Sequence record: MH791413.1
Reading direction: 5' to 3' (one strand)
DNA length: 64,000 bases
Source of the DNA: Escherichia phage EcSzw_1
The notes under the pieces: model-generated
Told to the model about the DNA's origin: nothing
Database searches by the model: none
The model's input: only the letters and a program-made list of their open reading frames with translations
Position numbers and translations under genes: made by a program
Shown: piece after piece, positions 1-64,000 of the stretch
How positions within the stretch are numbered: position 1 is the first letter of the stretch
Layout of the letters: each line of letters opens with the position of its first letter

Positions 1-1064
1 GTAGCCCTTAACAGCCTTGTAACATACCCTTTGCAAAATTTTAAAATATCATTAACAAATTCTTAACAACTCTATCAATCTCTTAACATCTCTTCAAAGG
101 TCTTAACAGATTCTTAACAGGACTAACAAGGGTGTAACAGTTATTTAACAAGTGCTACATAGTCTTTACAGAATCTTAACAGATGACTAACAAGAGCTAA
201 CAAGTTAATTTTAAAGGGTTATTTTGTTAAGATAATTAACAAGTTCCTAACAAGTGTTTAATCCTTTTAACAAGCTGTTAACATGGTCACTATCTCTTCT
301 CTTCTCGTTCCCTTAACTTCTCAGTGAATCTCTAAACATCCTCTTAAAAGCTCTGTATAGCTCTGTATAGCCTCTTTTAAGCCCCTTGTAAGGTAACTAT
401 AGCCCAAGTAACTGTAAAGGGCTTTACAGGGCTTTATAGGGGCTTTAAAGGGTATGCCAAGTTGACTAACAAGGATTTAACAAGGTCTTAACAATGATTT
501 AACATACCCCTAACAAGGGTAACTATGCAGGAGTTGTTAAGAATTTGTTAAGAAAATGTTAAGGGGGNTAGCATTTACGTAACTTTTAAGCCACTTTTAA
601 GCAACTTTATAGCCCCTATAACATACTTTTAAGACAATAACAAGCCCTTTTTAGTAGTTCACAAGGGACTAACGAGATGATAAAGCTTGATACCTTATAA
701 GATTCTTTTAAGGCCATAGAAAGCTCTATAAATGGCTTTTAAGAGTGGGTTAATATGATTGCTTAAGTTAGGTTGATAAGCTGTTATAGGGCTTTATAGA
801 GCGTTTTAGAGGGTTGCCCTCCCCTTTGGGTTATGGGCTTATATTTAAGTTGATTTGATAAGATGATATAGAGTAAGCTATAGAGTTATTATTTTTAAGG
901 TCTGGTAAGATTCTCTAAGAGTCTGCATAGGGATTGCATAGACGTAAAAAAGCCCCTATGAGATAGATTCTATGAAGGTAATTCATTACCTGAATCACTA
1001 TCGAATCCATAGAAAGGGGCTGTTAAGGTATCTGGGGCTATTTTAGCCCCGTTGCGGCGTCTCG
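1..1064. repeat. Non-coding repeat-dense region with a dense array of YTAACA(A/G)G-type motifs, CTTTTAAG motifs, short tandem repeats and fragments of the early promoter cassette
   Basis: No ORF of 60 aa or more in any frame. At least 25 copies of (C)TTAACAAG / CTAACAAGG in both orientations within 1-660 (18 in the first 290 bp). Tandem GCTCTGTATAG x2 (350-371) and GGGCTTTAnAGG x3 (418-449). CTTTTAAGCCCCTTGTAA at 377-394 matches the cassette seen upstream of genes at 2142-2222 and 6333-6415. Confidence 0.6.
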
Positions 1065-1313
1065 TTAGTTATGACCGTCCTTGTCATAGTAAAGAGAAAT
1101 GATTTTATCGTTCCAATAGTGCCAATGATTACCATCTTTCACCGCCTCTTGGATAGCTGCAATCCAAAAATCCGATTCAGGGTTATAATCCTTGACAATC
1201 TGGCTAACAAGGCTTTTCACCATATCAAAAGCACTATCTGTACTGATAATGTCAAATTTAACATCCAGTGAGTAAAAACCATATTCGTTAACAGTTGCGC
1301 GGATAGTTGCCAT
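1065..1313 (-). CDS. Hypothetical small early protein (82 aa)
   Basis: ORF in track; ATG at 1311-1313 directly preceded by conserved SD/leader cassette. Confidence 0.5.
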   Translation of the reverse strand: MATIRATVNEYGFYSLDVKFDIISTDSAFDMVKSLVSQIVKDYNPESDFWIAAIQEAVKDGNHWHYWNDKIISLYYDKDGHN

Positions 1314-1400
1314 CTTTGATTCTCCAGTTTAGGATTGATTTGGTAAAGCTCTTTATCTGGGGCTTATACTATCGAACTATAAACCCCTTGTAAAGCACTT
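1314..1400 (-). promoter_or_regulatory. Early promoter/leader cassette copy 1
   Basis: Plus-strand consensus CATTTTGAATCTCCAGTTTAGGATTGATTTGGTAAAGCTCTTTATCTGGGGCTTATACTATCGAACTATAAACCCCTTGTAAAGCAC. On the minus strand: -35 TTTACA (1389-1394), 17-nt spacer, -10 TAGTAT (1366-1371), SD GGAG, ATG. Confidence 0.5.
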
Positions 1401-1598
1401 TTAATACATTTTATCGAATAACTGGTTTATTGCAGCAACTGCATGATTTTTAAAGTTTAAGTTGTTAGTGTTATCAGAAAACACTACTTCAGTGTTGTAA
1501 GTGATTTCTAGTGATACAAACGAACCATTTACATTTAAAGAATAGGATACACCTTTTAAGCACCACAAGGTAGACAGCTTTTGCATTAAATCTTTCAT
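1401..1598 (-). CDS. Hypothetical small early protein (65 aa)
   Basis: ORF in track; ATG at 1596-1598 preceded by conserved leader AAACTGGAGATTCAAG. Confidence 0.5.
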   Translation of the reverse strand: MKDLMQKLSTLWCLKGVSYSLNVNGSFVSLEITYNTEVVFSDNTNNLNFKNHAVAAINQLFDKMY

Positions 1599-1799
1599 CT
1601 TGAATCTCCAGTTTAGGAAGTAAGCTTGATTGCTTGATAGATACTATAGGGCTTTTAGAAAGTGATTGCAAGCCCTTTTTAGTCTTATCTATAAAGAATC
1701 TTTTAAGTGATTCCTTTTAGATAAAACCCCCTCGAACAAATGTACTATTGTCAAGGGGTATCGTCAAGTAATTTTTGAAAGTTTTTTGTAAGTTGTTGA
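1599..1799 (-). promoter_or_regulatory. Early promoter/leader cassette copy 2 (variant, with hairpin)
   Basis: Conserved leader CTTGAATCTCCAGTTTAGGAAG. Minus strand -35 TTGCAA, 17 nt, -10 TATAGT. Hairpin AGGGCTT / AAGCCCT at 1648-1676 followed by T-tract on the plus strand. Confidence 0.4.
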
Positions 1800-2141
1800 T
1801 TAACTTATAAAGATTTTTTCAGGCTTGACGTAGTTCATTTTTTGGCCTTTAAGTAAATCACTCCAGATTAAAGCGGCAATGTGACCATAACCGGATTCAC
1901 GTAGCGCTTTCATCGTGTTGACTTTTGTTTCAAATCGTGTTGCGTAGTATTCACTGTTAAGGGTTGTTTTGTTCCCTTCATTGTCTGTATGAATGATTTG
2001 CATCACATGAAACGGGCTAACATCCTCTCCGAGATTCCATTGCTCAAAGTATTTTAAACACTGCATAGGCGACATATTATCACTGACTCGTGTAGACCAT
2101 GATGAATTTTCTTTATCGGTAATTACGGTTACATGTGCCAT
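1800..2141 (-). CDS. Hypothetical early protein (113 aa)
   Basis: ORF in track; ATG at 2139-2141 followed by cassette. Confidence 0.5.
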   Translation of the reverse strand: MAHVTVITDKENSSWSTRVSDNMSPMQCLKYFEQWNLGEDVSPFHVMQIIHTDNEGNKTTLNSEYYATRFETKVNTMKALRESGYGHIAALIWSDLLKGQKMNYVKPEKIFIS

Positions 2142-2222
2142 CTTTGAATCTCCAGTTTAGGAAAGCTCTTTATCTGGGGCTTATGGTATCAAGCTTTTAA
2201 GCCCCTTGTANTTGTAAATCTC
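2142..2222 (-). promoter_or_regulatory. Early promoter/leader cassette copy 3
   Basis: CTTTGAATCTCCAGTTTAGGAAAGCTCTTTATCTGGGGCTTATGGTATCAAGCTTTTAAGCCCCTTGTA; N at 2211. Confidence 0.45.
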
Positions 2223-2444
2223 TAAAAATTCATCTTCATTAACATTTTCGTAGTATTCTGCGTTTTCGTCTTCACCTTGTAAGACATAGCAGCCCATTCT
2301 AGACGATTTCGGGTATTCTTGTCTAGCAATATTGCAAGCTTCTACCGCGTTTTGTTTAGTTCCTTCAAAGGATTCTAAAACCCCATAATGGCAATTATTA
2401 GCCCCAGAGCATACAGCAAGCATGAGATAGATTGTAGTTAACAT
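2181..2444 (-). CDS. Hypothetical small secreted or lipoprotein-like protein (87 aa)
   Basis: Hydrophobic N-terminus MLTTIYLMLAVCSG. 3' end reads through the N at 2211 into the cassette (C-terminal YKGLKSLIP is cassette-encoded), so the true stop is uncertain. Confidence 0.4.
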   Translation of the reverse strand: MLTTIYLMLAVCSGANNCHYGVLESFEGTKQNAVEACNIARQEYPKSSRMGCYVLQGEDENAEYYENVNEDEFLEIYXYKGLKSLIP

Positions 2445-2507
2445 GATTTAAGCCCCTTGCAAGCCCCTATGCGGGGCTTTTTAATGTTGTTAGTGTGATT
2501 GTATGGT

Positions 2508-3065
2508 TTACGCTAAAACGTCGTTTACAGTGCTTTCTGTTAAGCTTTCCTGCATTGCGTCTAGCATGTTGCAATAGATAATTGAACTATCATCAGTATT
2601 TTGAATAAAGCTTGCAACTTCTTCAAGTTTTTCATCAACATAGCCTAAATTTGGATTTTTTAAGTTAGGTACAAAAAACGGTGAATACATAGAGTTAAAT
2701 TCTGTGATGTAAACCTTTTTAATCCAATCTTTATCAAAAGATTCTGTAAAGCTTGCGATATCACTCATATTTTCACAAGACCAATCATCTTGCAATTCAT
2801 ATTCTGGAATGTCAAGTTCTAAGATAACAATATTTTGGGTTTTCATCTGAAAAGCTGCTGTGATTGTAGCACTATCAAGAGCATTGCGTAAACCTTCATT
2901 AGTAATTTCTTCAGCATTCATAGAATCAAGGTCATAGAATTTATTAACAGGGTAAACGTAAAAACAACCATCACTATCAGAGCAATTCCAAGCGCCTGAT
3001 GGTTTATCACCGCCATTGATGAGGTTTACAAAGTTTTCTTGAGTAGTACCGTGAAAGCATTTCAT
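2508..3065 (-). CDS. Hypothetical early protein (185 aa)
   Basis: ORF in track; ATG at 3063-3065 followed by cassette. Confidence 0.55.
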   Translation of the reverse strand: MKCFHGTTQENFVNLINGGDKPSGAWNCSDSDGCFYVYPVNKFYDLDSMNAEEITNEGLRNALDSATITAAFQMKTQNIVILELDIPEYELQDDWSCENMSDIASFTESFDKDWIKKVYITEFNSMYSPFFVPNLKNPNLGYVDEKLEEVASFIQNTDDSSIIYCNMLDAMQESLTESTVNDVLA

Positions 3066-3117
3066 TTTGAATCTCCAGTTTAGGATTGATTTGGTAAATC
3101 TCTTTATCTGGGGCTAT
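3066..3117 (-). promoter_or_regulatory. Early promoter/leader cassette copy 4 (interrupted by N run 3118-3124)
   Basis: TTTGAATCTCCAGTTTAGGATTGATTTGGTAAATCTCTTTATCTGGGGCTAT then NNNNNNN. Confidence 0.4.
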
Positions 3118-3368
3118 NNNNNNNTAGTTTTCTTTGAGAAAATTAGTTTAACTGCAACCGTGGGAAGTTCTTCAATACTTGTAAAAAGCGTTACCTTTTG
3201 AGTAACAACCTTGTAACCATTTTTTGCAGCGTATGCCGTGAAACGATTAACCGTATAACTATAAGTTTTTGATGTGTTGTCTGACATATGGTACAAATAG
3301 GGCTTGCCTAAATTTTGAGATTGTGTTAACAGTCGGCAAGTATCAGGAACGTTTAAATAATTAAGCAT
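3114..3368 (-). CDS. Hypothetical small early protein (about 84 aa; 3' end obscured by N run)
   Basis: ORF in track; ATG at 3366-3368; C-terminal codons contain the N run. Confidence 0.4.
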   Translation of the reverse strand: MLNYLNVPDTCRLLTQSQNLGKPYLYHMSDNTSKTYSYTVNRFTAYAAKNGYKVVTQKVTLFTSIEELPTVAVKLIFSKKTXXX

Positions 3369-3453
3369 TTAGATTCTCCAGTTTAGGAAGTGGGATTGCT
3401 TGCCCGTCTGATAAGTAATTTAAGCTATTTAAAAACCAGTGTCAATAGATTTT
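3369..3453 (-). promoter_or_regulatory. Early promoter/leader cassette copy 5 (B-type)
   Basis: TTAGATTCTCCAGTTTAGGAAGTGGGATTGCTTGCCCGTCTGATAAGTAATTT; same B-type at 4211 and 6787. Confidence 0.4.
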
Positions 3454-3858
3454 TTAAAGTTCTGCGTAAATTGCATCACAGATATCACGAAAATCATAGC
3501 TTGTCAAGTTACGTTGTAACCATGTTGCGAAAAAATCAGCTATTGCAAAATTTGCATCATACTCAACAGATAACCACACTTTTACAGCAAATCGAAACAT
3601 TTTCAAGTCAAGTTCTTTATTCATTACTTTTGATTTGCCTAACATGTCAACCATTTCATATTGTGCGCCGTCAAGTGTAACACCTGATGCAACATTTGCA
3701 AGTGAATTTTTTACGCTTTCAACGTCTAAGATTGCACCTTGAATCTTTCCGATAATGTTATGCAGTGTTTCGTCTGGTGCTGCTGATGTAATTACGTTGA
3801 TGCGATTAACGGTCAAACGTGCTTTCAGGATTGCAGTGTCACGAGTATTCATAGCCAT
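3454..3858 (-). CDS. Hypothetical early protein (134 aa)
   Basis: ORF in track; ATG at 3856-3858 followed by cassette. Confidence 0.5.
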   Translation of the reverse strand: MAMNTRDTAILKARLTVNRINVITSAAPDETLHNIIGKIQGAILDVESVKNSLANVASGVTLDGAQYEMVDMLGKSKVMNKELDLKMFRFAVKVWLSVEYDANFAIADFFATWLQRNLTSYDFRDICDAIYAEL

Positions 3859-3945
3859 TTTTAAATCTCCAGTTTAGGGGTTATCGATAAAATCTCTTTA
3901 TCTGGGGCTATACTAGCAAACTTTATAACCCCATGTAANAGACTA
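3859..3945 (-). promoter_or_regulatory. Early promoter/leader cassette copy 6
   Basis: TTTTAAATCTCCAGTTTAGGGGTTATCGATAAAATCTCTTTATCTGGGGCTATACTAGCAAACTTTATAACCCCATGTAA; N at 3939. Confidence 0.45.
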
Positions 3946-4210
3946 AATACAACTTTTTCCCGTTAACAATGATGTAACTTACACCGCTATTGCTGTAAAC
4001 ATCTTGATAGATTCTGCGTAACTTGCCTGAATAGCGCACTTTCCAAGATGTAGGAATCTTTTTACCGTATCCGGTGGATGTTTTTTGTAAACCTGCTAAT
4101 TGCCAATCTAAAATGTGTTGTTCTGCTGTTAACTCTTCAAAGTTTAATACGCCGTCTACATAGTGCTTTAAAGTAACGTTTAAGGTGTGACCATTATTTG
4201 TAGTATACAT
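3923..4210 (-). CDS. Hypothetical small early protein (95 aa)
   Basis: ORF in track; 3' end overlaps cassette and contains N at 3939. Confidence 0.4.
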   Translation of the reverse strand: MYTTNNGHTLNVTLKHYVDGVLNFEELTAEQHILDWQLAGLQKTSTGYGKKIPTSWKVRYSGKLRRIYQDVYSNSGVSYIIVNGKKLYLVXYMGL

Positions 4211-4302
4211 TTTGAATCTCCAGTTTAGGAAGTGGGCTTGCTTGCCCGTCTGATAAGTAATTTACTTGTTTCCGTTACCAGTTGCAAGCCCTTTTTAGAA
4301 AT
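4211..4302 (-). promoter_or_regulatory. Early promoter/leader cassette copy 7 (B-type)
   Basis: TTTGAATCTCCAGTTTAGGAAGTGGGCTTGCTTGCCCGTCTGATAAGTAATTTA plus GTTGCAAGCCCTTTTTAG element shared with copy 2. Confidence 0.4.
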
Positions 4303-4626
4303 TTATTTCCGTTTGCTTATCTCGTGAACAATAACAGCGTGATAATCTTTCAAATTACTAATATTTAAAGCATTTAGTAAAGCATTATAATCATCAACTA
4401 ACTGAAAATCACCGCTTAGAATGTCACTAACCTGATATGTGTTAGCCTTGAATCTGAAGCCCATCTCTAAACGCTTTAATTGTTCTACGTTTAAACGCTC
4501 TAGAAAGGACGTCACAAGGTTATTATTGATTTGCCTTGTGATTGCATCACTTGCCGCCTGATGCGCTTTATAGGCTTTATACAGTGCTAAAATAGCAATA
4601 AATAAGGCAACTCCAGAAATTAGCAT
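4303..4626 (-). CDS. Hypothetical membrane protein (107 aa)
   Basis: N-terminal hydrophobic helix MLISGVALFIAILALY; start overlaps end of upstream gene. Confidence 0.5.
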   Translation of the reverse strand: MLISGVALFIAILALYKAYKAHQAASDAITRQINNNLVTSFLERLNVEQLKRLEMGFRFKANTYQVSDILSGDFQLVDDYNALLNALNISNLKDYHAVIVHEISKRK

Positions 4627-4916
4627 GATGATTTACCTTTATGAAATAGTTTACCAGTGTGACTAATCTCAAAAGAATCTATCATATCTTTTGTTGATTT
4701 AACAGAACTTTTATTTGCATTGTCATAGATATCTACCTGAAGCAATGGCTTTTTGTATTCTTTACAAAAGTTCCAAATACAGACAACAACTTCTTTACCA
4801 TTGATTTTTCCGTGATACCATTCTGTTACTTCATGAGTACGGCGCATAGATTCTACAAATTTGATATCTTGTAAAAGTTTGCTCAACTTGGAACGTACAT
4901 TTGCAGCAATAAACAT
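4620..4916 (-). CDS. Hypothetical early protein (98 aa)
   Basis: ORF in track; ATG at 4914-4916 followed by cassette. Confidence 0.5.
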   Translation of the reverse strand: MFIAANVRSKLSKLLQDIKFVESMRRTHEVTEWYHGKINGKEVVVCIWNFCKEYKKPLLQVDIYDNANKSSVKSTKDMIDSFEISHTGKLFHKGKSSC

Positions 4917-5006
4917 TTTAGAATCTCCAGTTTAGGATTGATTTGGTAAATCTCTTTATCTGGGGCTATNCTTATCAACCTGATAACCCCATGTAAAGCA
5001 ATTTAT
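4917..5006 (-). promoter_or_regulatory. Early promoter/leader cassette copy 8
   Basis: TTTAGAATCTCCAGTTTAGGATTGATTTGGTAAATCTCTTTATCTGGGGCTAT(N)CTTATCAACCTGATAACCCCATGTAAAGCAAT. Confidence 0.45.
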
Positions 5007-5519
5007 TTAGATATCAAAAATATTCATCATTAAATCTTTCAAGGCTTCTAAACGTTCCATGACTTCAGATTCTGCGTCTGCGTTGCTTACTTCCTCTTTT
5101 AGTCTATCCTCTAAATCGTCGCCGTCGCTATAGCACCAATCAAAGGCATATCCAAGATAAAAACTATCTAAAACCGTGTTTCCGTTTGCAGCTACAACTT
5201 TTGCAGATAGGCTATATTCTGAAGCCTCTAAATCCCTTTCTAGTTCTTTCTGTAAGCTGATGTAAGCCTCTCGTGATGGATTTTCCCGGCCTTGTTTTGC
5301 ATAGTCGCTAGAAAGCTGTTTAAGGCTATAGCGTAAAGGGATTGCATATTCAAATTCATTACGTTGATAGTTAGGATTCTTAATAGTTACCCCGCCTTGA
5401 TGGTTGTTTGTAAATTCCCAATCACTGATGTTATGGCTTGCTTCATAGCAGTTAACAGCTTCATATATGATAGAGAATTTCTCTTTTACAACTTCAAAGG
5501 TAGCGTCTACAGTTTTCAT
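5007..5519 (-). CDS. Hypothetical early protein (170 aa)
   Basis: ORF in track; ATG at 5517-5519 followed by cassette. Confidence 0.55.
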   Translation of the reverse strand: MKTVDATFEVVKEKFSIIYEAVNCYEASHNISDWEFTNNHQGGVTIKNPNYQRNEFEYAIPLRYSLKQLSSDYAKQGRENPSREAYISLQKELERDLEASEYSLSAKVVAANGNTVLDSFYLGYAFDWCYSDGDDLEDRLKEEVSNADAESEVMERLEALKDLMMNIFDI

Positions 5520-5604
5520 TTTGAATCTCCAGTTTAGGATTGATTGTAAAGCTCTTTATCTGGGGCTTATATTAGCAACTCATAAACCCCATGTAAAGCA
5601 CTTT
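5520..5604 (-). promoter_or_regulatory. Early promoter/leader cassette copy 9
   Basis: Minus strand -35 TTTACA, 17 nt, -10 TAATAT, SD GGAG; plus-strand TTGAATCTCCAGTTTAGGATTGATTGTAAAGCTCTTTATCTGGGGCTTATATTAGCAACTCATAAACCCCATGTAAAGCAC. Confidence 0.5.
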
Positions 5605-5862
5605 TTAGATTAAATTTGCAGTTAATGCCAAGTGCATTTTATAACCTTGTATAGTGTAAACATTGGTTTTACCAATAGTCTTTACACCTTTGAAAAGGTT
5701 GTAAGAGTTATGCTTTAAGTTTAATTGCTTGTCACACTTTACGCCCCATCTTACAGCAGAATCTTTCCCGTTGTCAATCACTTTTCCGTCTAAATCTTTT
5801 GCCAGTAAACGAGCGTTATCACGAGTTTTTGCATTAACTACTACGTTTTTGATGATAGCCAT
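5605..5862 (-). CDS. Hypothetical small early protein (85 aa)
   Basis: ORF in track; ATG at 5860-5862 followed by cassette. Confidence 0.5.
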   Translation of the reverse strand: MAIIKNVVVNAKTRDNARLLAKDLDGKVIDNGKDSAVRWGVKCDKQLNLKHNSYNLFKGVKTIGKTNVYTIQGYKMHLALTANLI

Positions 5863-5951
5863 TTTTGAATCTCCAGTTTAGGGGTTATTGATAAAATCTC
5901 TTTATCTGGGGCTTATACTATCGAACTATAAACCCCCTGTAAAGCACTTTA
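5863..5951 (-). promoter_or_regulatory. Early promoter/leader cassette copy 10
   Basis: Near-identical to copy 1 (GGGGCTTATACTATCGAACTATAAACCCCCTGTAAAGCAC); -35 TTTACA, 17 nt, -10 TAGTAT on the minus strand. Confidence 0.5.
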
Positions 5952-6332
5952 TTAGCTAATTTTAAAGATAGTCACATAGCCATCACTACCAATCATCTGA
6001 GAAACACCAGCTTTCTCGACATTGTAACCCATTTTATCAAGATGGTAAATTGCATCTTCATAGCCGTAGGCATCACCTTGATAACGTCTCTTCTCACATT
6101 TTATCAAGGTTTTACCACGTCCAGCAAGTGCATTAATGATAGCTTTATCACCTGATAAACTACCATCTAACATAGTTGCGCGATAATGGTTTATTTTGTT
6201 GCCATTTACATCATACTTAAAATTATATGCGTGAACAACAATTATTTTACCTTTGAATTTTTCATCAAGTGTTTTCTCCAGTACATCGCGGAAGTTTTCT
6301 TTATTGATGAATTTAGGCGCACGATATTTCAT
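5952..6332 (-). CDS. Hypothetical early protein (126 aa)
   Basis: ORF in track; ATG at 6330-6332 followed by cassette. Confidence 0.55.
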   Translation of the reverse strand: MKYRAPKFINKENFRDVLEKTLDEKFKGKIIVVHAYNFKYDVNGNKINHYRATMLDGSLSGDKAIINALAGRGKTLIKCEKRRYQGDAYGYEDAIYHLDKMGYNVEKAGVSQMIGSDGYVTIFKIS

Positions 6333-6415
6333 TTTGAATCTCCAGTTTAGGATTGATTATAAAGCTCTTTATCTGGGGCTTATGGTATCAAGCTTTTAAG
6401 CCCCTTGTANGCAAT
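6333..6415 (-). promoter_or_regulatory. Early promoter/leader cassette copy 11
   Basis: Near-identical to copy 3 (…GGGGCTTATGGTATCAAGCTTTTAAGCCCCTTGTA); N at 6410. Confidence 0.45.
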
Positions 6416-6568
6416 AATTTTTATAACTTCTTTTAGTGTGATGTTTTCGCCATTTGTCAAGGCTAAACATTTGTTACCAGTGCATGACAAGTAACTAAAC
6501 GAGACTTTACCAGTTTTAGAAAATCCGTCAAGCCCTTTGTAAGTGATGATAGAGTTTTCTTTTATCAT
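6380..6568 (-). CDS. Hypothetical small early protein (62 aa)
   Basis: ORF in track; 3' end reads through N at 6410 into cassette (same cassette-encoded C-terminus YKGLKSLIP as 2181..2444). Confidence 0.35.
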   Translation of the reverse strand: MIKENSIITYKGLDGFSKTGKVSFSYLSCTGNKCLALTNGENITLKEVIKIIXYKGLKSLIP

Positions 6569-6579
6569 TCATCAAGCCC

Positions 6580-6786
6580 TTAAACGTCATAATAGTAAAT
6601 TGCAGTATGTCTAATATGCTTTCTTGTGTGAGTTGTCAAGTAACAATCTGAATTAATTGACGTGTTTACATATGTATCATAATCTTTCTCTGATATACGT
6701 TGCCACACATCACAAATTAGCATATAAAAGCGACGATGTTTAGTCTCAGTATTATCTACAATCATTAACTCACGTTGATATAACAT
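6580..6786 (-). CDS. Hypothetical small early protein (68 aa; start moved to ATG at 6784-6786)
   Basis: Track ORF starts at a TTG at 6834 inside the cassette. The ATG at 6784-6786 sits at the same distance from the TCTCCAGTTTAGG leader as in all other copies. Confidence 0.5.
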   Translation of the reverse strand: MLYQRELMIVDNTETKHRRFYMLICDVWQRISEKDYDTYVNTSINSDCYLTTHTRKHIRHTAIYYYDV

Positions 6787-6870
6787 TTTGAATCTCCAGT
6801 TTAGGAAGTGGTCTTGTTTGCCCGTCTGATGCAAATACTAAATAACTTTGTTTTGCAGGTCAAGCAAATT
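6787..6870 (-). promoter_or_regulatory. Early promoter/leader cassette copy 12 (B-type)
   Basis: TTTGAATCTCCAGTTTAGGAAGTGGTCTTGTTTGCCCGTCTGATGCAAAT. Confidence 0.4.
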
Positions 6871-6983
6871 TTTAAAAATATTTTCAGGAATTGCCAGAGA
6901 TGAACGGGCGCACGACTACCACAAAACATAGCACAAATCAAGAATTATTTTTCAGTTCTCTACAGATTTTTCTCTTGACTTTT

Positions 6984-7019
6984 GGGGAGAGGGGGAGTAA
7001 GAGGGGGAGAGGGGCAGGG
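6984..7019. repeat. G-tract cluster (GGGG, GGGGG, GGGGG, GGGG, GGG), potential G-quadruplex; C-rich on the transcribed minus strand
   Basis: TTTGGGGAGAGGGGGAGTAAGAGGGGGAGAGGGGCAGGGC read directly; compositionally unusual against the AT-rich surroundings. Confidence 0.5.
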
Positions 7020-7036
7020 CTGGCACTATCTACCTA

Positions 7037-7219
7037 CCTGCACAATTCTAAAATGATTTTTCTTGCCCGACACTCGCCGGGTCTGCACGTTTTGAAAATG
7101 AAAAATCTCTTTGGAGTCCACCTGCACAAATTGAAAATGAATTTTCCCTTTGGAGTTCAAAATTTTCTCTACAGATTTCTGTCCAGACTTTTACCTGCAC
7201 AATTTTAAAATGAAAAAGC
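7037..7219. repeat. Four direct repeats of a ~26 bp unit CCTGCACAAWTTNAAAATGAWWWWNC (starts 7037, 7082, 7121, 7194) plus two copies each of CTCTACAGATTT (6959, 7167) and CTTTGGAGTYCA (7108, 7148)
   Basis: Read directly from sequence; the only ORF across it (6891..7208 +) translates repeats and the G-tract. Confidence 0.55.
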
Positions 7220-7286
7220 CCTCCTTACCTGAAAATTTTACCAGATAAGAAAGGCTTAGTCTATTGTGAATATGCTACAGAGTTTC

Positions 7287-8069
7287 TTAGTTCTTTGCAG
7301 CTAAGAACTTGATGTTAGAAATGTCTACAATTGCTTCAGCATCTTTCTCATTTGCTGCAAGAATGTACACATCAGGTTCACTTCCAAATGTCACTGCACG
7401 TTGCATACTACCTTTCAACGGCGGGGTAACTTGAGCGTTACTTAGAGACATTCTCTCAACCGGAGGGTTACTCTGATGTACCTTGTTCTTACGATGCCTG
7501 AAGAGGATAACTCCGTCTTCGTTGACAACGGCTACCCCTGCAAAGTATTGTGGTTCACTGTGATTACCCCATGTTGACAGAGTACTAAACATTGCCTCTT
7601 CAAATACGTAAAGGTAAACATCAACATCTTTCAAGATGTGATTCATAATTACCACAACAGCTTTCGGGTCAAGTCCACCAATACCTGCACCAATCATTGG
7701 GAGACCAACTTTCTTCAGTTGATTCACTTTGCAGTACTGGCTAAGACTCAACAAAGCACTCTCAAGAGCATTGTAACGAGCATCTTTACCAGTCTTCAAC
7801 TGAGTGTATAGGTTAGCAATACGGCCTTGTTTAAGACGTGATACAGAGAGTTTACCAAGCAGTTTCTGACAAGGTTTATGCTCTCTTCCTCCTGCTACAC
7901 GGTAGACTTCGGCATCAGTTTCATAGGCTTTTGGGTAACCTTTAGAAATCTTGTAAGCAATACCTGCACCCATCAGGTTCATACAGTTGCAACCGTGACC
8001 AATGATATCAAACTTACCTTTTTCAAAGTCTGCGAAGATATCACCTTTGATGACTTTTACAATACCCAT
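7287..8069 (-). CDS. Macrodomain protein (ADP-ribose binding or hydrolase; TARG1/DarG-like signature) with uncharacterised C-terminal extension
   Basis: N-terminal VIKGDIFADF…DIIGHGCNCMNLMGAGIAYKI matches the GDxF … H-x-C … MGAGIA pattern of TARG1/OARD1-type macrodomains (from memory); about 110 aa C-terminal region unassigned. Confidence 0.65.
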   Translation of the reverse strand: MGIVKVIKGDIFADFEKGKFDIIGHGCNCMNLMGAGIAYKISKGYPKAYETDAEVYRVAGGREHKPCQKLLGKLSVSRLKQGRIANLYTQLKTGKDARYNALESALLSLSQYCKVNQLKKVGLPMIGAGIGGLDPKAVVVIMNHILKDVDVYLYVFEEAMFSTLSTWGNHSEPQYFAGVAVVNEDGVILFRHRKNKVHQSNPPVERMSLSNAQVTPPLKGSMQRAVTFGSEPDVYILAANEKDAEAIVDISNIKFLAAKN

Positions 8070-8070
8070 C

Positions 8071-8271
8071 TTACCATTTCTCCCATGATTCTTTATCTTC
8101 AGAAGGTTTTACACGTTGACCTTCATGGTCTACCCAGATTCCACCACAACCTTCACAGAGTGTTGGCATAGCATAGCCAGCTTTGAACTCTTCTTCAGAG
8201 ATAAGACCTCTCAAGTCTCCTGTATCACGTCCAAACAGTTCGATGGAACAATCTTTGCAGAAATCAGCCAT
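8071..8271 (-). CDS. Small zinc-ribbon protein (66 aa)
   Basis: CKDC … CEGCGG cysteine pairs; ATG at 8269-8271. Confidence 0.45.
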   Translation of the reverse strand: MADFCKDCSIELFGRDTGDLRGLISEEEFKAGYAMPTLCEGCGGIWVDHEGQRVKPSEDKESWEKW

Positions 8272-8491
8272 TTGATATTACCTCTTGGAAGAATGTACCT
8301 TTCAAATTCCATTCAGCTTTATAATCAGTCAATGTGTTAGTATCGAACATTGTATAATATTTGTAATCACCATTCTTAAACTGGTCATGCAGTGATGGGT
8401 TGCAGAACGGAGCTACTGTATCCCTGTCCAAGAATACAGCACCAGATAACACTTTGCGTGTATTTTTACACCTTACTAATATTGCTTTCAT
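8264..8491 (-). CDS. Hypothetical protein (75 aa)
   Basis: ORF in track, compact minus-strand array. Confidence 0.4.
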   Translation of the reverse strand: MKAILVRCKNTRKVLSGAVFLDRDTVAPFCNPSLHDQFKNGDYKYYTMFDTNTLTDYKAEWNLKGTFFQEVISNG

Positions 8492-8792
8492 AAAGTACCT
8501 TCTCTGTTAACTCGTACAAGTCTACATGTTCAATGCCAGCAATGTCAATACCAAGTTTAGCATATCGCTCTTTGATGCCTTCTTTATTTTGAAATATGAG
8601 ACACCAATGATTTCTTAAAGACTCTTCCAGTTTATCTACACAATCATGAAAGGTTGGTGTGTCACCTCTTGTACCAACCATTGCCACAACACCATAAAGA
8701 AACTCACCATTACCATATGTGACTTGTGCTACACCAATATCTTTCTCACTATCTTGGATGACAGCTACAAAGGTTTTACCGTTCAATTCCAT
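8466..8792 (-). CDS. Hypothetical protein (108 aa)
   Basis: ORF in track; ATG at 8790-8792. Confidence 0.45.
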   Translation of the reverse strand: MELNGKTFVAVIQDSEKDIGVAQVTYGNGEFLYGVVAMVGTRGDTPTFHDCVDKLEESLRNHWCLIFQNKEGIKERYAKLGIDIAGIEHVDLYELTEKVLYESNISKV

Positions 8793-8949
8793 CAGAGACT
8801 ACCTCTTCAATTTGTTGTAGAATTGCTTCTGAAGTTTCTTCCCACATCGTCATACTGTCAATATCACCACAACAACTTTCTCCAGCAACGTTGTAACGTG
8901 CTTGACCATATTCTTTGATGAGTTCAATCAACTTCTCTTTGCTTGACAT
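8776..8949 (-). CDS. Hypothetical small protein (57 aa, MSSKEKLIELIKEYGQARYNVAGESCCGD…), not in ORF track
   Basis: Hand-translated; ATG at 8947-8949 preceded by SD GAGGAAG; fills an otherwise gene-free gap; stop overlaps start of downstream gene. Confidence 0.4.
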   Translation of the reverse strand: MSSKEKLIELIKEYGQARYNVAGESCCGDIDSMTMWEETSEAILQQIEEVVSDGIER

Positions 8950-8950
8950 G

Positions 8951-9220
8951 TTACTTCCTCGTTTTGAGAACTGCCATAATTTCTTTGGTATCTTCTAAGA
9001 ACCATGTGTAGTGATTTTCTTTGATTTCTGGATGAGTGTCAATCTTTAATTTGCAATCTCTTCCAGTATCTTTCAGTTGAGTTGTGATACCCTTCATAAA
9101 GATATGGCACATCACATCATCCATAACCATTGGCATGAAGTCAATGCGCATGTAAGTATCTTTTGGTCTTGGAAGAAGTAAATAACCTTCTGTATAGAAC
9201 AGTTCTGTCTCTTGACTCAT
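8951..9220 (-). CDS. Hypothetical protein (89 aa)
   Basis: ORF in track. Confidence 0.45.
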   Translation of the reverse strand: MSQETELFYTEGYLLLPRPKDTYMRIDFMPMVMDDVMCHIFMKGITTQLKDTGRDCKLKIDTHPEIKENHYTWFLEDTKEIMAVLKTRK

Positions 9221-9486
9221 TGCTGCTTATTCCCTAACAAAATCATATCAATCAAATTATTGGCTTTCATCGTACACTGATAGTACCCATCACGATAAAA
9301 TTCAAGGGCTTGTGACAGGTCTGTGCCTGTATTACCCTTGACAACGTAGCGTGATTCTTCTTGAGTATACTTATCACTTTCACTTACTTGGGAGTTTTTG
9401 AACGTAGAGTTCACTTTGTTCATTGAACACCCTGACATAAGTATCAGTAGCACAAATGTTATAAAACTCTGGCTTAGTCTTTTCAT
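9217..9486 (-). CDS. Putative lipoprotein (89 aa)
   Basis: Signal peptide with lipobox-like LILMSGC at the N-terminus. Confidence 0.45.
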   Translation of the reverse strand: MKRLSQSFITFVLLILMSGCSMNKVNSTFKNSQVSESDKYTQEESRYVVKGNTGTDLSQALEFYRDGYYQCTMKANNLIDMILLGNKQQ

Positions 9487-9727
9487 ATGTCAATACCTCT
9501 TTTGTGTGTTTGTTTTTAGCAAGCACGTCTTTCAAATCATTTTTGTAACTGGAGCTAAGATTTGCTAAACCTTCTTGGTAAGCATCCTTAGCAACACTTA
9601 CAAGTTTCTGGTTAGTTAACTCTGTTTGAGTGACTTGGTAATCCTTGTAAGAATAACCCCCCCAGACACCTACACCAATCAGAAAAACAACTATGAAAGC
9701 GGCTTGACAGAACTCTTTAAATTTCAT
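9380..9727 (-). CDS. Hypothetical membrane-anchored protein (115 aa)
   Basis: N-terminal hydrophobic segment AAFIVVFLIGVGVWGG; overlaps 9217..9486 in another frame (one of the two may be shorter). Confidence 0.4.
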   Translation of the reverse strand: MKFKEFCQAAFIVVFLIGVGVWGGYSYKDYQVTQTELTNQKLVSVAKDAYQEGLANLSSSYKNDLKDVLAKNKHTKEVLTYEKTKPEFYNICATDTYVRVFNEQSELYVQKLPSK

Positions 9728-9740
9728 TTGTCAATCTCCT

Positions 9741-9768
9741 AAAACGAAAAAGGCTCCCGAAGGAGCCT
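9741..9768 (-). terminator. Rho-independent terminator (UUCG tetraloop hairpin plus U-tract on minus-strand RNA)
   Basis: GGCTCC-CGAA-GGAGCC at 9752-9767 preceded on the plus strand by AAAACGAAAAA (U-tract on minus). Confidence 0.55.
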
Positions 9769-9779
9769 GTATCATAACC

Positions 9780-10244
9780 TTAACCGAGGACTTTAGCAAG
9801 GACATTTGCAGCCATCGTCGAAGCTTTTGCAGCAGCAGCTACGCCAGCTTTGATAGTGCTATCCTTAATGGCAGATACCGTTGCAGCATCAGTAAAGAGA
9901 TATGTGGTAGTTTGTGAACCACTTGTAAAGGAAAGCATAAGAGCAGTTTCCAGATTGAAAGAACGGTACGGAGCACCGGACTGTACAATTCCTTTAGCAC
10001 CCAACTCTGAAGCCATACCCATGTCATAGATGGTCATCAGATTTTCTTTATGTGCTGTAGTAGAACCGACACCTTTAACGTGTTTTGAAACGTTCAGCAG
10101 AGCACGATATTCACGGATATCACCATCAGCTTTTACGTTGACAGCACGAAAGATTTTGCCATCAAAGTTGCTTTTAATGATATCACGAACAACCTGTGAT
10201 TTGTTTGCTGATGCGTCGATAGCTACTGTAATAATGTTTTGCAT
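9780..10244 (-). CDS. Hypothetical protein (154 aa)
   Basis: ORF in track followed by terminator. Confidence 0.5.
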   Translation of the reverse strand: MQNIITVAIDASANKSQVVRDIIKSNFDGKIFRAVNVKADGDIREYRALLNVSKHVKGVGSTTAHKENLMTIYDMGMASELGAKGIVQSGAPYRSFNLETALMLSFTSGSQTTTYLFTDAATVSAIKDSTIKAGVAAAAKASTMAANVLAKVLG

Positions 10245-10256
10245 GATTTCTCTCTC

Positions 10257-10952
10257 TTAGTGTTTGATAAGCATTGTGTTAATTTCTGGAAGGATTCGTT
10301 TAACCTTCTCAACATTCCTTACTGTATCTTCTATAAAACATACTACATCATAGTACGGAAGAATGCAAGACTGAATCATACGAACTTTCAAACTTTCTGC
10401 ACTGATTCTATTTGAACCAAAACCACGCATAAAAAGCATGTAGTCAGTCACGATATGCTTGTCAATAAACAAATGGGTTGGTACACGTTGAGACTCACCA
10501 CGAGCAGTTAAAACACCGATTGCAGCACTTTTATGGATGCCTGAAATGATATTAAAGATGTACGTAGGTTGTGCATCAACTGACTCAATCAAGTTTGTAT
10601 ACTGTGACAGAGTGCCATCTTCCAGATATGTTGAGTTTGTTGGCTTATCAAACTTAGTGAGAACACCATCAATATCTGTTAAAACCATTGGCTTCTTCAT
10701 ATCAAGGTCTTTTGCAACCAAGATTAAGCTGTCACGTTTAACGGCTACTGACTTACCTGTTTGAAGGTCTGTACAGAGAACTGTTTCAGCAGATGAATGA
10801 AAGTCTTTGAAGTCACATTCAACAGCCCTTGCAGTATCTGCAAAGTCTTCTTTCATAAGGTCTGTCCAGCTTGCAGCACTGATATCTATAGCCAGAGGGT
10901 TGATATCGTAAGCGTGACAAAATACCTTATCCAATTGTTTTAATTCGCTCAT
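10257..10952 (-). CDS. HAD-superfamily hydrolase (putative nucleotidase or phosphatase)
   Basis: HAD motif I LTDIDGVLT; track start is a TTG at 10994; ATG at 10950-10952 with upstream AAGG chosen. Confidence 0.55.
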   Translation of the reverse strand: MSELKQLDKVFCHAYDINPLAIDISAASWTDLMKEDFADTARAVECDFKDFHSSAETVLCTDLQTGKSVAVKRDSLILVAKDLDMKKPMVLTDIDGVLTKFDKPTNSTYLEDGTLSQYTNLIESVDAQPTYIFNIISGIHKSAAIGVLTARGESQRVPTHLFIDKHIVTDYMLFMRGFGSNRISAESLKVRMIQSCILPYYDVVCFIEDTVRNVEKVKRILPEINTMLIKH

Positions 10953-11478
10953 GTTTAACCTTTTTGATGTTTGTTGCAAACTCACATTGAGCAAGCACCT
11001 TCATGTTATTGTACACATCTTGAGAGTATTGTCTAGCTTTCGGAATACGGTATGAATAACCTGCATTGTATGAAGCTAAGACACGCTGTAAAGAGTATTT
11101 CCCATTAGGATTACCATGAACCTTAGTCCAGAACTGAAGCTCTTTGTGTGTCTCCTTTGCAGCATAATCGAAGTCTCTGATAAGTTTCTTCTTAGCTACG
11201 TTTGGGTTAACTTTGTTACGCTTTACAACAGTCTTCAAGTGATTCTGGAACAAACCATAATCGTGAGTCTTTTTATTTTCAAGACGAAGACCTAACTCTG
11301 ACTCTTGTAAGGCTATAGCGGCTAAGGTTAATCCCCAACCTTTACCCATCTCTTTCTCACCGTAGTGATAAGCTTTAAGCATGTTTGTTTTCTGACTGAT
11401 GGATAACTCTGGACAGTCTGAAGCGACTGCCAAATGTGCTGTTAAGAATAAGCACAAACCTAAAATGAACTTCTTCAT
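10927..11478 (-). CDS. Lytic transglycosylase (SLT domain) with Sec signal peptide
   Basis: Signal peptide MKKFILGLCLFLTAHLAVA; SLT motifs QESELG, YGLFQ, SYNAGYS. Confidence 0.6.
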   Translation of the reverse strand: MKKFILGLCLFLTAHLAVASDCPELSISQKTNMLKAYHYGEKEMGKGWGLTLAAIALQESELGLRLENKKTHDYGLFQNHLKTVVKRNKVNPNVAKKKLIRDFDYAAKETHKELQFWTKVHGNPNGKYSLQRVLASYNAGYSYRIPKARQYSQDVYNNMKVLAQCEFATNIKKVKHERIKTIG

Positions 11479-11535
11479 TGGTTCTCCTGTTTAGTTCAAC
11501 ATACAAGCAATTATACACTACTCTGCACAAAACAC

Positions 11536-11565
11536 AAATAAAAAAGGCTGCCGAAGCAGCCCTTT
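11536..11565 (-). terminator. Rho-independent terminator downstream of rIIB
   Basis: GGCTGC-CGAA-GCAGCC at 11546-11561 with A-tract 11536-11545 on the plus strand (U-tract on minus). Confidence 0.6.
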
Positions 11566-11578
11566 AAGAATTTACTTA

Positions 11579-12688
11579 TCAGATTTCACGTTTACGCTGA
11601 GAAATAAGTTCACCAGCAGTGCCTACAACAACATGCAGTGCTTCAGATTTGCCATCCCACTCTTTGACAACCTGACGCTGACCATTCACGATTGCTGCAA
11701 CTTCATAACGGGAAGCTCGCATTTTCATATCTTGATAGTCAGTTGGTACAGATACAACGTCTCGTGGATGTACACGAACTTTCAGGATAGTATCACCAGA
11801 GAAGCTACGTACATAATCCCAAGCACCAACGTGCAGACCTTGAGAGCAAGTTACTGTACGGTCATTATCAACCATCCAGCGTGGCATCTCTACAACGTTA
11901 CCCAAATCATTAGGAACTTTGCATGTACGGGAGTCAAACAGCTTACCACCACGAGTTGTAACTTTCTTCCAACCGATGATATAACCTTCTTCATCAATCT
12001 CAACATCGAGGTGAGACACAAAACCCCAAAGTTGTTCTACAGAATCTTTGGATGGGTTTTCCATCAGTTTTTCGAAGAATGCTACCAGACGTTTAAAGCC
12101 ATCATCACCAACTTTCATCATGTCCAGAATACGGTCTACCAGAGTGGAGCGCATTTGAACAGCACCGTAGTACAGGTTATCACCTTTGATAGTGATTGCA
12201 CCCTGAGTGAAGTTCTCGATAGACTTACGAATGTTCATCAGTTCGAAAGCTTTCTTGTACTCACCACCTACAACAGCCATCACGATTTCTTTGTAGTTCG
12301 GATGGGTAGATTCAACGATTTCAGAATCTGCACCGAAAGTCATGATGACAGAATCACCAGTAATCATGTACTCAATCTGGTTGCCATTCTGCATCGCTTC
12401 ATGCAGTTGGTTAACAGGTTCCTTCTTCACTGCCTCTTTAACAGCCTTGGCAACTGGCTTAGTAGCCGTCTTCTTAGCAGACTTTGCAATCTGTTTCAGA
12501 GTCTGCTTAGCTGACTTAGAAGATGCTTTCTTAGCACCTTTCAGTGTTGCTTCGTGACGTTCTACAGCACGACCAACGGAACGAGTAGAAGTGTTATACT
12601 TCATTGCAATGGCAGTTTTGGTCAGTTTACCTTCCTGAACCAGTGCGTAGATTTCTGCGTCGATTTGTGCTTTAGTTTTAGTAGTCAT
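11579..12688 (-). CDS. rIIB: rIIB-like protein
   Basis: Immediately downstream of the rIIA-like GHKL ATPase gene, size about 370 aa; assignment by synteny and size, not by recognised motif. Confidence 0.45.
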   Translation of the reverse strand: MTTKTKAQIDAEIYALVQEGKLTKTAIAMKYNTSTRSVGRAVERHEATLKGAKKASSKSAKQTLKQIAKSAKKTATKPVAKAVKEAVKKEPVNQLHEAMQNGNQIEYMITGDSVIMTFGADSEIVESTHPNYKEIVMAVVGGEYKKAFELMNIRKSIENFTQGAITIKGDNLYYGAVQMRSTLVDRILDMMKVGDDGFKRLVAFFEKLMENPSKDSVEQLWGFVSHLDVEIDEEGYIIGWKKVTTRGGKLFDSRTCKVPNDLGNVVEMPRWMVDNDRTVTCSQGLHVGAWDYVRSFSGDTILKVRVHPRDVVSVPTDYQDMKMRASRYEVAAIVNGQRQVVKEWDGKSEALHVVVGTAGELISQRKREI

Positions 12689-12737
12689 CTTATTACTCTC
12701 TCTTGTTAGTTAATATTACTTAGTGGTTCGTATTCTA

Positions 12738-12755
12738 AGGGGCTTTTCAGCCCCT
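12738..12755 (-). other. Intergenic GNRA-tetraloop hairpin between rIIA and rIIB (no U-tract)
   Basis: AGGGGCT-TTTC-AGCCCCT on plus (GAAA loop on minus RNA). Confidence 0.4.
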
Positions 12756-12767
12756 GTCAAACTGTTT

Positions 12768-15134
12768 TTAATCGAAAGCCTGAGTTCCTTCAGGAATGCA
12801 CTTAACATCAAATCCTAAGAACTGACCAACTTCAACAGGACTTACTTTATTCCAGTCTAAGTTAGAAAGCAAGAAGTTTTCTGCTTTACGTGCTGTGAAG
12901 TACACATTCAACTTCTGCTTAATACGTTCTCTTGCATTGTAGATTGCAGAGTGTACCTTACTCTTAGCTCTTGTCAAGCGTTGTAAGTCATGCAGAACAC
13001 TTGTAACGTCCTTATAAGCAATCGGTGAAGCGACATAAGCCAGCTTACCAAACATTGCTTCTACAGCATCTTCATTCCCTTCCAAGAAGATACGTTTGCT
13101 GTAATCAGTACTGTAGACATAACCTCTTGAGCACTTCTTATCACCAAACTGGAACGTTCTTGCAATAACACCTTTATCAGTGATATCACAGTTTGAACTA
13201 CACCATTCACGAGTTACAAAGCGGTTAAACTCAATCCAGTGAATGTCAGTGATAGAATCTTTGAAGACTTGCTGATTCACCTCTAACCAGTCTTCAGGGA
13301 TTTTCTTCCAGTTTGCTTTACGGAACACATAAACTGACTGTCCAGTTAAACGTGCCATAACCTTTGCAGCAGACTCTGGAGTGCAACTAAAAATTCCACC
13401 AAGGACTTCATCACTCTGTGCTTTGATATAATACTGAGGTTCTTCAATATCATCAAAGTTTTCTTTCACTTCTGTATAAGATACACCGTGTTCATGTACA
13501 GAAGCTTTGTAGAGTTTTACAACACCACGAGTAACAGTACGCTTCACATAGTGGTGTTCTTTGTCAGACATTTTAACAATCGTCAACAGACTCTTATCAA
13601 GCATGTGAAGATTGATAAACTGGTCTAACTCTTGCTCATCAGAGAACATGTAAACAATGCCGTTGTAGCGACGGAAGTTTGGTTCTTCATTTTCACGGTC
13701 ACGGCAAGCACCACGAATAATCTGATTACGTCCTACAGTCTTTTCAGTACCATTTTTGTTTCGACGGTCATTGATAAGGAACAAATAGTTAGACATTTTG
13801 TTCTTACTCATTGCACCGAAGATACTGAAGTTTGCACCTTCCTGAGTGTACATCGCTGAAGTTGCACGAATCTTGTTTTCCAGTTGGTTATACTTGAAGT
13901 AAGCAACAGGCTCATAAAGATTCCCAATAACAGGAATGTGATTACCGCTCTTATCAACAAGTAAAGCCCCTGAGTCATCAGTTGCAAACTTTGGAGTACC
14001 ATCTGGGTTGCTCAAATGCCCTTGACGAATCTTTAAAAGTTTCTGTTCAAGGTCTGCTAAGTTCTGACCATTCCACTCAAGGCGAGTAAACACATGCTGG
14101 AAGATTTCACGAGAATTAGCTCGTAAGTCTGCATAAGCCTGTGCAGCGTCTGCCAAGGTTGGTTCGTTGTCAATGCGTTTTACCACATCTTCTACAATCG
14201 TTGCAGTAATCTTTTTAACTGCGTCTGTAATAGCTTGCTTAGTGGTTTCATTCATCTGCAATGCTTCACGAGATGCGGCAATAGCCACTGAACCAATAGG
14301 CATGTAGATATTAACAAGGTCTACAGCATTACGGAAGAATGTAGGAAGTACATTGGTGAACTCTGCACCAAGTAAGTCTCCTAAGTCAACCGGATAAGCA
14401 ATGTTACCCATGACAACGTTGAAGTTTGTCTGGTTATTACTTGAACGCCAGTTCTCTTTATACTTCATCGCATCGTAAACACCATCTTCACGTACAATGG
14501 TAGTCATCTCGCTAAGAATATCACGGTATTCTACGTTGCATTCTGGCTTCAATTTGAAGTAAGAGAATACATTGCTCGCTTCTTCATGAAACTTCTGAAT
14601 ACGGTGGTCAGCTACTGCAACACGAACTGCTAAACCATTTGGTTCGGTAGTCGGGTTGGTCGTCAGTTTAGTAACTTGAGGGATACCATTCTCAAGATAT
14701 ACAGAGTACTTGTTAACTACGCCGTCTACGTAGCTGGACACGGTGAATGACTGTGCAATTGCAAAAGGTGACTTTGAACCGATACCCATAGCACCGATGT
14801 AGTCATTTGAGTCATTCTTAGTAGAAGCTCCATAGTTCAGGTACAGAGACATAACCTTCTCATGGGTCAGACCAGTACCGAAGTCACGAACTTCAAAGTA
14901 TGGGTCAAAACGAGTTGGCAGGTGTACACGGAATGGTACATTCTCTTTTCCAGCTTCTTTGTGAGTATCTACAGCATTACAAGACAACTCACGAATTACA
15001 GCACGTTCTTTAAAAGTGTAAACACCTGAACTTAACAGGCTGAACATTTCAGGGGTCATCGTGATAGATGCCTGAGAAGTTTCTAATGAAGATGAACTCT
15101 TAATCACCTCTGCGTGGTCATTTACCATGCGCAT
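12768..15134 (-). CDS. rIIA: rIIA-like protein with N-terminal GHKL (histidine-kinase-like) ATPase domain
   Basis: GHKL motifs IRELSCNAVDTH (N box), VRDFGTGL (G1), GAMGIGSKSPF (G2); 788 aa; followed by rIIB-sized gene. Confidence 0.65.
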   Translation of the reverse strand: MRMVNDHAEVIKSSSSLETSQASITMTPEMFSLLSSGVYTFKERAVIRELSCNAVDTHKEAGKENVPFRVHLPTRFDPYFEVRDFGTGLTHEKVMSLYLNYGASTKNDSNDYIGAMGIGSKSPFAIAQSFTVSSYVDGVVNKYSVYLENGIPQVTKLTTNPTTEPNGLAVRVAVADHRIQKFHEEASNVFSYFKLKPECNVEYRDILSEMTTIVREDGVYDAMKYKENWRSSNNQTNFNVVMGNIAYPVDLGDLLGAEFTNVLPTFFRNAVDLVNIYMPIGSVAIAASREALQMNETTKQAITDAVKKITATIVEDVVKRIDNEPTLADAAQAYADLRANSREIFQHVFTRLEWNGQNLADLEQKLLKIRQGHLSNPDGTPKFATDDSGALLVDKSGNHIPVIGNLYEPVAYFKYNQLENKIRATSAMYTQEGANFSIFGAMSKNKMSNYLFLINDRRNKNGTEKTVGRNQIIRGACRDRENEEPNFRRYNGIVYMFSDEQELDQFINLHMLDKSLLTIVKMSDKEHHYVKRTVTRGVVKLYKASVHEHGVSYTEVKENFDDIEEPQYYIKAQSDEVLGGIFSCTPESAAKVMARLTGQSVYVFRKANWKKIPEDWLEVNQQVFKDSITDIHWIEFNRFVTREWCSSNCDITDKGVIARTFQFGDKKCSRGYVYSTDYSKRIFLEGNEDAVEAMFGKLAYVASPIAYKDVTSVLHDLQRLTRAKSKVHSAIYNARERIKQKLNVYFTARKAENFLLSNLDWNKVSPVEVGQFLGFDVKCIPEGTQAFD

Positions 15135-15192
15135 AATAACTTTCCTCTTGGGTTGTTTGATGCAGAGACTTTAAAGAACTCTGCACCGATTG

Positions 15193-15375
15193 TCAATTGT
15201 TTTCGTTATGTTTCTTTCCAGTTCCACCACAATAAGGGCAGCAACCATAACTTACCAGACCTGTACCGTCGCAATCTTCACACTCTTCTGCACCGAAGTA
15301 GTGTTTAGCCAGAAGGTATCCAATTACAATCAGGCCACCAAATGACAGGATTAACTCTAACCAATAACCTTGCAT
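15193..15375 (-). CDS. Small membrane protein with DnaJ-type zinc finger (2x CxxCxGxG), 60 aa
   Basis: N-terminal TM helix LELILSFGGLIVIGYLLA then CEDCDGTG … CPYCGGTG. Confidence 0.45.
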   Translation of the reverse strand: MQGYWLELILSFGGLIVIGYLLAKHYFGAEECEDCDGTGLVSYGCCPYCGGTGKKHNENN

Positions 15376-15692
15376 AACTTCTCTCCAACATGTTTGTACA
15401 GGATGAAACTACGGTCATGAACAATACTTGAGGCAACTGCAAAGTTCTCTTCCAGTATTGCTTTGTTCGGATTATAGAATCCGTCTAAGAATTGGTCAAG
15501 TGCTAATTGGTGATTTTGTGGAAGACCTTTAACATAAATCTTCATAGAAAGCGTGGCAACCACTTCACCTTGAAGTTCATCTCGTGCTGCTACCAAGATT
15601 TGGTTAATGAACTTGTGACCATCTTCAGGACGTTTAATGTCATCCCAATTCTCTTCCAAGACCATATTGATATTCATCTGTTTGATTTTCAT
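15357..15692 (-). CDS. Hypothetical protein (111 aa)
   Basis: ORF in track; ATG at 15690-15692. Confidence 0.45.
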   Translation of the reverse strand: MKIKQMNINMVLEENWDDIKRPEDGHKFINQILVAARDELQGEVVATLSMKIYVKGLPQNHQLALDQFLDGFYNPNKAILEENFAVASSIVHDRSFILYKHVGEKLCKVIG

Positions 15693-15705
15693 AACATTCT
15701 CCAGA

Positions 15706-15731
15706 AATTAAAAAGGCTCCCGTAGGAGCCT
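15706..15731 (-). terminator. Rho-independent terminator downstream of the NAMPT-like gene
   Basis: GGCTCC-CGTA-GGAGCC at 15715-15730 with A-tract on plus (U-tract on minus). Confidence 0.55.
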
Positions 15732-15745
15732 CTTATAATACTTAT

Positions 15746-17572
15746 TTAAAGCTGTCTGTCAATAACATTTCGTACATCACGAAGGTTAACGTAGCCATAT
15801 GGCTGAGAGTCGCAGAATACCAGCTTCAGAGCACACTGAGGGTTATCCAGTACACTTTCAAACTCTGCAAAACCAAAGCCATCCACAGCTTCCAGCTTAT
15901 CACCATCCCACATAGGGACTACACCACCAAAAGCAGACTTCTTAAGACCACTGTCAGTTTTAGGGTCTTTTGCCAGCATGATTTCTTCACCATCCATCTG
16001 TGCAAGAGTTGCTTTAACAGCAAATGCAAAGGTATCACGAGTCATGTACTGGTAAGTGTATGAACCAACACCGAAGACAACGTTAGAACTTGCAAAGCCC
16101 TTTTCAGCAAGACGGCTAAGAATCTCTTCAGCACGTTCCAGAGTGATAGAATCACCGTAGATTAAACCAATGTGTTCATCAAGAACTTTGTAGCCTTTAG
16201 AGTTTACAGCGCCACCAAAAATGTTGTACAGAGTCTTGATAGCACCATCAATTTCTGCTGTCAGCATTGGTTTAACAACAACTTGACCAGTCTTGTAAGT
16301 ATCTTTCAGGTTAACTGTATCAGCAACGTTAAAGTCTTCTGCATCAACAACCAACTCATAACCTTCAGAGATTAGCCAAGCAGAGAAGCCATAGCCCATA
16401 TCTGACATGTTGCAATTAAGGATTGCATCAAGCAGATAAGTATTGTTAGGAGAAATGGTTGACATGTGTTTGTAATACATGCTCTTAGCATTTTCCCATT
16501 CAATTGCACGATAGCCAGTAACAATGTGTACAGGGTCACCGGAATCTGGACGGATTACCAGTTTACCATCACGTTTCAGGATTACTTCACGGAGTTCTGG
16601 AAGAATCTCTGTAACTGTACGCCAGAAGTTGTAAGTATCGGACACAACACTTGCAATACCAGTTGGGTAAACATCTACCAGCAGGTGTTCAAATGTTTTA
16701 ACCTCACCACGCCAGCGTTTAGCATCCAGCAAACTATCAGACTGCATGATGTACTGTGAGTGAATGTCATCTTCTGTCAGGTCTTTCATATTCCATGAAA
16801 TGTTTGCACACATCACAGAGTGTTCAGTTGCTGGAACAGAGTTACCAATATCACTTACAGTCATGAACTGACCATATGCACGTTTAGCAGTATACACAGC
16901 AGGGAAGCTATCAGTACCTTTAAAGCTTGTCAGGTGACCTACAGCATTGAAAGCATCATCTGTGAATCCAGACATACCACGCATTGCAAAGTCGTGACAC
17001 TGCCAAGGAAGATGGAAGTCATTGTCACAGGTCTTATCAGACCAAGATTTACAGATACGTTTGTAATGCAGTGCAATAGTTGCAATGGTACAAGCTTTCC
17101 AGATTTCAGCAGAGAAAGCATCTTCCAGATAACCAGCTACCCAATGGAAGCCCTCAACGGTATTTTTGAAGATAATCATTGGAACACGCATAGGAACGAT
17201 TGTGCCTTCTTCAACAGAGTACACTGCAACTGGCAGATAGCCTAAGTCGTGAAGTTCTTCCCAATGATGACGCTTGATAGCATCTGCACCGAGAACACCA
17301 TTCATGATTTCCAAGATNTCATCAACAGCTTCTTTCTTATCACGTTCGAAGAAAGTTGCATTCCAATGGTCTACTAAGTAATCTTTAACGAAACGTTGGA
17401 TACCAAAAGCAACTACACCGTCAGTCTCCAAAGGAGTGTTAAACCACTTATTACCACGAGGTGTAAGGTTCAGCATCAGGTGCTGAGTTGTACTTGGGTA
17501 CTGGTAGATGTGACCAGCTTTGTAAGCATCTGCGTTAAGACCTGCTGGAACTGCATAGATTGATTTAGACAT
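15746..17572 (-). CDS. Nicotinamide phosphoribosyltransferase family protein (NadV/NAMPT-like; candidate Namat of NARP1)
   Basis: 608 aa; N-terminal NADAYKAGH resembles the NAMPT DSYK-x-x-H signature; adjacent to PRPP-synthetase-family gene; N at 17318 gives one X. Confidence 0.7.
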   Translation of the reverse strand: MSKSIYAVPAGLNADAYKAGHIYQYPSTTQHLMLNLTPRGNKWFNTPLETDGVVAFGIQRFVKDYLVDHWNATFFERDKKEAVDXILEIMNGVLGADAIKRHHWEELHDLGYLPVAVYSVEEGTIVPMRVPMIIFKNTVEGFHWVAGYLEDAFSAEIWKACTIATIALHYKRICKSWSDKTCDNDFHLPWQCHDFAMRGMSGFTDDAFNAVGHLTSFKGTDSFPAVYTAKRAYGQFMTVSDIGNSVPATEHSVMCANISWNMKDLTEDDIHSQYIMQSDSLLDAKRWRGEVKTFEHLLVDVYPTGIASVVSDTYNFWRTVTEILPELREVILKRDGKLVIRPDSGDPVHIVTGYRAIEWENAKSMYYKHMSTISPNNTYLLDAILNCNMSDMGYGFSAWLISEGYELVVDAEDFNVADTVNLKDTYKTGQVVVKPMLTAEIDGAIKTLYNIFGGAVNSKGYKVLDEHIGLIYGDSITLERAEEILSRLAEKGFASSNVVFGVGSYTYQYMTRDTFAFAVKATLAQMDGEEIMLAKDPKTDSGLKKSAFGGVVPMWDGDKLEAVDGFGFAEFESVLDNPQCALKLVFCDSQPYGYVNLRDVRNVIDRQL

Positions 17573-17592
17573 GTTTTAATCTCTCTCAAAGT

Positions 17593-17608
17593 GGGGCTTT
17601 GCAGCCCC
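17593..17608 (-). other. Intergenic GNRA-tetraloop hairpin between Prs-like and NAMPT-like genes
   Basis: GGGGCT-TTGC-AGCCCC; no U-tract on the minus strand, so not a clear terminator. Confidence 0.4.
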
Positions 17609-17617
17609 TGATTAATT

Positions 17618-18499
17618 TTAGTAAATGTTTGCTACAGTTACTTGACCGAAATGAGTCAGACCACGGTCTTTTGCACTACCTAAAGAGTCTGTAGTGTAGA
17701 TGTGTGAAATCCCATTGTCAAGCAGGTTTTCAACACCTTTTGAGAAAATACCATGTGTTACATACAGTTCAACTTTAGCTGCTCCAGCTTCACGAAGATA
17801 CTTGGCTGCTTCAATGAATGTACGACCACCATCACAGATATCATCAATGATGAGTACAGTTTTACCAGTCAGGTCTACATCATCCAGTAGACGCATACCT
17901 GTAATCTCACCAGTCTTCAGGTCTCGAACCTTAGCCATTGTAACGTAAGGCTTATCAACCTCTTTAGCCGTCTCTGCAATCTTCTTAGCTGCTCCTGCAT
18001 CTGGTGCTACCAAGAAATCAATGGTAGGCTCACTGGCATAGTGTGCTGCAACATCTTTTTGATGGATGTTCTGGAAGCATTTGAACAGGTTATCTGCAAC
18101 GTCACTGTGGGCGTCTAGAGCACATACTGCATCAAAACCCATTGCATTGACCAGATTAGCAAACACCTTTAGTGCTGCTGCATCACCTTTAAATATGTGA
18201 CGGTCATAGCGAGCATTTGGCAGATAAGCAAAGATGACAGTTTTCATAGTTGCTTGCTGAGGAATCATTTTGTCGATTGCCTCTTTTGCCAGAGCTAAAG
18301 CAAACAATGTGTCTTTGTCATAACCCTGTACAGTGAAGATGACGTTCTCAATCTGGGAAGCATTCTCTTCAGCATAGATTACTAAGTCTTCAGAGAAGTT
18401 ACCACCAATTTCTCCAGACGGGAACTGGATAATGTTGAACTCTTCTTGGTGAGCACCTTTTTTCTGTGAGTGCAACAGTACGCTAATAATAGTTTTCAT
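17618..18499 (-). CDS. Ribose-phosphate pyrophosphokinase family protein (Prs-like; candidate Adps of NARP1)
   Basis: PRPP-binding loop VLIIDDICDGGRT; 293 aa. Confidence 0.75.
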   Translation of the reverse strand: MKTIISVLLHSQKKGAHQEEFNIIQFPSGEIGGNFSEDLVIYAEENASQIENVIFTVQGYDKDTLFALALAKEAIDKMIPQQATMKTVIFAYLPNARYDRHIFKGDAAALKVFANLVNAMGFDAVCALDAHSDVADNLFKCFQNIHQKDVAAHYASEPTIDFLVAPDAGAAKKIAETAKEVDKPYVTMAKVRDLKTGEITGMRLLDDVDLTGKTVLIIDDICDGGRTFIEAAKYLREAGAAKVELYVTHGIFSKGVENLLDNGISHIYTTDSLGSAKDRGLTHFGQVTVANIY

Positions 18500-18511
18500 C
18501 TTTAATCTCTC

Positions 18512-18862
18512 TCAATCAAAAGTTACAAAGGTTACAGCCATAGCTGTTTTGCATTTTTGTGGATTCACAATGTGATAGATTACTGAACAGTTATCTGTTC
18601 CATCTGGGACTGGTTTTGTCCAAGTGCGTTCAACATTTGGTTCACCGAGTTCTTTGTAGAATCCATTTGTGTGATGGTCAATCATCTCAAGTGCTAATGA
18701 GTCTGGTACATGACCACGAATCATATACATCTCACAACCATTGCCAGCATCACTTACAAGGTCTTTTATTTCCCAATCTGCTCTAGCCACGATAAGTTGC
18801 CTTATAAACAGTTTCGAATTTCGACAAGAGAGATATTGCCAGAACTGCATATTCTCTGTCAA
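18512..18862 (-). CDS. Hypothetical protein (116 aa)
   Basis: ORF in track; overlaps 3' end of the HNH gene, start may be further downstream. Confidence 0.35.
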   Translation of the reverse strand: MTENMQFWQYLSCRNSKLFIRQLIVARADWEIKDLVSDAGNGCEMYMIRGHVPDSLALEMIDHHTNGFYKELGEPNVERTWTKPVPDGTDNCSVIYHIVNPQKCKTAMAVTFVTFD

Positions 18863-19298
18863 GCATTGGTGGCATATTATTTTTTAGATACTCTTTTTGT
18901 TCTTCGTAAGTCATCTTTGGAGTATCTAAAACCTTCTCACCTTGCTTCTGGTTATCAATCTTAGTTTGGATAAACCAGTTTGCACAGTGGTGTTCACCAC
19001 CTTTTGTGACTGGCTTGTGATGGCCTAATGTAAAGGCTTGCTTGCCAGAATAACGACAAAGCTTGTTAAGAGTTGCAATAGTGTTCTTGACAACACAGTA
19101 TTCATAAAGGTTGTCAATTGTATAGTGAGGGTAGTATGCAAAGAGGGAACTGTCACGGAACTTCCCACGATTCCAGAGAACCATGTGATTAGAGTTGGAA
19201 GGGTCATACTGATGGGAATCAATAAACTCTTGACGTTCATCAAAGTCAAGTCTAAGAACAGACATTGCAGCAGCACGTTTCAAGTTAGGTAAGTACAT
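18783..19298 (-). CDS. HNH endonuclease (putative homing endonuclease)
   Basis: HNH-like motif GHHKPVTKGGEHHCANW. Confidence 0.5.
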   Translation of the reverse strand: MYLPNLKRAAAMSVLRLDFDERQEFIDSHQYDPSNSNHMVLWNRGKFRDSSLFAYYPHYTIDNLYEYCVVKNTIATLNKLCRYSGKQAFTLGHHKPVTKGGEHHCANWFIQTKIDNQKQGEKVLDTPKMTYEEQKEYLKNNMPPMLDREYAVLAISLLSKFETVYKATYRG

Positions 19299-19350
19299 TT
19301 TCTCTCCAAAATAAAAAGGGAACCTTTTACAGTTCCCTAATCATAACGAA

Positions 19351-19662
19351 TTATTGAAGCTCTTTCAAGACTCTTACAAAATCTTCTTGGCTTACATCCG
19401 TCTTAAGTGATTCAGACGGTTTGACAAGGTTGTTTGTACACACAATCTTCTTGTGTTTTTTGTCATAAGTCAGCTTCAGTTGGTGCAATTCTTTATTGGA
19501 TTCACTCTGTGAGTTATACATCTCAACAGCCTTTTTGAATGGTGTATACTCACCACCAAAAGCTAAAAATCCTGTACCACAATAATGTGCGTTATGTTTG
19601 TCATACATGAACTGGCAAAGCATTAAAATCTGAAGCTTACGAGTGTTATAAATCTTGCTCAT
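19351..19662 (-). CDS. Hypothetical protein (103 aa)
   Basis: ORF in track. Confidence 0.45.
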   Translation of the reverse strand: MSKIYNTRKLQILMLCQFMYDKHNAHYCGTGFLAFGGEYTPFKKAVEMYNSQSESNKELHQLKLTYDKKHKKIVCTNNLVKPSESLKTDVSQEDFVRVLKELQ

Positions 19663-19673
19663 GACAATTTTCC

Positions 19674-19931
19674 TTATTTGTTACGTTTACGGTTACGTGC
19701 TTTCTTAGCTGCACGTTTAATAGCTGCTGCACCAGTCTGACGATGGGCTTGTTTCTTACCACCTTTGCCACGACCTACATAGATGTATGGCTGTGCAAGA
19801 GTCTGTGCATTGATGCTGTCAGTGACAGTTTTGATATCAATTCCTGCATCTTTACCAGTTGTTGCAATCACTGCTGCAACCTTTGCCAGAGCCGCTAACA
19901 TACGGCTTTTCATTCCACTAAAAATTCCCAT
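19674..19931 (-). CDS. Hypothetical basic protein (85 aa)
   Basis: Lys/Arg-rich C-terminus KRAAKKARNRKRNK. Confidence 0.4.
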   Translation of the reverse strand: MGIFSGMKSRMLAALAKVAAVIATTGKDAGIDIKTVTDSINAQTLAQPYIYVGRGKGGKKQAHRQTGAAAIKRAAKKARNRKRNK

Positions 19932-19946
19932 TTTAATCTCTCTCTT

Positions 19947-20264
19947 TTAAAGTTTGATGCAGAACTGTGTAAGTTCTTCTTCTGTAATTCCGACAACAGA
20001 ACCACCGACAACAAGGTTTGTAATGTAGAAATTGGAGTTGTGACCTTTGAATTTAACTTTAAAGGTTCCAGCTTTTTCAATTTCTGCCAGAGCACTAAGA
20101 CCTGTACTACCAAACAGAGACTGAGTGTAGTCTTTCCAGTCTTCCAGTTTGTCTTGATTAACTTTATATTGACCAAGAACAGACATGTTGCAACCAATTA
20201 CTAAAAACTCACCTCTGCGAAAGCCATTACTCAGCTCTCCATTGACAATCACCTTGCCACCCAT
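19947..20264 (-). CDS. Hypothetical protein (about 105 aa; start set to SD-preceded ATG)
   Basis: ATG at 20262-20264 preceded by GGAG; longer track ORF overlaps nrdG. Confidence 0.35.
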   Translation of the reverse strand: MGGKVIVNGELSNGFRRGEFLVIGCNMSVLGQYKVNQDKLEDWKDYTQSLFGSTGLSALAEIEKAGTFKVKFKGHNSNFYITNLVVGGSVVGITEEELTQFCIKL

Positions 20265-20712
20265 ATTCTTTTCTCCAAAGGTTTTGGTTATCAGAACCAC
20301 GATACGGTTTGTTCGTTGGTTTAGAAGCATCATACTTACCATCAATCACCACGTCAATATATTTCATCACTTCATGGTGAATTTTTTGGTGAAGCTGGAA
20401 ACCTGTCCAAAGCCAGATAGATTTCTCTGGGTAATGTTCTTTGACAGTTTTGCAGATATACGCTACAGTGTCAATGTTTCGTTCTTCTAAAGGTTCTCCA
20501 CCTAACACTGACAAACCTTCTATACCTTCATCTTTCAACATAGCTAAGATATCAGCCATATCAAAATCAGTAAACTCTTTACCTGCATTGAATTTCCAAG
20601 ATTCTTTGTTGAAGCAACCTTCACAGTGATGCTTGCAACCAGCCACAAAGATACTTACACGAGCACCTTCGCCATTAGCTGTATCAAATCCTCGAATTTC
20701 CATAAAATTCAT
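20227..20712 (-). CDS. nrdG: Anaerobic ribonucleotide reductase activating protein (radical SAM)
   Basis: Cys cluster GCKHHCEGCFN near the N-terminus; located next to nrdD. Confidence 0.7.
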   Translation of the reverse strand: MNFMEIRGFDTANGEGARVSIFVAGCKHHCEGCFNKESWKFNAGKEFTDFDMADILAMLKDEGIEGLSVLGGEPLEERNIDTVAYICKTVKEHYPEKSIWLWTGFQLHQKIHHEVMKYIDVVIDGKYDASKPTNKPYRGSDNQNLWRKEYGWQGDCQWRAE

Positions 20713-21107
20713 TCTCCTACCTCCACTTCAATCTTCTCGTAAGACATAACATATTCTGGACAGTGTTTATAAATGAAATCTTGCAAGATTTTACTATCTT
20801 GTGCAGCAGTCATCAAGGCCACGTACTTAGGATTCATCTTCTGGATGTAGCTGTAGAACGAGATATCACCAATCTCAGTTCCCCAATCATCAGTCCAAGT
20901 TCCTGTGATGATAATGATTTTATCAAGTAACCAATCAGGGACTACTAAGTTTTCATCCTCTTTGATTGAGTCAATGAGTTCTTGAGTGATGGTTAACTCA
21001 CTGGTGATGTAAAAGCTTGAACCACGACGATGCTCTTTCTCACACTTTCCATCATCTAACGTGCATTCTTTCAGCACTTCCATTAACGCTTTGGAGATTT
21101 TAAACAT
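20709..21107 (-). CDS. Hypothetical protein (132 aa)
   Basis: ORF in track. Confidence 0.45.
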   Translation of the reverse strand: MFKISKALMEVLKECTLDDGKCEKEHRRGSSFYITSELTITQELIDSIKEDENLVVPDWLLDKIIIITGTWTDDWGTEIGDISFYSYIQKMNPKYVALMTAAQDSKILQDFIYKHCPEYVMSYEKIEVEVGE

Positions 21108-21198
21108 TTTAACTTGCCTCTTAAGTCACAATAAAGGAGTCCTAGAAAGAACCCTAGTAAGACAGAACCAATGAACATACCTAGGATATTGATTAACA

Positions 21199-21552
21199 TC
21201 AGTTCCACCATATAGTTTTCTGATTATCACACTGATACAGATGTTCTGTACTTGTTTGTGGTACAAGAATTGTAGTATTCCCGCTTACCACGCTGATAAA
21301 GTACGTTACCTCACGAGTCTCCTGGGTCTTAACACAGTGATTCTCCTCCATCCATATAGATGTTTTATAAGAGAAGTACACAGCTAAAGATACTAACATA
21401 ACTATAACGAAAGCACCGAATCTGATAAAGAACTCAGGCCAGAAGTCATAGCTCCCAAAAGATGTATACAGGTGTGTAATGTAGAAGATAACAACTACTG
21501 CCAAAACGCAGACTAAAGCAAAAAGCCATATTGACATTTTGGTTTGCTCCAA
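21199..21552 (-). CDS. Hypothetical membrane protein (117 aa)
   Basis: Several hydrophobic helices (IWLFALVCVLAVVVIFYI; FGAFVIVMLVSLAVYF). Confidence 0.45.
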   Translation of the reverse strand: MEQTKMSIWLFALVCVLAVVVIFYITHLYTSFGSYDFWPEFFIRFGAFVIVMLVSLAVYFSYKTSIWMEENHCVKTQETREVTYFISVVSGNTTILVPQTSTEHLYQCDNQKTIWWN

Positions 21553-21602
21553 TAAAAAAGGTGATGCAAGCCTATCAAGACCTACACCACCTTGTCAACT
21601 AT

Positions 21603-23744
21603 TTACATAGATTTTCTGTCACGAATTTCAGCAATCTTCGCATCATTCATTCTTGAAGTTCCCTTGATTTTTGTCCACCCAAGGTAACCACAAACACGGT
21701 TAATGACTGAGATATCATGTGAATGGCACTTAGGACACTCTTCGACGTCTGCATTAGGACGATGACCACAATTCTCACAGATTGCTAAGTCAAAGTTAAC
21801 ACCTTGGTAGAATCCTTTCCCCATACCTCTTGAGACACAAGCCCTGATAGCTTTATGGTTCTCTGGGTTAGCCAGACGTACATACTGGATATGCCCACCA
21901 TTACAGCTATGGAACAGAGGTTCTTCCAAGTCTTGCTTCTGATACGGAGTAATATCTGCTGCAACGTTCATATGGAAGCTGTTAGTGAAGTATTCTTTAT
22001 CAGAAACATCTTTCACAACACCGAACATATTACGGAACTGCTTCAATTGCGTACCACAAAGGCTCTCAGCAGGTGTACCGTAAAGGGCATACAAGAAGCC
22101 ATCTTGCTCTTTAAAGTACGCCAGACGGTCATTCAGGTAGTCCAGAACTTGCTGTGCAATCACTTTCTGAGACTCATGCAGTCTACCTTCTCCAGCCAGC
22201 ACAGAGAGTTCATCAAGTGCAGTTACACCGAAAGAAGCTGTGAAGGATTTCACGGTATCCCAACCAATCTTGTCAGTTGGCTTCTTATCTCCTTTGTACA
22301 GGCCACCTTGTGTAAAGGCCAGAGGGTTTGAACTTGCTGGCATGTTAGCAATCATCTCATAGCGTTTTTTGTGGAAGCTACGAATCATTTCAAGGTATTT
22401 ATCAAGCTCTTTCCAGAAGTCTAAACCGTTCTCTTTAGCATACTGGTAAATCATTGGCAAGTTCAAAGATACTGCACCAATATTTGCACGACCAACGTAG
22501 AACTCTTCCCCATTTTCATCATAGTATGGAGATAGGAAAGCTCGACAACCCATCGGTGAAATCACCTTACCAGAACGTTCAAAAGCTTCTGCGACAGCAC
22601 CATGACCGGATACACTCAAGAAGTCTGGGTACATTGCTTTAGAGCAACACTCAATAGCTTTATTGTACAGTTGGCCTTGACAGATATCTTCGCTGTGTCT
22701 TGTATGGTCATGGATGTAAACCAGTTTAGGGAACACAACAGGTTTCTTGTTCTTACCTTGACCATTCATACGAACATCAAGAATAGTGTTTGCAATCATA
22801 TACTGAAGACGGTTATCTTCATCAGCCATATCTGAACCAAGTAAACCAAATGTTAGAGTTGTGAATGCAAAGTCACCACGGCTGCAAGGTACAGTATTCA
22901 GCTTCATCTCCAGTGACTGAAAACCTTGAGTTAGTTCAATCTGTAGCTGTTCCATTACATAATTGTAGTAATGTTCTTTTGGAATCCCATAAGAAGTTGC
23001 TTTCTCAGCATGGTAGCGTAAAGACTTCTTAGCATACGGTACGAGAACCTTATCAATCTCTGGGATTGTGAAGCCACCAAATTGCTGTGCAGTTGCTGAT
23101 AACACAACATCACCAATAACCTGTAAAGCTGACAGAACAGACTTAGGTTCACAGTATTCAATACCGGACATTTCAAAGCCACCTTTCAGGACTTTACCAA
23201 TGTCAAATAGGCAACAGTTAATACCACCAAATACCAAATCTCTCAGGTCGTGAATGTAGATGAAACCTGCTTCAATAGCTTCAAGTTCTTCTGGTGTCAA
23301 GTGATACTGCTTAAAGATTTCTTTAGTCAGGTATCCACGAATGATAGAACCTTTTGTAGAGATTAAGCTACTGTCAAAGTTAGCATTCTCACGGTCACCT
23401 AAGAAGAGGGTATCTTTGGTCTTCTGATAGAGTTCATCCCAATTCTGTGCAACCTCTTTACGATAGTTACGATAGGTTGAATAAGATTCATAAATCTCGT
23501 GATTAACTTCTGCTAAAGCCCCTTCAACAATGCTGTGAATGTCATCTACAGAAATCAGCAAAGCATTCTGGTTAGAAGCCTTTACAAGAATCCGCATAAA
23601 AGCTGACTCAAGAGCATGAACAACTTCTAATGGGAGTTCTTTATAGCCAACTCGGTTAGCTGACTTTGTAACTGCTGCTAGGACTTTCTTAATATCTGGT
23701 TCTTCAAGTGAGCCATTCTTTTTAATAATTTGTACTTTGACCAT
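21603..23744 (-). CDS. nrdD: Anaerobic ribonucleoside-triphosphate reductase (class III)
   Basis: C-terminal glycyl-radical motif RVCGYLG plus Cys-rich zinc site CENCGH … CPKCH; N-terminal ATP-cone; start moved from track to ATG at 23742-23744. Confidence 0.85.
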   Translation of the reverse strand: MVKVQIIKKNGSLEEPDIKKVLAAVTKSANRVGYKELPLEVVHALESAFMRILVKASNQNALLISVDDIHSIVEGALAEVNHEIYESYSTYRNYRKEVAQNWDELYQKTKDTLFLGDRENANFDSSLISTKGSIIRGYLTKEIFKQYHLTPEELEAIEAGFIYIHDLRDLVFGGINCCLFDIGKVLKGGFEMSGIEYCEPKSVLSALQVIGDVVLSATAQQFGGFTIPEIDKVLVPYAKKSLRYHAEKATSYGIPKEHYYNYVMEQLQIELTQGFQSLEMKLNTVPCSRGDFAFTTLTFGLLGSDMADEDNRLQYMIANTILDVRMNGQGKNKKPVVFPKLVYIHDHTRHSEDICQGQLYNKAIECCSKAMYPDFLSVSGHGAVAEAFERSGKVISPMGCRAFLSPYYDENGEEFYVGRANIGAVSLNLPMIYQYAKENGLDFWKELDKYLEMIRSFHKKRYEMIANMPASSNPLAFTQGGLYKGDKKPTDKIGWDTVKSFTASFGVTALDELSVLAGEGRLHESQKVIAQQVLDYLNDRLAYFKEQDGFLYALYGTPAESLCGTQLKQFRNMFGVVKDVSDKEYFTNSFHMNVAADITPYQKQDLEEPLFHSCNGGHIQYVRLANPENHKAIRACVSRGMGKGFYQGVNFDLAICENCGHRPNADVEECPKCHSHDISVINRVCGYLGWTKIKGTSRMNDAKIAEIRDRKSM

Positions 23745-23761
23745 TTGTGCTCCTTTATATA

Positions 23762-23785
23762 CGAAAAAGGTCTCCGAAGAGACCC
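23762..23785 (-). terminator. Rho-independent terminator upstream of nrdD
   Basis: GGTCTC-CGAA-GAGACC at 23769-23784 with A-tract on plus. Confidence 0.5.
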
Positions 23786-23790
23786 TTATA

Positions 23791-23997
23791 TTAATTCTTT
23801 TTGAAAATCTTCTCAACAAACTTTTTGAGTTTGCTGCTAATGTCAAGATGGATTTCTAGAATCTCAAAGATTACCCATACTAGCATAGCACCAAACAAAG
23901 CACCTTGTTTGATATCAATAAACAGGTTCACAAAGAAGAAACCTAAGACAATCATCGGTGCATCAACTGTGAAACCTTCCCACAAACGCTTAAGCAT
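23791..23997 (-). CDS. Small membrane protein (68 aa)
   Basis: Two hydrophobic segments (MIVLGFFFVNLFI; LFGAMLVWVIFEIL). Confidence 0.4.
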   Translation of the reverse strand: MLKRLWEGFTVDAPMIVLGFFFVNLFIDIKQGALFGAMLVWVIFEILEIHLDISSKLKKFVEKIFKKN

Positions 23998-24232
23998 TGT
24001 TCACCTCTGCCATAAAGTTTTGTAGTGTTCCAACCGGAGTCAGAACATTGCCATCAGTCTTCATGATGAATGGCATCTGACGAACTGGCATCTGTGCAAT
24101 ATCCATCAGTCCTGTCAGTTCATAGTCCTGTCCTAACATTCTTACAACGTGGTCAATACCACGAGCCTTTGCAAAGTTCTTTGCAGTTTCACACTGAGGG
24201 CAACCAGTTTTGGAGTAAATTACGTAAGTCAT
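23990..24232 (-). CDS. Glutaredoxin/NrdH-like redoxin
   Basis: CPQC active-site motif at residues 11-14; 80 aa; between nrdD and nrdB. Confidence 0.6.
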   Translation of the reverse strand: MTYVIYSKTGCPQCETAKNFAKARGIDHVVRMLGQDYELTGLMDIAQMPVRQMPFIMKTDGNVLTPVGTLQNFMAEVNNA

Positions 24233-25305
24233 TAAGGAACCTCTAAATATCCTGAGTTTAAATCATCTACAACGGTATTCAACAAGTACGCACCGTTTTG
24301 CTGTTCTTGGTTAGCATTCTGCTCTTTATCAATTTCCATCTTCTTAATCATGTATTTCAAAGGTGGTTCTTTAGGAGCTACGAAGTCTCTTGGAATACCA
24401 AACATATCATACAATGGTGCAGCGTTATAGTAAACCCACTCATGCAGAAGTTTTGTATTCAAACCAACTACGGCACGACCTTCAGAGAAAATATAATAAG
24501 ACCATTTCTCTTCACTTTCAACCACTTCATCAAGAATTACTTTGATTTCTGGAAGAACCTGACGGAAAGCTTCTTGCCACTCTTCATCTTTCAAAGTTTC
24601 TTTCAGTGCTTCAATGTCAATCTTCGTGTGAAGGATTTCATCAAGCATAATTTTCTGTACTGCCTGAGCAATACCTTGGAACTTATCTTGTGCATCAAGT
24701 GCAAAGGTACATGCAAAGGATGCCATAAAGGATACGCCTTCCAAGGCTGTTACTGCAAAGAGACCTTTCAAAATCACTTTGTGGAAGTGTAAAGGGTCTT
24801 TCTCAAGCAGTGAATCACGAACATAGCCTAAGCGATAGTTGATACCTTCGTCAAGTAGTTCTTCCAGTGCTCTGTTCACAGTCTTCAGACGGTCTTGCAC
24901 AGCAGCATTCTGGTTAATCTCATCAAGGATTGTTTCAGGATTCTTAATACACTGACGAACAATCTCTGAATAAGTCAAGGCATGAAGGTTCTCAATTTCA
25001 GATTGCTTCATAATTGCCGTTGCGTAGATATCATCAGAGATGAATGGTGCAAAAGCAAATGCCAAGCTCTTAGCAACCTGTGTATCAGCTTCCCACTGCC
25101 ACTTAAGAATCTCAAGCATTACACCAGACATGGATTCTGGAACACTTTCAAAGTCTAATCGTGACTGCTCAAATGGGAACTCATCTTCAGACCAGTCTTG
25201 TGCTTTCTGCTGTTTGTACAGTTCAAAGATTTTTGGATAGTGTTTGTTGAGTGAGTCAAAAGTTTTTCGCTCACCACCTAAAAAGATTGGATGTTGGTTA
25301 ATCAT
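24232..25305 (-). CDS. nrdB: Ribonucleotide reductase small (beta) subunit, class I
   Basis: 357 aa, immediately downstream of nrdA; assignment by size and synteny with limited motif confirmation. Confidence 0.65.
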   Translation of the reverse strand: MINQHPIFLGGERKTFDSLNKHYPKIFELYKQQKAQDWSEDEFPFEQSRLDFESVPESMSGVMLEILKWQWEADTQVAKSLAFAFAPFISDDIYATAIMKQSEIENLHALTYSEIVRQCIKNPETILDEINQNAAVQDRLKTVNRALEELLDEGINYRLGYVRDSLLEKDPLHFHKVILKGLFAVTALEGVSFMASFACTFALDAQDKFQGIAQAVQKIMLDEILHTKIDIEALKETLKDEEWQEAFRQVLPEIKVILDEVVESEEKWSYYIFSEGRAVVGLNTKLLHEWVYYNAAPLYDMFGIPRDFVAPKEPPLKYMIKKMEIDKEQNANQEQQNGAYLLNTVVDDLNSGYLEVP

Positions 25306-25577
25306 AATGGTAGGTTTCCTGTTTCATAAAATTCTCTGGCTTCTGATGCTGTTAAAACTTGCCAACGGTCAACTTTAAACATATCAAGAGACCTTGCATA
25401 AGTGTTGCTTGGGTTAAAGCAATCAATGTAACGAAGATGCTCTTTCCAAGAACCATCTGGCATTTTAACTTTCAAGTGATGGTCTGCAATATAATATAAA
25501 GACTCTCTTGGTATATAATACAGATACAAAGCACAGTTTGGTTCTCTGTTTCTTGCATCTTGAATGAGTTCTAACAT
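25302..25577 (-). CDS. Hypothetical protein (91 aa) between nrdA and nrdB
   Basis: ORF in track; overlaps nrdB start. Confidence 0.4.
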   Translation of the reverse strand: MLELIQDARNREPNCALYLYYIPRESLYYIADHHLKVKMPDGSWKEHLRYIDCFNPSNTYARSLDMFKVDRWQVLTASEAREFYETGNLPL

Positions 25578-25585
25578 GGTTTCTC

Positions 25586-25607
25586 CAAAAGGGGCTTTGC
25601 AGCCCCC
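25586..25607 (-). terminator. Hairpin/terminator downstream of nrdA
   Basis: GGGGCT-TTGC-AGCCCC at 25591-25606 with AAAA on plus (UUUU on minus). Confidence 0.45.
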
Positions 25608-25614
25608 TGTTTAG

Positions 25615-27849
25615 TTAAACTCCACAACCTTCACAGTAAGCATCTTGAAGTGCTGACTTACCAACACCAATACGACTGTTAAGGTAGTACATAGTTTTCA
25701 TACCAACTGAGTTAGCATAAATCATGTACTTCAAAGCTTGCTCTAATGATACCTTTTTCGATTTTGAATAGTCAACATAGAAATCTGAAGAGATAGCTTG
25801 ACCAGTGAATTTTTGAACAATTGCATAGCAATCAATCATGTCAAAGGTGTCAATATCCCAAGCAATTTCATAGACATACTTCAATTCTTCGTAATCTGGA
25901 ACGATGAACAGGACGTTACCAGTAGCTGACTTCTTGGTTAAGATGAAGTCACGAATTGGGTACAATCCGTTTGTCGTATTAGTTGCCAGTGAAGAACTCT
26001 CGTTAGGCATGTAAGCCTCAAGTACAGAGTTTCTAATACCACTGTTTGCTTTAATACGGTCTGCTAAGTCATCCCAATCATAACGAAGTTTTGCATCGTG
26101 TTTTGTATCAATCTTCCTGTTAGCTGTCTTCGGAGGAACCCAACCTTCAGGATACTTGGTGAACTTCATATATTCAGGTACACCACGTTCTTTTGCAAGT
26201 CTTAATGAAGCCTCATGCAGATAGTAAGAGTGCATCTCTGCGAGTTCATGTAGCTTCGTTTTACCTGCTCTTGAAGAGTAGTTCACGTAGTTCTTCGCAA
26301 GGTAATGAGCCACATTCGTAAGACCAATCCCAACAGAACGACGTTTCTGAACGTGGTTACGCATTGACGGATACGGATAGTCCATAAGGTCAATAACGGA
26401 GTCAACCATTGCAAGAGCATAATAAGCAACGTCAGCGTATTCATCTTCTGTGATTCTCCCTGCTACCAGACTAGCCAAGAAGCAAAGAGCAACTTCACCA
26501 TCTTCTTTAGGTGCTGTGTAACTGTAAAGGTCACGTTCATCTTCGAATCCGTGAACTGGCAATACAATTTCCATACACAAGTTAGACATTTTCAAAGGTT
26601 CTTTAAACGGCGTGTGAGTGTTAGCATTGTTCGTAAAGAACGGGTACACACGGCCTGTAGCATAACGTTGCTGGATGAACAGCTTGGCAACTTCACGAGC
26701 CTTAACACGTTTATGCTTAACACCTGAATGAACTGCGTGACCAACTGCCATAGCAAACTCATCAGCAGATGCTGTGTAGAACATGTCATAAAGTTTTGGA
26801 GCGTCCTTGTAAGAGAACAGCAACCAATCTGTATCGTACTGCACACACTGCCAGAAATAGTCATTTGCACCAAATGAATAATCCATCTCATTAATACGCT
26901 TAGAAGGAACCGTTGTAGGGTGCTTCAAACGCAGTAAATCTTCAATCTGCGGGTCTATGGCAGTGTAGAAGTTGTTAGCTGAACCACCACGACTCTTCTG
27001 CTTATTGGCCTCTACAGCAGCACGTACAAGCTTGTAATAAGGTAGTTTACCCATGTGTTCAATGGTGTTTTGACGAATACCATCACCAATTGTACGGGTC
27101 TCCATCAGCATACCAATGCCAGCTTGCTTCGTGGTCATATCATAAGCTACCTTAGTAGCAATGCCAAGAGACTCAGCAGTATCATTAGCTTTGATTAAGC
27201 AGCATGACGCATAACCTGACTTAGTAGCACGTAAACCATTCAGATAAGGCGTAGGAGCGTTAATCTTCAGGTCAGACAGGTAAGTGTACAGTTTGATAAC
27301 ATCTTCCAGTCTACGGTGCTTAGGTTGTCTCTCAAAGGCTTTCATAGCCATACCCATAAACATAAATTGTGGAGACTCAAACAGACGACCTGACTTGATA
27401 TCTCGGATACCGTATTTGTCACGGAACTGTTTCAGTACTGCATAACCGTAAGAGATATCTTTTGAGTGAACAATGTGACCTTGTAAATAGTCAATCTCTT
27501 GTTCAGTGTAATCCATGTGTTCCCACAAACCCATCTGCTCCATTTTCATAACGAAGTTAAACAGTTGAGGAACTTTTGTGAAACCACCAAAGGCTTCTTT
27601 GTAGATGATGCCAAGAAGTAATCGACCAGCCATATCAGAGTATTCTTGAGTCTGCTTATCAATACAAACGTCAATCATAGCTTGGTGCATCTCTTTGGTA
27701 GAGCAACCTTCATAGACACGCTTCATAGCTTCCATAGTTACTTCTGACCAAATGATTCCTCGTTTGTCAGCCCATGAAGCCCATTTGTTTAAACGTTCTG
27801 GTTCGAATGGTACGATTGTACCGTCAGATTTGCGAATGGTCTTAATCAT
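25615..27849 (-). CDS. nrdA: Ribonucleotide reductase large (alpha) subunit, class I
   Basis: 744 aa; N-terminal ATP-cone-like MIKTIRKSDGTIVPFEPERL; C-terminal Cys pair CEGCG. Confidence 0.8.
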   Translation of the reverse strand: MIKTIRKSDGTIVPFEPERLNKWASWADKRGIIWSEVTMEAMKRVYEGCSTKEMHQAMIDVCIDKQTQEYSDMAGRLLLGIIYKEAFGGFTKVPQLFNFVMKMEQMGLWEHMDYTEQEIDYLQGHIVHSKDISYGYAVLKQFRDKYGIRDIKSGRLFESPQFMFMGMAMKAFERQPKHRRLEDVIKLYTYLSDLKINAPTPYLNGLRATKSGYASCCLIKANDTAESLGIATKVAYDMTTKQAGIGMLMETRTIGDGIRQNTIEHMGKLPYYKLVRAAVEANKQKSRGGSANNFYTAIDPQIEDLLRLKHPTTVPSKRINEMDYSFGANDYFWQCVQYDTDWLLFSYKDAPKLYDMFYTASADEFAMAVGHAVHSGVKHKRVKAREVAKLFIQQRYATGRVYPFFTNNANTHTPFKEPLKMSNLCMEIVLPVHGFEDERDLYSYTAPKEDGEVALCFLASLVAGRITEDEYADVAYYALAMVDSVIDLMDYPYPSMRNHVQKRRSVGIGLTNVAHYLAKNYVNYSSRAGKTKLHELAEMHSYYLHEASLRLAKERGVPEYMKFTKYPEGWVPPKTANRKIDTKHDAKLRYDWDDLADRIKANSGIRNSVLEAYMPNESSSLATNTTNGLYPIRDFILTKKSATGNVLFIVPDYEELKYVYEIAWDIDTFDMIDCYAIVQKFTGQAISSDFYVDYSKSKKVSLEQALKYMIYANSVGMKTMYYLNSRIGVGKSALQDAYCEGCGV

Positions 27850-27869
27850 TATTTTAGAGTCCTACAGGT

Positions 27870-27894
27870 GAAAAAGGGTCTCCGAAGAGACCCC
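27870..27894 (-). terminator. Rho-independent terminator upstream of nrdA
   Basis: GGGTCTC-CGAA-GAGACCC at 27876-27893 with A-tract on plus. Confidence 0.55.
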
Positions 27895-27901
27895 TTAGAG
27901 A

Positions 27902-28237
27902 TTAAATGCTAAAGATTTGTTTATTTTGCCAAAGTTCATAGAACTTGTTAGAAACCTTAGTCAGTGAAGCTTTTGACATTGCGTTGCAGTACCACCAACG
28001 TTTAGTTTCATCAAACAGTTTTTCAAGGTCTTCGTGCAGGTTGTCTTCCATTCGTGAAATAACAAAGTTACCACGCTTCTTACCAGTAACACGACCAAAC
28101 TTGATATCACTTCGTCCTTTACAATCTTCTGTGTACATCACTATGTCACCGAACCGTAAAGGTTTGCCAAACTTATCTACTCCAAGTTCAACGCCAGCTT
28201 TTACATCTTCAATTGTAAGCTTGTTTGCTTTAGACAT
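27902..28237 (-). CDS. Hypothetical protein (111 aa)
   Basis: ORF in track. Confidence 0.45.
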   Translation of the reverse strand: MSKANKLTIEDVKAGVELGVDKFGKPLRFGDIVMYTEDCKGRSDIKFGRVTGKKRGNFVISRMEDNLHEDLEKLFDETKRWWYCNAMSKASLTKVSNKFYELWQNKQIFSI

Positions 28238-28562
28238 GATATTTATCCAAGTTTCGTTTCAGGTAAAGCCACCCATCATCAGTGCGTTCAACACCCATGA
28301 ACAGTGGAGCCGTTACAACCTTTCCAAACGTATTACGATGCTGACAAATCTCATAAGAATACGTTTTCTCAATGTCCAGGCCATATTTGAAAAGAACTGC
28401 TTTCAAGACCTGTTCATTATCCAGTAAAGTTTCTGGTGTCTCTCCATATTTTGCTAACAGTGAATCACTCATAAACACTGTCATAGAGAGATTATAGTTT
28501 GAGAAATGGCTCTTTGGAGCCACCTCTTCAGTATTAATGTTCTGTGAATCCATTATAACCAA
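28230..28562 (-). CDS. Hypothetical protein (110 aa)
   Basis: ORF in track. Confidence 0.45.
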   Translation of the reverse strand: MVIMDSQNINTEEVAPKSHFSNYNLSMTVFMSDSLLAKYGETPETLLDNEQVLKAVLFKYGLDIEKTYSYEICQHRNTFGKVVTAPLFMGVERTDDGWLYLKRNLDKYHV

Positions 28563-29289
28563 CCCCTTTTAACCAATTCTTCAGGTTATTTGCATCATAG
28601 TTCAGTTTCGGGTATGAGGTCACATGGAACTTCTCACCGTCATAGTAAACAATATCTGCAAGCCATAATCCGTTTTCTCGGCAGAAGTCTTTGTCTGCTT
28701 TTGAACTGATTGGTCGAACTTCTGTGAAGTCACTCAATCCAAGGTCTTTCAAACTTCCTACAAGACCTTTACAGATAACGCATGTGTCAGATGTTACCAC
28801 GAATAATTCTTTGCTTTCAAGTTCCGCAATGAACTCTGCAAGCTGTACTTTAGGAAGATTAGACTGCTTCATAACCTTCTTATCAGACTCACGGATAATG
28901 GCGTACCATTCTTTTCCATCAATCATTGAGGCACGTACATGACATTCATCACCAGTATACTTCTCGATATCTGCAAGACGCTTCAAAGCTTCTTCGTAGT
29001 TATCGGTATACTTCAGGTTGTTATTCTCACAGACTGCTTTCATAGCTCCGTCATGGTCATGCTGTGAAAGGTAAATCAGTCCATCAAGAACATACTGTAA
29101 ATCCGCCTGAGCATCAAGAGCCTCAATAGGGTCTTTTTCATCAACAGCTTTTAAAAGCTCTTTGGCCTCTTCTAACATACAAAGTGCTTGGCTACGCATT
29201 GAAGACCAGTACTCAGGTGTATAAGGAGTCAACGGGGTTTTACCACAACGCTGATTCCAAGTTAAAACGGATTCTCTGGAATTAAACAT
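28534..29289 (-). CDS. Two-domain protein: possible MazG-like NTP pyrophosphohydrolase N-domain and CxxC-containing C-domain
   Basis: EEAKELLKA … EALDAQADLQYVLDGL resembles the MazG EExxE…D motif pattern; CVICKG later; tentative. Confidence 0.3.
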   Translation of the reverse strand: MFNSRESVLTWNQRCGKTPLTPYTPEYWSSMRSQALCMLEEAKELLKAVDEKDPIEALDAQADLQYVLDGLIYLSQHDHDGAMKAVCENNNLKYTDNYEEALKRLADIEKYTGDECHVRASMIDGKEWYAIIRESDKKVMKQSNLPKVQLAEFIAELESKELFVVTSDTCVICKGLVGSLKDLGLSDFTEVRPISSKADKDFCRENGLWLADIVYYDGEKFHVTSYPKLNYDANNLKNWLKGVGYNGFTEH

Positions 29290-29516
29290 TAAACCTCCTG
29301 AAACAGTTTCTGCTGAGACTCAATATAATCCAGTCGGCCTTTCAGTTCAACACGTTTGTTAATCAGGTGCTGAATCTGGGACTCAAGAGCCTCCATTTCG
29401 GACTCCGTAGCTTCTTTAGCTTTGACAATTGCATCTTTCAGTGCTGCAATGTGACTGTCAATCTTAGCTACGTGGTCATTATTAATTTTGTTAAATATCA
29501 TCTTATTCTCTCTCAT
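29289..29516 (-). CDS. Small coiled-coil protein (75 aa)
   Basis: Heptad-like charged sequence; ORF in track. Confidence 0.4.
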   Translation of the reverse strand: MRENKMIFNKINNDHVAKIDSHIAALKDAIVKAKEATESEMEALESQIQHLINKRVELKGRLDYIESQQKLFQEV

Positions 29517-30003
29517 TAAGTTTCATGATTTTATGGATTCTCTTCTCAGCATCTTCATAAGTCTCTTTAGTCAGAAACTTGATTGCTGCAATGTTTGCAT
29601 TGTAGAAGAGTCGAAGCTTGGAGTCAATCCTTTTTGTCATGACGTCAAACTTATGTTGAAGGTTAGCTTCTCCGTAGACCAACCCACCTCGCGTATAATA
29701 AGTTTGCACAATATAGAAGTCAAACTCTTTTTCACCGAAAGTTTCAATATCTTTCTTAATGTACTCAGAAGAGGTCTGGTAAACCTTCCAGTCACTCTCT
29801 TTTGTCACAATCTTACGTCTGGTCTTTCCAGCTACTTTCTTCTTGGTGACATTGTTAAACTGCTTCTTACCCAAATAGTACTGTCCAGTCTTTTTGCAGT
29901 ACACTAAGTAGACAAACCCAAAGTATTTAGTTGGGTCAATTTCTCCACAAAGTGAAATCCAATGTCCATATTCAGGGCAATTACCAAAACCTTTAATCTT
30001 CAT
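29503..30003 (-). CDS. Putative GIY-YIG-like endonuclease
   Basis: FGFVYLVYCKKTGQYYLGKK fits the GIY-(10-11 aa)-YIG spacing; basic region follows; tentative. Confidence 0.3.
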   Translation of the reverse strand: MKIKGFGNCPEYGHWISLCGEIDPTKYFGFVYLVYCKKTGQYYLGKKQFNNVTKKKVAGKTRRKIVTKESDWKVYQTSSEYIKKDIETFGEKEFDFYIVQTYYTRGGLVYGEANLQHKFDVMTKRIDSKLRLFYNANIAAIKFLTKETYEDAEKRIHKIMKLNERE

Positions 30004-30500
30004 TCATAAGTTTCTCCATGATTTGTGAACTCTCTATGAAGTTCTTCTCTTTTCTTTCTGACTGCTTCTGCTGCATCAGTAATATTTTCAAAGACCCCTA
30101 AATGATAGCACACCTTTAGGTGTTTGACTTGAGCAACCCACTTTCCAGTATGCTTGTGGAAATAGACACCCTTAATCCCAGATTTATTATCTTTCCTTTT
30201 TGCAGCATTACAATTATTTTGTGACCTGCTGCAAGCCCTGAGATTGCCAAACCAGTTTTCATCCCTTACACCATTACGATGGTCAACATATTTAGGGATG
30301 TAACCAAGCATATACAAGAAAGCAAGCCTGTGTGCTGCATAACACTTACTAAATAACTTTATGTACACATATCCAGAGTGGTGTTTTACCCCAGCTACAG
30401 AGCCAGCCTTTACTTTGCTTGACCTATCCACAATCCAAGTAAAGACCCCTGTTTCGGGGTCATAGTTTAGATATTCTTTAAGAGTTTGCTGAGTCAACAT
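30000..30500 (-). CDS. HNH homing endonuclease with AP2 DNA-binding domain
   Basis: HNH motif AHRLAFLYMLGYIPKYVDHRNGVRDENWFGNLR; AP2-like SGIKGVYFHKHTGKWVAQV; track start is upstream, a later ATG chosen to limit overlap with rnh. Confidence 0.65.
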   Translation of the reverse strand: MLTQQTLKEYLNYDPETGVFTWIVDRSSKVKAGSVAGVKHHSGYVYIKLFSKCYAAHRLAFLYMLGYIPKYVDHRNGVRDENWFGNLRACSRSQNNCNAAKRKDNKSGIKGVYFHKHTGKWVAQVKHLKVCYHLGVFENITDAAEAVRKKREELHREFTNHGETYE

Positions 30501-31524
30501 TTGGAGTCCACCCATACTTCTCAAACGTAAAGTCGTCTTTCTTATTTCTTTCTTGATAAGCTAAGAAGAAATGCTGCTTCATCAACTCTAAAGGTGTTCT
30601 GGTGATTGTTTGACCATCCCATGATACATATGTATATGAATCTTTCTTAGCATACAACTCGTATATTGCATCAAGACACTCTTTGTATGTTGTCTTACCC
30701 TCTAAGGCTTTCATGACAGCAACTTTGCCAACACCCTTTAGTCCAAAGTAGTTGTCTGCTACATCACCTGCTACAGCTTGATAGCAGAGAAATTTAAAAC
30801 CTACTCCAACAGTCTTTTTAGCTTTCGGCTTAGACTTGATAGGGCAATCCCAAATATCACCTACGTTACCGTCTGCAATGAAAATCAGAGGGGCTTTCTC
30901 GTAAGTCATATCAATACAGTAAGTTCCTTCCGCTTGGCGAAGGTCTTTATCAATGCTCATAAGAGCAGCCTTCTTACCCATCTTCTCAGCTTTTGCAATA
31001 ACGATTGAGTCAGCTTCAAACCCATTAAGTAAGAGCTTAAACTCAGGTCGTGACAGAAGATACTCACGACAAGCAACTAAATGTGTAGGGGTTACTGATT
31101 CTTTACGGTTACCTTGATACTGGTGTTCAAGACCTTTAATGTCTTTGTGTTTGTGTACACCTTTCTCTGTGAGGTATCCCATCCAAGTTCGTTCTTTACC
31201 AACAACCTTCAACCATTCCTGAAGAACTTGTTGAGTTGCCATAATAGCTTCTTTTTCACTCTTGGCTTCTTTCCAAGATTGTCTTTCCCATTCATCTTCA
31301 TCGAATGCAAGGCCAAGTTCCTCTGTCAGAACTCTCTGGTCAGATAACCATTGATTAGCATCTTTAGCACTCTCAAAAGCATCAGACTCTTCAGCAGTGA
31401 GTTTATTCACATACTTGTACTTTGCTTTCTCAACGACACAGGCTCCCTTGTAAGCGATACTGTCAGAGTCAATAAAGACATGTGTCACAGTATCTGGGAG
31501 TTTTGTTAATGTGTACTTTTCCAT
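30478..31524 (-). CDS. rnh: RNase H / 5'-3' flap exonuclease (T4 rnh-like)
   Basis: N-terminal VFIDSDSIAYKGACV and GFEADSIVIAKAEKMG … SIDKDLRQ resemble T4 RNase H acidic-cluster motifs; track start is a TTG at 31536; ATG at 31522-31524 with SD GGAG chosen. Confidence 0.6.
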   Translation of the reverse strand: MEKYTLTKLPDTVTHVFIDSDSIAYKGACVVEKAKYKYVNKLTAEESDAFESAKDANQWLSDQRVLTEELGLAFDEDEWERQSWKEAKSEKEAIMATQQVLQEWLKVVGKERTWMGYLTEKGVHKHKDIKGLEHQYQGNRKESVTPTHLVACREYLLSRPEFKLLLNGFEADSIVIAKAEKMGKKAALMSIDKDLRQAEGTYCIDMTYEKAPLIFIADGNVGDIWDCPIKSKPKAKKTVGVGFKFLCYQAVAGDVADNYFGLKGVGKVAVMKALEGKTTYKECLDAIYELYAKKDSYTYVSWDGQTITRTPLELMKQHFFLAYQERNKKDDFTFEKYGWTPNVDSANS

Positions 31525-31537
31525 TTGTATCTCCAAT

Positions 31538-31569
31538 ACGAAAAAGCCCCATACTAAGTACAGGGCTTT
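31538..31569 (-). terminator. Terminator-like hairpin between SSB-like gene and rnh
   Basis: AAGCCC / GGGCTT arms around a 13-nt loop, preceded on plus by ACGAAAAAG (U-tract on minus). Confidence 0.4.
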
Positions 31570-31586
31570 GTAGTAACTACTGAGAA

Positions 31587-32438
31587 TTAATCTTCAGTAT
31601 CGAAATCTTCTTCGTCGTCGTCATCTGGGTCTGGCATATCATCGTCGTCATCGTCAGAGTTTGTATCTTCAGAATCCTTCGCATCTTCTTCGGTGATTTC
31701 ACCGTTATCTTCAACGCCATCCAGACCAAGCAGAGCCAGTTCATCTTCATCAAGTTCAGGCTCACCGTTACCACCTGTACCACCAGTGTACGGAACCAGA
31801 GTATCAATGATAAACTGTTCCTGAATCGGCTTAGTCAGAACGTTGCTTTCAAAAGTGTAGAAGTGAGTTGCAAGAATCACACTACCAAATGAACCGTTAC
31901 CGACTGCGATATCTGGGTGAATAACATCATAAGTTTTGTCGTCATCGTGTTTGTCAGAATGTTGAGCCTTGATTTTCTTCATCGGCTGTTTAACTGCAAC
32001 ACGCTTACCGTTAACTTCTTCAATCAGCATAACAGGGAATGACTGTTTCGCTGTCCAGACTGCACCATCTTTATAAGCAGCAGCACGACTTACTTTCAGA
32101 ATGTGATAAGTGTCTGCTTCGAATGGTGGTTTGCAACCAAACTTCTCTTCGAAGTCATCTGCATCAACTGCTTCAGTTGTAACCTTATCCCAACCGTCAG
32201 GATTCTTTTTAGACTTGGTGAACTCTTTGAAGAGTTTGTTACCGTCTTTTGCCAGAATCGAAACGCTGTAGTTGCAGTCCTTGCCTGGGAATTTCTTATC
32301 AACTGACTTACCTTTTCCCGGACGTGGGATAGTATTCAGGTAGTAGAACCAAACATCTTTCAGCAAATAACGCAGAGTCTGACGTTCAGTACCGTTGTAT
32401 TTTTCTACCGGAGATTTCATTTTAACAACTTTAGACAT
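31587..32438 (-). CDS. Single-stranded DNA-binding protein-like (acidic C-terminal tail)
   Basis: Highly acidic C-terminus DDDDDDMPDPDDDDEEDFDTED; position beside primase-helicase and rnh; start set to ATG 32436-32438 with SD AGAGGA. Confidence 0.45.
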   Translation of the reverse strand: MSKVVKMKSPVEKYNGTERQTLRYLLKDVWFYYLNTIPRPGKGKSVDKKFPGKDCNYSVSILAKDGNKLFKEFTKSKKNPDGWDKVTTEAVDADDFEEKFGCKPPFEADTYHILKVSRAAAYKDGAVWTAKQSFPVMLIEEVNGKRVAVKQPMKKIKAQHSDKHDDDKTYDVIHPDIAVGNGSFGSVILATHFYTFESNVLTKPIQEQFIIDTLVPYTGGTGGNGEPELDEDELALLGLDGVEDNGEITEEDAKDSEDTNSDDDDDDMPDPDDDDEEDFDTED

Positions 32439-32488
32439 TCTTAAATCCTCTTTCTCAAAATTATTTCTTTCAAACTTGAAGGAGTACA

Positions 32489-32517
32489 ATCTTACAGACT
32501 TCATACTCCCTTGTCAA
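32489..32517 (-). promoter_or_regulatory. Sigma70-like promoter upstream of the SSB-like gene
   Basis: Minus strand TTGACA (plus 32512-32517), 17-nt spacer, TAAGAT (plus 32489-32494). Confidence 0.5.
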
Positions 32518-32523
32518 ACACTT

Positions 32524-32661
32524 TTAAGCAGATTTTTTAGCTGCTTTACGTGCTGTCTTACCAGTGCGAACACGTTTTGCTTCGTAGTGTGCAGCAGATT
32601 TACCAGCAGTTGCTTTCAGTGAATCGCCAAATACTTTTTCAAACGCTTTAGAATGTTTCAT
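32524..32661 (-). CDS. Small basic Lys/Ala-rich protein (45 aa), not in ORF track
   Basis: Hand-translated MKHSKAFEKVFGDSLKATAGKSAAHYEAKRVRTGKTARKAAKKSA; ATG 32659-32661 overlaps stop of upstream gene (ATGA); SD GGAGAG. Confidence 0.4.
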   Translation of the reverse strand: MKHSKAFEKVFGDSLKATAGKSAAHYEAKRVRTGKTARKAAKKSA

Positions 32662-32939
32662 ACAACTCTCCGATAAATTTCGTATTCAAATGTTTTGTCA
32701 GTCAACTTAAACATATATCCAGTATCATTGTCAACAGAAACTAAGATTCCATCAAGGCCAATCTCAAGCTCTCTGTGCTCTAACTCAACCGTATGCCCTT
32801 CGTTGATGAGTACTTTACAGAAATCGTCTATACGAGTCAAGCACTCTTTTTTAAATTCTACTGAATTTGTTTCTTCATAGAAGGGCGTAAAGCCCTCCTT
32901 AAGATACGCATCAGTCAGTTTCAAAAGGGCAGTCATCAT
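32658..32939 (-). CDS. Hypothetical protein (93 aa)
   Basis: ORF in track. Confidence 0.45.
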   Translation of the reverse strand: MMTALLKLTDAYLKEGFTPFYEETNSVEFKKECLTRIDDFCKVLINEGHTVELEHRELEIGLDGILVSVDNDTGYMFKLTDKTFEYEIYRRVV

Positions 32940-34908
32940 CTTCTCCGTCTTCGTTTAATACTGGTGGAATAGTAGAACTTTGACGTTGCTCTTGAGTGTA
33001 AATCTCTCCAGTATCACGGTCAAAGACTTCATCATCATAATGCGGCATAGAGTCATCGTAGTGGTCATCGGCTTCACCAATACCAAACTGCTGACGAATA
33101 TTCTCTGCTGCACCATCAATATCAACACCACTGCCAGCAGCCTTGATAAGACGGCCTGTATCTGGATTATACCAAGTGTGACCAGCAATACCAGTTGACT
33201 TACCATGACGACGACATTTCGTTAACTTGATTTTGGTCAAGTTTTTCTTAACAGGGTCTGGGTCAACCTTGTTACGCATTAACAGAATGTTGTTCATGGA
33301 AATCTGGAAGTATGCACCAGAACCCTTGATATCCTCTTCAGAAATATCACCACCTTCAGAGTTAGCTTTCTGACCACCTGCACTCTTACGAACGTGACAG
33401 ACGTTTACCTGTGCATATTGGTAACGCTTGCAACGACGCAACAGTTCAGACAATACTTCTTCTTCATCCGTATCAGAACGTGACAGAGCCAGTGTGATAG
33501 GGTCAAGAATAATAATCTTACAGTCTAAGCTGTTAACCAGATAGTCAACAAACTCTAACAGGTTATCTTGGTCGATTGCCCCTTGGTGGTCAACGATATG
33601 AATACGACGACCAGCAGACAACTCAGCATGTGCAACCTTGATTTCATCCCAATTACGTTCATCGTAAGGAATCTCTGAAATCTGTTTGCTAAGGTGAATT
33701 GCACAGAGCATCTCCATTAACTCTTCATAAGTATCTTCTACAGGAATTACACCGATATTGTAATCAGTTTCCTTCCAAGCAGTATAAATCATTTCACGAG
33801 TGTAAGCTGATTTACCTACTGAAGATGGTGCTGCCAGAGTTGTAATCTCACCTAAACCATAACCGCCATAAGTTAGTCTATTCAAGTCTCCGAAGGATTC
33901 TGGGAATGGAATCAGTGGAATCTGACCACGATTCTTCATTGCCTCAAAACCATCTGCGAAGTTCTTGATACCAGCAGGGCAGTAACGAGGTGCATTATAG
34001 ATACGCTGTTTAAATCCTTCCAGCACTGTATCTTTCTCTTTATAAAACTTAGTCCACCATTCGTTAAGGTCTTTGACACCTTCTGGATACTGGAATAAGC
34101 GAACCTTCTCAATCGGAAGGATACCAGCAGCCTCTTTAGTGGCTTTTGCACCTGCTTCATCATTATCAAAGCACAGGTAAATCTCATCAAACGATGTGAT
34201 GTACTGGTAGTTATCCTTGATAGACTTAATGTTTGCACCTGATGGAACAGATACGTGACAGTAATTCTTACGGCGAGACTTGTCTTTAATTGCAAGAGAA
34301 GTCATGTAGATTGCTGTAGCACATTCCATCTCACCTTCCCAGATGAATAGACGGTTACCACCTTCTGGAGCAATCCATGAACCGAACATTGCCAGTTCAC
34401 CTTTGATATCACCTACGCCACCAGAGAAGTCTTTCAGCTTGCCACGAAGATGTTCTTTCGGATGGTCTTCTGGGTAACGGTGACGAACACGGTAGCCTAC
34501 ATGCTCAAGCTTTCCATTTTCATCTTTCTTGTAAGTTGGGTAAAAGTGCGCATCAATCTCACCTTCACCATCTACATCAACCTTAATACCAAGACGGTCA
34601 AGCACCTTTGCAGGAATCTTACGGTCTTTCAAATCCATTGCTTCAAGGTTGTCTTTTACATCGTCTAAATCCATACCACGGAAGGTACGATTTTTGTTGT
34701 CTGAACCTGTAGAATAAGTACTCACAATTTGCCCTTTATCAAAATCCCACTCTGGAAAACCTTTGTTGCAACTAAAGCAAGTCATCGAATAAGAATCATC
34801 GTCATGATGATAGATTGAACCAGCATCTGATGAACCACACTTAGGGCAAGCACAATGACCAACAAACTGACCAGCTTCCTTCAATTTACGACCTTTAGAC
34901 ATTAGCAC
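32911..34908 (-). CDS. Bifunctional DNA primase-helicase (zinc finger + TOPRIM + DnaB-like helicase; T7 gp4-like)
   Basis: N-terminal zinc finger CACPKCGS … CFSC; Walker A AAPSSVGKS; 665 aa. Confidence 0.7.
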   Translation of the reverse strand: MLMSKGRKLKEAGQFVGHCACPKCGSSDAGSIYHHDDDSYSMTCFSCNKGFPEWDFDKGQIVSTYSTGSDNKNRTFRGMDLDDVKDNLEAMDLKDRKIPAKVLDRLGIKVDVDGEGEIDAHFYPTYKKDENGKLEHVGYRVRHRYPEDHPKEHLRGKLKDFSGGVGDIKGELAMFGSWIAPEGGNRLFIWEGEMECATAIYMTSLAIKDKSRRKNYCHVSVPSGANIKSIKDNYQYITSFDEIYLCFDNDEAGAKATKEAAGILPIEKVRLFQYPEGVKDLNEWWTKFYKEKDTVLEGFKQRIYNAPRYCPAGIKNFADGFEAMKNRGQIPLIPFPESFGDLNRLTYGGYGLGEITTLAAPSSVGKSAYTREMIYTAWKETDYNIGVIPVEDTYEELMEMLCAIHLSKQISEIPYDERNWDEIKVAHAELSAGRRIHIVDHQGAIDQDNLLEFVDYLVNSLDCKIIILDPITLALSRSDTDEEEVLSELLRRCKRYQYAQVNVCHVRKSAGGQKANSEGGDISEEDIKGSGAYFQISMNNILLMRNKVDPDPVKKNLTKIKLTKCRRHGKSTGIAGHTWYNPDTGRLIKAAGSGVDIDGAAENIRQQFGIGEADDHYDDSMPHYDDEVFDRDTGEIYTQEQRQSSTIPPVLNEDGEDDDCPFETD

Positions 34909-35092
34909 CTCTGCGTTTTAGTTCTGCTTTCAAGCCATTTTCAATCTTGTCTAGCTCGTGAATCTCTTCTGCAATCTCTTTCCGTCTTGAAGCGACCCTT
35001 TCAAGTCGCTCCATCATAACTTCTTTGGAAAGAGATGAGAGTTCCACCGAACGATGGTCAACGACTTCTAAATTATTTACTCTCATCTTCAT
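34895..35092 (-). CDS. Small coiled-coil protein (65 aa)
   Basis: ORF in track. Confidence 0.4.
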   Translation of the reverse strand: MKMRVNNLEVVDHRSVELSSLSKEVMMERLERVASRRKEIAEEIHELDKIENGLKAELKRRGANV

Positions 35093-35097
35093 CTCTC

Positions 35098-35841
35098 TTA
35101 TTTAATGATAATAGCTTTCAGCTTATTTTCGAGGTCTTCAAGACTACCATTGTTTTGAATAATGTCACGTTCAAATTTGGTAGAAATCCCATTTTCTGAT
35201 TTATGTGATGAAACCTTAACCAGATTGTCTCTTTTTACCTCAATGATTTGGCTGTCAAAAGACTTTAAGAACTCTGCTTCGTGGTCAAATCGCAAGTCAC
35301 TAATCAGTGCAATACCATACTGGTTAGCTTTTGAGCATGATTCAAAGAACCTTTCCATTCTCTCTGCAAGGTCACGAATCCAGAACTTCTCTCCAAGAAC
35401 CTTCCTGACAACTTCAGTTCCCCAGATTTGTTGAATCTGACGTGAAGAGAACTTATAGGTTTTACTAAGCCCCATTCTGGTTAGCAGAGTAGGTTTAGCA
35501 ACCTTCTTTAGTTCCATGATTAATCGTCCAGTTAGTTCACCACATAACTTAACGTCAAGGTGTAAGTTTTTGTGTGGGAATACCTGTTCAAGTGACCATT
35601 GAACTGCAAAGTACAGGTCAGAGAATCTTAAGTTGAACTTTTGAGGTGTCTCTTTAGTTTCACCATACAAATCATTCCAGTCAAGCCCAAAAATGTATGC
35701 AGCAGATTCTTTTAAACTATCTGCAAAAGCAAAGATGTGAACGTTGTAACCTTCCTCTTCTTGAAGGAAGTTCTTTGTCAACATGCAGGAAGTGTCCTTA
35801 CCAGAACGAGCCTTTCCAGTAAATGCAATAATACTTTTCAT
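35098..35841 (-). CDS. Deoxynucleoside monophosphate kinase (T4 gene 1-like)
   Basis: P-loop FTGKARSGKDT and C-terminal NNGSLEDLENKLK resemble T4 dNMP kinase (GVKRSGKDT … NDGSLEELFSKIK), recalled from memory. Confidence 0.6.
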   Translation of the reverse strand: MKSIIAFTGKARSGKDTSCMLTKNFLQEEEGYNVHIFAFADSLKESAAYIFGLDWNDLYGETKETPQKFNLRFSDLYFAVQWSLEQVFPHKNLHLDVKLCGELTGRLIMELKKVAKPTLLTRMGLSKTYKFSSRQIQQIWGTEVVRKVLGEKFWIRDLAERMERFFESCSKANQYGIALISDLRFDHEAEFLKSFDSQIIEVKRDNLVKVSSHKSENGISTKFERDIIQNNGSLEDLENKLKAIIIK

Positions 35842-35901
35842 ATAACATTATCTCCATACGAAAAAGCCCCCAATTAAGGAGGCTTTGGGAAAACAATTCT
35901 A

Positions 35902-36705
35902 TTAGTGAATCTGCGTAGAATCAAGCTTTTCTTTATCAGACAGAGCCTGAATAGTTGCTACAAACTCATCACCGAAGTGGATAGCAATCTTATCTTGAAG
36001 AACTGCTGCACCAGTTTGCATAATCACTTCACGAAGTGCTTCACCACTTACGTTACCAGCAATCTGCTCTACAAACTCAATAGGTGCATCAATCAAACCT
36101 GCAACTTCAAACAGAGCGTGAATGCTCATAACAGTGATGATTGAAGGAACCAGAGCAGTCAGTTTGACCTGAATCTCATCAAGGCCACGTTCAGCTTCGT
36201 TGTCAACAACCTCTTGGAGTTGCTCTTTAGTCAGCTTCACCATTTCCTGTGAACGTTCAAAGATATCTGCAAAGCCCCAATCCAGTTTTTCATAACGTGG
36301 AAGTTTCTCTTGAATACGCTTCTCAAGTACAGCCATCACACTAGCAATGGAGTTGATAATCAGGTTGAACGTATCATCTTCAGTGAAGTCAAGCAGTGAT
36401 TCTTTCTCTTCTTCAGAGAGAACCTTGTAGTCACCAGTTTGCATCTTATCAAAGATGTAGCCTGTAAAGGCATCTACACCAACAGCTACTGAAGCCAGAG
36501 CCAGTTGACGGTTATTCAGAAGCAGTTCAACCTGTGAGCGAAATGCTGTCTCATCAGAGATTTCTGCATTAGCCTGATAGGATTCAGGAGTTGCTTGTGA
36601 ACTGAAGGTATTACTACGCATAACAATAGCAAGGCTTTCAACAGTGTTCAGCATAAAGTTGCTATCAATACCTTTAGCTGCCAGCATTTCATTTACAGTA
36701 GTCAT
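35902..36705 (-). CDS. Hypothetical protein (267 aa)
   Basis: ORF in track. Confidence 0.5.
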   Translation of the reverse strand: MTTVNEMLAAKGIDSNFMLNTVESLAIVMRSNTFSSQATPESYQANAEISDETAFRSQVELLLNNRQLALASVAVGVDAFTGYIFDKMQTGDYKVLSEEEKESLLDFTEDDTFNLIINSIASVMAVLEKRIQEKLPRYEKLDWGFADIFERSQEMVKLTKEQLQEVVDNEAERGLDEIQVKLTALVPSIITVMSIHALFEVAGLIDAPIEFVEQIAGNVSGEALREVIMQTGAAVLQDKIAIHFGDEFVATIQALSDKEKLDSTQIH

Positions 36706-36706
36706 A

Positions 36707-37129
36707 TTAATTCTCTCTCATTTTGTTAAGTGTTTGTCGTGATAACTTTAAGCTTTCTGTAGAGGAAAAGTCAAGAACTTTTTCAGACCTTGGGAAGTAA
36801 TGTCTATCCCATGAACTTTCTACATCGCTAATCAGTGTTGCTAGGTTATCTAAGTCTGTTCCGTTTTGCAACTTCTTTTTTAAAGAATCTATCAAGAAGA
36901 GTGTATCTTTAGCTTTACGCCTCTCAGCCGATATCTCCTTCATATGCTCAAAGACTGAACATTTCATTCTTTCGTCGTAACCTTCGGAGAGTTCAATCTC
37001 ATGTTGAACATCAACCATTCGACGATGATGGTAAGCGTATTCTTTTTGAGCAGCAATGTCAAGTTCTTCCAACTTTTTTAAAGCTCTCATGAAGTCAGCT
37101 ATGTCTGGGTGAACAAACATTCTCTGCAT
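36707..37129 (-). CDS. Hypothetical protein (140 aa)
   Basis: ORF in track; first gene of the minus-strand replication block. Confidence 0.5.
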   Translation of the reverse strand: MQRMFVHPDIADFMRALKKLEELDIAAQKEYAYHHRRMVDVQHEIELSEGYDERMKCSVFEHMKEISAERRKAKDTLFLIDSLKKKLQNGTDLDNLATLISDVESSWDRHYFPRSEKVLDFSSTESLKLSRQTLNKMREN

Positions 37130-37386
37130 AATGCCCTCTTTTAAGTACCTATTAAACTTAATCTGTTTTCTTTACGTATTCTATACGTATAACTTTAAAG
37201 CTTCTTAAAAGCTATTAAAAATCTTTTAAGGGTTTTAAAGAAACTGTATAGTTAATCTGTAAAGGGAGTCTTTTAAGTTAAAACCCACTTCGCAAAGATT
37301 AACACCTTGTCAAGTGAATTGTCAACTTGCTTTTTGAAACTTTTTGCAGTAATGTATTGAGTCAATGATTTTGAGAGGGAGTAAAA
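37130..37386. promoter_or_regulatory. Divergent AT-rich control region between minus-strand block and DNA polymerase gene
   Basis: Tandem palindromes TTACGTAT (37162-37169) and TATACGTATA (37172-37181); three CTTTTAAG motifs; TTGTCAA direct repeat; SD GAGGGAG before ATG 37387. Confidence 0.5.
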
Positions 37387-40086
37387 ATGGAAAACGTAGA
37401 TTTTGAAAACTTGCACTTGGTAGGTGATACCGAAACTGATGGGTTACTCCTTGAGTTCACAAAAGCACACGTAATGGCATTTGCAGATTACAAAGATGAC
37501 AGTGACGAACCTGCTGTGTGGGTCTTCACCGATGAACCTATTCTTGGTCACAAATGCACTAAGTATATTAAAGGTGGTCTTCGTGAAGGTGTAGAGTTTG
37601 CTCTTAAGGCAAAGCGTCTCTGCATTCATAACGGTCTTGGCTATGACTGGTGGGTGTTCAATCACATTGCACCGGACTTATGGAACTTTGACAATCCAAA
37701 GTGTAAACCTTGGGGAGACTTCTTTCAGGATTCTCTTATCCAGTCTCGTGTTCAGTGGATGGATAGACCTACACCGAAAGGTTATAAAGGTGCTCATGGT
37801 TTGGCTGCGTGGGGTGCTCGTGTTGGTGTTCGTAAACCAGAGATTGAAGAATGGGGTGTTTGGAATGCTGATATTCTGAACCGTGTTGTTGAGGATATTC
37901 GAATCAACGCCAAAACTAAACGTGCTCTTGATAACGAATACCTGAAGTTGAAGAAGTGTGGTGTAGATACTTACGAAACCTACATGCGAGCTAAAGAAAC
38001 ATCTTTCTGGATGAGTCAGCAAGCTATCAACGGTTGGAAAGCTGATATTGAACTTATGCAGTTCCATGTCAAAGAACTTGACAGAATGACTGATGAGTTA
38101 GCTGCTGAAGTTGAGCCTCATCTGCCACCGACTATCAAGACGAAAGGTAAAGTCACTGGTGAAGAGTTTGCAAAAGCTTGGAACGAGTATGTTGAGACAT
38201 TTGGTAAAGCAGATGGTCTGAAGCGCATCACTAAGTATCCAAAAACTAAGTTCCGTCAGCAGGTTCGTAATGGTGAGATGCAGACTTACGCTATCAAACC
38301 TTTTGGTAAACCAACTACCAAGATTTTCAACATTGAGAAGCGTAACTGCTACACTCCAACTAACACGGTTACTGGAGAAGAGTACAAAGAAGGCTTCGTG
38401 GCAATGAAAGATGCTCGTGCAGTTTGTAACAAGTTGAATGCTGCGATTGATAAGAAGTGCAAAGACTGGAAACCAGTTAAGACCGTGAAGACTGTGAAGT
38501 ACTACAATAATCACGTAGTAAATCACTTTGAACTTGAGTCAAGTCGTTACACAGGTTTGATTGATGCACCTTATACACCAATTGAGTTCGAAGTTTCACG
38601 CATGACTCAGGTTGCGGTTGTGAAGGATTATCTGAAAACTCTTGGCTGGATTCCTGATGACTGGAACTACAAGAAAGATTCTGATGGTCGTCCGGTGAAG
38701 GTTTGTCGCTTCAAAGATAACAAGAAGATGATTCGTAAACATCCGAAATGGCAAGAGATGGTAGACCGTTGCGGATTGAATTACGTTGAGCATGAAGGTG
38801 TACAGTACATCGAACACAACTGGTCTGTGAAGAAGTACACAGATTTGCTTGAACCTTGCTTGATTCGTACTTCACCGAAACTGACTGAATCTTCTTACGA
38901 TACGATTGAAGGTGAACTTGGACAGAAGATTGCGAAGTACTATACTTTGATGCACCGACGCAGAACTATCGAGAACTCAAAGGATGATGAAAAGGGTTGG
39001 TTAAACCAGATTCGTCCAGATGGTCGTTTGAGTGCTGGTGCAATGGTGTTTGGTACTTCAACTGGACGTATGACACAATACGGAATTGTGAACGTACCTT
39101 CTGGGGCTGCTGTTTACGGTGAACCAATGAGGGCAGTCTGGATTTGTGAAGAAGGAGCCAACGTAGTCTCCGTTGATATGAACTCTGCACAGCTTGTTCT
39201 ACTGTGTAACTTTATGGGTGATAAAGAGTTCACAAAAGCGGTAACTCAGGGTAAAGAAGAGATTGAGTTTATCCGTCAGGAAGATGGCAGATACTACTGC
39301 AAACACTTTGACGAATACCTGAATCCAGAAGTTGATAAGTATCTGCGTTATGACTCTGAAAACGACTTGTACGTAGTTTACTCAGGTACTGATGCGCATA
39401 CACTGAACAGTATCTACTTCAGCTTGAACGAAGAACAAGATATCCTGACTTGTCGTATGACTCAGGATGAGAATCTTCTTCACGAAATCAGTAAAGGCCG
39501 TAAGAAAGCTAAGAACGGTATCTATGCGTTACTGTTCGGTGCTGGCGATGAGAAGTTTGCTAAGACGATTAAAGCTGCGACTACTCAGGAAGGTGCATTG
39601 ACTAAACAGACTTACTTTGTTCGCTTGCCGAAGATTAAGAAACTGTTAGATGACTTGGAAGCTGACTTTAAAGCGACTAAGAAAGCACTTGAAGAGGTGT
39701 TTGGTAAGACTGCTGCAATTGCTAAAGGTGGTTTTGTCAAGGTTGCTGGAGCATGGTTGTGGTGTAAGTCTCCACACAAACTGTTGAACTACTTGCTGAT
39801 GGGTTCAGAAGCACAAGTTCAGAATGAAGCAATCAACCTTGCATGTCGTCGTATGATTGATGAAGGTTTGATGAAGTTGAATGGTCGTAAGCCAGCTATC
39901 GGTGCTCGTTTACTTTGTGCATATCACGATGAAACAAGTTGGGAATGTCCAGAGAGCATGACAGCAGAAGTTAAGGCTGTAACTGACTGGTACTACGGAC
40001 AAGCTTCTAAGAACTTAGGGCTTCGTAAAGAAACTCTGGTAACAGGGACTGGTAAAGTTGGTAAGTCTTGGTTGGAAGTTCACTAA
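37387..40086 (+). CDS. DNA polymerase, family A, with 3'-5' exonuclease domain
   Basis: Exo I GDTETDGL; motif A-like VSVDMNSAQL; motif B-like KKAKNGIYALLFGAG; motif C AYHDET; 899 aa. Confidence 0.8.
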   Translation: MENVDFENLHLVGDTETDGLLLEFTKAHVMAFADYKDDSDEPAVWVFTDEPILGHKCTKYIKGGLREGVEFALKAKRLCIHNGLGYDWWVFNHIAPDLWNFDNPKCKPWGDFFQDSLIQSRVQWMDRPTPKGYKGAHGLAAWGARVGVRKPEIEEWGVWNADILNRVVEDIRINAKTKRALDNEYLKLKKCGVDTYETYMRAKETSFWMSQQAINGWKADIELMQFHVKELDRMTDELAAEVEPHLPPTIKTKGKVTGEEFAKAWNEYVETFGKADGLKRITKYPKTKFRQQVRNGEMQTYAIKPFGKPTTKIFNIEKRNCYTPTNTVTGEEYKEGFVAMKDARAVCNKLNAAIDKKCKDWKPVKTVKTVKYYNNHVVNHFELESSRYTGLIDAPYTPIEFEVSRMTQVAVVKDYLKTLGWIPDDWNYKKDSDGRPVKVCRFKDNKKMIRKHPKWQEMVDRCGLNYVEHEGVQYIEHNWSVKKYTDLLEPCLIRTSPKLTESSYDTIEGELGQKIAKYYTLMHRRRTIENSKDDEKGWLNQIRPDGRLSAGAMVFGTSTGRMTQYGIVNVPSGAAVYGEPMRAVWICEEGANVVSVDMNSAQLVLLCNFMGDKEFTKAVTQGKEEIEFIRQEDGRYYCKHFDEYLNPEVDKYLRYDSENDLYVVYSGTDAHTLNSIYFSLNEEQDILTCRMTQDENLLHEISKGRKKAKNGIYALLFGAGDEKFAKTIKAATTQEGALTKQTYFVRLPKIKKLLDDLEADFKATKKALEEVFGKTAAIAKGGFVKVAGAWLWCKSPHKLLNYLLMGSEAQVQNEAINLACRRMIDEGLMKLNGRKPAIGARLLCAYHDETSWECPESMTAEVKAVTDWYYGQASKNLGLRKETLVTGTGKVGKSWLEVH

Positions 40087-40092
40087 TTAATG

Positions 40093-40121
40093 TTGACAGG
40101 GTGCTCATGGAAGAGTACCTT
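40093..40121 (+). promoter_or_regulatory. Possible sigma70-like promoter downstream of DNA polymerase gene
   Basis: TTGACA (40093-40098), 17 nt, TACCTT (weak -10). Confidence 0.3.
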
Positions 40122-40148
40122 ATGCAACATATCGTATAGGAGAACTCT

Positions 40149-40358
40149 ATGAGCCATCGTGGTCGGACTCACCTTGCAATGATGAAAGGTGCTTCAAAGG
40201 AGACTATCAAGAACCGTAAGCAGAAGTTGTTTGAGAGAATGAACAGACTCATTGACAACACTTCTCTTTCTGGTAGTGAGAAGGTTTTCTTGAAAGGAAA
40301 TCTGAAGAGTATTGCACAGGAACTTATGGATATTGAATTTTGGAGAAACCAAAAATGA
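40149..40358 (+). CDS. Hypothetical protein (69 aa)
   Basis: ORF in track; SD TAGGAG upstream. Confidence 0.45.
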   Translation: MSHRGRTHLAMMKGASKETIKNRKQKLFERMNRLIDNTSLSGSEKVFLKGNLKSIAQELMDIEFWRNQK

Positions 40359-40567
40359 CTTATGAAGAAGCTGTTGAAGCAATGAAGCAAGGTAAGAAAG
40401 TTCGTAACGAGAACTTCACATCTGATGAGTTCTTTGAAATGAAAGATGGAAAGATTGTCTGTGAAATGGGTTACCCGATGGCTTCATGGTATCGTGGCCT
40501 TGATTGGCAGAAATCTGGGTGGAGTATTGTGCAAGATTCTCCAAAAGCATCTGACTTATTCTTTTAA
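40340..40567 (+). CDS. Hypothetical protein (75 aa)
   Basis: ORF in track. Confidence 0.45.
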   Translation: MEKPKMTYEEAVEAMKQGKKVRNENFTSDEFFEMKDGKIVCEMGYPMASWYRGLDWQKSGWSIVQDSPKASDLFF

Positions 40568-40577
40568 GGAAAACCCT

Positions 40578-40784
40578 ATGCAAGTTTTAGTAAACTATAT
40601 CTACCGTTATGATGTTGTTCACTCCACTACAACGGTAGCTCAACGTAATCCAATTGTGCCACGAGAAGGTGAATGGGTTCGTATTGAAGGTTGGACTTAC
40701 ACTGTAGAGAACATCATTCACAAGTTTGATGTTGCTGGTGATGTTCAGGTTATTGATGTAGAAATTGGTGGGAAGAGAAAATGA
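40578..40784 (+). CDS. Hypothetical protein (68 aa; start set to ATG 40578)
   Basis: ATG preceded by AAGGA; longer track ORF overlaps upstream gene. Confidence 0.4.
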   Translation: MQVLVNYIYRYDVVHSTTTVAQRNPIVPREGEWVRIEGWTYTVENIIHKFDVAGDVQVIDVEIGGKRK

Positions 40785-40972
40785 GTAAAGAAGATAAATT
40801 CAAGAATGCTGTAAGAACTGAAGATGGAAAAGTTGAGTCTTTCACTCTTAAAGTTGGTGGCAAACCATTCCATTGCCGTTGTGGAGCAAACTGTTTCCAT
40901 AAACCTAACAAAGATGATTTAGAACTTTACACATGTAACTCATGTGACACTTGGTATCATTCTGGAGATTGA
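40781..40972 (+). CDS. Small zinc-finger protein (63 aa)
   Basis: CRCGANCFHK … CNSCD cysteine pairs. Confidence 0.45.
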   Translation: MSKEDKFKNAVRTEDGKVESFTLKVGGKPFHCRCGANCFHKPNKDDLELYTCNSCDTWYHSGD

Positions 40973-40974
40973 GG

Positions 40975-42075
40975 ATGACAATTCTGTACAAACAAAACAA
41001 AGATGGCTCTTTTAACGTCTGGTCATGCGTTGCCGTAGGTGACAAAGTTGTTACCACGTATGGTAAAGAAAATGGCAAGATGATGTTTGAAGAGTACACA
41101 GCAGAACCGAAAAACATCGGTAAAAAGAATGAGCGTAATGCTGAACAGCAAGCTCTCTTTGAAGTTGCTGCTAAGTATAAGAAGCAGGTTGACCGTAAAG
41201 GTTATGCTTACACAAAATCTGAAGCAGAGAACACTGAAAAGGTTGGTGTACAACTCGCACAAGATGCTGCAAAGGTAAGTCATGCAAAGTATTTGAAGTT
41301 CCCTGCTGATGCTCAACCTAAGCTTGATGGTGTTCGTTGCCGTATATCAAGAGACACGGACTCAGTGAACTTCACAGCTTATTCCCGTGAAAATACTGTG
41401 TACAACGTACCTGAAGAGTTGATTCCAGACTTGCTGCTGATGATTAAATGCCACCCACAAGTTCAAGATTTTGATGGTGAAATCTATGCTCACGGATGGG
41501 ATTTAGAAGATATTGTATCTATGATTAAGAATGCTGACAATCCAGACCGTCACCTACTTAAATTCTACTGGTATGATATCTGCGACAAAACTAAAACTTG
41601 GCCTGAGCGTCGTGAAATCATTGATAACTCGCCAATTGTTGAACTCGGTGATGCTTGCAGGGTTGTACCTGTTCAAACTATCCGTGTTAACTCTTGGGAA
41701 GAGTTTGACAAAGCCCATGATAATTGGGTTAAGCTGAAGTTTGAAGGGGCAATGTACCGTTCCATCTCAGCAGATTCTTTCTATGAGTGTGGTCACCGTT
41801 CATACTTCCTGATTAAGCATAAGAAGATGCACACGGAAGAATTTAAAGTAACTGGTGTGAAAACTGATAAGCGTGGTCATGGTAAATTCGTTGTAGAGAC
41901 ACTCCCTAACGTCTTTGTGGATGTTTCATGGAAAACTACCCATGAGAAGAAACAGTATCTTGCTGAACACCCTGAAGAGTTTATCGGGAAACCTTTGACG
42001 GTTCAGTTCCAGAAGATGACTCGTAAGGGGTCTTTGCAGTTCCCTGTTGGTCTCGTTATACGAGATTATGAATAA
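40975..42075 (+). CDS. ATP-dependent DNA ligase
   Basis: Nucleotidyltransferase motifs I KLDGVRC, III FDGEIYA, IV FEGAMYR, V FLIKHKK; start set to ATG 40975 with SD GGAG. Confidence 0.8.
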   Translation: MTILYKQNKDGSFNVWSCVAVGDKVVTTYGKENGKMMFEEYTAEPKNIGKKNERNAEQQALFEVAAKYKKQVDRKGYAYTKSEAENTEKVGVQLAQDAAKVSHAKYLKFPADAQPKLDGVRCRISRDTDSVNFTAYSRENTVYNVPEELIPDLLLMIKCHPQVQDFDGEIYAHGWDLEDIVSMIKNADNPDRHLLKFYWYDICDKTKTWPERREIIDNSPIVELGDACRVVPVQTIRVNSWEEFDKAHDNWVKLKFEGAMYRSISADSFYECGHRSYFLIKHKKMHTEEFKVTGVKTDKRGHGKFVVETLPNVFVDVSWKTTHEKKQYLAEHPEEFIGKPLTVQFQKMTRKGSLQFPVGLVIRDYE

Positions 42076-42081
42076 AAGTTG

Positions 42082-42109
42082 TTGACATACACTCTCCGGT
42101 AGTTATACT
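42082..42109 (+). promoter_or_regulatory. Strong sigma70-like promoter with flanking 9-bp inverted repeat
   Basis: TTGACA (42082-42087), 16 nt, TATACT (42104-42109); inverted repeat CCGGTAGTT (42097-42105) / AACTACCGG (42133-42141). Confidence 0.55.
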
Positions 42110-42159
42110 AGCAATATAAAATTTGATATAGGAACTACCGGATGAGTTAGGAGAAGAAA

Positions 42160-42540
42160 ATGAAAAAGGTTATGGTAAGTGTCATTCTGGCAACTCTGAG
42201 TTTTGGTGCATCAGCTATGACGATGCCTGAAGCAGACTTTAGTAAGGTCTCTATAGAGGCTTGTCAGATTGTTCGTAAAGTCGTAACAGATGCTGGAGAG
42301 TTGACTAAACCGTTATCTTCTCCAACCGTCATGGAAATGTCTGACCGTATCACTGACTACAATTATCGTGTGATGGCAGATTACTACGAAGCTGTTTCTG
42401 ATGCTATGGTCACTCAAGACATTGACTTGCTTGATGACAAAGACATTGAGAAGGTTGAAGATACCAAACGTGGAATGATGGATGAAACTTTCAAAGGTGT
42501 TCATTATTTTGTTGAAAAGCGTACTTGTGTAGGTCTATGA
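42160..42540 (+). CDS. Secreted protein with signal peptide (126 aa)
   Basis: N-terminal MKKVMVSVILATLSFGASA signal peptide; SD GGAGAAG. Confidence 0.5.
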   Translation: MKKVMVSVILATLSFGASAMTMPEADFSKVSIEACQIVRKVVTDAGELTKPLSSPTVMEMSDRITDYNYRVMADYYEAVSDAMVTQDIDLLDDKDIEKVEDTKRGMMDETFKGVHYFVEKRTCVGL

Positions 42541-42541
42541 T

Positions 42542-42745
42542 ATGAAGAAGAATCATTGCAAGAAGAACTATGGAGAAGTGCTTGACGACGAAGGTCATGT
42601 CATCTTCCGAGTTTACTGTGCAGATGACTCTGAAGTAGGTAAAGCACTTGATGACTATATCAATGGTACTCGTGAAAACGTCAGAGCAACAAACATAGAT
42701 TCATTGATTGACACTTCCAGAAAACGGAGGAAGAAGGATGAATGA
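42542..42745 (+). CDS. Hypothetical protein (67 aa)
   Basis: ORF in track. Confidence 0.4.
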   Translation: MKKNHCKKNYGEVLDDEGHVIFRVYCADDSEVGKALDDYINGTRENVRATNIDSLIDTSRKRRKKDE

Positions 42746-43037
42746 AGTCTTTGACCCTTACGCCCCACAAGATAAGTGGGAAGCTGATAGAGAGTATGAG
42801 ATGGAAAGTTATATCTGTCCAATGGATGTAGACGAAATGAGAGAGTTCGTTGCATTCCGTTTTGAAAAAGAAATTGAGAAAAGAAAACTTTCTCAGGCAC
42901 AAGTTGCAAAAATTTGTGATATCTCTCAAAGTCGTGTTTCCAACATTGTCAATGGTACTGGAAAGATTACCCTTGAATACATGTTGAAAGCTTGTGAAAA
43001 ACTTGGTGTTAACTTCAACTTAAGGCTGTCAGATTAA
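42738..43037 (+). CDS. XRE-family helix-turn-helix DNA-binding protein
   Basis: C-terminal HTH LSQAQVAKICDISQSRVSNIVNG; start set to ATG 42738 after SD GGAGGAAG. Confidence 0.55.
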   Translation: MNEVFDPYAPQDKWEADREYEMESYICPMDVDEMREFVAFRFEKEIEKRKLSQAQVAKICDISQSRVSNIVNGTGKITLEYMLKACEKLGVNFNLRLSD

Positions 43038-43038
43038 T

Positions 43039-43398
43039 ATGAAACGTGAAAATGCAATCATCAAAGGTAACTTCGCAATTGGCTTCTATGGTAAACCTAC
43101 TGAAGCTGAAAAGGTGTGGGGTCATGAGATTCTTGAAGAGATGATTCCAAAACTCCAAAAAGGAGAAATTAAGCATTCTGAAAAGAATCGTGTGAAAGGC
43201 TATATGGCAATTGGTTCAGCTATATCCAACATCAAACTTGAGACGACATGTGCAAAAGATGTTCGTAACTCGTTTATCAAGGAACTCTTCAACAACCTTG
43301 ATGGTGTAGATGCTACCGCTATCTGGCTTGATGTTGATGGTGCTAAGTATACAACTTTCGTATTTAAAAATGAGGATATCAAATGTCTCTTCCCGTAA
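43039..43398 (+). CDS. Hypothetical protein (119 aa)
   Basis: ORF in track. Confidence 0.45.
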   Translation: MKRENAIIKGNFAIGFYGKPTEAEKVWGHEILEEMIPKLQKGEIKHSEKNRVKGYMAIGSAISNIKLETTCAKDVRNSFIKELFNNLDGVDATAIWLDVDGAKYTTFVFKNEDIKCLFP

Positions 43399-43883
43399 AA
43401 ATTGACTTGTTCTTTGGATACAATCTGATGACAGGGTGTATGCTTAGTCTTCCAAAGTCTCCTTATCGTACTGAGAAGGGTGCTGTGAAACGTGCTGCAC
43501 ACTACAATAATGACTTAGGTCGTTTGCAGACGATTTACAAGTGGCTTGAAGAAGATGGTCGAGTAAATGAGTACTTCCATCAGCTTCGTATGGCTAACGA
43601 AGAAAATAAGATGGGCTATGAACTGTTCCCACGTCTTTACAAAGTGACTTCACCAACTTCTCAAACTTGGAATGAGAAATCTATTGAGGGTTACAAAAAG
43701 GTCACAATGTCTCCGTTTAGTAGTGGTGCAGAGTTTGAGAAGCTACGTGAGATAATTTATCAGACTGTTGCAAAGCGTGTTGCAAAGGGTCTTTCTTATA
43801 ATGAAAAGATTGACTGGAACACTCAAAAGGTTATACAATTCTTTGCATACGATAATGACAAACAAACTTTTGTAGAGGTTTAA
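43383..43883 (+). CDS. Hypothetical protein (166 aa)
   Basis: ORF in track. Confidence 0.45.
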   Translation: MSLPVKIDLFFGYNLMTGCMLSLPKSPYRTEKGAVKRAAHYNNDLGRLQTIYKWLEEDGRVNEYFHQLRMANEENKMGYELFPRLYKVTSPTSQTWNEKSIEGYKKVTMSPFSSGAEFEKLREIIYQTVAKRVAKGLSYNEKIDWNTQKVIQFFAYDNDKQTFVEV

Positions 43884-43884
43884 C

Positions 43885-44403
43885 ATGAAGATTGGAAACA
43901 GCTTAACAGAGCCAGAAGCAATTCTGCTTAAGGGTGTTATCAAAGAACATCTTAAAAATCGTAGACTTCAAGAGGGCACAATCCTTATTGAGACAAACTA
44001 CGAAGCTGGAACGATTGAGTTTCTTGACGAAGATACTGGTGATGCACTTTGCCTTTTGCCAACTCACCTCTTCACTACTGAGTTTCGAGATTCTAAATCA
44101 ATCTCTGTGAAGCTGGTTCCAAGCATTGAGTTGTATGAAGGTATGCAATACCCACGTAGCTTCAAAGCTTTACTTAACATCTTCATAGATGATATTGTAG
44201 ATTTAGTAAGGCCAGAAGCTGGTGAGTATGTAATCACTGCTGAGTGTCAGAATAGCAGCTACATCACTCTTGCTGGCAATCTTTCAACGATGAACTTCTT
44301 AGATTTCATTCCGAAACACTTTGAAGACTTCCTTTCATCGTGTGGTGATGACCTTGATTTCATTGTAAAATTGGAACAAGAATATAAGGTGAATAAGAAA
44401 TGA
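43885..44403 (+). CDS. Hypothetical protein (172 aa)
   Basis: ORF in track. Confidence 0.45.
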   Translation: MKIGNSLTEPEAILLKGVIKEHLKNRRLQEGTILIETNYEAGTIEFLDEDTGDALCLLPTHLFTTEFRDSKSISVKLVPSIELYEGMQYPRSFKALLNIFIDDIVDLVRPEAGEYVITAECQNSSYITLAGNLSTMNFLDFIPKHFEDFLSSCGDDLDFIVKLEQEYKVNKK

Positions 44404-44669
44404 AAATCTTTAAAGTTGAACACTGTTACATGCAGAGTGGTGAGCCAATTCGTTGTCCTCATTGTGGTTGTACAGATTTTCAAGGTGAGGTTACAGATAT
44501 CGTCTCTGGTCATGTAGCAGAAGAGTATACTCGTTGCCGTGGATGTATGAAGATTGTTTCATTTTGGGCTTACGGAAGTTATGAGCCACATCCACATGTT
44601 ATTTATCATCCAGTAAAAGTTGTTAAGAATATCATCAACTGGCTTATTATTAAAGGGTTTTTCAAATGA
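44400..44669 (+). CDS. Small zinc-ribbon protein (89 aa)
   Basis: CPHCGC … CRGC cysteine pairs. Confidence 0.45.
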   Translation: MKIFKVEHCYMQSGEPIRCPHCGCTDFQGEVTDIVSGHVAEEYTRCRGCMKIVSFWAYGSYEPHPHVIYHPVKVVKNIINWLIIKGFFK

Positions 44670-45211
44670 TTCGTTTAGTGTTTGCAAGTGGTCGTAAAGG
44701 TGAGTTTGGCACTCCTGATGGGATGCCTTGGGAACGTAACCGTGAAGACATGAAAGAGTTTAAAAAGCTGACTCAAAACCAGCTTGTAATCATGGGTAAT
44801 GAGACTTTCAAGACTCTTGGACGTAAACCTTTACCAAATCGTGAGAACATGATTCTGTCAAACAACCTCCCATATTACGGGATAGACTTTGATAATGACG
44901 GTTTTGTTATTGCGAAAGCTGACCCAGATTCTTTCGGTGCATTCTTGAAGAAAATTGACAGCCAGATTGATGAAAATGTCTGTGTGATTGGTGGTGCAAA
45001 CATCTTAAAAGCAGCTTTACCATTTGCTGATGAAGTTTACCACACAGTTATCTATGAAATTACTAAAGAGCCAACTGTGTATCTTCCTGAAGAGGGTTTC
45101 TTTGAGTATTTACATGAGCCTGAACTCTTTGCTAGAATACAAGCTAAACCTCTGGATGATAAATCTGGAGTGGTAAACTTCTATGTTCCACAAGTAAGAG
45201 GACGATTCTGA
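44666..45211 (+). CDS. frd: Dihydrofolate reductase
   Basis: DHFR motifs GMPW, VIMGNETFKTLG, LPNRENMILS; located immediately upstream of thymidylate synthase as in T4 frd-td. Confidence 0.7.
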   Translation: MIRLVFASGRKGEFGTPDGMPWERNREDMKEFKKLTQNQLVIMGNETFKTLGRKPLPNRENMILSNNLPYYGIDFDNDGFVIAKADPDSFGAFLKKIDSQIDENVCVIGGANILKAALPFADEVYHTVIYEITKEPTVYLPEEGFFEYLHEPELFARIQAKPLDDKSGVVNFYVPQVRGRF

Positions 45212-45212
45212 T

Positions 45213-46109
45213 ATGTCACAAGCAGATGTAAGTTATAAAAATATCCTGAACCACGTTTTGACAGTTGGTGAGCAGCGTAAAACCCGAACTGGTTCTGTAA
45301 TTTCAACGTTCTCGCCTCCAGAGTTTCGTTTTGATATGCGTACTGGTTTCCCTTTACTGACGTCTAAACAGGTTCTGACCAGACAAGTTATAGGGGAAGC
45401 TTTATGGTTCTTGAATGGTGAGAATAAACTTGGTCATCTTCGCTATCGTACTTGGGGAGAAAACGATGGGGAGCGTTGGACAATCTGGACAAATGATTTT
45501 GAACGTTGGCTTAAAACAACATATGCAAGCGAGCAAGATTGGCTAGATGATGCAGGTGGACGTATCTACGGTGTACAGTGGAGAGCCTCAGAAGGTCATG
45601 GTGGCGTTACAGTTGACCAGCTAGACAATCTGATTACCAAGATGAAAAAGTCTCCTACAGACCGTTACATGCTGGTTAATGCTTGGAATGCTGCTGATAT
45701 CTCAGCTAATGCAATGGCTTTACCACCTTGTCATGTGCTTTTCCAGATTTACATCTCAAATACTGGTGAAGTTGATTTAAAATGGTATCAACGTTCTGTA
45801 GACAGCTTCTTAGGTTTACCGTTTAACATTGCGTCTTATGGTTTTATCTTGGAAGTGCTTTGTAAGATGACTGGATACACGCCTCGTTATCTGATTGGTA
45901 CTTTGGGTGATACTCAGATTTATCAGAACCATATGAATCAGGTATTCCAGCTTTTAGGTAATGAAGAGTTTCCTGCACCAAAGTTTGAGATTGTTCAAGA
46001 TTTGAAATGTCTGGATGACCTCAAACATATGACTGCAAGTGACTTTATCGGCGGTTTCAAAGACTATCGACATGCAGGGAAGATTGAAGCTCCCTTGTCA
46101 GTAGGTTGA
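45213..46109 (+). CDS. thyA: Thymidylate synthase
   Basis: RTGTGSVISTFSPPEFRFDMRTGFPLLTSKQV and catalytic-Cys region LPPCHVLFQIY. Confidence 0.85.
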   Translation: MSQADVSYKNILNHVLTVGEQRKTRTGSVISTFSPPEFRFDMRTGFPLLTSKQVLTRQVIGEALWFLNGENKLGHLRYRTWGENDGERWTIWTNDFERWLKTTYASEQDWLDDAGGRIYGVQWRASEGHGGVTVDQLDNLITKMKKSPTDRYMLVNAWNAADISANAMALPPCHVLFQIYISNTGEVDLKWYQRSVDSFLGLPFNIASYGFILEVLCKMTGYTPRYLIGTLGDTQIYQNHMNQVFQLLGNEEFPAPKFEIVQDLKCLDDLKHMTASDFIGGFKDYRHAGKIEAPLSVG

Positions 46110-46112
46110 TAG

Positions 46113-46150
46113 ATACAAAAAAGGCTCCTTTTTACGGGAGCCTTAAACTT
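46113..46150. terminator. Bidirectional terminator at convergent gene junction
   Basis: AGGCTCC / GGAGCCT arms (46122-46128 / 46137-46143) with A-run upstream and T-containing tract downstream on plus. Confidence 0.5.
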
Positions 46151-46523
46151 ATTTCTTCTTAGCATTTTGAGTGTTCTGTTCAGTGATTGCTTGCAAAGCC
46201 GATACAGACTGTGCTAGGTTATTAACACTGTCAGAGAATTTATCAAGGGTCTTGGTCAACTTGGCGTTTTCACCCTTTACGTTCTCTAGCTGAACCTTCT
46301 GGTTCTCCATGCCTAATTGCAGGAGTTTCATGTCAGACTGTAAGTCACGAATAGCTGAGTAGTTGCTTTTGTTGTAACTATCAAGCTGTTGTAACTTTGT
46401 CGAAACGGAAACTTCCTGCTTCCCATCAGACACCTGCATTGTAGTGTACATACCAATTACACTGAAGATACCCACAACAATTGCACCAATGTTATTTTTG
46501 AAAGCATCCTCTAACCACTTCAT
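46149..46523 (-). CDS. Membrane-anchored coiled-coil protein (possible i-spanin-like or lysis-associated)
   Basis: N-terminal TM NIGAIVVGIFSVIGMYTT followed by Q/L-rich coiled coil; function inferred only from topology. Confidence 0.3.
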   Translation of the reverse strand: MKWLEDAFKNNIGAIVVGIFSVIGMYTTMQVSDGKQEVSVSTKLQQLDSYNKSNYSAIRDLQSDMKLLQLGMENQKVQLENVKGENAKLTKTLDKFSDSVNNLAQSVSALQAITEQNTQNAKKK

Positions 46524-46717
46524 TCTTTCTCCCCTTTAAAGGCTTTTTCCAAGTTATTAACAAATTCATCATCAATAGGCGTATCTGTCTTGCTCGCAAG
46601 GTATCTTGCAAGTCTGAAGAAGGCTTTCTCAATCATGTATTCACTCAGAAGGGAAAGTAAGAGTTTCCAGAGGAAGCTACCCAAGTTTTTTAAGAGGATT
46701 GCTAGGATAGTCGGCAT
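46520..46717 (-). CDS. Small membrane protein (65 aa; possible holin-like)
   Basis: Single hydrophobic helix LGSFLWKLLLSLL; function speculative. Confidence 0.3.
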   Translation of the reverse strand: MPTILAILLKNLGSFLWKLLLSLLSEYMIEKAFFRLARYLASKTDTPIDDEFVNNLEKAFKGEKE

Positions 46718-46796
46718 TATATCACCTCATCAGCCAAGATGGTGAGAATACCTATGAAAATATTAACACCATCTTAACAATTAGTCAACAAATTGA

Positions 46797-49181
46797 TTAC
46801 GCCGTTCTAACCCATGCCATCAATCTAATAAACAGGTTTACAACACTGAATGCTGAACCAGAACCTGTACCACCAGTGTTACCACTAACTGTGTGGGTGT
46901 GAGCACCGATACCTACTGTGTGGGCATGGTTACCAGCAGAGGCAGCAGTACCAGAGATTGTGTGGGTGTGAGCACCACCTGCATCAGTATAACCTGGCCC
47001 TGTACCAATCTTACCACCACCACCACCAGAATAGTGTGTAGAGTTCTGACCAATCCACGAGATTGCATGGTTATGGCTACCAGCAGATGCAGCAGAACCA
47101 CTCACAGAGTGAGTATGAGCACCCGTTGTGTTAGATGTTTTAGTACCGTAGTCAAAGCTTGATGTTGTAGCTGAGAAGCTGTGAGTGTGTGAAGGGATAT
47201 GCCCTACAGATAACGTCACAGTATCCGCACCACCAACTGATTTAACATCTGAACCGTTTGCTGCACCAATCCTAACTGTTCTTCCAACACCCTCATTCAG
47301 ATACGTCCAAGTCATACCTGCAAGAGTCGTGTTAGGGTTCTGGTTAGTTGCAAACCATGTTACAATCCCCACTGGATAGACTTTCTTAAGGTCTGTTGAG
47401 TCAGTTACAGCAGATGCAATTTTCTGGTCAACTTCAGCTTTAGTGTACGCACCAAGTTCTGAAGGGGTTGGCTTAGTACCGTCTGTGTAAATCTTCTCAA
47501 AAGTTACTGTGTCAGTTTCTGTCAAGTTTCTTGCAAGCCAGATACCTTTTGCTGAGTAGTTAGCTAAGAAAGCCAACTGACCAACACCTGTATCTCTCTT
47601 CGCAAAAACATGAAGATATGCTGCTGAATCTGCTGGATAGCTTGGGATAACACTTGCAGCAGGTGTCTGTAGCATTGCTGAGTAGCCTTGAGGCTTGTTC
47701 CAGTCTGCTCTTGTAGCAATAGAGATAATTCTACCAACTGTTGCACCATGACCTGTAGAACTAATCACCAAGTCTGTCGCTGTGCTTCCACTCACTTTCA
47801 AGAATCTTGCATCTAAGTTGCCCCAATCAGAAGGTTTTACCTGTCCAGTAATCTGTAGAGATTTAGACAAAAGGACTTCATCAGACAAATCAATTCTTGC
47901 ACCAGTCAAGTAGTTGTGGAAAGATGCAACACCAGAACCATTTGTACCACAACCAATATACCACTTGTTAGAGTTATCAGTATTCTTCCCAACGATGTAA
48001 GAAGCATTATTCTGAACTTTGCTGTAGATTCTTAGTGCTTCGCCATCTGATTGAATGTTTTGTTGAAGAGTGAACGTGTTAGCTTCATTCTTCTTAGCAA
48101 GATTAGCATATGTACCAATCAAAACATAGCGAGAGTCAATATTAGTCCAATCGGTAGGCTGAACCTGTCCAGTGATTGCAAGACTCTTGTTCACCCTAAC
48201 CATGTTGTCAAGCAACACATAGGTATCATTTGAGATGTTTGTCAAGACAACTGAGCTACTACCATCTGCATAGTTACCTACAGCCCACTTCATAGAAGCA
48301 TCTGTGTTCTGACCTTCGATGTAAAGTGCCTTACCACTTGTCAAGTTCTTCAGAGTTAATCTTGCACCATCACCAAGTAACGTTGTAGTACCTCTGAAGG
48401 TGTTGTTTCCAGTAATCGTGTTAGCCGCTGCCAACTGAACAAATCTTTGGTCTGCTGCATCACGAGTGTAGAATCTTGCATCAAAGTTACCAAAATCTGA
48501 AGGAACAACCTGTCCAGTTACCTGAAGAGACTTGTTAATACCTACAGCACCAGCACCAAGAACGATATTAGTGTTCTGCCTTGTATTAGCCAAAGTCACA
48601 TCTGTTCCAGCACCAAGGTTACCAAGGGTGAATCTGACGTTATTTGCTACATCTCTTCCCTCATAATACAACGCAGACTCTGTAGTGTTTTTTAAAGTTA
48701 AACCTGCGTTATTGGTCTGGAAAATTTGACTTGCCGTGAAGGTGTTTTGAGTACCTTTGATAGCAAATCTTGCATCATTCTCATCATTAGTTCTCATCCC
48801 AAGTTCGTTAGGAGATGGCTTATTCAGAGTGTGATAAACTGTTGCACTTCTCGAAGCATCTGCAATAGTTAGTTTAAGACCATTTGCATTAAGTTTGAAA
48901 GTTTTTGCAGTGTCGCCAAAGACAATTTCAGAATTACCTGTTGGGTCAAGTAAGTCTTTTCCTCCATAGGTAAGTTTAACAATTCCTAAATTACCTGTCA
49001 TGGTTCCACCAACTAATTGCAGAAATCTTTCCAATCTAAATGATGCAAGGAAATCTGCATAAGTCATTCTACGGTCTTCATCACCTAGCATCTCAGTTCT
49101 TTTCTTTACTCTGACATGCAATAGGTCATCAGAACGAATCTCACTAATCGAGTTTAATTCACTCAATTTAAATTCTGCCAT
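46797..49181 (-). CDS. Long tail fibre protein with C-terminal His-x-His repeat tip
   Basis: 794 aa; C-terminal GAHTHSVSG … GSHNHAISW … GAHTHTISG … NHAHTVGIGAHTHTVSG repeats. Confidence 0.7.
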   Translation of the reverse strand: MAEFKLSELNSISEIRSDDLLHVRVKKRTEMLGDEDRRMTYADFLASFRLERFLQLVGGTMTGNLGIVKLTYGGKDLLDPTGNSEIVFGDTAKTFKLNANGLKLTIADASRSATVYHTLNKPSPNELGMRTNDENDARFAIKGTQNTFTASQIFQTNNAGLTLKNTTESALYYEGRDVANNVRFTLGNLGAGTDVTLANTRQNTNIVLGAGAVGINKSLQVTGQVVPSDFGNFDARFYTRDAADQRFVQLAAANTITGNNTFRGTTTLLGDGARLTLKNLTSGKALYIEGQNTDASMKWAVGNYADGSSSVVLTNISNDTYVLLDNMVRVNKSLAITGQVQPTDWTNIDSRYVLIGTYANLAKKNEANTFTLQQNIQSDGEALRIYSKVQNNASYIVGKNTDNSNKWYIGCGTNGSGVASFHNYLTGARIDLSDEVLLSKSLQITGQVKPSDWGNLDARFLKVSGSTATDLVISSTGHGATVGRIISIATRADWNKPQGYSAMLQTPAASVIPSYPADSAAYLHVFAKRDTGVGQLAFLANYSAKGIWLARNLTETDTVTFEKIYTDGTKPTPSELGAYTKAEVDQKIASAVTDSTDLKKVYPVGIVTWFATNQNPNTTLAGMTWTYLNEGVGRTVRIGAANGSDVKSVGGADTVTLSVGHIPSHTHSFSATTSSFDYGTKTSNTTGAHTHSVSGSAASAGSHNHAISWIGQNSTHYSGGGGGKIGTGPGYTDAGGAHTHTISGTAASAGNHAHTVGIGAHTHTVSGNTGGTGSGSAFSVVNLFIRLMAWVRTA

Positions 49182-49194
49182 TATACAATCCTCT

Positions 49195-49216
49195 TAAAAG
49201 GGGCTACAAAGCCCCT
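49195..49216 (-). terminator. Hairpin/terminator between the two tail-fibre genes
   Basis: GGGGCT-ACAA-AGCCCC at 49200-49215 with AAAA on plus. Confidence 0.45.
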
Positions 49217-49223
49217 ATTATAA

Positions 49224-50372
49224 TTAAGCAGTTCTCTGCCATACATATAGAACAAATGATGGCTGTTCAATGTTAAATGCCTGACCAGAACCAGTTGAGC
49301 CAGTTGTACCAGAGTGGGAATGCTCACCTGCACCAGTAACCGTCACCGTAGCCGTATGTGAGTGACTACCAATAGCAACGGAGTGGCTGTGAGCACCAAT
49401 ACCAACTGTGTGGCTGTGAGCACCAATTGCTACAGTGTGAGTATGGTTGTTAGCAGTTGTCAGAGTGGCTCTTGGGTCATAGTCTGCACCAACTACTGAA
49501 AGTCCCGGCAAACTACCGTTATCATAACCACGGTTAATCCACGTTGTCTGGGTGAATCCAGCAGAACTCGTAGTTTTATTACCATAATTGAATGATGATG
49601 TTGTCTTAGTACCATAATCAAATGTGGTAGTTCCTTTAGTACCATAATCAAATGAACTAACTGAAGCAGTTGCACCGTGTGAGTGACCGCCACCAGTTAC
49701 ATACACTGAGTGGGTGTGTGCAGGAATATTATTAGCAGATAGTGAAGCAGTTTGAGAACCAAACGTTGAACCCGCTGGTCTGGATGTGCTATCAAAACCT
49801 ACTAAAGCTCTACCTCTGGATACTAACACCCAAGTACCACCACAAATTAGATATGTAGATGGGTTAGCAGCATTCATAGACAGATGGATAGTACCTACTG
49901 GATAAGAAGCCTGTACAGCCCTATACAAGCTGTTTACTGCCCTTGCTGTAGCATACTTATCAGCGTCTTCATTATATGCGTTGGAAGCTAACCAGTTCTG
50001 AACATTCCCCAAACCAACTTGTGATTTAGTTGTATTGTGAGGGTTATTCTTGTCATTAATGTGGTTCTGGATAAGTTGATTAACTTCATCAGAAGACATA
50101 ATCTGTAAGTTTGCTCTTGCTTCAGCTACGTCAACGATATCTGATAAGTTGTTTGCAGCGACAAGCTGTAAAGCATTTAACACGTTGCCTAGCTCAACCT
50201 GAACTTTTGTAACACCGTGAGGGTTATTCCTCAAGGATGCGTGAGGGTCAAGTAATTGTTCAAGTGTACATCTCTTATCCTCAATACCTTGTTTAAGGTG
50301 GAAGATATCACTTAACTCAATTGGTAACGACGCTTGAGGCAAGGCACTAATTTGAATTTCACCTACTGCCAT
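49224..50372 (-). CDS. Tail fibre protein with phage-fibre repeats and C-terminal His-x-His repeat tip
   Basis: NNPHGVTKVQVELGNV and NNPHNTTKSQVGLGNV repeats; C-terminal HTHTVAIGAHSHTVGIGAHSHSVAIGSHSHTATV. Confidence 0.7.
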   Translation of the reverse strand: MAVGEIQISALPQASLPIELSDIFHLKQGIEDKRCTLEQLLDPHASLRNNPHGVTKVQVELGNVLNALQLVAANNLSDIVDVAEARANLQIMSSDEVNQLIQNHINDKNNPHNTTKSQVGLGNVQNWLASNAYNEDADKYATARAVNSLYRAVQASYPVGTIHLSMNAANPSTYLICGGTWVLVSRGRALVGFDSTSRPAGSTFGSQTASLSANNIPAHTHSVYVTGGGHSHGATASVSSFDYGTKGTTTFDYGTKTTSSFNYGNKTTSSAGFTQTTWINRGYDNGSLPGLSVVGADYDPRATLTTANNHTHTVAIGAHSHTVGIGAHSHSVAIGSHSHTATVTVTGAGEHSHSGTTGSTGSGQAFNIEQPSFVLYVWQRTA

Positions 50373-50374
50373 TA

Positions 50375-50689
50375 TTAGCCTCCGATAAATTCATAAGTGT
50401 ACTGATTAGTTGTGCTTGTTGGAGCAGTACCTGTCACGGTATTAATAAGGTTCCATCCAGCCGATACTAAATCAGGTTGCTCGGTAGCAAAGCTTCTGAC
50501 TTCACCAACAATAGCTGTTGTCCCATTTGCTCTTTCCAGCAAATAGTTTAAAATATAGTTATACCACTGACGACCCATTGGTTCGCCACGAAGTAACCCT
50601 GTTGCCTGAATCTCAGGAGGTGGTAACACTTTTAACTGGTTACCATCAGCGTCTACATCATCTGTAGCCCATCTTACTGCATCTGCCAT
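50375..50689 (-). CDS. Tail fibre-associated protein (104 aa)
   Basis: Position between baseplate genes and fibre; no motif recognised. Confidence 0.35.
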
Positions 50690-51546
50690 TATGAACTTCC
50701 TTCCTGTTGAGATTTATCTTTTCTGCCTTTGATGATTTGTGCAACTTCAGCCATTACACCATATTCACCACCTGCAACCGTTTCTTTACCGACAATAAAG
50801 TTGTCGTTACTGTTATTCGTTCTGCTCACATTCATATAATCTTTTGAAGTGCTTCCAGCAGTTCTATCAATTCTGAAATATCCGTCTCTTACACCTGCAT
50901 CTGCTAAACTACCCAACAAGTTAGCCTCAAGAGAACCACCTGTGTTATTCGTTACAAGACCTCTGTTATTATCTGTTACAAACCAGTTGTCTTTGTCGTC
51001 AACGATGGCTAAGGCTGAGTCAGCAACCTCTACAGGTGTCCAAGCAGTACCATTCAAAGTCACATCCCTTAAGATGACTGCTGAACCAATTGTTGTTGCA
51101 GCAATCTTTGAAAGTGTGTATGCTGTATCTAGAACGTTATTTCTCGTATTAACACGAATAACAATACCACCAGTCATCGGTGTAATATGCTCAAACACCT
51201 GTGAAAATGTAGCATTGTAAAGTGTCATTACAGCATTTTGAAGAAACGCTGGAGTTGTGTCAGAACGTCTTAGGAAAATTTGGATATACAGCATTGCACG
51301 ATATGAATCGTCATCAGCACCAAGAGGTCTAGGGACTTTAATCAAAGCCCCGATATTATCTAGTTGCTGACCAATAGCTGTACGGATATTACGTTCTGTG
51401 TGCATCTGCCAAGTAATATCCTCTAACAATTGTAACTCATCTGTAATAGATTTCAATAGACTAGTGTAAATAAACTTTTCTTTGAATTGAGTTACAGTTC
51501 TTTCATCCAATGTTTTGTAATAGACGTCTTCAATCTTTTCAAACAT
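50689..51546 (-). CDS. Baseplate protein (Mu gp48 / P2 gpI-like by position)
   Basis: 285 aa; synteny within Mu-like baseplate cluster. Confidence 0.4.
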
Positions 51547-51548
51547 TG

Positions 51549-53017
51549 TTACTCCTTAGTGATAGTGTACTGGCTGCTTTCCCATACCGTATACTGGTCA
51601 CCATCAACTGTGATTCTTGAAGTAGTGTACTGGTCATCCGAAGGTGGAACTGCTTGGTTATTTGAAAGAGCAACTTTAATTTCGTTGATTTCAATACCCT
51701 GAATAACGTCATAGATGTATCCATAGATTCTGTTAGGAATCACGTCATTACCAACTTTCAGAGTTCTACCATAATCGTTAATACCCTGTACAATACTGTC
51801 ATGGATATCTTCTTCAGGAATTGTCAAGCTTTCTTCATCATACAACTCGTAAGTTACCTTAACAAAGACATACTTAGGTGTTGGTCTGCTGAAGTAAACG
51901 TTATGAGCCAAACCTCCAAGGTCGTATGCAGTACCAAAGATGGAACCATAAGCCCTGATACCAGCAGGTTTAGTATCCCAAATAGCTTGAGCAACGTTAT
52001 CGTTCTGACCACCTACAACGACAATCTTGAAAGATTTCGGAGGAATACCGTCAGGGGTTGTTGTCTCAGTATCATTCTCCACACCTGAAGCATCTGACAC
52101 ACCCTGAACCCTCTTGACAGCAGCAACGATAGCATCTAAAGTACCTACACCGGTAACGGTTAAAGACTCTAGGTAACGCTGGCGAAGTTCTGTATCAGTT
52201 TCTTCATCACGTCCTGTTGTCAGGTCGTATCTGTTGAATACACTATCAAGGCCGTCTACAGTTGTTTCAATTTCAATCAGTGTTCCTGCCAAAGCTGGAA
52301 TAGCACCAACCTGTTCAGCAACCACATCGTGAATTGTAGTAATCTTCGTAAAGCTTAAGAAGGTCGTTGCAGTAACAACCATAGGGTTTGTTCTGGCAAT
52401 GATATCTCCTTCATCTTTGTAGATTCTTAGAGATGAGCCATCGTTAATAACTTCAGCTTTAGCAACAATACCACCATTGATAGCATCTGCAAGTTCGTTT
52501 AGCAGAGTTGTGATAGTGTCTGAAGAAGTTGGCTGATAAGAGAAAACAACGTTATCAATAATGATAACATAGTTTGCATCAGTACGTAAAGAGTTAACTT
52601 CTAAAACTGCTTCAACACAATAAGATGGTGTCAATGTGAATGTAGAAACTGGATAGAAAATATTACCAGCAGTACTTCTCAGTCTTGTTGTTGCAGGAAT
52701 TGAAGCACCAGTTGTACCAGTAAATTCAGCCTGTCCTCTTGTAGCCTGAGCAACATATCTGTAGATTGCGTTTAAGGCTGTGATATCATCTAGGTTGAAT
52801 CCTTCAGCTTTATCAATGGTGTTGCCATCATAAATCTCAGACAGAACTTCATGGGTATCTGCCAAGGCTCTTGCTACTGATGCTAAGAACAGACCTAACT
52901 GGCTGTCTTCAGATACGTCAAGGTTTGGGGAGATATCTCTTAAAAGTCTTGCTTTGATATTATCAAAGATTTCTTGATATCTCAGTGTTTGTAATCCTGT
53001 TGCGGTTAATCCAGCCA

Positions 53018-53018
<1 letters not shown>
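51549..53018 (-). CDS. Baseplate J-like protein (Mu gp47 / P2 gpJ-like by position and size)
   Basis: 489 aa; synteny. Confidence 0.45.
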
Positions 53019-56174
<3,156 letters not shown>

Positions 56175-56175
<1 letters not shown>

Positions 56176-58415
56176 TATTCTTCCTCTGGGTAACTTGAGT
56201 TAAGAAGGATATCTTCTTGGTTCTTGTCCATGATATCAACCGTCTTATTAGCAATCTGCTTACCATCCAGATTGAATGAAACATTCAGGGTCTGTCTAGT
56301 CTGCATAGGGAAACCAGAAGGTGTCATCATCATTGGGGTTTGGTTGAACTTAGTTGCAAAGTTATTTAAAGACTCTGACAAGTTGTTCATGATAATATCC
56401 CAATTGGACATTCCATTATCAACAAAGCTACGATTACCTTGAGCATCTACAGAATATTGTGCAAACTGTAGCTGTCCATTCTGGTCAAAGAACATTGGAC
56501 GTTTTGGGTTGGTAATGCTTGATACGGCATCTTCGAAAGGTTTTGGAAGATTTACTTCACTATATCTTCCGTTATTCTTTCTGTCTGTAGAACCGGATAA
56601 CATCAATGATGAACCAACTGTACCAAGAGCCATTCTTGTTGCTGTGACTCCTGCAACACCTGCTGCTTCAGATGCGGCTGCTGCACCACCTAAACCAAAT
56701 CTCTGCATGATTTTTGCAAAGATACCTTCTTCAAAGATACTCTTAACGAATGCTACAGTCCCACCAAAGATTTTTGCAACCTTCGTGATAGCGGCAATTG
56801 CAACACCAATCATAGCAAAGGTTGAGACCAGTTCAGCAGAATCCTTGATAAGTTTCTGTTGACTTGCATCCAAATCCTTGTACCATGCCATTGCAGAGTA
56901 GTACAGTGAAGATGTTCTATACATGATATCTGTTACGAAGTCAAGTAAGTTACCAGCACCTTTTAACAGGTAACCAATCACTGTACCGAGTGCTTCAGCA
57001 GTACCCATAGAACCTTGTAAGAACATTGCAATGGATTGTGAAAGCTGTGAAATACCGTCGCTAGAGTTGTTAAACAATGCAACTAACATGTTATCCCACA
57101 TAGACTTTGCTTGACCCATTGAGGTAGCTGTCTGCTTAGATACGGCATTCATACCACCTGCTGCCTGTACCAACTCAGCCATCTTTTCAGATACCTTTGG
57201 AAGTACATCTTCAGCAAGGAGTTTACCGTCCTTCATCATCTTATCAAGTTCTTGTGGTGTCTTACCGATAGCGTCAGCAAACAGCTGTACAGCACCTGCC
57301 AAACGGTCACCTAACTGACCACGGAGTTCTTCAGCCTGAATCTTACCCTTAGAAGCCATCTGCTGGAAAGCAACCATGATACCTTTCAGGTCTTCGTCTG
57401 TTGCACCCCTGATACGGGAGAACATCGCAGCGTTCTTATAGAACTCCTGAGTTCCTTGGAATCCAAGAGCAGGTTGAGCACCAGCAGCAAAGTTTGCGTA
57501 TTGCTTCATGGTCGCTGTGTAGTTCTGTCCAATCTGATGAGCGAACGATGCAGCGAACATTCTGGCTTGCTGTGTATCTGCTCCGAAGATAGCTGTTGAG
57601 GCTAACTGTGCAGATTGTCTTTTAACACCTGCATCAATTGTTTTCTGAGCCAATTCTAAGGCTGCATAAGCTGAAACAAAACCACCAATCATCTGACGTA
57701 GAGATGAGTTAGCTCTTTCCTGAAGCCAAGCTGATTCTCTGACTGACTTGAGTCTAGCATTTTCTGCAATAACCCAACGCTTGGTAACGTCAATGAGCTT
57801 TTTGACTTCCATCTCATATTCACCGACTTTACCAGTTCCCTTATATTTGTTATAAAGACTTTGCAAGTTCCCTCTGAAGGAAGCTGCCATTTGATTACCT
57901 TGTCCACCAATAGTTTCAAGGCGACGTGTCAGACCAGAATAGAAGTTGTTGTTAAACATTCTTTCCATCTGTCTCTGAGCAATATCGGGTCTTGGAGGTC
58001 TTGGGTTGCCACTTCCACCAGTAGGAGGGAAGCCAGTACCACCTTTTCTACCACCACGAACAGTGACTTTTCCATCAACTTTCATAGCGTCTCTTAAAGC
58101 CTTGTTAATTTCCTTGGCAGTTTTTCTACCTTGCGTCTCCAGTCTTTTAAGAGATTTAACACCTTGTGAATCAAGGTTAAGGGAGTTGTTGAGTGCTTTA
58201 TTGATTCTGCCCGAAGCAGTCTGAGCGTTTTTTACAATTCTGTTTAATGCTTCCTGTGAAGACTTATTAGGTTTCACGTCAAAGGCTTTGTTAATATTAC
58301 GTTCAATTCGTTGAGCAGACTGCATAGCCATCTTTTCAACTCTCTGCAAACCTTTAACAACCTTTTCACTGAAACCCAACTCCACAATAAAGCTATCAAC
58401 TGTATATTGTGCCAT
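56175..58415 (-). CDS. Tail tape measure protein
   Basis: 746 aa; long helical/coiled N-terminal region; Gly-rich [23 protein letters not shown]; downstream of tail chaperones. Confidence 0.75.
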
Positions 58416-58654
58416 TAAATTTTACCTGCCCTTCTAAGTTCGTTATAAGCAATTTCTTCTTTGTATGACCTCTGGATTTCTAAATACTGTCGCAGAGATA
58501 ATAAATCAGAGAAAGTCATTGAGAAGAGTTGGTCGAGTGTTTCTTTACACCCTTCCATACCGTAAATAGCAAGCACAAATTTCATCTCATCTGCTTCTTC
58601 ATAAGTTGCTGCTACAGCCCCATCAGTCAATGGGGTCTGCATAGCACTACTCAT
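58415..58654 (-). CDS. Tail assembly chaperone frameshift extension ORF (T-like)
   Basis: 79-aa ORF in the -1 frame relative to the upstream chaperone; start 2 nt after its stop; stop overlaps tape-measure start. Confidence 0.55.
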   Translation of the reverse strand: MSSAMQTPLTDGAVAATYEEADEMKFVLAIYGMEGCKETLDQLFSMTFSDLLSLRQYLEIQRSYKEEIAYNELRRAGKI

Positions 58655-58656
58655 GC

Positions 58657-59067
58657 TTACTGAGAAGTTAGGCTTTTGAAAATGCTTGCTTCGAAAAAAC
58701 TTCCGAAATTAGCCTCCAGAGCAAATGCCAAGAAGTCAATAAATTCACCGTAGTTTGCTTGGAAGTATTTATCTACGTTTAGAGGGAAGTCATCTACAGT
58801 TGCACCTTGGAATAACAGAGCAGCCATTGAGTCAATATCGAGTTCATCAATACGGTCAAAGCAAGCTTCAACTAATTCTTTGAAAGGTACTGCTGTTACA
58901 CTTTCTTCACCTTCTTTCTGCTCTTTCCCAGATAAACTTGAAAACATCTGAGCAATTGTCGGTACAACAACTTTACCAAGTTTCATCGACATTTTAATAC
59001 CATCTCTTGCACCTAGCAGGACAATATTCACTTTCTTACCATTAATAATTTTAGATTCTGTCTTCAT
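58657..59067 (-). CDS. Tail assembly chaperone (G-like)
   Basis: 136 aa; between tail tube and tape measure; slippery site near 3' end. Confidence 0.6.
   Translation of the reverse strand: MKTESKIINGKKVNIVLLGARDGIKMSMKLGKVVVPTIAQMFSSLSGKEQKEGEESVTAVPFKELVEACFDRIDELDIDSMAALLFQGATVDDFPLNVDKYFQANYGEFIDFLAFALEANFGSFFEASIFKSLTSQ
58693..58699 (-). promoter_or_regulatory. Putative -1 programmed ribosomal frameshift slippery heptamer T_TTT_TTC
   Basis: Minus-strand GTTTTTTCGAAGC about 12 codons before the chaperone stop; hand translation shows the -1 frame runs stop-free into the 58415..58654 ORF. Confidence 0.5.
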
Positions 59068-59146
59068 TGTGATTCCTTAAATTTCTTAGGTTCTATAAAC
59101 GAAAAAAGGGAAGACCTTTTACAGTCTCCCCCTTATTAGGATGTTC

Positions 59147-59593
59147 TTAAACACTTGACGCAGGAATCGTAGAAGTGTAGTCTAGCTTCTCACAACCAAA
59201 AATCCAAGTTTTAGAGTTCTGGTCACGACCAAGTTCAATCTGTGGCAGTTCCTGCAACCATGCGTTAATACCAGTTGCCAGAACAGAACCAGATGGGTCG
59301 TAGATTACGAAGTTAGAAGAGATATCTACTTCAAGTTCCATGTCATCTTGTTTAGCTTGAATCGCAGAAAGCATCTGATTAGAGAGTGAAGTCTGCATTA
59401 ACTCAATCTCAATAGTACCTGTCTTATCTGCGTTTCTTGTCAGAGCTACCTGACCACCTGCACCAACAACTGGTGTAACAAGTGGAGAAGTTCTCTGTAG
59501 ACGTAAGAATGAATCTGGAGCAAAGCCTTCAATGGCAATACCATTCCAGCTACATACAACGTCTTTAGGGGAATATTGCTGATACATAGCCAT
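59147..59593 (-). CDS. Tail tube protein
   Basis: 148 aa; immediately downstream of sheath gene. Confidence 0.55.
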   Translation of the reverse strand: MAMYQQYSPKDVVCSWNGIAIEGFAPDSFLRLQRTSPLVTPVVGAGGQVALTRNADKTGTIEIELMQTSLSNQMLSAIQAKQDDMELEVDISSNFVIYDPSGSVLATGINAWLQELPQIELGRDQNSKTWIFGCEKLDYTSTIPASSV

Positions 59594-59608
59594 TCCAATT
59601 TACCTCTA

Positions 59609-60961
59609 TTATTCGTAAGCCACTGTACCTTTCAAGTCAACATCCAAGATAGCACCTGCTAAGATACCTGCGAAGGTAACATCTTTCAGGATACGAGCTT
59701 TCTTGTCTGCTAAAGCAACTTGAGAGGCTTTAGGAACATTAACTGTGTAAGATGACAGGAAGTTTCTGTTAACTGCTCTTTGCAGAGAGGTTTCAATGAC
59801 CTGACGAATACGGGTAATACCAGTATCATCATAAGTAATCTTACCACCCTTCTGATTAATTAGCAAGTCTCTAAGAGAAGTTTTCAAGTCAGATTCTAAC
59901 CAGTCAACACCACGGATGATATCAATCCATTCACCACCAGAAGTGATACCTCTACGTACAACTGGAACACCGCCATCAAGGTCGATGAAGTTGCAGTGAC
60001 GTACATCCAAAGCGGATTTCTGAATGCTTGTCAGAGGTCTCTGGTTAGCTGGCTGAAGAGATGCTTCAACACCAGTCAACTGAGCGTTACCCCAAGCAAT
60101 GGAACCTGCGTCATATGGAGCACCATAAGCGATGTAAGCCATTTCTGGGTAGTCATAACTTGCAGTGTGATGCCATAGGCAAACAGTACGTGTGTACATG
60201 CTCTTAGCAAGTTGTGCAGGAACATCAGAAGCTGATGCCAATTCAGTACCTTGCAGGGCAGCTACATCAGAGTTAGCTGTGAAGAAAATCTTCTTACGAG
60301 CCTGAATCTCAGAAGCCATTGCCAAGACGAACTGTGTAGTTCTGTCTTCAGCAGAAATGAAGTACCAGTCAGTTGAGTACGTTTCAATTGCAGCCAGAGC
60401 ACTTGCAGCAGTATCAGCAGTTGTACCAGCGATTGACACAGAACTTGTTGTTGATGTAACTTTTACGAAGTCATTGTCACCAGCTTTTGTAACAATCATG
60501 GTTGCAGAGCTACCAGTACCTGTTACGTTGATAGTAACATCATCTTTGATTGTTGGGTCAGCTTCAATCTGCTCTTTAAACTGCGTCAGTACAATCAGAG
60601 CGGTGTCATCAGCTTGAGCAGTGTATTGGTATGGCTGAGAAACCCCACCACCTACAGCAACCGTCAGAGAGTAATCTGTGCTTTCAGTTACTTCATCGGG
60701 GATTGAAACTGTATACTGCATAGCACGTCTACCAATATATAGCTGAGTTACTTTTGGAGTCTGACTCCATAGTTGTTTTGCAGCTTTATAAGCAGCAGTA
60801 CTTTCACCGAAATCTTCAGCAACTTCAGTCAGAGAAGTATAGCCACGAACCCTTTCTTCAAAGTTGTCTGTTGACGCTAAGAATAATGGTAGACCAAAAC
60901 CTTCTCTCGTAGTTCCTGCGGTGTTCAATGTAATATCTACATTAACAATTGGATTCCACAT
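59609..60961 (-). CDS. Tail sheath protein
   Basis: 450 aa; position upstream of tube, chaperones and tape measure. Confidence 0.6.
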   Translation of the reverse strand: MWNPIVNVDITLNTAGTTREGFGLPLFLASTDNFEERVRGYTSLTEVAEDFGESTAAYKAAKQLWSQTPKVTQLYIGRRAMQYTVSIPDEVTESTDYSLTVAVGGGVSQPYQYTAQADDTALIVLTQFKEQIEADPTIKDDVTINVTGTGSSATMIVTKAGDNDFVKVTSTTSSVSIAGTTADTAASALAAIETYSTDWYFISAEDRTTQFVLAMASEIQARKKIFFTANSDVAALQGTELASASDVPAQLAKSMYTRTVCLWHHTASYDYPEMAYIAYGAPYDAGSIAWGNAQLTGVEASLQPANQRPLTSIQKSALDVRHCNFIDLDGGVPVVRRGITSGGEWIDIIRGVDWLESDLKTSLRDLLINQKGGKITYDDTGITRIRQVIETSLQRAVNRNFLSSYTVNVPKASQVALADKKARILKDVTFAGILAGAILDVDLKGTVAYE

Positions 60962-61561
60962 TTATTTTACCCCTTTGGAGTCTACATCTAGATGGATAGT
61001 ATATTCTGGTGGCTCCTGTCCTTCCTCATAAACCAACTCACCATCAACGATAACGCACTCAATAATACCGCCACGTTCATCTTTCAAGACTGAGTTCATT
61101 ACAAGGGTTACAACAAGAGGTGCAGAATTTTCGAAATCTGTATTAAGATAAGTGTAATCATTCGGGATAGCTCCAGTATCAAGTACCGTAGCACCTGTCT
61201 GTTCAAGCAAGAAATCCCTTGTGGAACTCATCTCTAACCTTTGTTTTAGCTCCAGCATAATACTGTGAGCACCTTTACCATTTACAGTAATTAGTACGGG
61301 AATCTGAAAAGCAATTCGATAACAAACTACATCATCTTCCACGAATTTATCAAGTAGCCAACCATAAGGTGTTGTAGCATCTTGGCAGTATACTGTAATG
61401 AATGGCTGGTCAGGTTTTAAACCTTTATCGTTAGAGTTGTCAGAGGGGTAAGCCCTAATAACGTTTGGTCTGTTATTCTTATCACGCGCTAATCGGTGAC
61501 CAATAACATCTACCAAAGTTCTGACAATCCCTTTCTCAAGTTCTGCTGTTTCTAACTGCAT
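60962..61561 (-). CDS. Head-tail joining / tail completion protein
   Basis: 199 aa; synteny between capsid and sheath. Confidence 0.4.
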   Translation of the reverse strand: MQLETAELEKGIVRTLVDVIGHRLARDKNNRPNVIRAYPSDNSNDKGLKPDQPFITVYCQDATTPYGWLLDKFVEDDVVCYRIAFQIPVLITVNGKGAHSIMLELKQRLEMSSTRDFLLEQTGATVLDTGAIPNDYTYLNTDFENSAPLVVTLVMNSVLKDERGGIIECVIVDGELVYEEGQEPPEYTIHLDVDSKGVK

Positions 61562-61937
61562 TCATTTTATCCCTTCTAATAATGATATATTCATAATGGG
61601 ATGTGTAAGCTAATTGATTTGACCAGTCCATTGTCATAAATACTTCGTACTCGTGACCATCAATCATCACAATATCAGATTCAGTCCAATCAACATCATC
61701 AGATGTTCTCAACTTAGCTACAGTATAAAGGATTCTGGTATCAGTCAGTCGAATACCTTCAGGTAAAACAATCTGTGTACCATTCTTCACAGAACCCTTA
61801 ATATATGGCTGGATATTACCTTTGCAGTTAATCTCTACAATATCTTCTGAAGCTACCCAATCACCATCGTTATTGTAATAACCATCTTCAGATACTTTGC
61901 GCTTAACTACAAAGCGGTGTCTGTTTAAGAGTCTCAT
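61536..61937 (-). CDS. Head-tail joining protein
   Basis: 133 aa; synteny. Confidence 0.4.
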   Translation of the reverse strand: MRLLNRHRFVVKRKVSEDGYYNNDGDWVASEDIVEINCKGNIQPYIKGSVKNGTQIVLPEGIRLTDTRILYTVAKLRTSDDVDWTESDIVMIDGHEYEVFMTMDWSNQLAYTSHYEYIIIRRDKMNAVRNSRT

Positions 61938-62416
61938 TTCTTAATACCTTTTTTAGTAGAAATTTTATAAGCAAGCTTGTCTCTCAAATCACCTGTCTCT
62001 ACAAGAGGTGCGTTAAAACCTTTTTTCTTGACTGTGGAAGGTGCGTTAGGAGGAAGGATAGCAGTATTACCGAAGCCTCTTTTAATTGACTTTTGAGCAC
62101 TCTTTGCAAATGCTTCCAAAGTGTTTGTAGGGTCTACGTTAAGACTGTTAAGTTGCTTATAGAGATTCTTCTTAGTCTGCTCTAACAAGGTCTGTCTGTT
62201 TAGCATCATAGTGATTTCAAACAACCTACGATATACTTTACCAGAAGCTGAGGGAACCCCAATAACTTCGTGTAAATACATTAAAGCAGGATAAGAAAAA
62301 CCAGAGCTATGTTGACCTTGTTCTTGAAAATACCCAACTTGAGCATTAGCCGTATGCAAGTTCTTCATAGCCCCGACTAATTTAGCTCTCGCGGGGTGAA
62401 TAACCCTTTTAACCAT
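61934..62416 (-). CDS. Head-tail joining protein
   Basis: 160 aa; synteny. Confidence 0.4.
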   Translation of the reverse strand: MVKRVIHPARAKLVGAMKNLHTANAQVGYFQEQGQHSSGFSYPALMYLHEVIGVPSASGKVYRRLFEITMMLNRQTLLEQTKKNLYKQLNSLNVDPTNTLEAFAKSAQKSIKRGFGNTAILPPNAPSTVKKKGFNAPLVETGDLRDKLAYKISTKKGIKK

Positions 62417-62868
62417 TATTCATCTCGCTCGATAATAAATACGCCATTGACATTAGGGCAGAAGTCTCTACCATGATATCTAGCAGCATCGCCATATTCA
62501 GTATATTTCTTGACAGAGCAAGGATTCTGTTGACGCCTGATATCAATATCACACTGACTAATCCCACCCGCATAAGGTAGACCAGACACTGAACTTTTAA
62601 TCAGGTCGTCGTAGACAGCTTTTAGAGACTTGAATCTGGAAGAGTTACGTAAGTAAACACCACCAACTTTCTCATCTCCCATCTTGGCTACTTGAAAGAG
62701 TAAATATTTAAGAGCTTTGATGGCTGCTTTCTTTTCGTCTTTACCAGATTCCACATAGAACCACTCTAGCACCGACTGCTCAATAAGAATTTCATCATTA
62801 TTAGTGTCGGTGCAGAGGATTCTAACTCTATCAAGAGGGTTATTGGCTGGGTCGCCTGTATAACACAT
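62416..62868 (-). CDS. Head completion / connector protein
   Basis: 150 aa; synteny. Confidence 0.4.
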   Translation of the reverse strand: MCYTGDPANNPLDRVRILCTDTNNDEILIEQSVLEWFYVESGKDEKKAAIKALKYLLFQVAKMGDEKVGGVYLRNSSRFKSLKAVYDDLIKSSVSGLPYAGGISQCDIDIRRQQNPCSVKKYTEYGDAARYHGRDFCPNVNGVFIIERDE

Positions 62869-62889
62869 TTATAACCCTCCTTTCAAGTA

Positions 62890-64000
62890 TTAGCCTTGTG
62901 GTGCAGCGTCAGAACGTACATCTACCAGCAACTGAGGACGTGTGCAGTATGGCAGCATGTAAGAGTGAGCTTCGAAGTCAATACCTTCGTCACGGTCTTT
63001 TTCGTATTCGAATACGTACAGTTCCTGACCAAGAGTATTCGCGTAACCCATCTTAGGACATGGGCCATATGCAACTTCGAAGATGTTGTTAGCTTCACCT
63101 AACATAGCGACGTTAGGGAACGCATGACCAACACCTACAGTGTTTGCTACGCCGTCGATGCTTACCAGAACGTGAGTCTTACCACGCTTATCTTGGAACT
63201 TACCATTGTACTGAACAAACTTCACACCACCGTAGTAGAATGTGTTCATGTGAGCCTGAACTCCATCAGTACCACCAGTTCTCAGAGAGCCAGTAATCTG
63301 CTGCCAAGCCAGCGGAGTCTGCTGTGCAAGGTATGCGTCACGAATCTTCGGATGCTTGATAAGCTTGCTGAAGAACAGACGGTCAACAACAATGTGAATT
63401 TCTTCACCGTTGATTACAGTACCAACTTTAGCTTCATCTTCCATGTGCATACGAAGTTCTTCGATAGCAGCGTCGATATCAGCGTTTGGATTGTCAAGGT
63501 CGAAGTAAACAGTCTTCTTCTCAACGTCGAACTGCTTGAACAGGTCAGCGTACAGAACACCGTTAGCGTCGATTACTTTACCCTTCAGAGCTTGCATGAA
63601 CAAGAACTCACGAGTAATATCGAACTTGGTACGAATCTTCATCAGCTTACGAGCACGAACGATAGCTTCAGTAGTCAGTTCGTTTGCAGTGCCTGGCTGA
63701 CGTACACCCTGAATCTCATCAGGAGTAATGCTTTCCACTTCCTTGAAGTACATCATTGGGAAGCTAATCTGCTTAACTCTTTCTGGAGCACTCGTCTCAG
63801 CTTTACGGCTGGTACGGTCTACTGCATCCAGTAAGCTAATGTCAGACTCAGTTAAATCCATCAGAAAAGTAGTCTGAGTAATTGGGGCAGAACGGAAAAG
63901 ACCCAAACCGGAAATATAACCGTAAGTATTTGGGATAGACTGGACTTCACCAGTCAGGTCAGCAAGGAAAAATCTGCTTTTTTCAGAATTAGTTAATGCC
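62890..64000 (-). CDS. Major capsid protein (lambda gpE-like family), 5' end runs off the window
   Basis: Overall resemblance to lambda E-type capsid proteins, recalled from memory. Track start 63906 is a TTG; the frame stays open with no stop up to position 64000, so the true start is either an internal ATG or beyond the window. Confidence 0.6.
   Translation of the reverse strand, partial: ALTNSEKSRFFLADLTGEVQSIPNTYGYISGLGLFRSAPITQTTFLMDLTESDISLLDAVDRTSRKAETSAPERVKQISFPMMYFKEVESITPDEIQGVRQPGTANELTTEAIVRARKLMKIRTKFDITREFLFMQALKGKVIDANGVLYADLFKQFDVEKKTVYFDLDNPNADIDAAIEELRMHMEDEAKVGTVINGEEIHIVVDRLFFSKLIKHPKIRDAYLAQQTPLAWQQITGSLRTGGTDGVQAHMNTFYYGGVKFVQYNGKFQDKRGKTHVLVSIDGVANTVGVGHAFPNVAMLGEANNIFEVAYGPCPKMGYANTLGQELYVFEYEKDRDEGIDFEAHSYMLPYCTRPQLLVDVRSDAAPQG

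Follow-up and report, generated by a model that had tools for sequence, protein, structure and literature searches.

At lambda cosB, R sites for gpNu1 stand together with a site for the host protein IHF, and at P1 pac hexamer repeats are combined with IHF/HU. In these two systems, which use cohesive ends and headful packaging, respectively, repeated binding elements adjoin the terminase cut and a host protein serves as architectural cofactor; the sites are few in number and all lie to one side of the cut. T7 also combines a short exact terminal repeat with many regularly spaced copies of a short motif: in the T7 sequence, which we checked, CCTAAAG recurs at 13-nt spacing between 175 and 341, with copies inside the 160-bp repeat, and to our knowledge this array has no known ligand. 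How ends are recognised and duplicated in phages with short exact repeats is, as far as we know, poorly understood outside T7, and we know of no terminase DNA-recognition subunit in the Felix O1-like phages, a group widely used in Salmonella and E. coli typing, biocontrol and therapy. For Felix O1 itself, short terminal repeats were inferred; in UAB_Phi87, Bal31 digestion combined with run-off sequencing established a repeat of 608 bp; for Pr103Blw, whose termini were determined by PhageTerm, the record lists “short direct terminal repeats” of 581 bp at each end; and PhageTerm also yielded short direct terminal repeats (DTRs) for Erwinia members of the Ounavirinae. The published descriptions of Felix O1-like DTRs that we found give the length of the repeat and mention no internal motif array. 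The phased array reported here therefore appears to be undescribed, the DTR itself being already known for the group.

Other precedents concern the host regulator whose sites the array resembles. Beyond ordinary gene regulation, ArcA serves as an accessory or architectural protein at the psi site of pSC101 and at oriC, and work on plasmid R1 is reported to place it at the transfer-gene promoter of F-like plasmids. These cases are precedents for the recruitment of phosphorylated ArcA (ArcA-P) by mobile elements and in DNA transactions, but none of them involves a phage end or an array of such a size. The ArcA repeat element is 10 bp long (ATGTTAAAAA, with a conserved TGTTA core), and two elements 11 bp apart, centre to centre, form an ArcA box. 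ArcA sites contain 2-5 repeats, mostly 3-5, spaced by 11 or 22 bp, while a spacing of 12 bp is not tolerated; repeats close to the consensus have also been seen to be occupied aerobically.

The window analysed here is a stretch of 64,000 nucleotides of Escherichia phage EcSzw_1 (MH791413.1). Megablast and blastn searches with its first 1-1.4 kb matched ~260 phage records, all from Felix O1-like myoviruses (Ounavirinae), among them the genera Felixounavirus, Suspvirus and Mooglevirus, and the closest match was Escherichia phage EP1 (94.5% identity). In complete, circularly collapsed relatives, the homologous region takes up the middle and the right of a ~1.66-kb non-coding interval, on which two gene blocks converge in momo, warpig, EP1 and Bas63; the ORFs of the window agree with this layout. 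When aligned, position 1 of the window falls on position 2, or on the last base but one, of at least 8 independently deposited records (Pr103Blw, D4, I14.1, ZX4221, CRP22, SPJ41, ECP2307 and NBEco004). Both ends were compared in Pr103Blw, D4, SPJ41 and CRP22, and in all four 579-613 bp are repeated exactly, between the same boundaries, their virion DNA having the 5’ start GCCCCCTTAACA and the 3’ end TGTTAAGGGCTACC.

By alignment, the repeat occupies bases 1-568 of the window. The repeats of relatives begin with GGTAGCCC, the first G of which is absent from the window, so that position 1 corresponds to the second repeat base; the repeat ends with the N at 568, where relatives have a C. Identity between the window DTR and 13 other DTRs ranges from 77 to 95%, and the boundaries (GGTAGCCC... 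and ...AAGGGGGC) are kept. The inner boundary, GGGGGC/TAGC (with the cut at the slash), is preserved in all relatives compared, and 15-25 bp outside each cut site are conserved. Just outside the inner boundary, TAGCATTTACGTAACTTTTAAGCCA at 569-593 is kept in Felixounavirus and Suspvirus and, with changes, in Mooglevirus; it is presumed to be the outer half of one terminase cut site and may act in cleavage. The window covers one genome end and contains no second copy of 1-568. We regard bases 1-568 as almost certainly the short DTR of a Felix O1-like phage, with its ends placed by homology to mapped relatives. The repeats of UAB_Phi87 and Pr103Blw are homologous to it, have the same boundaries and lie at the same place between convergent gene blocks; as repeats, they are no different from that of the window. 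As in those phages, the ~570-bp DTR would be present at both ends of packaged DNA and once per junction in replicating concatemers. The first-pass annotation, made from the window by itself, had listed a packaging or terminal region among several roles for 1-1064 and held the choice between them to be impossible. Comparison with relatives settles the terminal location: that proposal is borne out for 1-568 by the mapped ends of relatives.

What had been annotated as one non-coding element is in fact composed of three: the DTR (1-568), a unique spacer with another motif (569-944) and terminator hairpins (945-1050). The DTR opens with a left cluster (9-283, plus strand) of TAACA (= TGTTA) direct-repeat elements, whose ArcA-box scores lie between 11 and 22 bits. 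It comprises 17 plus-strand elements (9, 20, 53, 64, 84, 104, 115, 124, 135, 146, 177, 188, 198, 237, 248, 268 and 279), with spacings of 11, 20, 31 and 33 nt, and two minus-strand elements (225 and 276). The central part (284-465) is devoid of TAACA elements. It contains 10-11-nt tandem repeats found by TRF at 349-371 (AGCTCTGTAT) and 415-452 (TAAAGGGCTT), it is enriched in the k-mers GGCTTTA and TATAGC, and at 374-390 it carries a decayed fragment of the early promoter cassette, which has eight repeats between 1351 and 6367; the 17 nt of this fragment are identical to the cassettes at 2194 and 6393, as had been suspected when degenerate cassette fragments were annotated in this region. Beyond it, five plus-strand elements follow each other exactly 11 nt apart at 467-515 (467, 478, 489, 500 and 511; boxes of 12.9-21.5 bits), and three inverted elements (TTGTTAAGAATTTGTTAAGAAAATGTTAAG, minus strand, elements at 534-563) abut the inner DTR boundary at 534-568, with boxes of 21.9 and 22.7 bits. 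A G/C block and an inward-pointing TTAACA lie 6-8 bp inside each cut.

The spacer (569-944) has no ORF and no Rfam match and is built of CTTTTAAG/TATAGAG-type repeats, some of them 11 nt apart. TTTTAAG and TATAGAG are over-represented in it, whereas across the repeat, as seen in EP1, the non-coding DNA has CTCTATA in place of these words. At 945-1021 (minus strand), a long GC-clamped hairpin followed by UUUUUU forms a Rho-independent terminator for the leftward early genes (RNA fold, -46.2 kcal/mol, z = -5.9), and a small hairpin, GGGGCUA-AAA-UAGCCCC, lies at 1034-1050 (minus strand), directly after the first CDS. These hairpins terminate early genes read toward the genome end, the first of which, at 1065-1313 on the minus strand, encodes a protein of 82 aa of unknown function (phrog_4559). 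Only three ORFs of at least 30 aa, all of 31-33 aa, occur in 1-1064, and a coding role was rejected on the ground that none exceeds 33 aa; the annotation of this kilobase as lacking a credible ORF was correct, the first real CDS ending at 1065. A non-coding RNA role was also rejected, since Rfam gave zero matches at E ≤ 1 in 1-2500 and the DTR has no single-strand structure. IHF has a single consensus site in the DTR (73-85), and it was discarded as a ligand because this lone site is not kept in relatives. A published gene-essentiality study of Bas63 does not cover this non-coding stretch.

Within 1-1064, YTAACA occurs 26 times (20 on the plus and 6 on the minus strand), that is 24.4/kb versus 1.95/kb in the other 62.9 kb of the window, and YTAACAAG occurs at 9.4/kb versus 0.16/kb elsewhere. 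All YTAACA copies but one lie inside 1-568, and the array does not extend beyond the DTR. When 1-568 was shuffled 1000 times with dinucleotides preserved, YTAACA appeared 1.72±1.33 times, with a maximum of 7, against the 25 observed. Similarly, there are 27 TAACA/TGTTA cores in the 568-bp DTR compared with 3.35/kb elsewhere. The second motif, CTTTTAAG, has 6 copies on the plus strand and 1 on the minus strand of 1-1064 (0.22/kb elsewhere), and it is found again at 37138, 37223 and 37270, with CTTAAAAG at 37204. TRF detects many short tandem arrays in the first kilobase, with periods of 10-11 or 20-22 nt. The first-pass annotation was thus accurate in its account of this kilobase, where it had noted at least 25 motif copies in both orientations, a second motif recurring in a control region at 37130-37386 and tandem short repeats; the shuffled control, which it had named as a possible refutation, came out in favour of the enrichment.

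The spacing of the elements is as distinctive as their number. Of 21 successive same-strand spacings in the DTR, 12 are exactly 11 nt and the remainder are mostly 20, 31 or 33 nt; counted over all elements, 14 same-strand pairs lie exactly 11 nt apart, in clusters of 2-5. When the distances of all pairs are considered, phase coherence is highest at 10.3-10.5 nt (R = 0.74), indicating that the elements lie on one face of the helix.

We then asked how the array is preserved among relatives. Across 14 aligned DTRs, which share 77-95% identity pairwise, core columns (TAACA/TGTTA) are 95.9% identical to the window versus 80.0% for the other columns, a difference that none of the 568 circular shifts of the core mask matches. 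In 3-kb slices from nine enteric relatives, strong sites occur only between the conserved boundaries. The DNA of Erwinia phage Prophecy is barely alignable; its record opens with the counterpart of the left end, A/GCCACTTTTACATTTCGTTAACA, and the counterpart of the outer flank, AAGTAGATATACA, is found 439 bp from there, which predicts a repeat of this length. This 439-bp interval contains 22 cores, compared with 4 and 6 in the 600-nt flanks, and the motif of the flank is CTTCTAAG instead of CTTTTAAG, the DTR core being unaltered. Cores are likewise enriched in Pectobacterium phage Wc4-1, another relative with hardly any alignable DNA. Because the cores are more constrained than the spacers and the array persists across phage genera, the elements very probably constitute an array of functional protein-binding sites, as the first reading of this DNA had suggested from motif density. 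The IMG/VR database was also scanned with TGTTAA-N5-TGTTAA-N5-TGTTAA: outside the Ounavirinae, most of the loci examined were plain 11-nt tandem repeats in AT-rich genomes, and a few uncultivated contigs carried inverted arrays, three of which were searched and gave no match in the phage collection.

To compare the elements with host operators, the ArcA matrix was rebuilt from 115 of the 128 ChIP-derived E. coli boxes of Park et al. (Table S3), whose training scores range from 9.6 to 21.5 bits; the published cut-off for an ArcA box is 9-10 bits. In the DTR, 18 boxes reach 9 bits, 13 reach 12 bits and 9 reach 15 bits, with a maximum of 22.7 bits, where shuffled DTRs give 1.28, 0.31 and 0.06 boxes, respectively. 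Four DTR boxes, at 21.5-22.7 bits, score as high as the best of the host sites used for training. Boxes that reach 15 bits amount to 15.8/kb in the DTR versus 0.06/kb, which is chance level, in the rest of the window, and the other 63 kb hold 15 boxes of at least 12 bits, where composition predicts 13.9±2.7. The DTR therefore has the TGTTA direct repeats, the 11-bp spacing and the scores above the published cut-off that characterise ArcA sites, and in core, spacing and grouping by 2-5 it is like the ArcA-P operators of E. coli icdA, acs and phoH, among others. Host sites, however, overlap promoters and have at most 5 repeats, whereas the DTR has ~27 predicted sites and no credible promoter for them to overlap; beyond TGTTAA, the phage elements carry little information, and their spacers are less AT-rich than those of host ArcA sites. 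Consensus half-sites for PhoP, PhoB, OmpR, CpxR, KdpE, PmrA and TorR, seven other OmpR-family regulators, are not enriched in the DTR. On sequence grounds, phosphorylated ArcA fits sequence, spacing and cluster size better than the other candidates tested.

Only one other site in the window has several elements. At 46763-46791 (minus strand), three TGTT(G/A)A repeats lie 11 nt apart (boxes of 20.4 and 15.1 bits) in a 79-nt spacer after the tail-fibre gene, where they overlap a sigma-70-like promoter, TTGACT-N17-TAATAT. The site is kept in Bas63, and its layout, with repeats over a promoter, is the usual one for an ArcA operator. Phage T5 was examined because arcB mutants resist both a T5-like phage and Felix O1. 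Over the initial 50 kb of T5, which take in the 10-kb terminal repeat, ArcA boxes occur at 0.22/kb, which is background, and form no array; the T5 terminal repeat was accordingly rejected as a second case.

Two kinds of protein, which are not mutually exclusive, could occupy the array. Host ArcA is tentatively predicted to be its physiological ligand; a phage-encoded protein is a credible candidate too, and we hold neither identification with conviction. The core does not change among phages of Escherichia, Salmonella, Shigella, Citrobacter, Erwinia and Pectobacterium, whereas the motif families next to it drift, and a conserved host protein is the easier explanation for a core that is identical across genera where CTTTTAAG becomes CTTCTAAG. 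It is nevertheless possible that the elements serve a protein of the phage, such as a small terminase subunit or some other factor that acts in packaging or binds the ends, and that the likeness to ArcA sites is coincidental: a five-base core with a spacing of one helical turn could be shared by chance. The array stops exactly at both cuts, with its inward-pointing elements close to each, and this coincidence favours the packaging machinery over a host regulator; as at cosB and pac, where terminase recognition regions are arrays of short repeats adjoining the cut, the repeated elements start 6-8 bp inside both boundaries. These phages also grow well in air, when ArcA-P is scarce, which makes an essential role of ArcA in packaging doubtful. 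A Salmonella transposon screen recovered arcB, not arcA, among the Felix O1 resistance genes, and the arcB effect, common to Felix O1 and a T5-like phage that lacks such an array, was attributed by its authors to RpoS. Our literature search for Felix O1 together with ArcA found no relevant report. As to the phage protein itself, searches with Pfam and PHROGs around the large-subunit gene reveal no small terminase, and none came up in the literature consulted; the annotation gap leaves room for one. Among the Pfam matches listed (E ≤ 0.0012) for 101 uncharacterised Bas63 proteins, none is to an OmpR-type domain, and a phage-encoded protein of that type was rejected for this reason; the sole HTH protein among them is a small one of Cro/C1 type, a fold that usually binds inverted repeats. 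One Bas63 protein matches the DUF5681 domain. The promoter overlap at 46.77 kb, finally, would sooner be expected of a transcription factor than of a terminase.

The remaining readings concern what the array does. The earlier suggestion of a host-factor sink now has a concrete, if unproven, candidate in ArcA: with ~50 sites per genome, multiplied by replication, the array would titrate ArcA-P away from the promoters of the host and thereby relieve the repression of respiratory and TCA genes, without any part in packaging. The density and quality of its ArcA-type boxes, far above those of any host site of 2-5 repeats, are in keeping with this idea, and so are the anaerobic ribonucleotide reductase genes of Bas63, which imply that growth in anaerobic hosts matters to the group. 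A sink, however, would not be tied to any one place, and in all the genera examined the array is confined to the terminal repeat, between the cut sites; we consider a pure sink improbable. A replication origin with iterons, also among the roles first proposed, would account for the phasing of short direct repeats, with periods of 11/22 nt, in DNA that does not code, but 1-1064 contains no DnaA box (3 in the whole window against 10 expected), no distinctly AT-rich segment that could serve as unwinding element and no adjoining initiator gene, the neighbouring genes having no recognisable function. Moreover, the cumulative GC-skew minimum is at 37 kb and packaging cuts delimit the array, so that we give an origin very little credence. 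Hardly more plausible are TTAACA units acting as -35-like hexamers, in promoters or RNA-polymerase decoys, or representing decayed copies of the early cassette: TTAACA differs from TTGACA by one mismatch and the fragment at 374-390 is a true cassette relic, but the best promoter-like site in the DTR reaches 9/12 matches and none has a good -10, and relics would not be expected to keep 96% core conservation and exact 11-nt spacing across genera.

From the location, boundaries, enrichment, phasing, conservation and matrix match of the array, we infer that it binds protein, and we propose the following binder and mode of cutting, keeping to the reading in which the DTR is wrapped through its array and ArcA is the best-fitting cofactor, an explanation that we lean toward as a whole, with reserve. 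The ~27 TGTTA(A) elements, in clusters of 2-5 at 11 bp with helical phase kept between clusters, form a one-sided array. A protein recognising tandem direct repeats would coat or wrap the ~570-bp segment on that face, and the resulting complex would mark the concatemer junction and position terminase at the two conserved boundary sequences. The repeat would then be duplicated in the way classically envisaged for exact terminal repeats: opposite strands would receive staggered nicks ~570 bp apart, and strand-displacement synthesis would follow. The part of ArcA would be that of an architectural cofactor, in the manner of IHF at lambda cos. The same complex could form on both ends of infecting DNA: the repeat being at both ends of the injected molecule, a pre-existing host protein could occupy both right after entry and, more speculatively, protect the ends or join them. 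A role of the array in end formation or end biology is probable. It is also conceivable, though we would not press the point, that the whole phage subfamily builds its genome ends from consensus ArcA sites, and that the ArcA-P present at DNA entry coats both ends and every concatemer junction, thereby coupling end protection, synapsis or packaging to the oxygen/redox state of the host, soaking up the regulator and controlling at least one phage promoter, that at 46.77 kb.

Compared with the systems described above, the T7 CCTAAAG array is the closest analogue, but the phages are unrelated, and the main array of T7 lies just outside the repeat with a 13-nt period, whereas that of the window fills the repeat with an 11-nt period and matches the site of a host regulator. 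Where lambda cosB and P1 pac have their few sites on one cut side, the window has ~27, spread over the full distance from one cut to the other. A conserved, phased array that exactly fills the repeat offers a concrete handle on how ends are recognised and duplicated. If its ligand were ArcA, a phage genome end would be made of host transcription-factor sites, and packaging or end stability would be tied to gut-like anaerobic physiology; phage performance would then vary with host genotype and oxygen, which is relevant to therapy. Among database annotations of related phages, the repeat_region features of momo and warpig are short internal repeats, and in PC79-13 the 127-bp repeat_region is terminal and appears to be an assembly overlap.

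A predicted ArcA-type site is found at 46.77 kb, where three TGTT(G/A)A repeats spaced by 11 nt occupy window positions 46763-46791 on the minus strand, with scores of 20.4 and 15.1 bits against the matrix built from published E. coli ArcA boxes. The repeats overlap a sigma-70-like promoter (TTGACT-N17-TAATAT) located within the 79-nt spacer that separates the tail-fibre gene from two small genes of unknown function. The site is kept in the Felix O1-like relative Bas63. An IHF-consensus match (46786-46798) also overlaps these repeats. At positions 1630-6054, Bas63 encodes the anaerobic ribonucleotide reductase NrdD, split by a homing endonuclease, together with NrdG. Both are present in addition to the aerobic NrdAB, which indicates adaptation to anaerobic hosts.

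ArcA-type boxes, or sets of TTAACA/TGTTAA elements, were also observed outside Ounavirinae. The left terminal repeat of phage T5 contains two isolated, very strong boxes, at 5316 (23.6 bits, in the non-coding stretch separating T5.009 from hegG) and at 6578 (21.0 bits), and no ArcA-type array was found in the first 50 kb of T5. Inverted sets of TTAACA/TGTTAA elements with 11-nt spacing are present in three uncultivated viral contigs with GC contents of 0.42-0.51, namely L075 (7150-7600), L077 (10870-11000) and L120 (2240-2310), in each case intergenic and upstream of genes. None of the three contigs shows protein-level similarity to the ORFs of either the window or Bas63; all three lack a match in the phage collection.

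Motifs resembling the sites of other host regulators were weighed in the first kilobase of the window. The terminal repeat contains an exact IHF consensus, TATCAATCTCTTA, at 73-85. Because this sequence is not conserved in the relatives Pr103Blw and momo, the match is probably due to chance; a counterpoint to this reading is the reported resistance of Salmonella himA/himD mutants to Felix O1. In the adjacent spacer (569-944), the second motif includes TTTAAG-N5-TTTAAG (583-601), which resembles the PmrA/BasR box, YTTAAK-N5-YTTAAK. We give this likeness little weight, since just one pair of TTTAAG elements has the 11-nt spacing and since the counterpart of the motif in the Erwinia phage Prophecy is CTTCTAAG. 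The terminator at 945-1021 (minus strand) and that at 2870-2925 of the relative EP1 have about 22 nt (ATAGAATCTATCTCATAGGGGC) in common, inverted with respect to each other; these terminators close the two convergent gene blocks flanking the non-coding interval.

Further repeats are found at 1351-6380 (minus strand), where a cassette made up of an early promoter and a leader (…TTTACAAGGGG…ATAAGCCCCAGATAAAGAGC…) recurs in at least 8 copies ahead of small leftward genes; its marker CTTTATCTGGGGC is at 1351, 2168, 3102, 3896, 4954, 5554, 5900 and 6367. The placement of the 13 N bases of the window (568, 2211, 3118-3124, 3939, 4970, 6410 and 17318) is non-random: that at 568 is the final base of the terminal repeat, while those at 2211 and 6410 hold the equivalent position in cassette copies, immediately after CCCCTTGTA. 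Such positions suggest ambiguous consensus calls at repeat-related sites in the source assembly.

Two features of record ends in relatives were also noted. In the close relative EcSzw-2 (MH791400.1), window 335-1400 corresponds to record positions 1-1055 and window 1-383 to 3308-3690, the latter at 100% identity. From these matches, the record seems to have been opened within the terminal repeat, with a copy of the first part of the repeat displaced, and this displaced copy may be an assembly artefact. The 127-bp "repeat_region" annotated at the end (1-127) of the "circular" PC79-13 record has the appearance of a k-mer overlap left by the assembler, not of a biological repeat.

What the first reader, a model, noticed from the sequence alone, without database searches (positions are those of the whole stretch)
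1065..6870. Twelve copies of a conserved promoter/leader cassette driving an array of small early genes
Nearly every small minus-strand gene between 1065 and 6786 is immediately preceded by an ~80 bp near-identical cassette. On the transcribed strand it reads -35 TTTACA, 17 nt, -10 TAGTAT or TAATAT, then a conserved leader CCCCAGATAAAGAG…AAACTGGAGATTCAAAATG with a GGAG Shine-Dalgarno. Three sub-variants exist (A, B with GGGMTTGCTTGCCCGTCTGATAAG, C with GGGGTTATYGATAAAATC). Such repeated promoter/leader units resemble the promoter-early stem-loop elements of T4-like phages and would give uniform strong early expression and substrates for homologous recombination that shuffle early genes. Two gene 3' ends are encoded by the cassette itself (identical C-terminal YKGLKSLIP in 2181..2444 and 6380..6568).
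Basis: seen in the sequence. Interest (0 to 1): 0.65.

Follow-up and report, generated by a model that had tools for sequence, protein, structure and literature searches.

The report
Repeated promoter-hairpin cassettes shuffle early genes
A Felix O1-like phage places nearly the same promoter, hairpin and ribosome-binding unit in front of a dozen small early genes, and relatives show that genes are swapped in and out at these units, as in T4-like phages.

Summary
The repeat is real. The window is an Ounavirinae (Suspvirus) phage, 99.7% identical to Escherichia phage EcSzw-2. Twelve minus-strand genes between 1065 and 6786 are each preceded by an exact CCTAAACTGGAGA. It occurs exactly nowhere else in the 64 kb. 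Only the last ~25 nt, a ribosome-binding region (TIR), is common to all twelve. Upstream there are two architectures. Type A (8 copies) is TTTACA-17-TAnnnT with a G/C-clamped 9-bp hairpin overlapping the -10, then the leader AGATAAAGAG. Type B (4 copies) is a sigma-70-like promoter followed by a hairpin near the 5' end of the leader. The type A stem covaries across four genera. Comparison with EP1, SUSP2, Felix O1 and BPS15Q2 gives five whole-gene indels and one gene replacement. All their junctions lie in the TIR, at the adjoining ATG, or in 63-90-nt cassette repeats. This matches the promoter-early stem-loop (PeSL) architecture of T4-like phages, in another subfamily. Parts of the repeat were noted before in Felix O1 (2010) and Mordin (2015) without this interpretation. 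The shared "YKGLKSLIP" C-termini are assembly-gap artefacts: each N hides about 10 nt, including the stop codon. Promoter activity, expression strength and timing are untested here.

The parts
6784..6870 (-). Cassette c12, type B. First promoter of the array: TTGACC-17-TAGTAT, leader ..ATCAGACGGGCAAACAAGACCACTT, TIR CCTAAACTGGAGATTCAAAATG. Drives the 68-aa gene 6580-6786.
6330..6415 (-). Cassette c11, type A. The -10 is TACCAT and the stem is GGGGCTTA/TAAGCCCC. Its 5' part is lost at the assembly gap N 6410. Drives the 126-aa gene 5952-6332.
5860..5950 (-). Cassette c10, type A: TTTACA-17-TAGTAT, stem GGGGTTTAT/ATAAGCCCC. The leader is the sub-variant with GATAAAgagaTTTTATC. Drives the 85-aa gene 5605-5862.
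5517..5604 (-). Cassette c09, type A: TTTACA-17-TAATAT. Drives the 170-aa gene 5007-5519.
4914..5004 (-). Cassette c08, type A with the short-arm stem GGGGTTAT/ATAGCCCC. N at 4970 lies in the -10. Drives the 98-aa gene 4620-4916; the 107-aa gene 4303-4626 follows with overlapping start and stop and has no cassette.
4208..4295 (-). Cassette c07, type B: TTGCAA-17-TAAATT, then a 5' leader hairpin GGGCaagcaaGCCC and the TIR. Drives the 95-aa gene 3923-4210.
3856..3946 (-). Cassette c06, type A, with the TTATCGATAA leader sub-variant. The -35 is damaged by the gap N 3939. Drives the 134-aa gene 3454-3858.
3366..3450 (-). Cassette c05, type B: TTGACA-17-TAAATT, leader hairpin, TIR. Drives the 84-aa gene 3114-3368. 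This gene and the promoter after it are absent from phage EP1, where the junction is a chimeric TIR.
3063..3124 (-). Cassette c04, type A. Only the 3' stem arm, leader and TIR are present; the promoter half is replaced by 7 N (3118-3124). Drives the 185-aa gene 2508-3065.
2139..2215 (-). Cassette c03, type A with a shortened leader (..GAGCTTT|CCTAAACTGGAG). N 2211 hides the stop codon of gene 2181-2444. Drives the 113-aa gene 1800-2141. Compared with SUSP2, this is the junction of a 195-nt deletion.
1596..1680 (-). Cassette c02, degenerate type B: TTGCAA-17-TATAGT, weak leader hairpin AAGCaatcaaGCTT, TIR. Drives the 65-aa gene 1401-1598, which is replaced by an unrelated 175-aa gene in SUSP2 and EP1.
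1311..1400 (-). Cassette c01, type A: TTTACA-17-TAGTAT. Drives the last gene of the array, 82 aa, 1065-1313. The same gene carries a type B cassette in SUSP2, EP1 and Felix O1.
1065..6786 (-). Array of 15 small genes (62-185 aa as called). All match PHROGs of unknown function and none matches Pfam. Twelve have a cassette. Three do not: 6380-6568, 4303-4626 and 2181-2444.
1027..1050 (-). Cassette remnant GGGGCTAAAATAGCCCCAGATACC after the last gene. It has the stem and the start of the type A leader, but no TIR or gene.
   Evidence: read directly; also present in SUSP2
946..1020 (-). Long GC-clamped hairpin followed by TTTTTT. It is the probable terminator that closes the array and corresponds to t23 of Felix O1.
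   Evidence: Felix O1 Table 2
7206..7257 (-). Intrinsic terminator (17-bp stem plus T-run) that isolates the array from the upstream macro-domain gene. It corresponds to t13 of Felix O1.

Best explanation
The array is the hyperplastic early-gene region of an Ounavirinae phage. It is built from composite expression and recombination modules of the PeSL kind.

Type A module:
- A host sigma-70 promoter (TTTACA, 17 nt, TAnnnT) lies inside an imperfect palindrome of about 46 nt. The inner 9-bp stem (GGGGUUUAU/AUAAGCCCC) flanks the -10.
- Transcription is predicted to start at the A of AGATAAAGAG. The hairpin is therefore absent from the module's own mRNA. It forms only in RNA reading through from the upstream gene, just after that gene's stop codon.
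- There it most likely attenuates read-through or stabilises the upstream 3' end.

Type B module:
- A near-consensus promoter is followed, 2-4 nt into the transcript, by a stable 5' hairpin of variable sequence. I infer that this is an mRNA stabiliser.

Both types end in the same ~25-nt translation-initiation region, UCC[UAAACU]GGAG-N7-8-AUG. Because this is the only segment shared by all modules, it serves as the common homology handle. Recombination between two TIRs, or between two whole same-type cassettes, deletes, inserts or replaces a unit made of one CDS plus the promoter that follows it. Every survivor keeps a promoter and a ribosome-binding site.

Shown here: the repeat, its anatomy, stem covariation, and junctions in relatives.
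Inferred: promoter activity, transcription start site, early timing, and the roles of the hairpins.
For: Repeat and anatomy:
- establish the repeat and its two families.
- Promoter signature: -35 TTTACA is nearly invariant. The T-12, A-11 and T-7 positions of the -10 are kept at a 17-18-nt spacing in 31 type A copies from five genomes in four genera, while the other loop positions vary.

Hairpin:
- 97% of cells are paired, against 83% in shuffles (0 of 500 reach it) and 20-58% when the partner is slid.
- Four pairs show compensatory double changes. These include G-C to U-A in the Erwinia phage and a compensated 1-nt shortening of both arms.
- U.G, C-G and U-A alternate at one pair, which points to RNA-level pairing.
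- The fold energy is -14 to -20 kcal/mol, z -3 to -5.3.
- Type B leader hairpins have different sequences at the same position, -8 to -15 kcal/mol in most copies and weaker in a few, e.g. c02, c05, c12.

Distribution:
- The cassette occurs in 287 phage records. By name nearly all are phages of enterobacteria or Erwinia, and every record inspected is Ounavirinae. These include 29 Erwinia phages at 84-87% identity over 77 nt.

Recombination:
- WIN vs SUSP2: a 195-nt indel with its junction inside CCTAAACTGGAG, and a gene replacement bounded by ATG and TIR.
- WIN vs EP1: loss of gene 18 leaves a chimeric TIR. A 98.4%-identity block (1594-3085) is bounded by TIRs, with 94.4% flanks.
- Felix O1 vs BPS15Q2: three indels of 849, 1226 and 331 nt, each flanked by 90-, 68- and 63-nt cassette repeats.
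- The same gene carries different cassette types in different phages, and gene order is permuted in the Erwinia phage.

Timing:
- In Felix O1 RT-PCR, ORFs 16, 20, 21 and 22 of the homologous array peak at 5 min.

Precedent:
- The PeSL architecture, its tested promoter and terminator activity, and its mini-circles are described in PMC2839356 and PMC4122927.
Against: - There are no transcript data for this phage or genus. The start site, promoter strength and early timing are inferred.
- The generic promoter scan is weakly discriminating: 32 sites against 21.9 +/- 5.2 expected in the region.
- The type A hairpin has no U-tract, so it is not a canonical intrinsic terminator.
- The outer helix (CUUUA/UAAAG) is invariant, so covariation cannot test it.
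- Cassette copies are paralogues and orthologues, so the shuffle statistics overstate independence.
- Felix O1 ORFs 17, 19 and 23 peaked at 25 min, not 5 min.
- The TIR 12-mer is exact in 44 of 60 copies across three genera. That is more conservation than a passive homology handle needs, so it probably has a sequence-specific role not captured here.
- Junction evidence rests on six relatives (EP1, SUSP2, Felix O1, BPS15Q2, Mordin, Pistou), not a population survey.
Confidence: 0.72

Rival explanations
1. The conserved TIR is mainly a cis-regulatory RNA site. It would be a small SD-containing hairpin, UCC[UAAACU]GGA, bound or cut by a phage- or host-encoded factor that switches the early genes off together. 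That would resemble the operators of T4 RegA/RegB or of the MS2 coat protein, or whatever the start-associated sequences of mycobacteriophages do. Recombination at the TIR would then be a by-product. This partly overlaps with the best explanation.
For: - The 12-mer is exact in 44 of 60 TIRs from three genera whose coding DNA is only 77-80% identical.
- Conservation extends well beyond the 4-nt SD.
- The Felixounavirus allele CCTTAAACTAGGAG equals the common allele plus one extra U-A pair around the same loop. The Erwinia phage alleles keep CCU...AGG.
- SD nucleotides are predicted paired with probability 0.81, against 0.52 for 64 other genes in the window.
- TIR variants are genus-specific.
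Against: - The stem is only 3-4 bp (-1.3 to -3.6 kcal/mol). Its outer pair is missing in roughly a quarter of unique variants.
- The register shifts between genera, so this is not clean covariation.
- The copies are not independent.
- No candidate factor was found. The only 'RegB' annotation in the subfamily is an SLT-domain protein.
- GGAG is not conserved in the Erwinia phage, whose SD is AGGAA.
Confidence: 0.2
2. The type A palindromes are mainly intergenic RNA processing or termination sites in a long early transcript made from the first promoter, like the RNase III sites between T7 early genes. On this view the promoter-like hexamers inside them are incidental.
For: - The hairpin is stable, sits right after each stop codon, and shows RNA-type covariation with G.U intermediates.
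- A strong promoter (c12) precedes the array, and terminators flank the array.
Against: - The three critical -10 positions and the -35 keep their exact spacing while the rest of the loop varies freely. Pairing does not require that.
- Type B units in the same positions are plain promoters with no hairpin over the -10.
- In PeSLs of the same build, promoter activity was shown by experiment.
Confidence: 0.1
3. The units are selfish palindromic mobile elements (REP- or MITE-like) that spread between genes and play no part in expression.
For: They are multi-copy, palindromic and intergenic. A solo copy occurs in Mordin and a remnant lies at 1027-1050.
Against: - All copies have one orientation.
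- Each ends 7-8 nt before an ATG and supplies the only SD of that gene.
- They are confined to one array in 64 kb.
- They are conserved across four genera.
- There are no terminal inverted repeats with target duplications.
Confidence: 0.03
4. The repeat is a coding-region repeat or an assembly artefact.
For: - In the window, four ORFs run into cassettes (2181-2444, 3114-3368, 3923-4210, 6380-6568).
- The assembly breaks (N) inside cassettes.
- The nearest GenBank record is flagged UNVERIFIED and is misjoined.
Against: - Ungapped relatives have stop codons before every cassette.
- PHROG profiles end before the cassettes.
- The cassette is present in 287 independent records.
Confidence: 0.01

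Closest known systems
PeSLs (promoter-early stem-loops) of T4-like phages RB49/phi1, T4/PST and KVP40/nt-1 (Arbiol et al. 2010, PMC2839356; Comeau et al. 2014, PMC4122927)
   Same: - Repeated intergenic units of about 90-100 nt.
- A sigma-70-like early promoter.
- A poly-G/poly-C stem-loop between -35 and -10 or overlapping the -10.
- SD and ATG at the 3' end.
- Clustered in a hyperplastic region of small genes of unknown function.
- Indels and replacements between close relatives have junctions in the units.
   Different: - The host subfamily is Ounavirinae, not T4-like.
- No sequence relationship to T4-type PeSLs was tested.
- Two promoter architectures share one TIR.
- Several junctions lie in the 25-nt TIR rather than in the promoter or stem-loop.
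- The palindrome extends to pair the -35 region with the first transcribed bases.
- Promoter and terminator activity and mini-circles are untested here.
Start-associated sequences (SAS/ESAS) of Cluster K mycobacteriophages (Pope et al. 2011, PMC3203893)
   Same: - A conserved asymmetric block containing the SD lies a few nt before the ATG of many non-structural genes.
- It has one orientation and is linked to genes of different families.
- A subset has inverted repeats just upstream.
- Its function is unknown.
- The Mordin genome announcement already drew this comparison for the 26-bp CCAACAATCCTAAACTGGAGAATCTA (PMC4611695).
   Different: - The sequence and host are unrelated.
- The SAS is 13 bp (GGGATAGGAGCCC).
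- Departures in the ESAS inverted repeats do not support RNA pairing, whereas the stems here covary.
- The upstream part here is a recognisable sigma-70 promoter.
Direct repeats reported in Felix O1 (Whichard et al. 2010, PMC3185647)
   Same: They are the same element. The 57-bp repeat CTTTACATGGGGCTTAAAAGTCTGTAAAGTAAGCCCCAGATAAAGAGCTTTACCACT is a type A cassette. The 39-bp TTGACACTGGTTTTTAGATAGATTAAATTACACATCAAC is a type B promoter.
   Different: That paper listed them only as direct repeats. It did not include them among its predicted promoters and stated that temporal control of transcription was unknown.
5'-terminal stem-loop mRNA stabilisers of E. coli, such as the ompA 5' UTR (from my own knowledge: Emory, Bouvet and Belasco 1992)
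   Same: Type B leaders place a stable hairpin an estimated 2-4 nt from the predicted 5' end. That is the geometry known to protect mRNA from 5'-end-dependent RNase E decay.
   Different: The 5' end is only predicted here, and no stability data exist.
RNase III processing hairpins between T7 early genes (from my own knowledge)
   Same: Irregular intergenic hairpins with an internal loop lie between consecutive early genes and would remain at the 3' end of the upstream message.
   Different: The stems here have about 14 bp in all, which is short for RNase III. Each also contains a promoter. Cleavage is untested.

Membership tests
PeSL (promoter-early stem-loop) cassettes | Repeated intergenic motif of about 100 bp present in many copies in one genome | tested here: met
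   There are 12 copies in 5.8 kb and none elsewhere in the 64 kb. Only the 3' 25 nt are common to all; 8 copies share about 90 nt.
PeSL (promoter-early stem-loop) cassettes | Sequence matching the E. coli sigma-70 -35/-10 consensus | tested here: met
   Type A is TTTACA-17/18-TAnnnT. Type B is TTGACA or TTGCAA-17-TAAATT. This is a sequence match only.
PeSL (promoter-early stem-loop) cassettes | AT-rich tract upstream of the -35 | tested here: inconclusive
   A-rich runs such as TAAATAAA and CTAAAAA precede the -35. They include the upstream stop codon and are only a little richer in A+T than the genome.
PeSL (promoter-early stem-loop) cassettes | Stable stem-loop with poly-G/poly-C arms, placed between -35 and -10 or overlapping the -10 | tested here: met
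   GGGGYUUAU/AUAAGCCCC flanks the -10. 97% of cells pair, 4 pairs show compensatory changes, and the energy is -14 to -20 kcal/mol. This holds for type A only. Type B has its hairpin after the start site, except in the Erwinia phage.
PeSL (promoter-early stem-loop) cassettes | Shine-Dalgarno sequence and start codon of the downstream gene at the 3' end | tested here: met
   GGAG lies 7-8 nt before the ATG in all 12 copies.
PeSL (promoter-early stem-loop) cassettes | Located in hyperplastic regions next to small genes without known homologues | tested here: met
   All 15 genes match PHROGs of unknown function and none matches Pfam. Gene content differs among all seven genomes compared. At least 80% megablast coverage is found in 3 records, against 16 and 22 for control regions.
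PeSL (promoter-early stem-loop) cassettes | Indels and replacements between close relatives have junctions in the cassettes | tested here: met
   Five indels and one gene replacement have junctions in the TIR, at the ATG, or in 63-90-nt cassette repeats.
PeSL (promoter-early stem-loop) cassettes | Promoter and terminator/attenuator activity shown in vivo; circular excision products detectable | not testable with these tools
   This needs reporter fusions, transcript end mapping and inverse PCR.
PeSL (promoter-early stem-loop) cassettes | Occurrence in T4-like myoviruses | tested here: not met
   The host genome is Ounavirinae, Suspvirus. PeSL is a functional class rather than a homologous family, so this limits the claim to 'same kind, other lineage'.
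Start-associated sequences (SAS) | Conserved asymmetric block containing the SD, 3-7 nt before the ATG of many non-structural genes, in one orientation, and rare elsewhere | tested here: met
   The criteria were read.
Start-associated sequences (SAS) | The consensus GGGATAGGAGCCC and occurrence in Cluster K mycobacteriophages | tested here: not met
   The sequence here is CCTAAACTGGAG and the hosts are enterobacteria and Erwinia. This is an analogy only.
Rho-independent terminator | GC-rich hairpin followed at once by a U-tract | tested here: not met
   The type A stem is followed by AGAUAAAGAG. The terminator scan reports none of the cassettes.
Any curated RNA family (Rfam 15) | Match to a covariance model | tested here: not met
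   In 1-8000 the only match with E up to 1 is a chance snoRNA hit (E 0.92, 23.6 bits against a 43-bit threshold).
T4 RegB-type control of GGAG Shine-Dalgarno sites | A RegB endoribonuclease homologue encoded by the phage | tested here: not met
   The gene annotated 'putative RegB' in Erwinia phage Pistou, and its homologue at window 10927-11478, match the SLT transglycosylase domain. Neither matched a RegB model. The rest of the genome was not scanned.

The most novel reading that the evidence does not exclude
The shared 25-nt translation-initiation region is not just a strong ribosome-binding site or a recombination handle. It would be a conserved RNA operator, a small hairpin that presents the Shine-Dalgarno sequence. 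An unidentified phage (or host) factor would use it to control a whole set of otherwise unrelated early genes after transcription, and operator and factor would co-evolve genus by genus. This would be the enterobacterial counterpart of the unexplained start-associated sequences of mycobacteriophages. It would also make that question testable in E. coli.
Probability: 0.15. Interest if true: 0.65.

Novelty: new member of a known kind. Interest (0 to 1): 0.45.

Why it matters
- It extends the PeSL mechanism beyond T4-like phages to the Felix O1 subfamily, which is widely used in Salmonella typing and biocontrol. In that mechanism the regulatory cassette doubles as the recombination site that swaps accessory genes.
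- It explains why the early 'left arm' of these phages differs even between isolates that are 98% identical elsewhere.
- It explains why short-read assemblies of these phages break or misjoin there. The N gaps and the misjoined EcSzw-2 record create false protein C-termini.
- It supplies candidate early promoters that the Felix O1 genome paper could not find.
- The cassettes mark where engineered genes could be inserted with ready-made expression signals.
- They also mark a pool of about 15 small early proteins of unknown function per phage, which are likely host-takeover or anti-defence candidates.

Tried and rejected
1. RegB-type cleavage of the GGAG sites. An Erwinia relative annotates a 'putative RegB' nearby. 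That protein and its homologue in the window are SLT-domain proteins with a signal-like N-terminus. I dropped this lead.
2. Cassette-encoded C-termini (YKGLKSLIP). Rejected as gap artefacts.
3. A first within- versus between-genome TIR comparison, anchored on the ATG, was blurred by variable SD-ATG spacing. I repeated it anchored on GGAG. The signal for concerted evolution is modest: 0.71 within genomes, 0.68 for the same gene between genomes, and 0.58 for different genes between genomes.
4. An SD-sequestering mini-hairpin as a firm structural feature. The support is suggestive only. I kept it as a rival and as the novel reading.
5. A symmetric protein operator as the explanation for the type A palindrome. 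This is less likely, because one stem position is U.G in 17 of 19 sequences, with C-G and U-A alternatives. That pattern fits RNA pairing rather than DNA half-site symmetry. It is not excluded.
6. Rfam found no family.
7. Literature. No paper in the library combines PeSL with Felix O1. The wV8 paper mentions no promoters or repeats. The phiEa21-4 genome paper could not be read. From memory, it reports a conserved terminator dispersed in that genome, which may be related.
8. Several fetched loci never reached the Python sandbox, so ESh22, warpig, KMM4 and Silverhawkium were used only through annotation tables and motif counts.

Full report
**Identity of the window.** Bases 1000-7300 match Escherichia phage EcSzw-2 (MH791400, Ounavirinae, Suspvirus) at 99.7%. 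They also match 254 other records, and every record inspected is a Felix O1-like phage. The EcSzw-2 record is flagged UNVERIFIED and is misjoined. A 920-bp non-coding block that it places between two array genes belongs next to window 1-383. The window carries 7 N at that point instead.

**The observation.**
- CCTAAACTGGAGA occurs 12 times with no mismatch. All copies are on the minus strand between 1321 and 6805, and no exact copy lies elsewhere in the 64 kb. With up to 2 mismatches there are 13 matches, against 1.8 expected.
- GCCCCAGATAAAGAG occurs 8 times, against 0.06 expected.
- Each copy ends 7-8 nt before the ATG of a small gene.
- Aligning 100 nt upstream of the 12 start codons gives only 63% mean column identity. 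The common part is the last ~25 nt.
- Upstream there are two families.
  - Type A has 8 copies, at ATG 1313, 2141, 3065, 3858, 4916, 5519, 5862 and 6332. It reads (A-rich)-GCTTTACA-N-GGGGYTTAT-loop-ATAAGCCCC-AGATAAAGAG-variable-TIR.
  - Type B has 4 copies, at ATG 1598, 3368, 4210 and 6786. It reads TTGACA or TTGCAA-17-TAAATT or TAGTAT, then ..ATCAGAC-hairpin-ACTT-TIR.
- Three genes have no cassette: 6380-6568, 4303-4626 and 2181-2444.

**Artefacts.**
- Every N in the region lies inside a cassette: 2211, 3118-3124, 3939, 4970 and 6410.
- A global alignment with SUSP2 (91% identity) shows 9-31 nt missing at four of these five sites. The missing sequence includes the stop codon of the upstream gene and the 5' part of the cassette. 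For example, SUSP2 and EP1 read caaATAAAGTACTTTACAAGGGG where the window reads caaNtacaagggg. At 4970, SUSP2 shows no missing sequence.
- The PHROG profiles matched by the affected proteins end where the relatives' proteins end.
- The 'shared C-terminus YKGLKSLIP' is therefore read-through caused by assembly gaps. The gaps themselves come from the repeats.

**Promoter signature.**
- In 31 type A copies from the window, SUSP2, Mordin, Felix O1 and the Erwinia phage Pistou, TTTACA is nearly invariant.
- The hexamer 17-18 nt downstream is always TAnnnT (TAGTAT, TAATAT, TAAGAT, TAAAGT, TACCAT, TATCTT or TAATCT). The neighbouring loop positions vary.
- This is the conservation pattern expected of a sigma-70 -10 element. 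Pairing does not require it.
- The start site should be the A of AGATAAAGAG. That is an inference.

**Hairpin.**
- The 9-bp stem GGGGUUUAU/AUAAGCCCC pairs in 97% of cells, against 83% in column shuffles (0 of 500 as high) and 20-58% when partners are slid.
- Four pairs carry compensatory double changes. Examples are G-C to U-A in Pistou (GGUG.../...CACC) and a matched 1-nt shortening of both arms (GGGGUUAU/AUAGCCCC).
- One pair alternates between U.G, C-G and U-A.
- RNAalifold adds an invariant outer helix, CUUUA (within the -35) with UAAAG (leader +4 to +8). The core is thus an imperfect palindrome of about 46 nt; one search shows it as a reverse-strand near-match.
- Predicted energies are -14 to -20 kcal/mol, z -3 to -5.3.
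- The 5' arm lies upstream of the predicted start, so the hairpin can form only in read-through RNA from the upstream gene. It has no U-tract.

**Type B.** Across six genomes the leader carries a hairpin at the same position but with different sequences: GGGC/GCCC, GGGGAGG/CCUUCCCC, GGGGC/GCCCC, GGGGAAG/CUUCCCC and GGGA/UCCC. Most are -8 to -15 kcal/mol, a few are weaker, and they begin an estimated 2-4 nt from the predicted 5' end.

**Distribution.**
- A 96-nt type A cassette finds 287 phage records. Nearly all are named as phages of enterobacteria or Erwinia. They include 29 Erwinia phages that keep the first 77 nt at 84-87% identity but use a different TIR, AACAACCCTTAWAAAGGAATCAAAAC-ATG.
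- Exact TIR counts per locus are 12-14 in Suspvirus and Mooglevirus, 2-5 in Felixounavirus and 0 in the Erwinia phage.
- Felixounavirus mostly uses the allele CCTTAAACTAGGAG.

**Recombination.** Gene order, with the cassette type before each gene:
- WIN: B9 10 A11 A12 A13 A14 15 B16 A17 B18 A19 20 A21 B22 A23
- EP1: ...A17 B19 20 A21 B33 B59 B23
- SUSP2: ...A19 20 A32 B21 B33 B23
- Felix O1: B9 A13 A14 15 16 A17 B21 B33 B23
- The Erwinia phage has the shared genes in a different order.

Junctions:
- EP1 is 98.6% identical to the window in the adjoining 6.3 kb, yet it lacks gene 18. Upstream of gene 19 it has the B promoter and leader of gene 18, fused within CCTAAACTGGAGA to the spacer and ATG of gene 19.
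- The block 1594-3085 is 98.4% identical to EP1 while both flanks are 94.4%. The switches fall at TIRs.
- Compared with SUSP2, a 195-nt unit (gene 32 plus a B promoter) is absent from the window, and the junction lies in the TIR.
- Gene 22 is replaced by the unrelated gene 33, between an ATG and the next TIR.
- Felix O1 differs from BPS15Q2 by three insertions or deletions of 849, 1226 and 331 nt. Each is flanked by direct cassette repeats of 90, 68 and 63 nt.
- The exchanged unit is therefore one CDS plus the promoter that follows it, and the TIR is the common handle. This explains why the same gene carries type A in one phage and type B in another.

**The TIR.**
- Of 60 TIRs from five genomes in three genera, 44 are exactly CCTAAACTGGAG.
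- Anchored on GGAG, paralogous TIRs within a genome are as similar (0.71) as orthologous ones between genomes (0.68), and more similar than non-orthologous ones (0.58). This is a modest sign of homogenisation.
- The TIR can fold as UCC[UAAACU]GGA (-2.7 to -3.6 kcal/mol). The Felixounavirus allele adds a U-A pair around the same loop.
- SD bases are predicted paired with probability 0.81, against 0.52 for 64 other genes. The stem is weak and not universal.
- I treat a regulatory role for the TIR as an open possibility.

**Timing.** In Felix O1 RT-PCR, ORFs 16, 20, 21 and 22 of the homologous array were maximal at 5 min, and ORFs 17, 19 and 23 at 25 min.

**Comparison with what is known.**
- The anatomy and the genomic behaviour match PeSLs of T4-like phages.
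- Pieces of the element were already reported. Felix O1 has 57-bp and 39-bp 'direct repeats'. Mordin has a 26-bp repeat before 8 starts that was likened to mycobacteriophage start-associated sequences.
- No paper in the library links PeSLs to Felix O1-like phages.
- No Rfam family matches.

**Verdict.** This is a real, well-defined element. It is a new member of a known kind, with ordinary but useful consequences and one open question: what the TIR does. All 15 array proteins have unknown function.

Noticed in passing
window 1-1000 (and beyond the left edge): A non-coding stretch of about 1 kb after the array is packed with TTAACA(A/G)-type repeats. Fifteen of the 67 TTAACAR sites in the window lie in the first 551 nt, often 11 or 31 nt apart. 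It might be an origin, a packaging region or a terminal-repeat region.
   Followed up: partly
L002 (MH791400) 2770-3700 and 1-670: The GenBank record of EcSzw-2 is misjoined. A 920-bp piece of the non-coding region described above is inserted between two array genes at a cassette, bounded by N.
   Followed up: yes
window 6870-7290: A 420-bp non-coding region lies between a strong terminator and the first array promoter. It holds 3-4 copies of a ~30-nt repeat ending in TTGTGCAGG(T) on the minus strand. Two or three copies are conserved at the same place in all enterobacterial Ounavirinae loci fetched, but not in the Erwinia phage. The + strand ORF annotated there in some records is probably spurious.
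   Followed up: partly
window 10927-11478 (-); L007 989-1501: The gene annotated 'putative T4 endoribonuclease RegB' in Erwinia phages, and its 44%-identical homologue here, match the SLT lytic transglycosylase domain and have a hydrophobic N-terminus. The RegB name looks like an annotation error.
   Followed up: yes
window 7287-8069 (-): The gene annotated 'putative phosphatase' just upstream of the array carries a Macro (ADP-ribose-binding) domain, E 2.7e-8.
   Followed up: no
window 2455-2480 (-): The hairpin AAAAGCCCCGCATAGGGGCTT lies just upstream of gene 2181-2444, which has no cassette. It is conserved in SUSP2 and Mordin. Its T-run is on the opposite (+) strand only.
   Followed up: no
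L001 (Mordin) about 5750-5870, minus strand: Two type A promoter and hairpin units lie in tandem with no gene between them, where other phages have a gene. This looks like the footprint of a cassette-to-cassette deletion.
   Followed up: partly
L012 (Erwinia phage Pistou) 8600-13500: The Erwinia phage has a second promoter and hairpin class (TTGCAA/TTTACA-GGGGTTAyGGTTATGAGAyTATAACCCC) and its own uniform TIR. It also has a terminator whose loop contains CTTTACA.
   Followed up: partly
window 40000-46300: Relatives annotate a 'transcriptional regulator/repressor' in this conserved block. It is a candidate for control of the early cassettes.
   Followed up: no

Follow-up and report, generated by a model that had tools for sequence, protein, structure and literature searches.

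The 64,000-nucleotide stretch of DNA analyzed here (the window) is part of the genome of a Suspvirus-like phage of the subfamily Ounavirinae and starts at the terminal repeat of that genome. The phage is of the Felix O1 type, a group of classical typing and biocontrol phages. A non-coding stretch of ~450 bases, flanked by a macrodomain gene and by the first small gene of an early gene array (Table 1), holds an array of repeats. The minus strand carries all genes around the repeat region, so that a plus-strand G-tract within it reads as a C-tract in the sense transcript. The operon of the macrodomain gene ends at an intrinsic terminator, t13, which is listed as a terminator in the Felix O1 genome paper (PMC3185647), and its equivalent is annotated as a terminator in phage wV8; the T-tail of t13 (7206-7215) is at the same time the first half of one of the repeats, copy 4. 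On the other side of the array, the first early promoter consists of an AT-rich upstream element, a -35 element (TTGACC, 6863-6858), a 17-nt spacer, and a -10 element (TAGTAT, 6840-6835), and its TTGAC and -10 are kept in all genera, including Kolesnikvirus. The early array is built of a stem-loop, an early promoter and a conserved leader around small variable ORFs, and three alternative genes occupy the first position among relatives. The conserved non-coding block at 6900-6983 shows 0.138 differences/site, the same value as codon position 1 of the neighboring gene. A reading of the region at 6.8-7.3 kb as terminal repeat or packaging site was excluded, as the mapped 581-bp terminal repeat of phage Pr103Blw aligns to positions 1-567 of the window. 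Our literature search yielded no paper on the region, nor one in which an origin or the transcription start sites of these phages had been mapped; the transcription timing of Felix O1-type phages is given as unknown in the genome paper of Felix O1 (PMC3185647), and the intergenic region is not among the reported results of a knockout screen in phage Bas63.

The array, situated between t13 and the first early promoter, consists of four copies, all in one orientation, of a bipartite motif (TTTTCATTTT-N6-GTGCAGGT on the minus strand) as well as a decayed fifth copy. Read on the sense strand, the unit is TTCATTTT, six bases and GTGCA(GGT), i.e., two invariant blocks at a fixed distance of 6 nt with a variable middle, and each unit bears a TTTTTCATTTT tract that resembles the terminator tails of EcSzw_1. 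The array starts on the T-tract of t13 and ends ~180 bp upstream of the first early-array promoter. The gap between the fifth copy and copy 1 comes to ~57-73 bp after subtraction of either the 36-nt G-tract or the full 52-nt insert that contains it. A 28-nt block, which contains an invariant plus-strand TTGACT (6975-6980) and is kept in all Felixounavirus, Suspvirus, and Mooglevirus sequences, is found a second time in the region, making copy 4 with its spacer and copy 1 with its spacer paralogous super-units. The preliminary description of this DNA had placed four 26-bp direct repeats, other duplicated words, and five G-runs within 36 nt between the macrodomain gene and the first early cassette, at the head of the early array, with the G-tract read as a C-tract on the transcribed minus strand; all of this holds in the present analysis, the duplicated words being the 28-nt pair and CTTTGGAGT (7109-7117 and 7148-7156), and the location being just upstream of a good sigma-70 promoter.

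Table 1. Features of the repeat region and its surroundings (positions in the window).
Feature	Position	Strand	Details
First small gene of early array (MLYQRELM...)	6580-6786	-	Array's conserved leader CCTAAACTGGAGATTCAAAATG
Early promoter of first array gene	6835-6890	-	Promoter scan
Rest of conserved non-coding block, insert slot to promoter	6900-6955		
Decayed fifth repeat copy	6927-6953	-	70% identity; 109 bp from copy 1
28-nt block	6956-6983	-	Duplicated at 7165-7192, 86% identity
G-tract (C-tract on sense strand)	6984-7019	+	GGGGAGAGGGGGAGTAAGAGGGGGAGAGGGGCAGGG, five G-runs
Variable 52-nt insert slot	6984-7035		Between copy 1 GTGCAGGT and AAAAGTC; holds the G-tract allele here
Repeat copy 1	7037-7062	-	26-mer; core 7039-7058; 45 bp from copy 2
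Repeat copy 2	7082-7107	-	26-mer; core 7084-7103; 39 bp from copy 3
Repeat copy 3	7121-7146	-	26-mer; core 7123-7142; 73 bp from copy 4
28-nt block, second copy	7165-7192	-	86% identity to 6956-6983
Repeat copy 4, first in transcription direction	7194-7219	-	26-mer; core TTTCATTTTAAAATTGTGCA at 7196-7215, then GGT
Intrinsic terminator t13 (macrodomain gene operon)	7216-7257	-	Terminator scan; 17-pair stem
Macrodomain gene	7287-8069	-	Pfam Macro
Sixth, related site outside the region	11505-11563	-	t2 hairpin downstream of rIIB, then TTTTATTTGTGTTTTGTGCAGAG

The repeats form a single cluster in the window, and the genome of the near-identical phage EcSzw-2 likewise contains only one over its full 86.7 kb. 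When up to three mismatches were allowed, a degenerate 20-nt pattern matched six times in 64 kb as compared to 0.61 matches expected, and none of 100 shuffles reached six matches. The cluster is confined to the Ounavirinae and common to every genus of the subfamily examined; no similarity was found in 5,426 E. coli genomes, which would have pointed to mimicry of the host, and pattern scans of IMG/VR, JGI metagenomes, and GTDB yielded only contigs of Ounavirinae size and a few unrelated tandem repeats. Across four genera, the 27 distinct relatives mostly have four copies, orientation is conserved, and spacing is fixed per lineage, at 73/39/45, 75/41/45, or 37/37/39 bp; metagenomic contigs agree in all three respects. 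Copy 4 was found in all 27 relatives, and copy 3 is absent from the Si3-type genomes (L013 and L034), which have three copies only. In Kolesnikvirus, where the core variant is GTGCATAG, copy number and spacing are kept although the flanking non-coding DNA no longer aligns. With regard to substitutions, the motif cores show 0.085 differences/site and the spacers between motifs 0.171, the corresponding values for the macrodomain gene being 0.110 (codon position 2), 0.138 (position 1), and 0.284 (position 3). As judged by these sequence comparisons, the repeats are evidently under strong purifying selection, and no other non-coding sequence found around the early region is constrained as strongly as this locus. 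Genome-wide, the enrichment of GTGCAGG is mainly due to the repeat cluster, and TGTGCAG followed by TAnnnT occurs once, with 1.4 occurrences expected; a genome-wide "middle promoter" box was thus rejected, as combinations of GTGCAG with a -10 element are not enriched.

Of all 45-nt stretches in the 64 kb, the one with the G-tract has the highest content of both G and purines. Canonical G-quadruplex (G4) patterns (at least four runs of at least three G, with loops of 1-7 nt) fit at 6984-7014 and 6991-7019; the window contains two such patterns, where 0.085 are expected per shuffled 64 kb, and the whole EcSzw-2 genome likewise contains only two. The tract is the strongest G4 candidate of the window (G4Hunter score 2.33), and G4-aware folding predicts the quadruplex as the minimum-energy structure with DNA parameters (-25.0 vs. 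-7.2 kcal/mol) as well as with RNA parameters (-28.5 vs. -18.0 kcal/mol). Positions 6984-7014 also form a feature that the preliminary description did not contain, a perfect 14+14 homopurine mirror repeat (GGGGAGAGGGGGAG-TAA-GAGGGGGAGAGGGG), which is perfect in several relatives with the G-tract too. Homopurine mirror repeats are the classical motif of H-DNA, an intramolecular triplex, and the tract has the form that defines this motif, i.e., a homopurine/homopyrimidine mirror in which each arm measures at least 10 nt and the spacer is short.

The G-tract lies in an insert slot that can be delimited by means of the paralogous junction after copy 4, where GTGCAGGT is directly followed by AAAAGTC with no insert. 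Two alleles share this one slot, the G-tract (allele A) and an unrelated sequence (allele B), and slot diversity, at 0.396 differences/site, is the highest in the region. The slot is G4-capable in 13 of the 27 distinct relatives and is filled by unrelated sequence in 140 of 291 related phage records; the fifth-copy motif is not retained in allele-B genomes. G4 potential is thus not kept among relatives as it would be in a functional conserved G4 element. These sequence data indicate that the G-tract is an accessory insert that varies between lineages, located in one of the array's spacers, and that the conserved function has no need of it. Where present, it could form an obstacle of non-B DNA, whether G4 or H-DNA, or, on the sense RNA, serve as a C-rich Rho-loading site; the sense strand near 7019 has a C-minus-G excess of 0.269 over 78 nt, which is in the top 0.1% of the window, and by the description of rut sites as C-rich, G-poor stretches of ~80 nt, allele-A genomes reach 0.24-0.27 as compared to a maximum of 0.10 with allele B. 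G-rich elements that form R-loops or G4 structures are known from the primer-forming sites of ColE1 RNA II and mitochondrial CSB II. The EcSzw_1 tract shares with these its G-runs and very high G4 propensity, as it shares a perfect homopurine mirror with H-DNA repeats; by contrast to ColE1 RNA II and CSB II, however, its sense transcript reads as a C-tract, and approximately half of the relatives have unrelated sequence instead. The two slot alleles provide a natural experiment on non-B DNA in a phage regulatory region.

With regard to transcription signals, a promoter scan of the region found the early promoter and one site within the terminator loop only. Tandem sigma-70 promoters were rejected as an explanation of the repeats, as by eye no unit has a -10 element at promoter distance in any genus, and sigma-54 and sigma-E patterns, also judged by eye, were inconsistent across copies. 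In Felix O1, RT-PCR was positive for "gene 14" (8042-8254), which covers copies 3 to 1 and the C-tract, with a maximum at 25 min as compared to 5 min for genes 13 and 16 (PMC3185647); these data are semi-quantitative only and not strand-specific.

Our preferred reading, held tentatively at a probability of roughly 0.4, is that the conserved entity is a cis-acting array of co-oriented ~20-bp sites (four, originally five) for a putative sequence-specific DNA-binding protein, of the operator or roadblock type. The fixed 6-nt distance between the invariant blocks is as expected for a protein that contacts two adjacent grooves, the cluster is unique, unlike a general promoter or terminator element, which would be expected to recur, and the timing of the region's transcript in the Felix O1 RT-PCR data differs from that of its neighbors. 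A phage-encoded or host protein would bind the repeats and thereby form a polar nucleoprotein block or an operator complex at the boundary between the rII-macrodomain operon and the hypervariable early array. Such a complex might serve as a roadblock or insulator that stops polymerases reading through t13 before they reach the early promoters; alternatively, the bound protein might turn the adjacent promoter or promoters down as infection advances. The sixth site, downstream of rIIB, suggests that the latter could apply there, as TTTTATTTGTGTTTTGTGCAGAG overlaps the -35 element and spacer of a promoter with a perfect TATAAT; this arrangement of terminator tail and overlapping promoter core is conserved in three genera, and Kolesnikvirus lacks the junction. 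The readings as a switch region and as a transcription-blocking structure, both offered in the preliminary description, are compatible with the data.

Multi-operator regions of temperate phages and protein roadblocks downstream of terminators are the known arrangements closest to this reading. The EcSzw_1 array shares with them multiple copies of a site near a promoter and a terminator, with one related copy on another promoter core; it differs in that its sites are asymmetric and in one orientation rather than palindromic, that the nearest promoter is 180-390 bp away, and that the phage is virulent, with no known repressor. This distance from the promoter that would be controlled speaks against the reading, as do the other early-array promoters, which lack the motif, a spacing that does not amount to full helical turns, and the Si3-type genomes, which manage with three copies. 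In addition, the first half of the motif is like a usual terminator T-tail, so that the similarity among copies could in part be of transcriptional origin. With regard to a binder, no consensus of known E. coli factors fits the motif (DnaA was scanned; IHF, Fis, CRP, MarA/SoxS, and NtrC were judged by eye), and for the C-terminal 100 residues of the macrodomain protein no family or solved relative was found that would mark them as a binding domain. The repeat locus nevertheless provides a concrete handle for finding a DNA-binding regulator, an insulator, or an origin function, and in phage engineering the array is a boundary to leave intact when early-gene cassettes are swapped.

A replication origin, also proposed in the preliminary description, is an unlikely alternative, under which the repeats would be initiator iterons, with activating or priming transcription coming from the strong promoter next to them and, in genomes that have the G-tract, an R-loop stabilized by the G-rich non-template strand. 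Iteron arrays are known from lambda ori (four O-protein sites), P1 oriR, and T4 oriE. The EcSzw_1 array, with several 17-22 bp direct repeats in one orientation, has the iteron form; like these arrays it comprises four to five co-oriented direct sites of ~20 bp in a unique, strongly conserved non-coding locus by a promoter, with AT-rich stretches adjoining, and the G-tract would favor an R-loop or G4 structure if the plus strand were transcribed, the invariant plus-strand TTGACT being located just upstream. By contrast, the spacing of 37-75 bp is not the ~22 bp, i.e., approximately two helical turns, of known iterons, no DnaA boxes (TTWTNCACA) occur in the region, and there is no adjoining initiator-like gene, the downstream gene differing between relatives. 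No outstanding AT-rich unwinding element is present either; the least stable stretch of the region ranks no higher than the top 1-5% of the window, whose own minimum over 100 bp is at ~37,150, where the primase/helicase and DNA polymerase operons diverge. The origin proposal is thus weakened, retaining the iteron-like form of the repeats (~20-26 bp, one orientation, four to five copies). The proposed unit of iterons plus a structured element is, as a unit, not what is conserved, in that the repeats are conserved and the G-tract, which is located in the most variable slot, is not their conserved partner.

A function at the RNA level is likewise unlikely; a non-coding sense or antisense transcript across the repeats would serve to sponge up an RNA-binding protein, or would regulate the 3' end of the macrodomain operon in antisense. 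Repeated motifs on one RNA are a hallmark of protein-titrating RNAs, RNA over the repeats and the C-tract was detected by RT-PCR with middle timing, and the plus strand has a -35-like TTGACT followed, after 17 nt, by TAAGAG (allele A) or TAGCCT (allele B), an arrangement that is invariant in three genera. These candidate -10 elements are weak and failed the promoter scan, however, t13 is the sole terminator that could bound a discrete RNA, and the RT-PCR signal could be plain read-through of t13. A known RNA family or structured RNA was rejected, as Rfam gave no match near the gathering score (best 19 bits vs. a threshold of 41), no consensus fold or covariation was found among relatives, and folding was no better than in shuffles (z-scores of -0.18 and +0.25).

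It is rather improbable that the array is a fail-safe termination zone that works with no bound protein, i.e., that U-rich tracts pause read-through polymerases and C-rich RNA loads Rho, sparing the early promoters from occlusion. While the start of the array on a terminator T-tail, the TTTTTCATTTT tract in each unit, and the C-minus-G excess near 7019 fit such a zone, allele-B genomes lack the C-rich bubble, copies 3 to 1 lack usable hairpins, and the invariant GTGCA at its fixed distance from the T-tract would go unexplained.

Selectively neutral leftovers, i.e., decayed terminator/promoter junctions that remained after recombination removed genes between early-array cassettes, are a poor explanation. 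The neighboring early array is built of promoter/stem-loop cassettes in the same way as the PeSL cassettes of T4-type phages (PMC2839356, PMC4122927), copy 4 with t13 resembles such a junction as well as the t2-promoter junction downstream of rIIB, and the 28-nt block is evidence of a larger internal duplication. The repeats themselves do not form PeSLs, since only copy 4 follows a stem-loop; copies 3 to 1 have neither stem-loop nor -10 element, enclose no genes, and are found at this locus only. The cores vary less than the non-synonymous positions of the adjacent gene, and copy number and spacing are kept out to Kolesnikvirus; conservation at the sequence level thus largely refutes this explanation.

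By analogy with the injection stop of phage T5, the array might also be a checkpoint in DNA entry, where the terminal early array enters and is expressed first and transfer pauses at the repeats; this seems very improbable, as does the variant in which the terminal part, with its hypervariable genes for host takeover, would go in first and a protein on the co-oriented repeats would keep the remaining DNA from following until it is released by early functions. As the window starts at the terminal repeat, the early array represents the terminal ~7 kb, or ~8% of a ~87-kb genome, and the repeat-rich untranslated region beside it is better conserved than the adjoining small ORFs, as in T5, where conserved untranslated repeats also bound a terminal block of ~8% with poorly conserved small early ORFs (bioRxiv 10.1101/866236). 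In T5, however, the terminal repeat is 10 kb long, and the region within it contains paired DnaA boxes along with palindromes and large inverted repeats; none of these are present in the EcSzw_1 array, which is located 6.5 kb from a terminal repeat of ~570 bp. In addition, the early array is transcribed towards the genome end, the distance from the array to that end varies among relatives, and two-step transfer has never been reported for these phages. If true, this reading would mean that a Felix O1-type myovirus whose terminal repeat measures only 0.6 kb delivers its genome in two steps, with parts unlike those of T5.

Finally, a small protein gene on either strand can be dismissed almost entirely: both strands have open frames 50-110 codons in length, ORFs are annotated on the plus strand in EcSzw-2 and Mordin (6891-7208) and on the minus strand in wV8 and Felix O1, "gene 14" of the latter is RT-PCR positive, and PHROG gave one weak match over 20 residues, but substitutions fall evenly on the three phases (15/16/18) with no three-base periodicity, the frames are broken or shifted between genera, spacings such as 73, 41, and 37 are not multiples of three, no start codon or ribosome-binding site is consistent, and ORFs of the region have no Pfam match. 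Among short sequence signals, Chi is absent from the region, and its single KOPS match, at 7012, is one that is expected in a G-tract. A small CCCG...CGGG hairpin (7064-7079), read from the sequence, follows copy 2, and its loop differs among relatives.

All elements named in the preliminary description, among them a G-tract (36 nt; 6984-7019, plus strand) and four 26-bp direct repeats (copies 1 to 4, at 7037, 7082, 7121, and 7194), were found in the non-coding region between the macrodomain gene and the early-gene array. The 1.8 kb around this region matched 243 records of Felix O1-type (Ounavirinae) phages and showed 99.4% identity to Escherichia phage EcSzw-2 (Suspvirus). According to the EcSzw-2 annotation, the minus strand carries all genes from approximately 37.7 kb to the genome end, with transcription proceeding through replication and nucleotide-metabolism genes, rIIA, rIIB, and a short operon ended by the macrodomain gene to the repeat region and then to approximately 6 kb of small genes. 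The repeat array starts on the terminator that closes this 30-kb co-directional transcription unit and ends approximately 180 bp before the first early-array promoter. With up to 3 mismatches allowed, the repeat motif has six matches in the 64-kb window versus 0.61 expected, and four of these form the cluster.

Features of the repeat region and related sites, in the direction of transcription where adjacent
Feature	Position	Strand	Remarks
Macrodomain gene	7287-8069	minus	Pfam Macro; last gene of short operon
Promoter-like site in t13 hairpin	7235-7263	minus	TAGACT, 17 nt, TAAAAT with TG before
Strong intrinsic terminator	7257-7216	minus	t13 of Felix O1
Repeat copy 4	directly at t13	minus	first half is the T-tail of the terminator
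Repeat copies 3, 2, 1	73, 39, 45 bp apart, after copy 4	minus	
52-nt segment with C-tract	after copy 1 (6984-7035)		
Conserved block, ~85 nt	after 52-nt segment (6900-6983)		contains decayed fifth copy
First array promoter	after ~85-nt block	minus	AT-rich upstream element, then TTGACC-17-TAGTAT
Conserved leader and first array gene	after first array promoter	minus	
Early-gene array cassettes	3800-6400 (e.g., 5520-5608, 5863-5955, 4917-5010)	minus	
Sixth motif-like copy, TTTTATTTGTGTTTTGTGCAGAG	11505-11563 junction		directly after terminator downstream of rIIB

Conservation was assessed in 27 distinct locus sequences from annotated phage records and IMG/VR, spanning Felixounavirus, Suspvirus, Mooglevirus, and Kolesnikvirus. 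Nearly all of these carry four co-oriented copies (two Si3-type sequences have three), spaced by 73/39/45, 75/41/45, or 37/37/39 bp, so that repeat number is conserved among relatives; Ounavirinae contigs from metagenomes show the same arrangement, and no comparable array was found in the GTDB genomes and E. coli searched. Five tandem 32-bp units (GGGGTCAATCGGCTCATTTTCCATTTGTGCAA) in an Ignavibacteria MAG contig (CAVVVP010000010.1, 6580-6700) fit the search pattern by coincidence and are unrelated to the phage element. The motif consists of near-invariant TTCATTT(T) and GTGCA blocks with six bases between them and a variable middle. Mean pairwise differences per site among 21 genomes were 0.085 for the motif cores, compared to 0.110, 0.138, and 0.284 for codon positions 2, 1, and 3 of the macrodomain gene, 0.138 for the conserved block, 0.171 for the spacers between motifs, and 0.396, the highest value at the locus, for the 52-nt slot. 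Judged by these values, strong purifying selection is acting on the repeats.

The G-tract has the highest G and the highest purine content of any 45-mer in the 64 kb and is, within the complete EcSzw-2 genome (86.7 kb), one of just two sequences that fit the G4 pattern (0.085 per 64 kb in shuffled sequences); the other (window 419-452, inside the terminal repeat) consists of three tandem GGGCTTTAnA units. A G4Hunter score of 2.33, a four-tetrad quadruplex predicted by G4-aware folding, and a perfect 14+14 homopurine mirror repeat (an H-DNA motif) make the tract a genuine and very strong predicted candidate for non-B DNA of both types. The preliminary observation is confirmed and its interpretation supported in part; the G-tract is not the conserved partner of the repeats proposed there: G4 potential is present in only 13 of the 27 sequences, an unrelated 'allele B' occupies the slot in 11 (and in 140 of the 291 records of related phages), and in Kolesnikvirus there is no more than a short C-rich stretch; at least 36 records carry the G-tract allele of the Felix O1 type. 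Since about half of the relatives hold another sequence there, the tract would at most modulate the element. The same 28-nt block stands after copy 4 and after the C-tract segment, indicating that copies 4 and 1 with their spacers are paralogous units; as GTGCAGGT is directly joined to AAAAGTC behind copy 4 and separated from it by 52 intercalated nt behind copy 1, the G/C-tract looks like an insertion in a single spacer of an older array of five sites. The promoter-like site in the t13 hairpin is conserved only in Felixounavirus and SUSP2-type Suspvirus genomes.

A cis-acting array of putative protein-binding sites best fits these sequence properties, as the array is unique in the genome and strictly co-oriented, its core is bipartite with fixed internal spacing, its conservation exceeds that of non-synonymous codon positions, and coding and RNA-structure signals are absent. 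The position between a terminator and an early promoter, along with a related copy on another promoter, favors an operator, roadblock, or insulator at this transcription boundary (probability approximately 0.4), with protein binding and its consequence both being putative. That related sixth copy overlaps the -35/spacer region of a promoter whose -10 is a perfect TATAAT; the terminator/TTTTATTTGTGTTTTGTGCAGAG/promoter junction is kept in Felixounavirus, Suspvirus, and Mooglevirus. A terminator T-tail forms the start of both the sixth copy and copy 4; the GTGCA block is absent from other terminators with the same tail. Neither a promoter scan nor reading by eye supported the repeats as canonical promoters, and motif scans ruled out a genome-wide promoter class.

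A replication origin, as initially proposed, is rather unlikely; repeats are present, the region of the array contains no DnaA boxes, Chi sites, or, by stability within the window, outstanding unwinding element, and a better candidate for an origin or control region is the divergent intergenic region 37130-37388, which divides the primase/helicase operon from the DNA polymerase gene/operon, carries about five CTTTTAAG/CTTAAAAG copies, and includes the 100 bp with the lowest stability in the 64 kb (at ~37,150). A function at the RNA level is just as doubtful. Felix O1 'gene 14' (8042-8254; PMC3185647 supplement) spans copies 3 to 1 and the C-tract and gave an RT-PCR signal that peaked at 25 min in a semi-quantitative assay that was not strand-specific, with 5 min peaks for flanking genes 13 and 16 and a 25 min peak, as for 'gene 14', for gene 3 (PMC3185647), which stands downstream of the sixth copy. 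All that these data show is the presence of RNA from the region, with an apparent timing unlike its neighbors; no known or structured RNA was recognizable and no structure signal was found. A protein-independent pause or Rho fail-safe terminator is quite unlikely; few stretches of the window are as Rho-friendly as the C-rich sense RNA of the tract, and the slot that contains it varies more than any other part of the locus. That the repeats are neutral remnants left by cassette deletions is improbable, the motif cores being more conserved than non-synonymous positions of the adjacent gene. A T5-like injection stop is highly improbable. The region is not the terminal repeat, as the PhageTerm-mapped 581-bp direct terminal repeat annotated in phage Pr103Blw (PMC8303462) aligns to window 1-567, which also places the physical genome end at the window start. 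The chance of a small protein-coding gene is next to negligible, with ORFs annotated on either strand, open frames shifting among genera, and substitutions of 15/16/18 over the three phases (17 genomes).

The array would, as a variant with a putative partner protein, belong with the familiar class of repeat arrays to which proteins bind in the control regions of phages; it appears to be so far undescribed, as the Felix O1 paper lists the terminator and other repeats, not this array (PMC3185647). Minor observations concern its surroundings. The terminal repeat is dense in short repeats of the TTAACA(A/G) type (more than 25), which are plausible recognition sites for the terminase, and 13 ambiguous bases scattered in the window (e.g., near 568, 4185, 4960, and 6390) give X residues in several ORF translations. 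The ~100-residue C-terminal extension of the macrodomain protein matched no Pfam family and, by sequence, no solved relative; just upstream, 8071-8271 encodes a 66-residue, zinc ribbon-like protein with two CxxC pairs, conserved in Felix O1 and a possible nucleic-acid binder. Each small early-array gene has its own promoter and conserved leader, the cassettes consisting of a TTTACA-N17-TAATAT promoter with an overlapping GGGG...CCCC stem followed by the invariant leader CCTAAACTGGAGATTCAAAATG; relatives differ in which genes the array contains. GGAG, the target of RegB in T4, is contained in the ribosome-binding site of every array leader, and the gene downstream of rIIB (10927-11478) is similar to T4 endoribonuclease RegB per the phage Mordin annotation, suggesting that early mRNA shut-off by cleavage may occur. 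The early array has the same build as the PeSL promoter/stem-loop cassettes of T4-type phages (PMC4122927).
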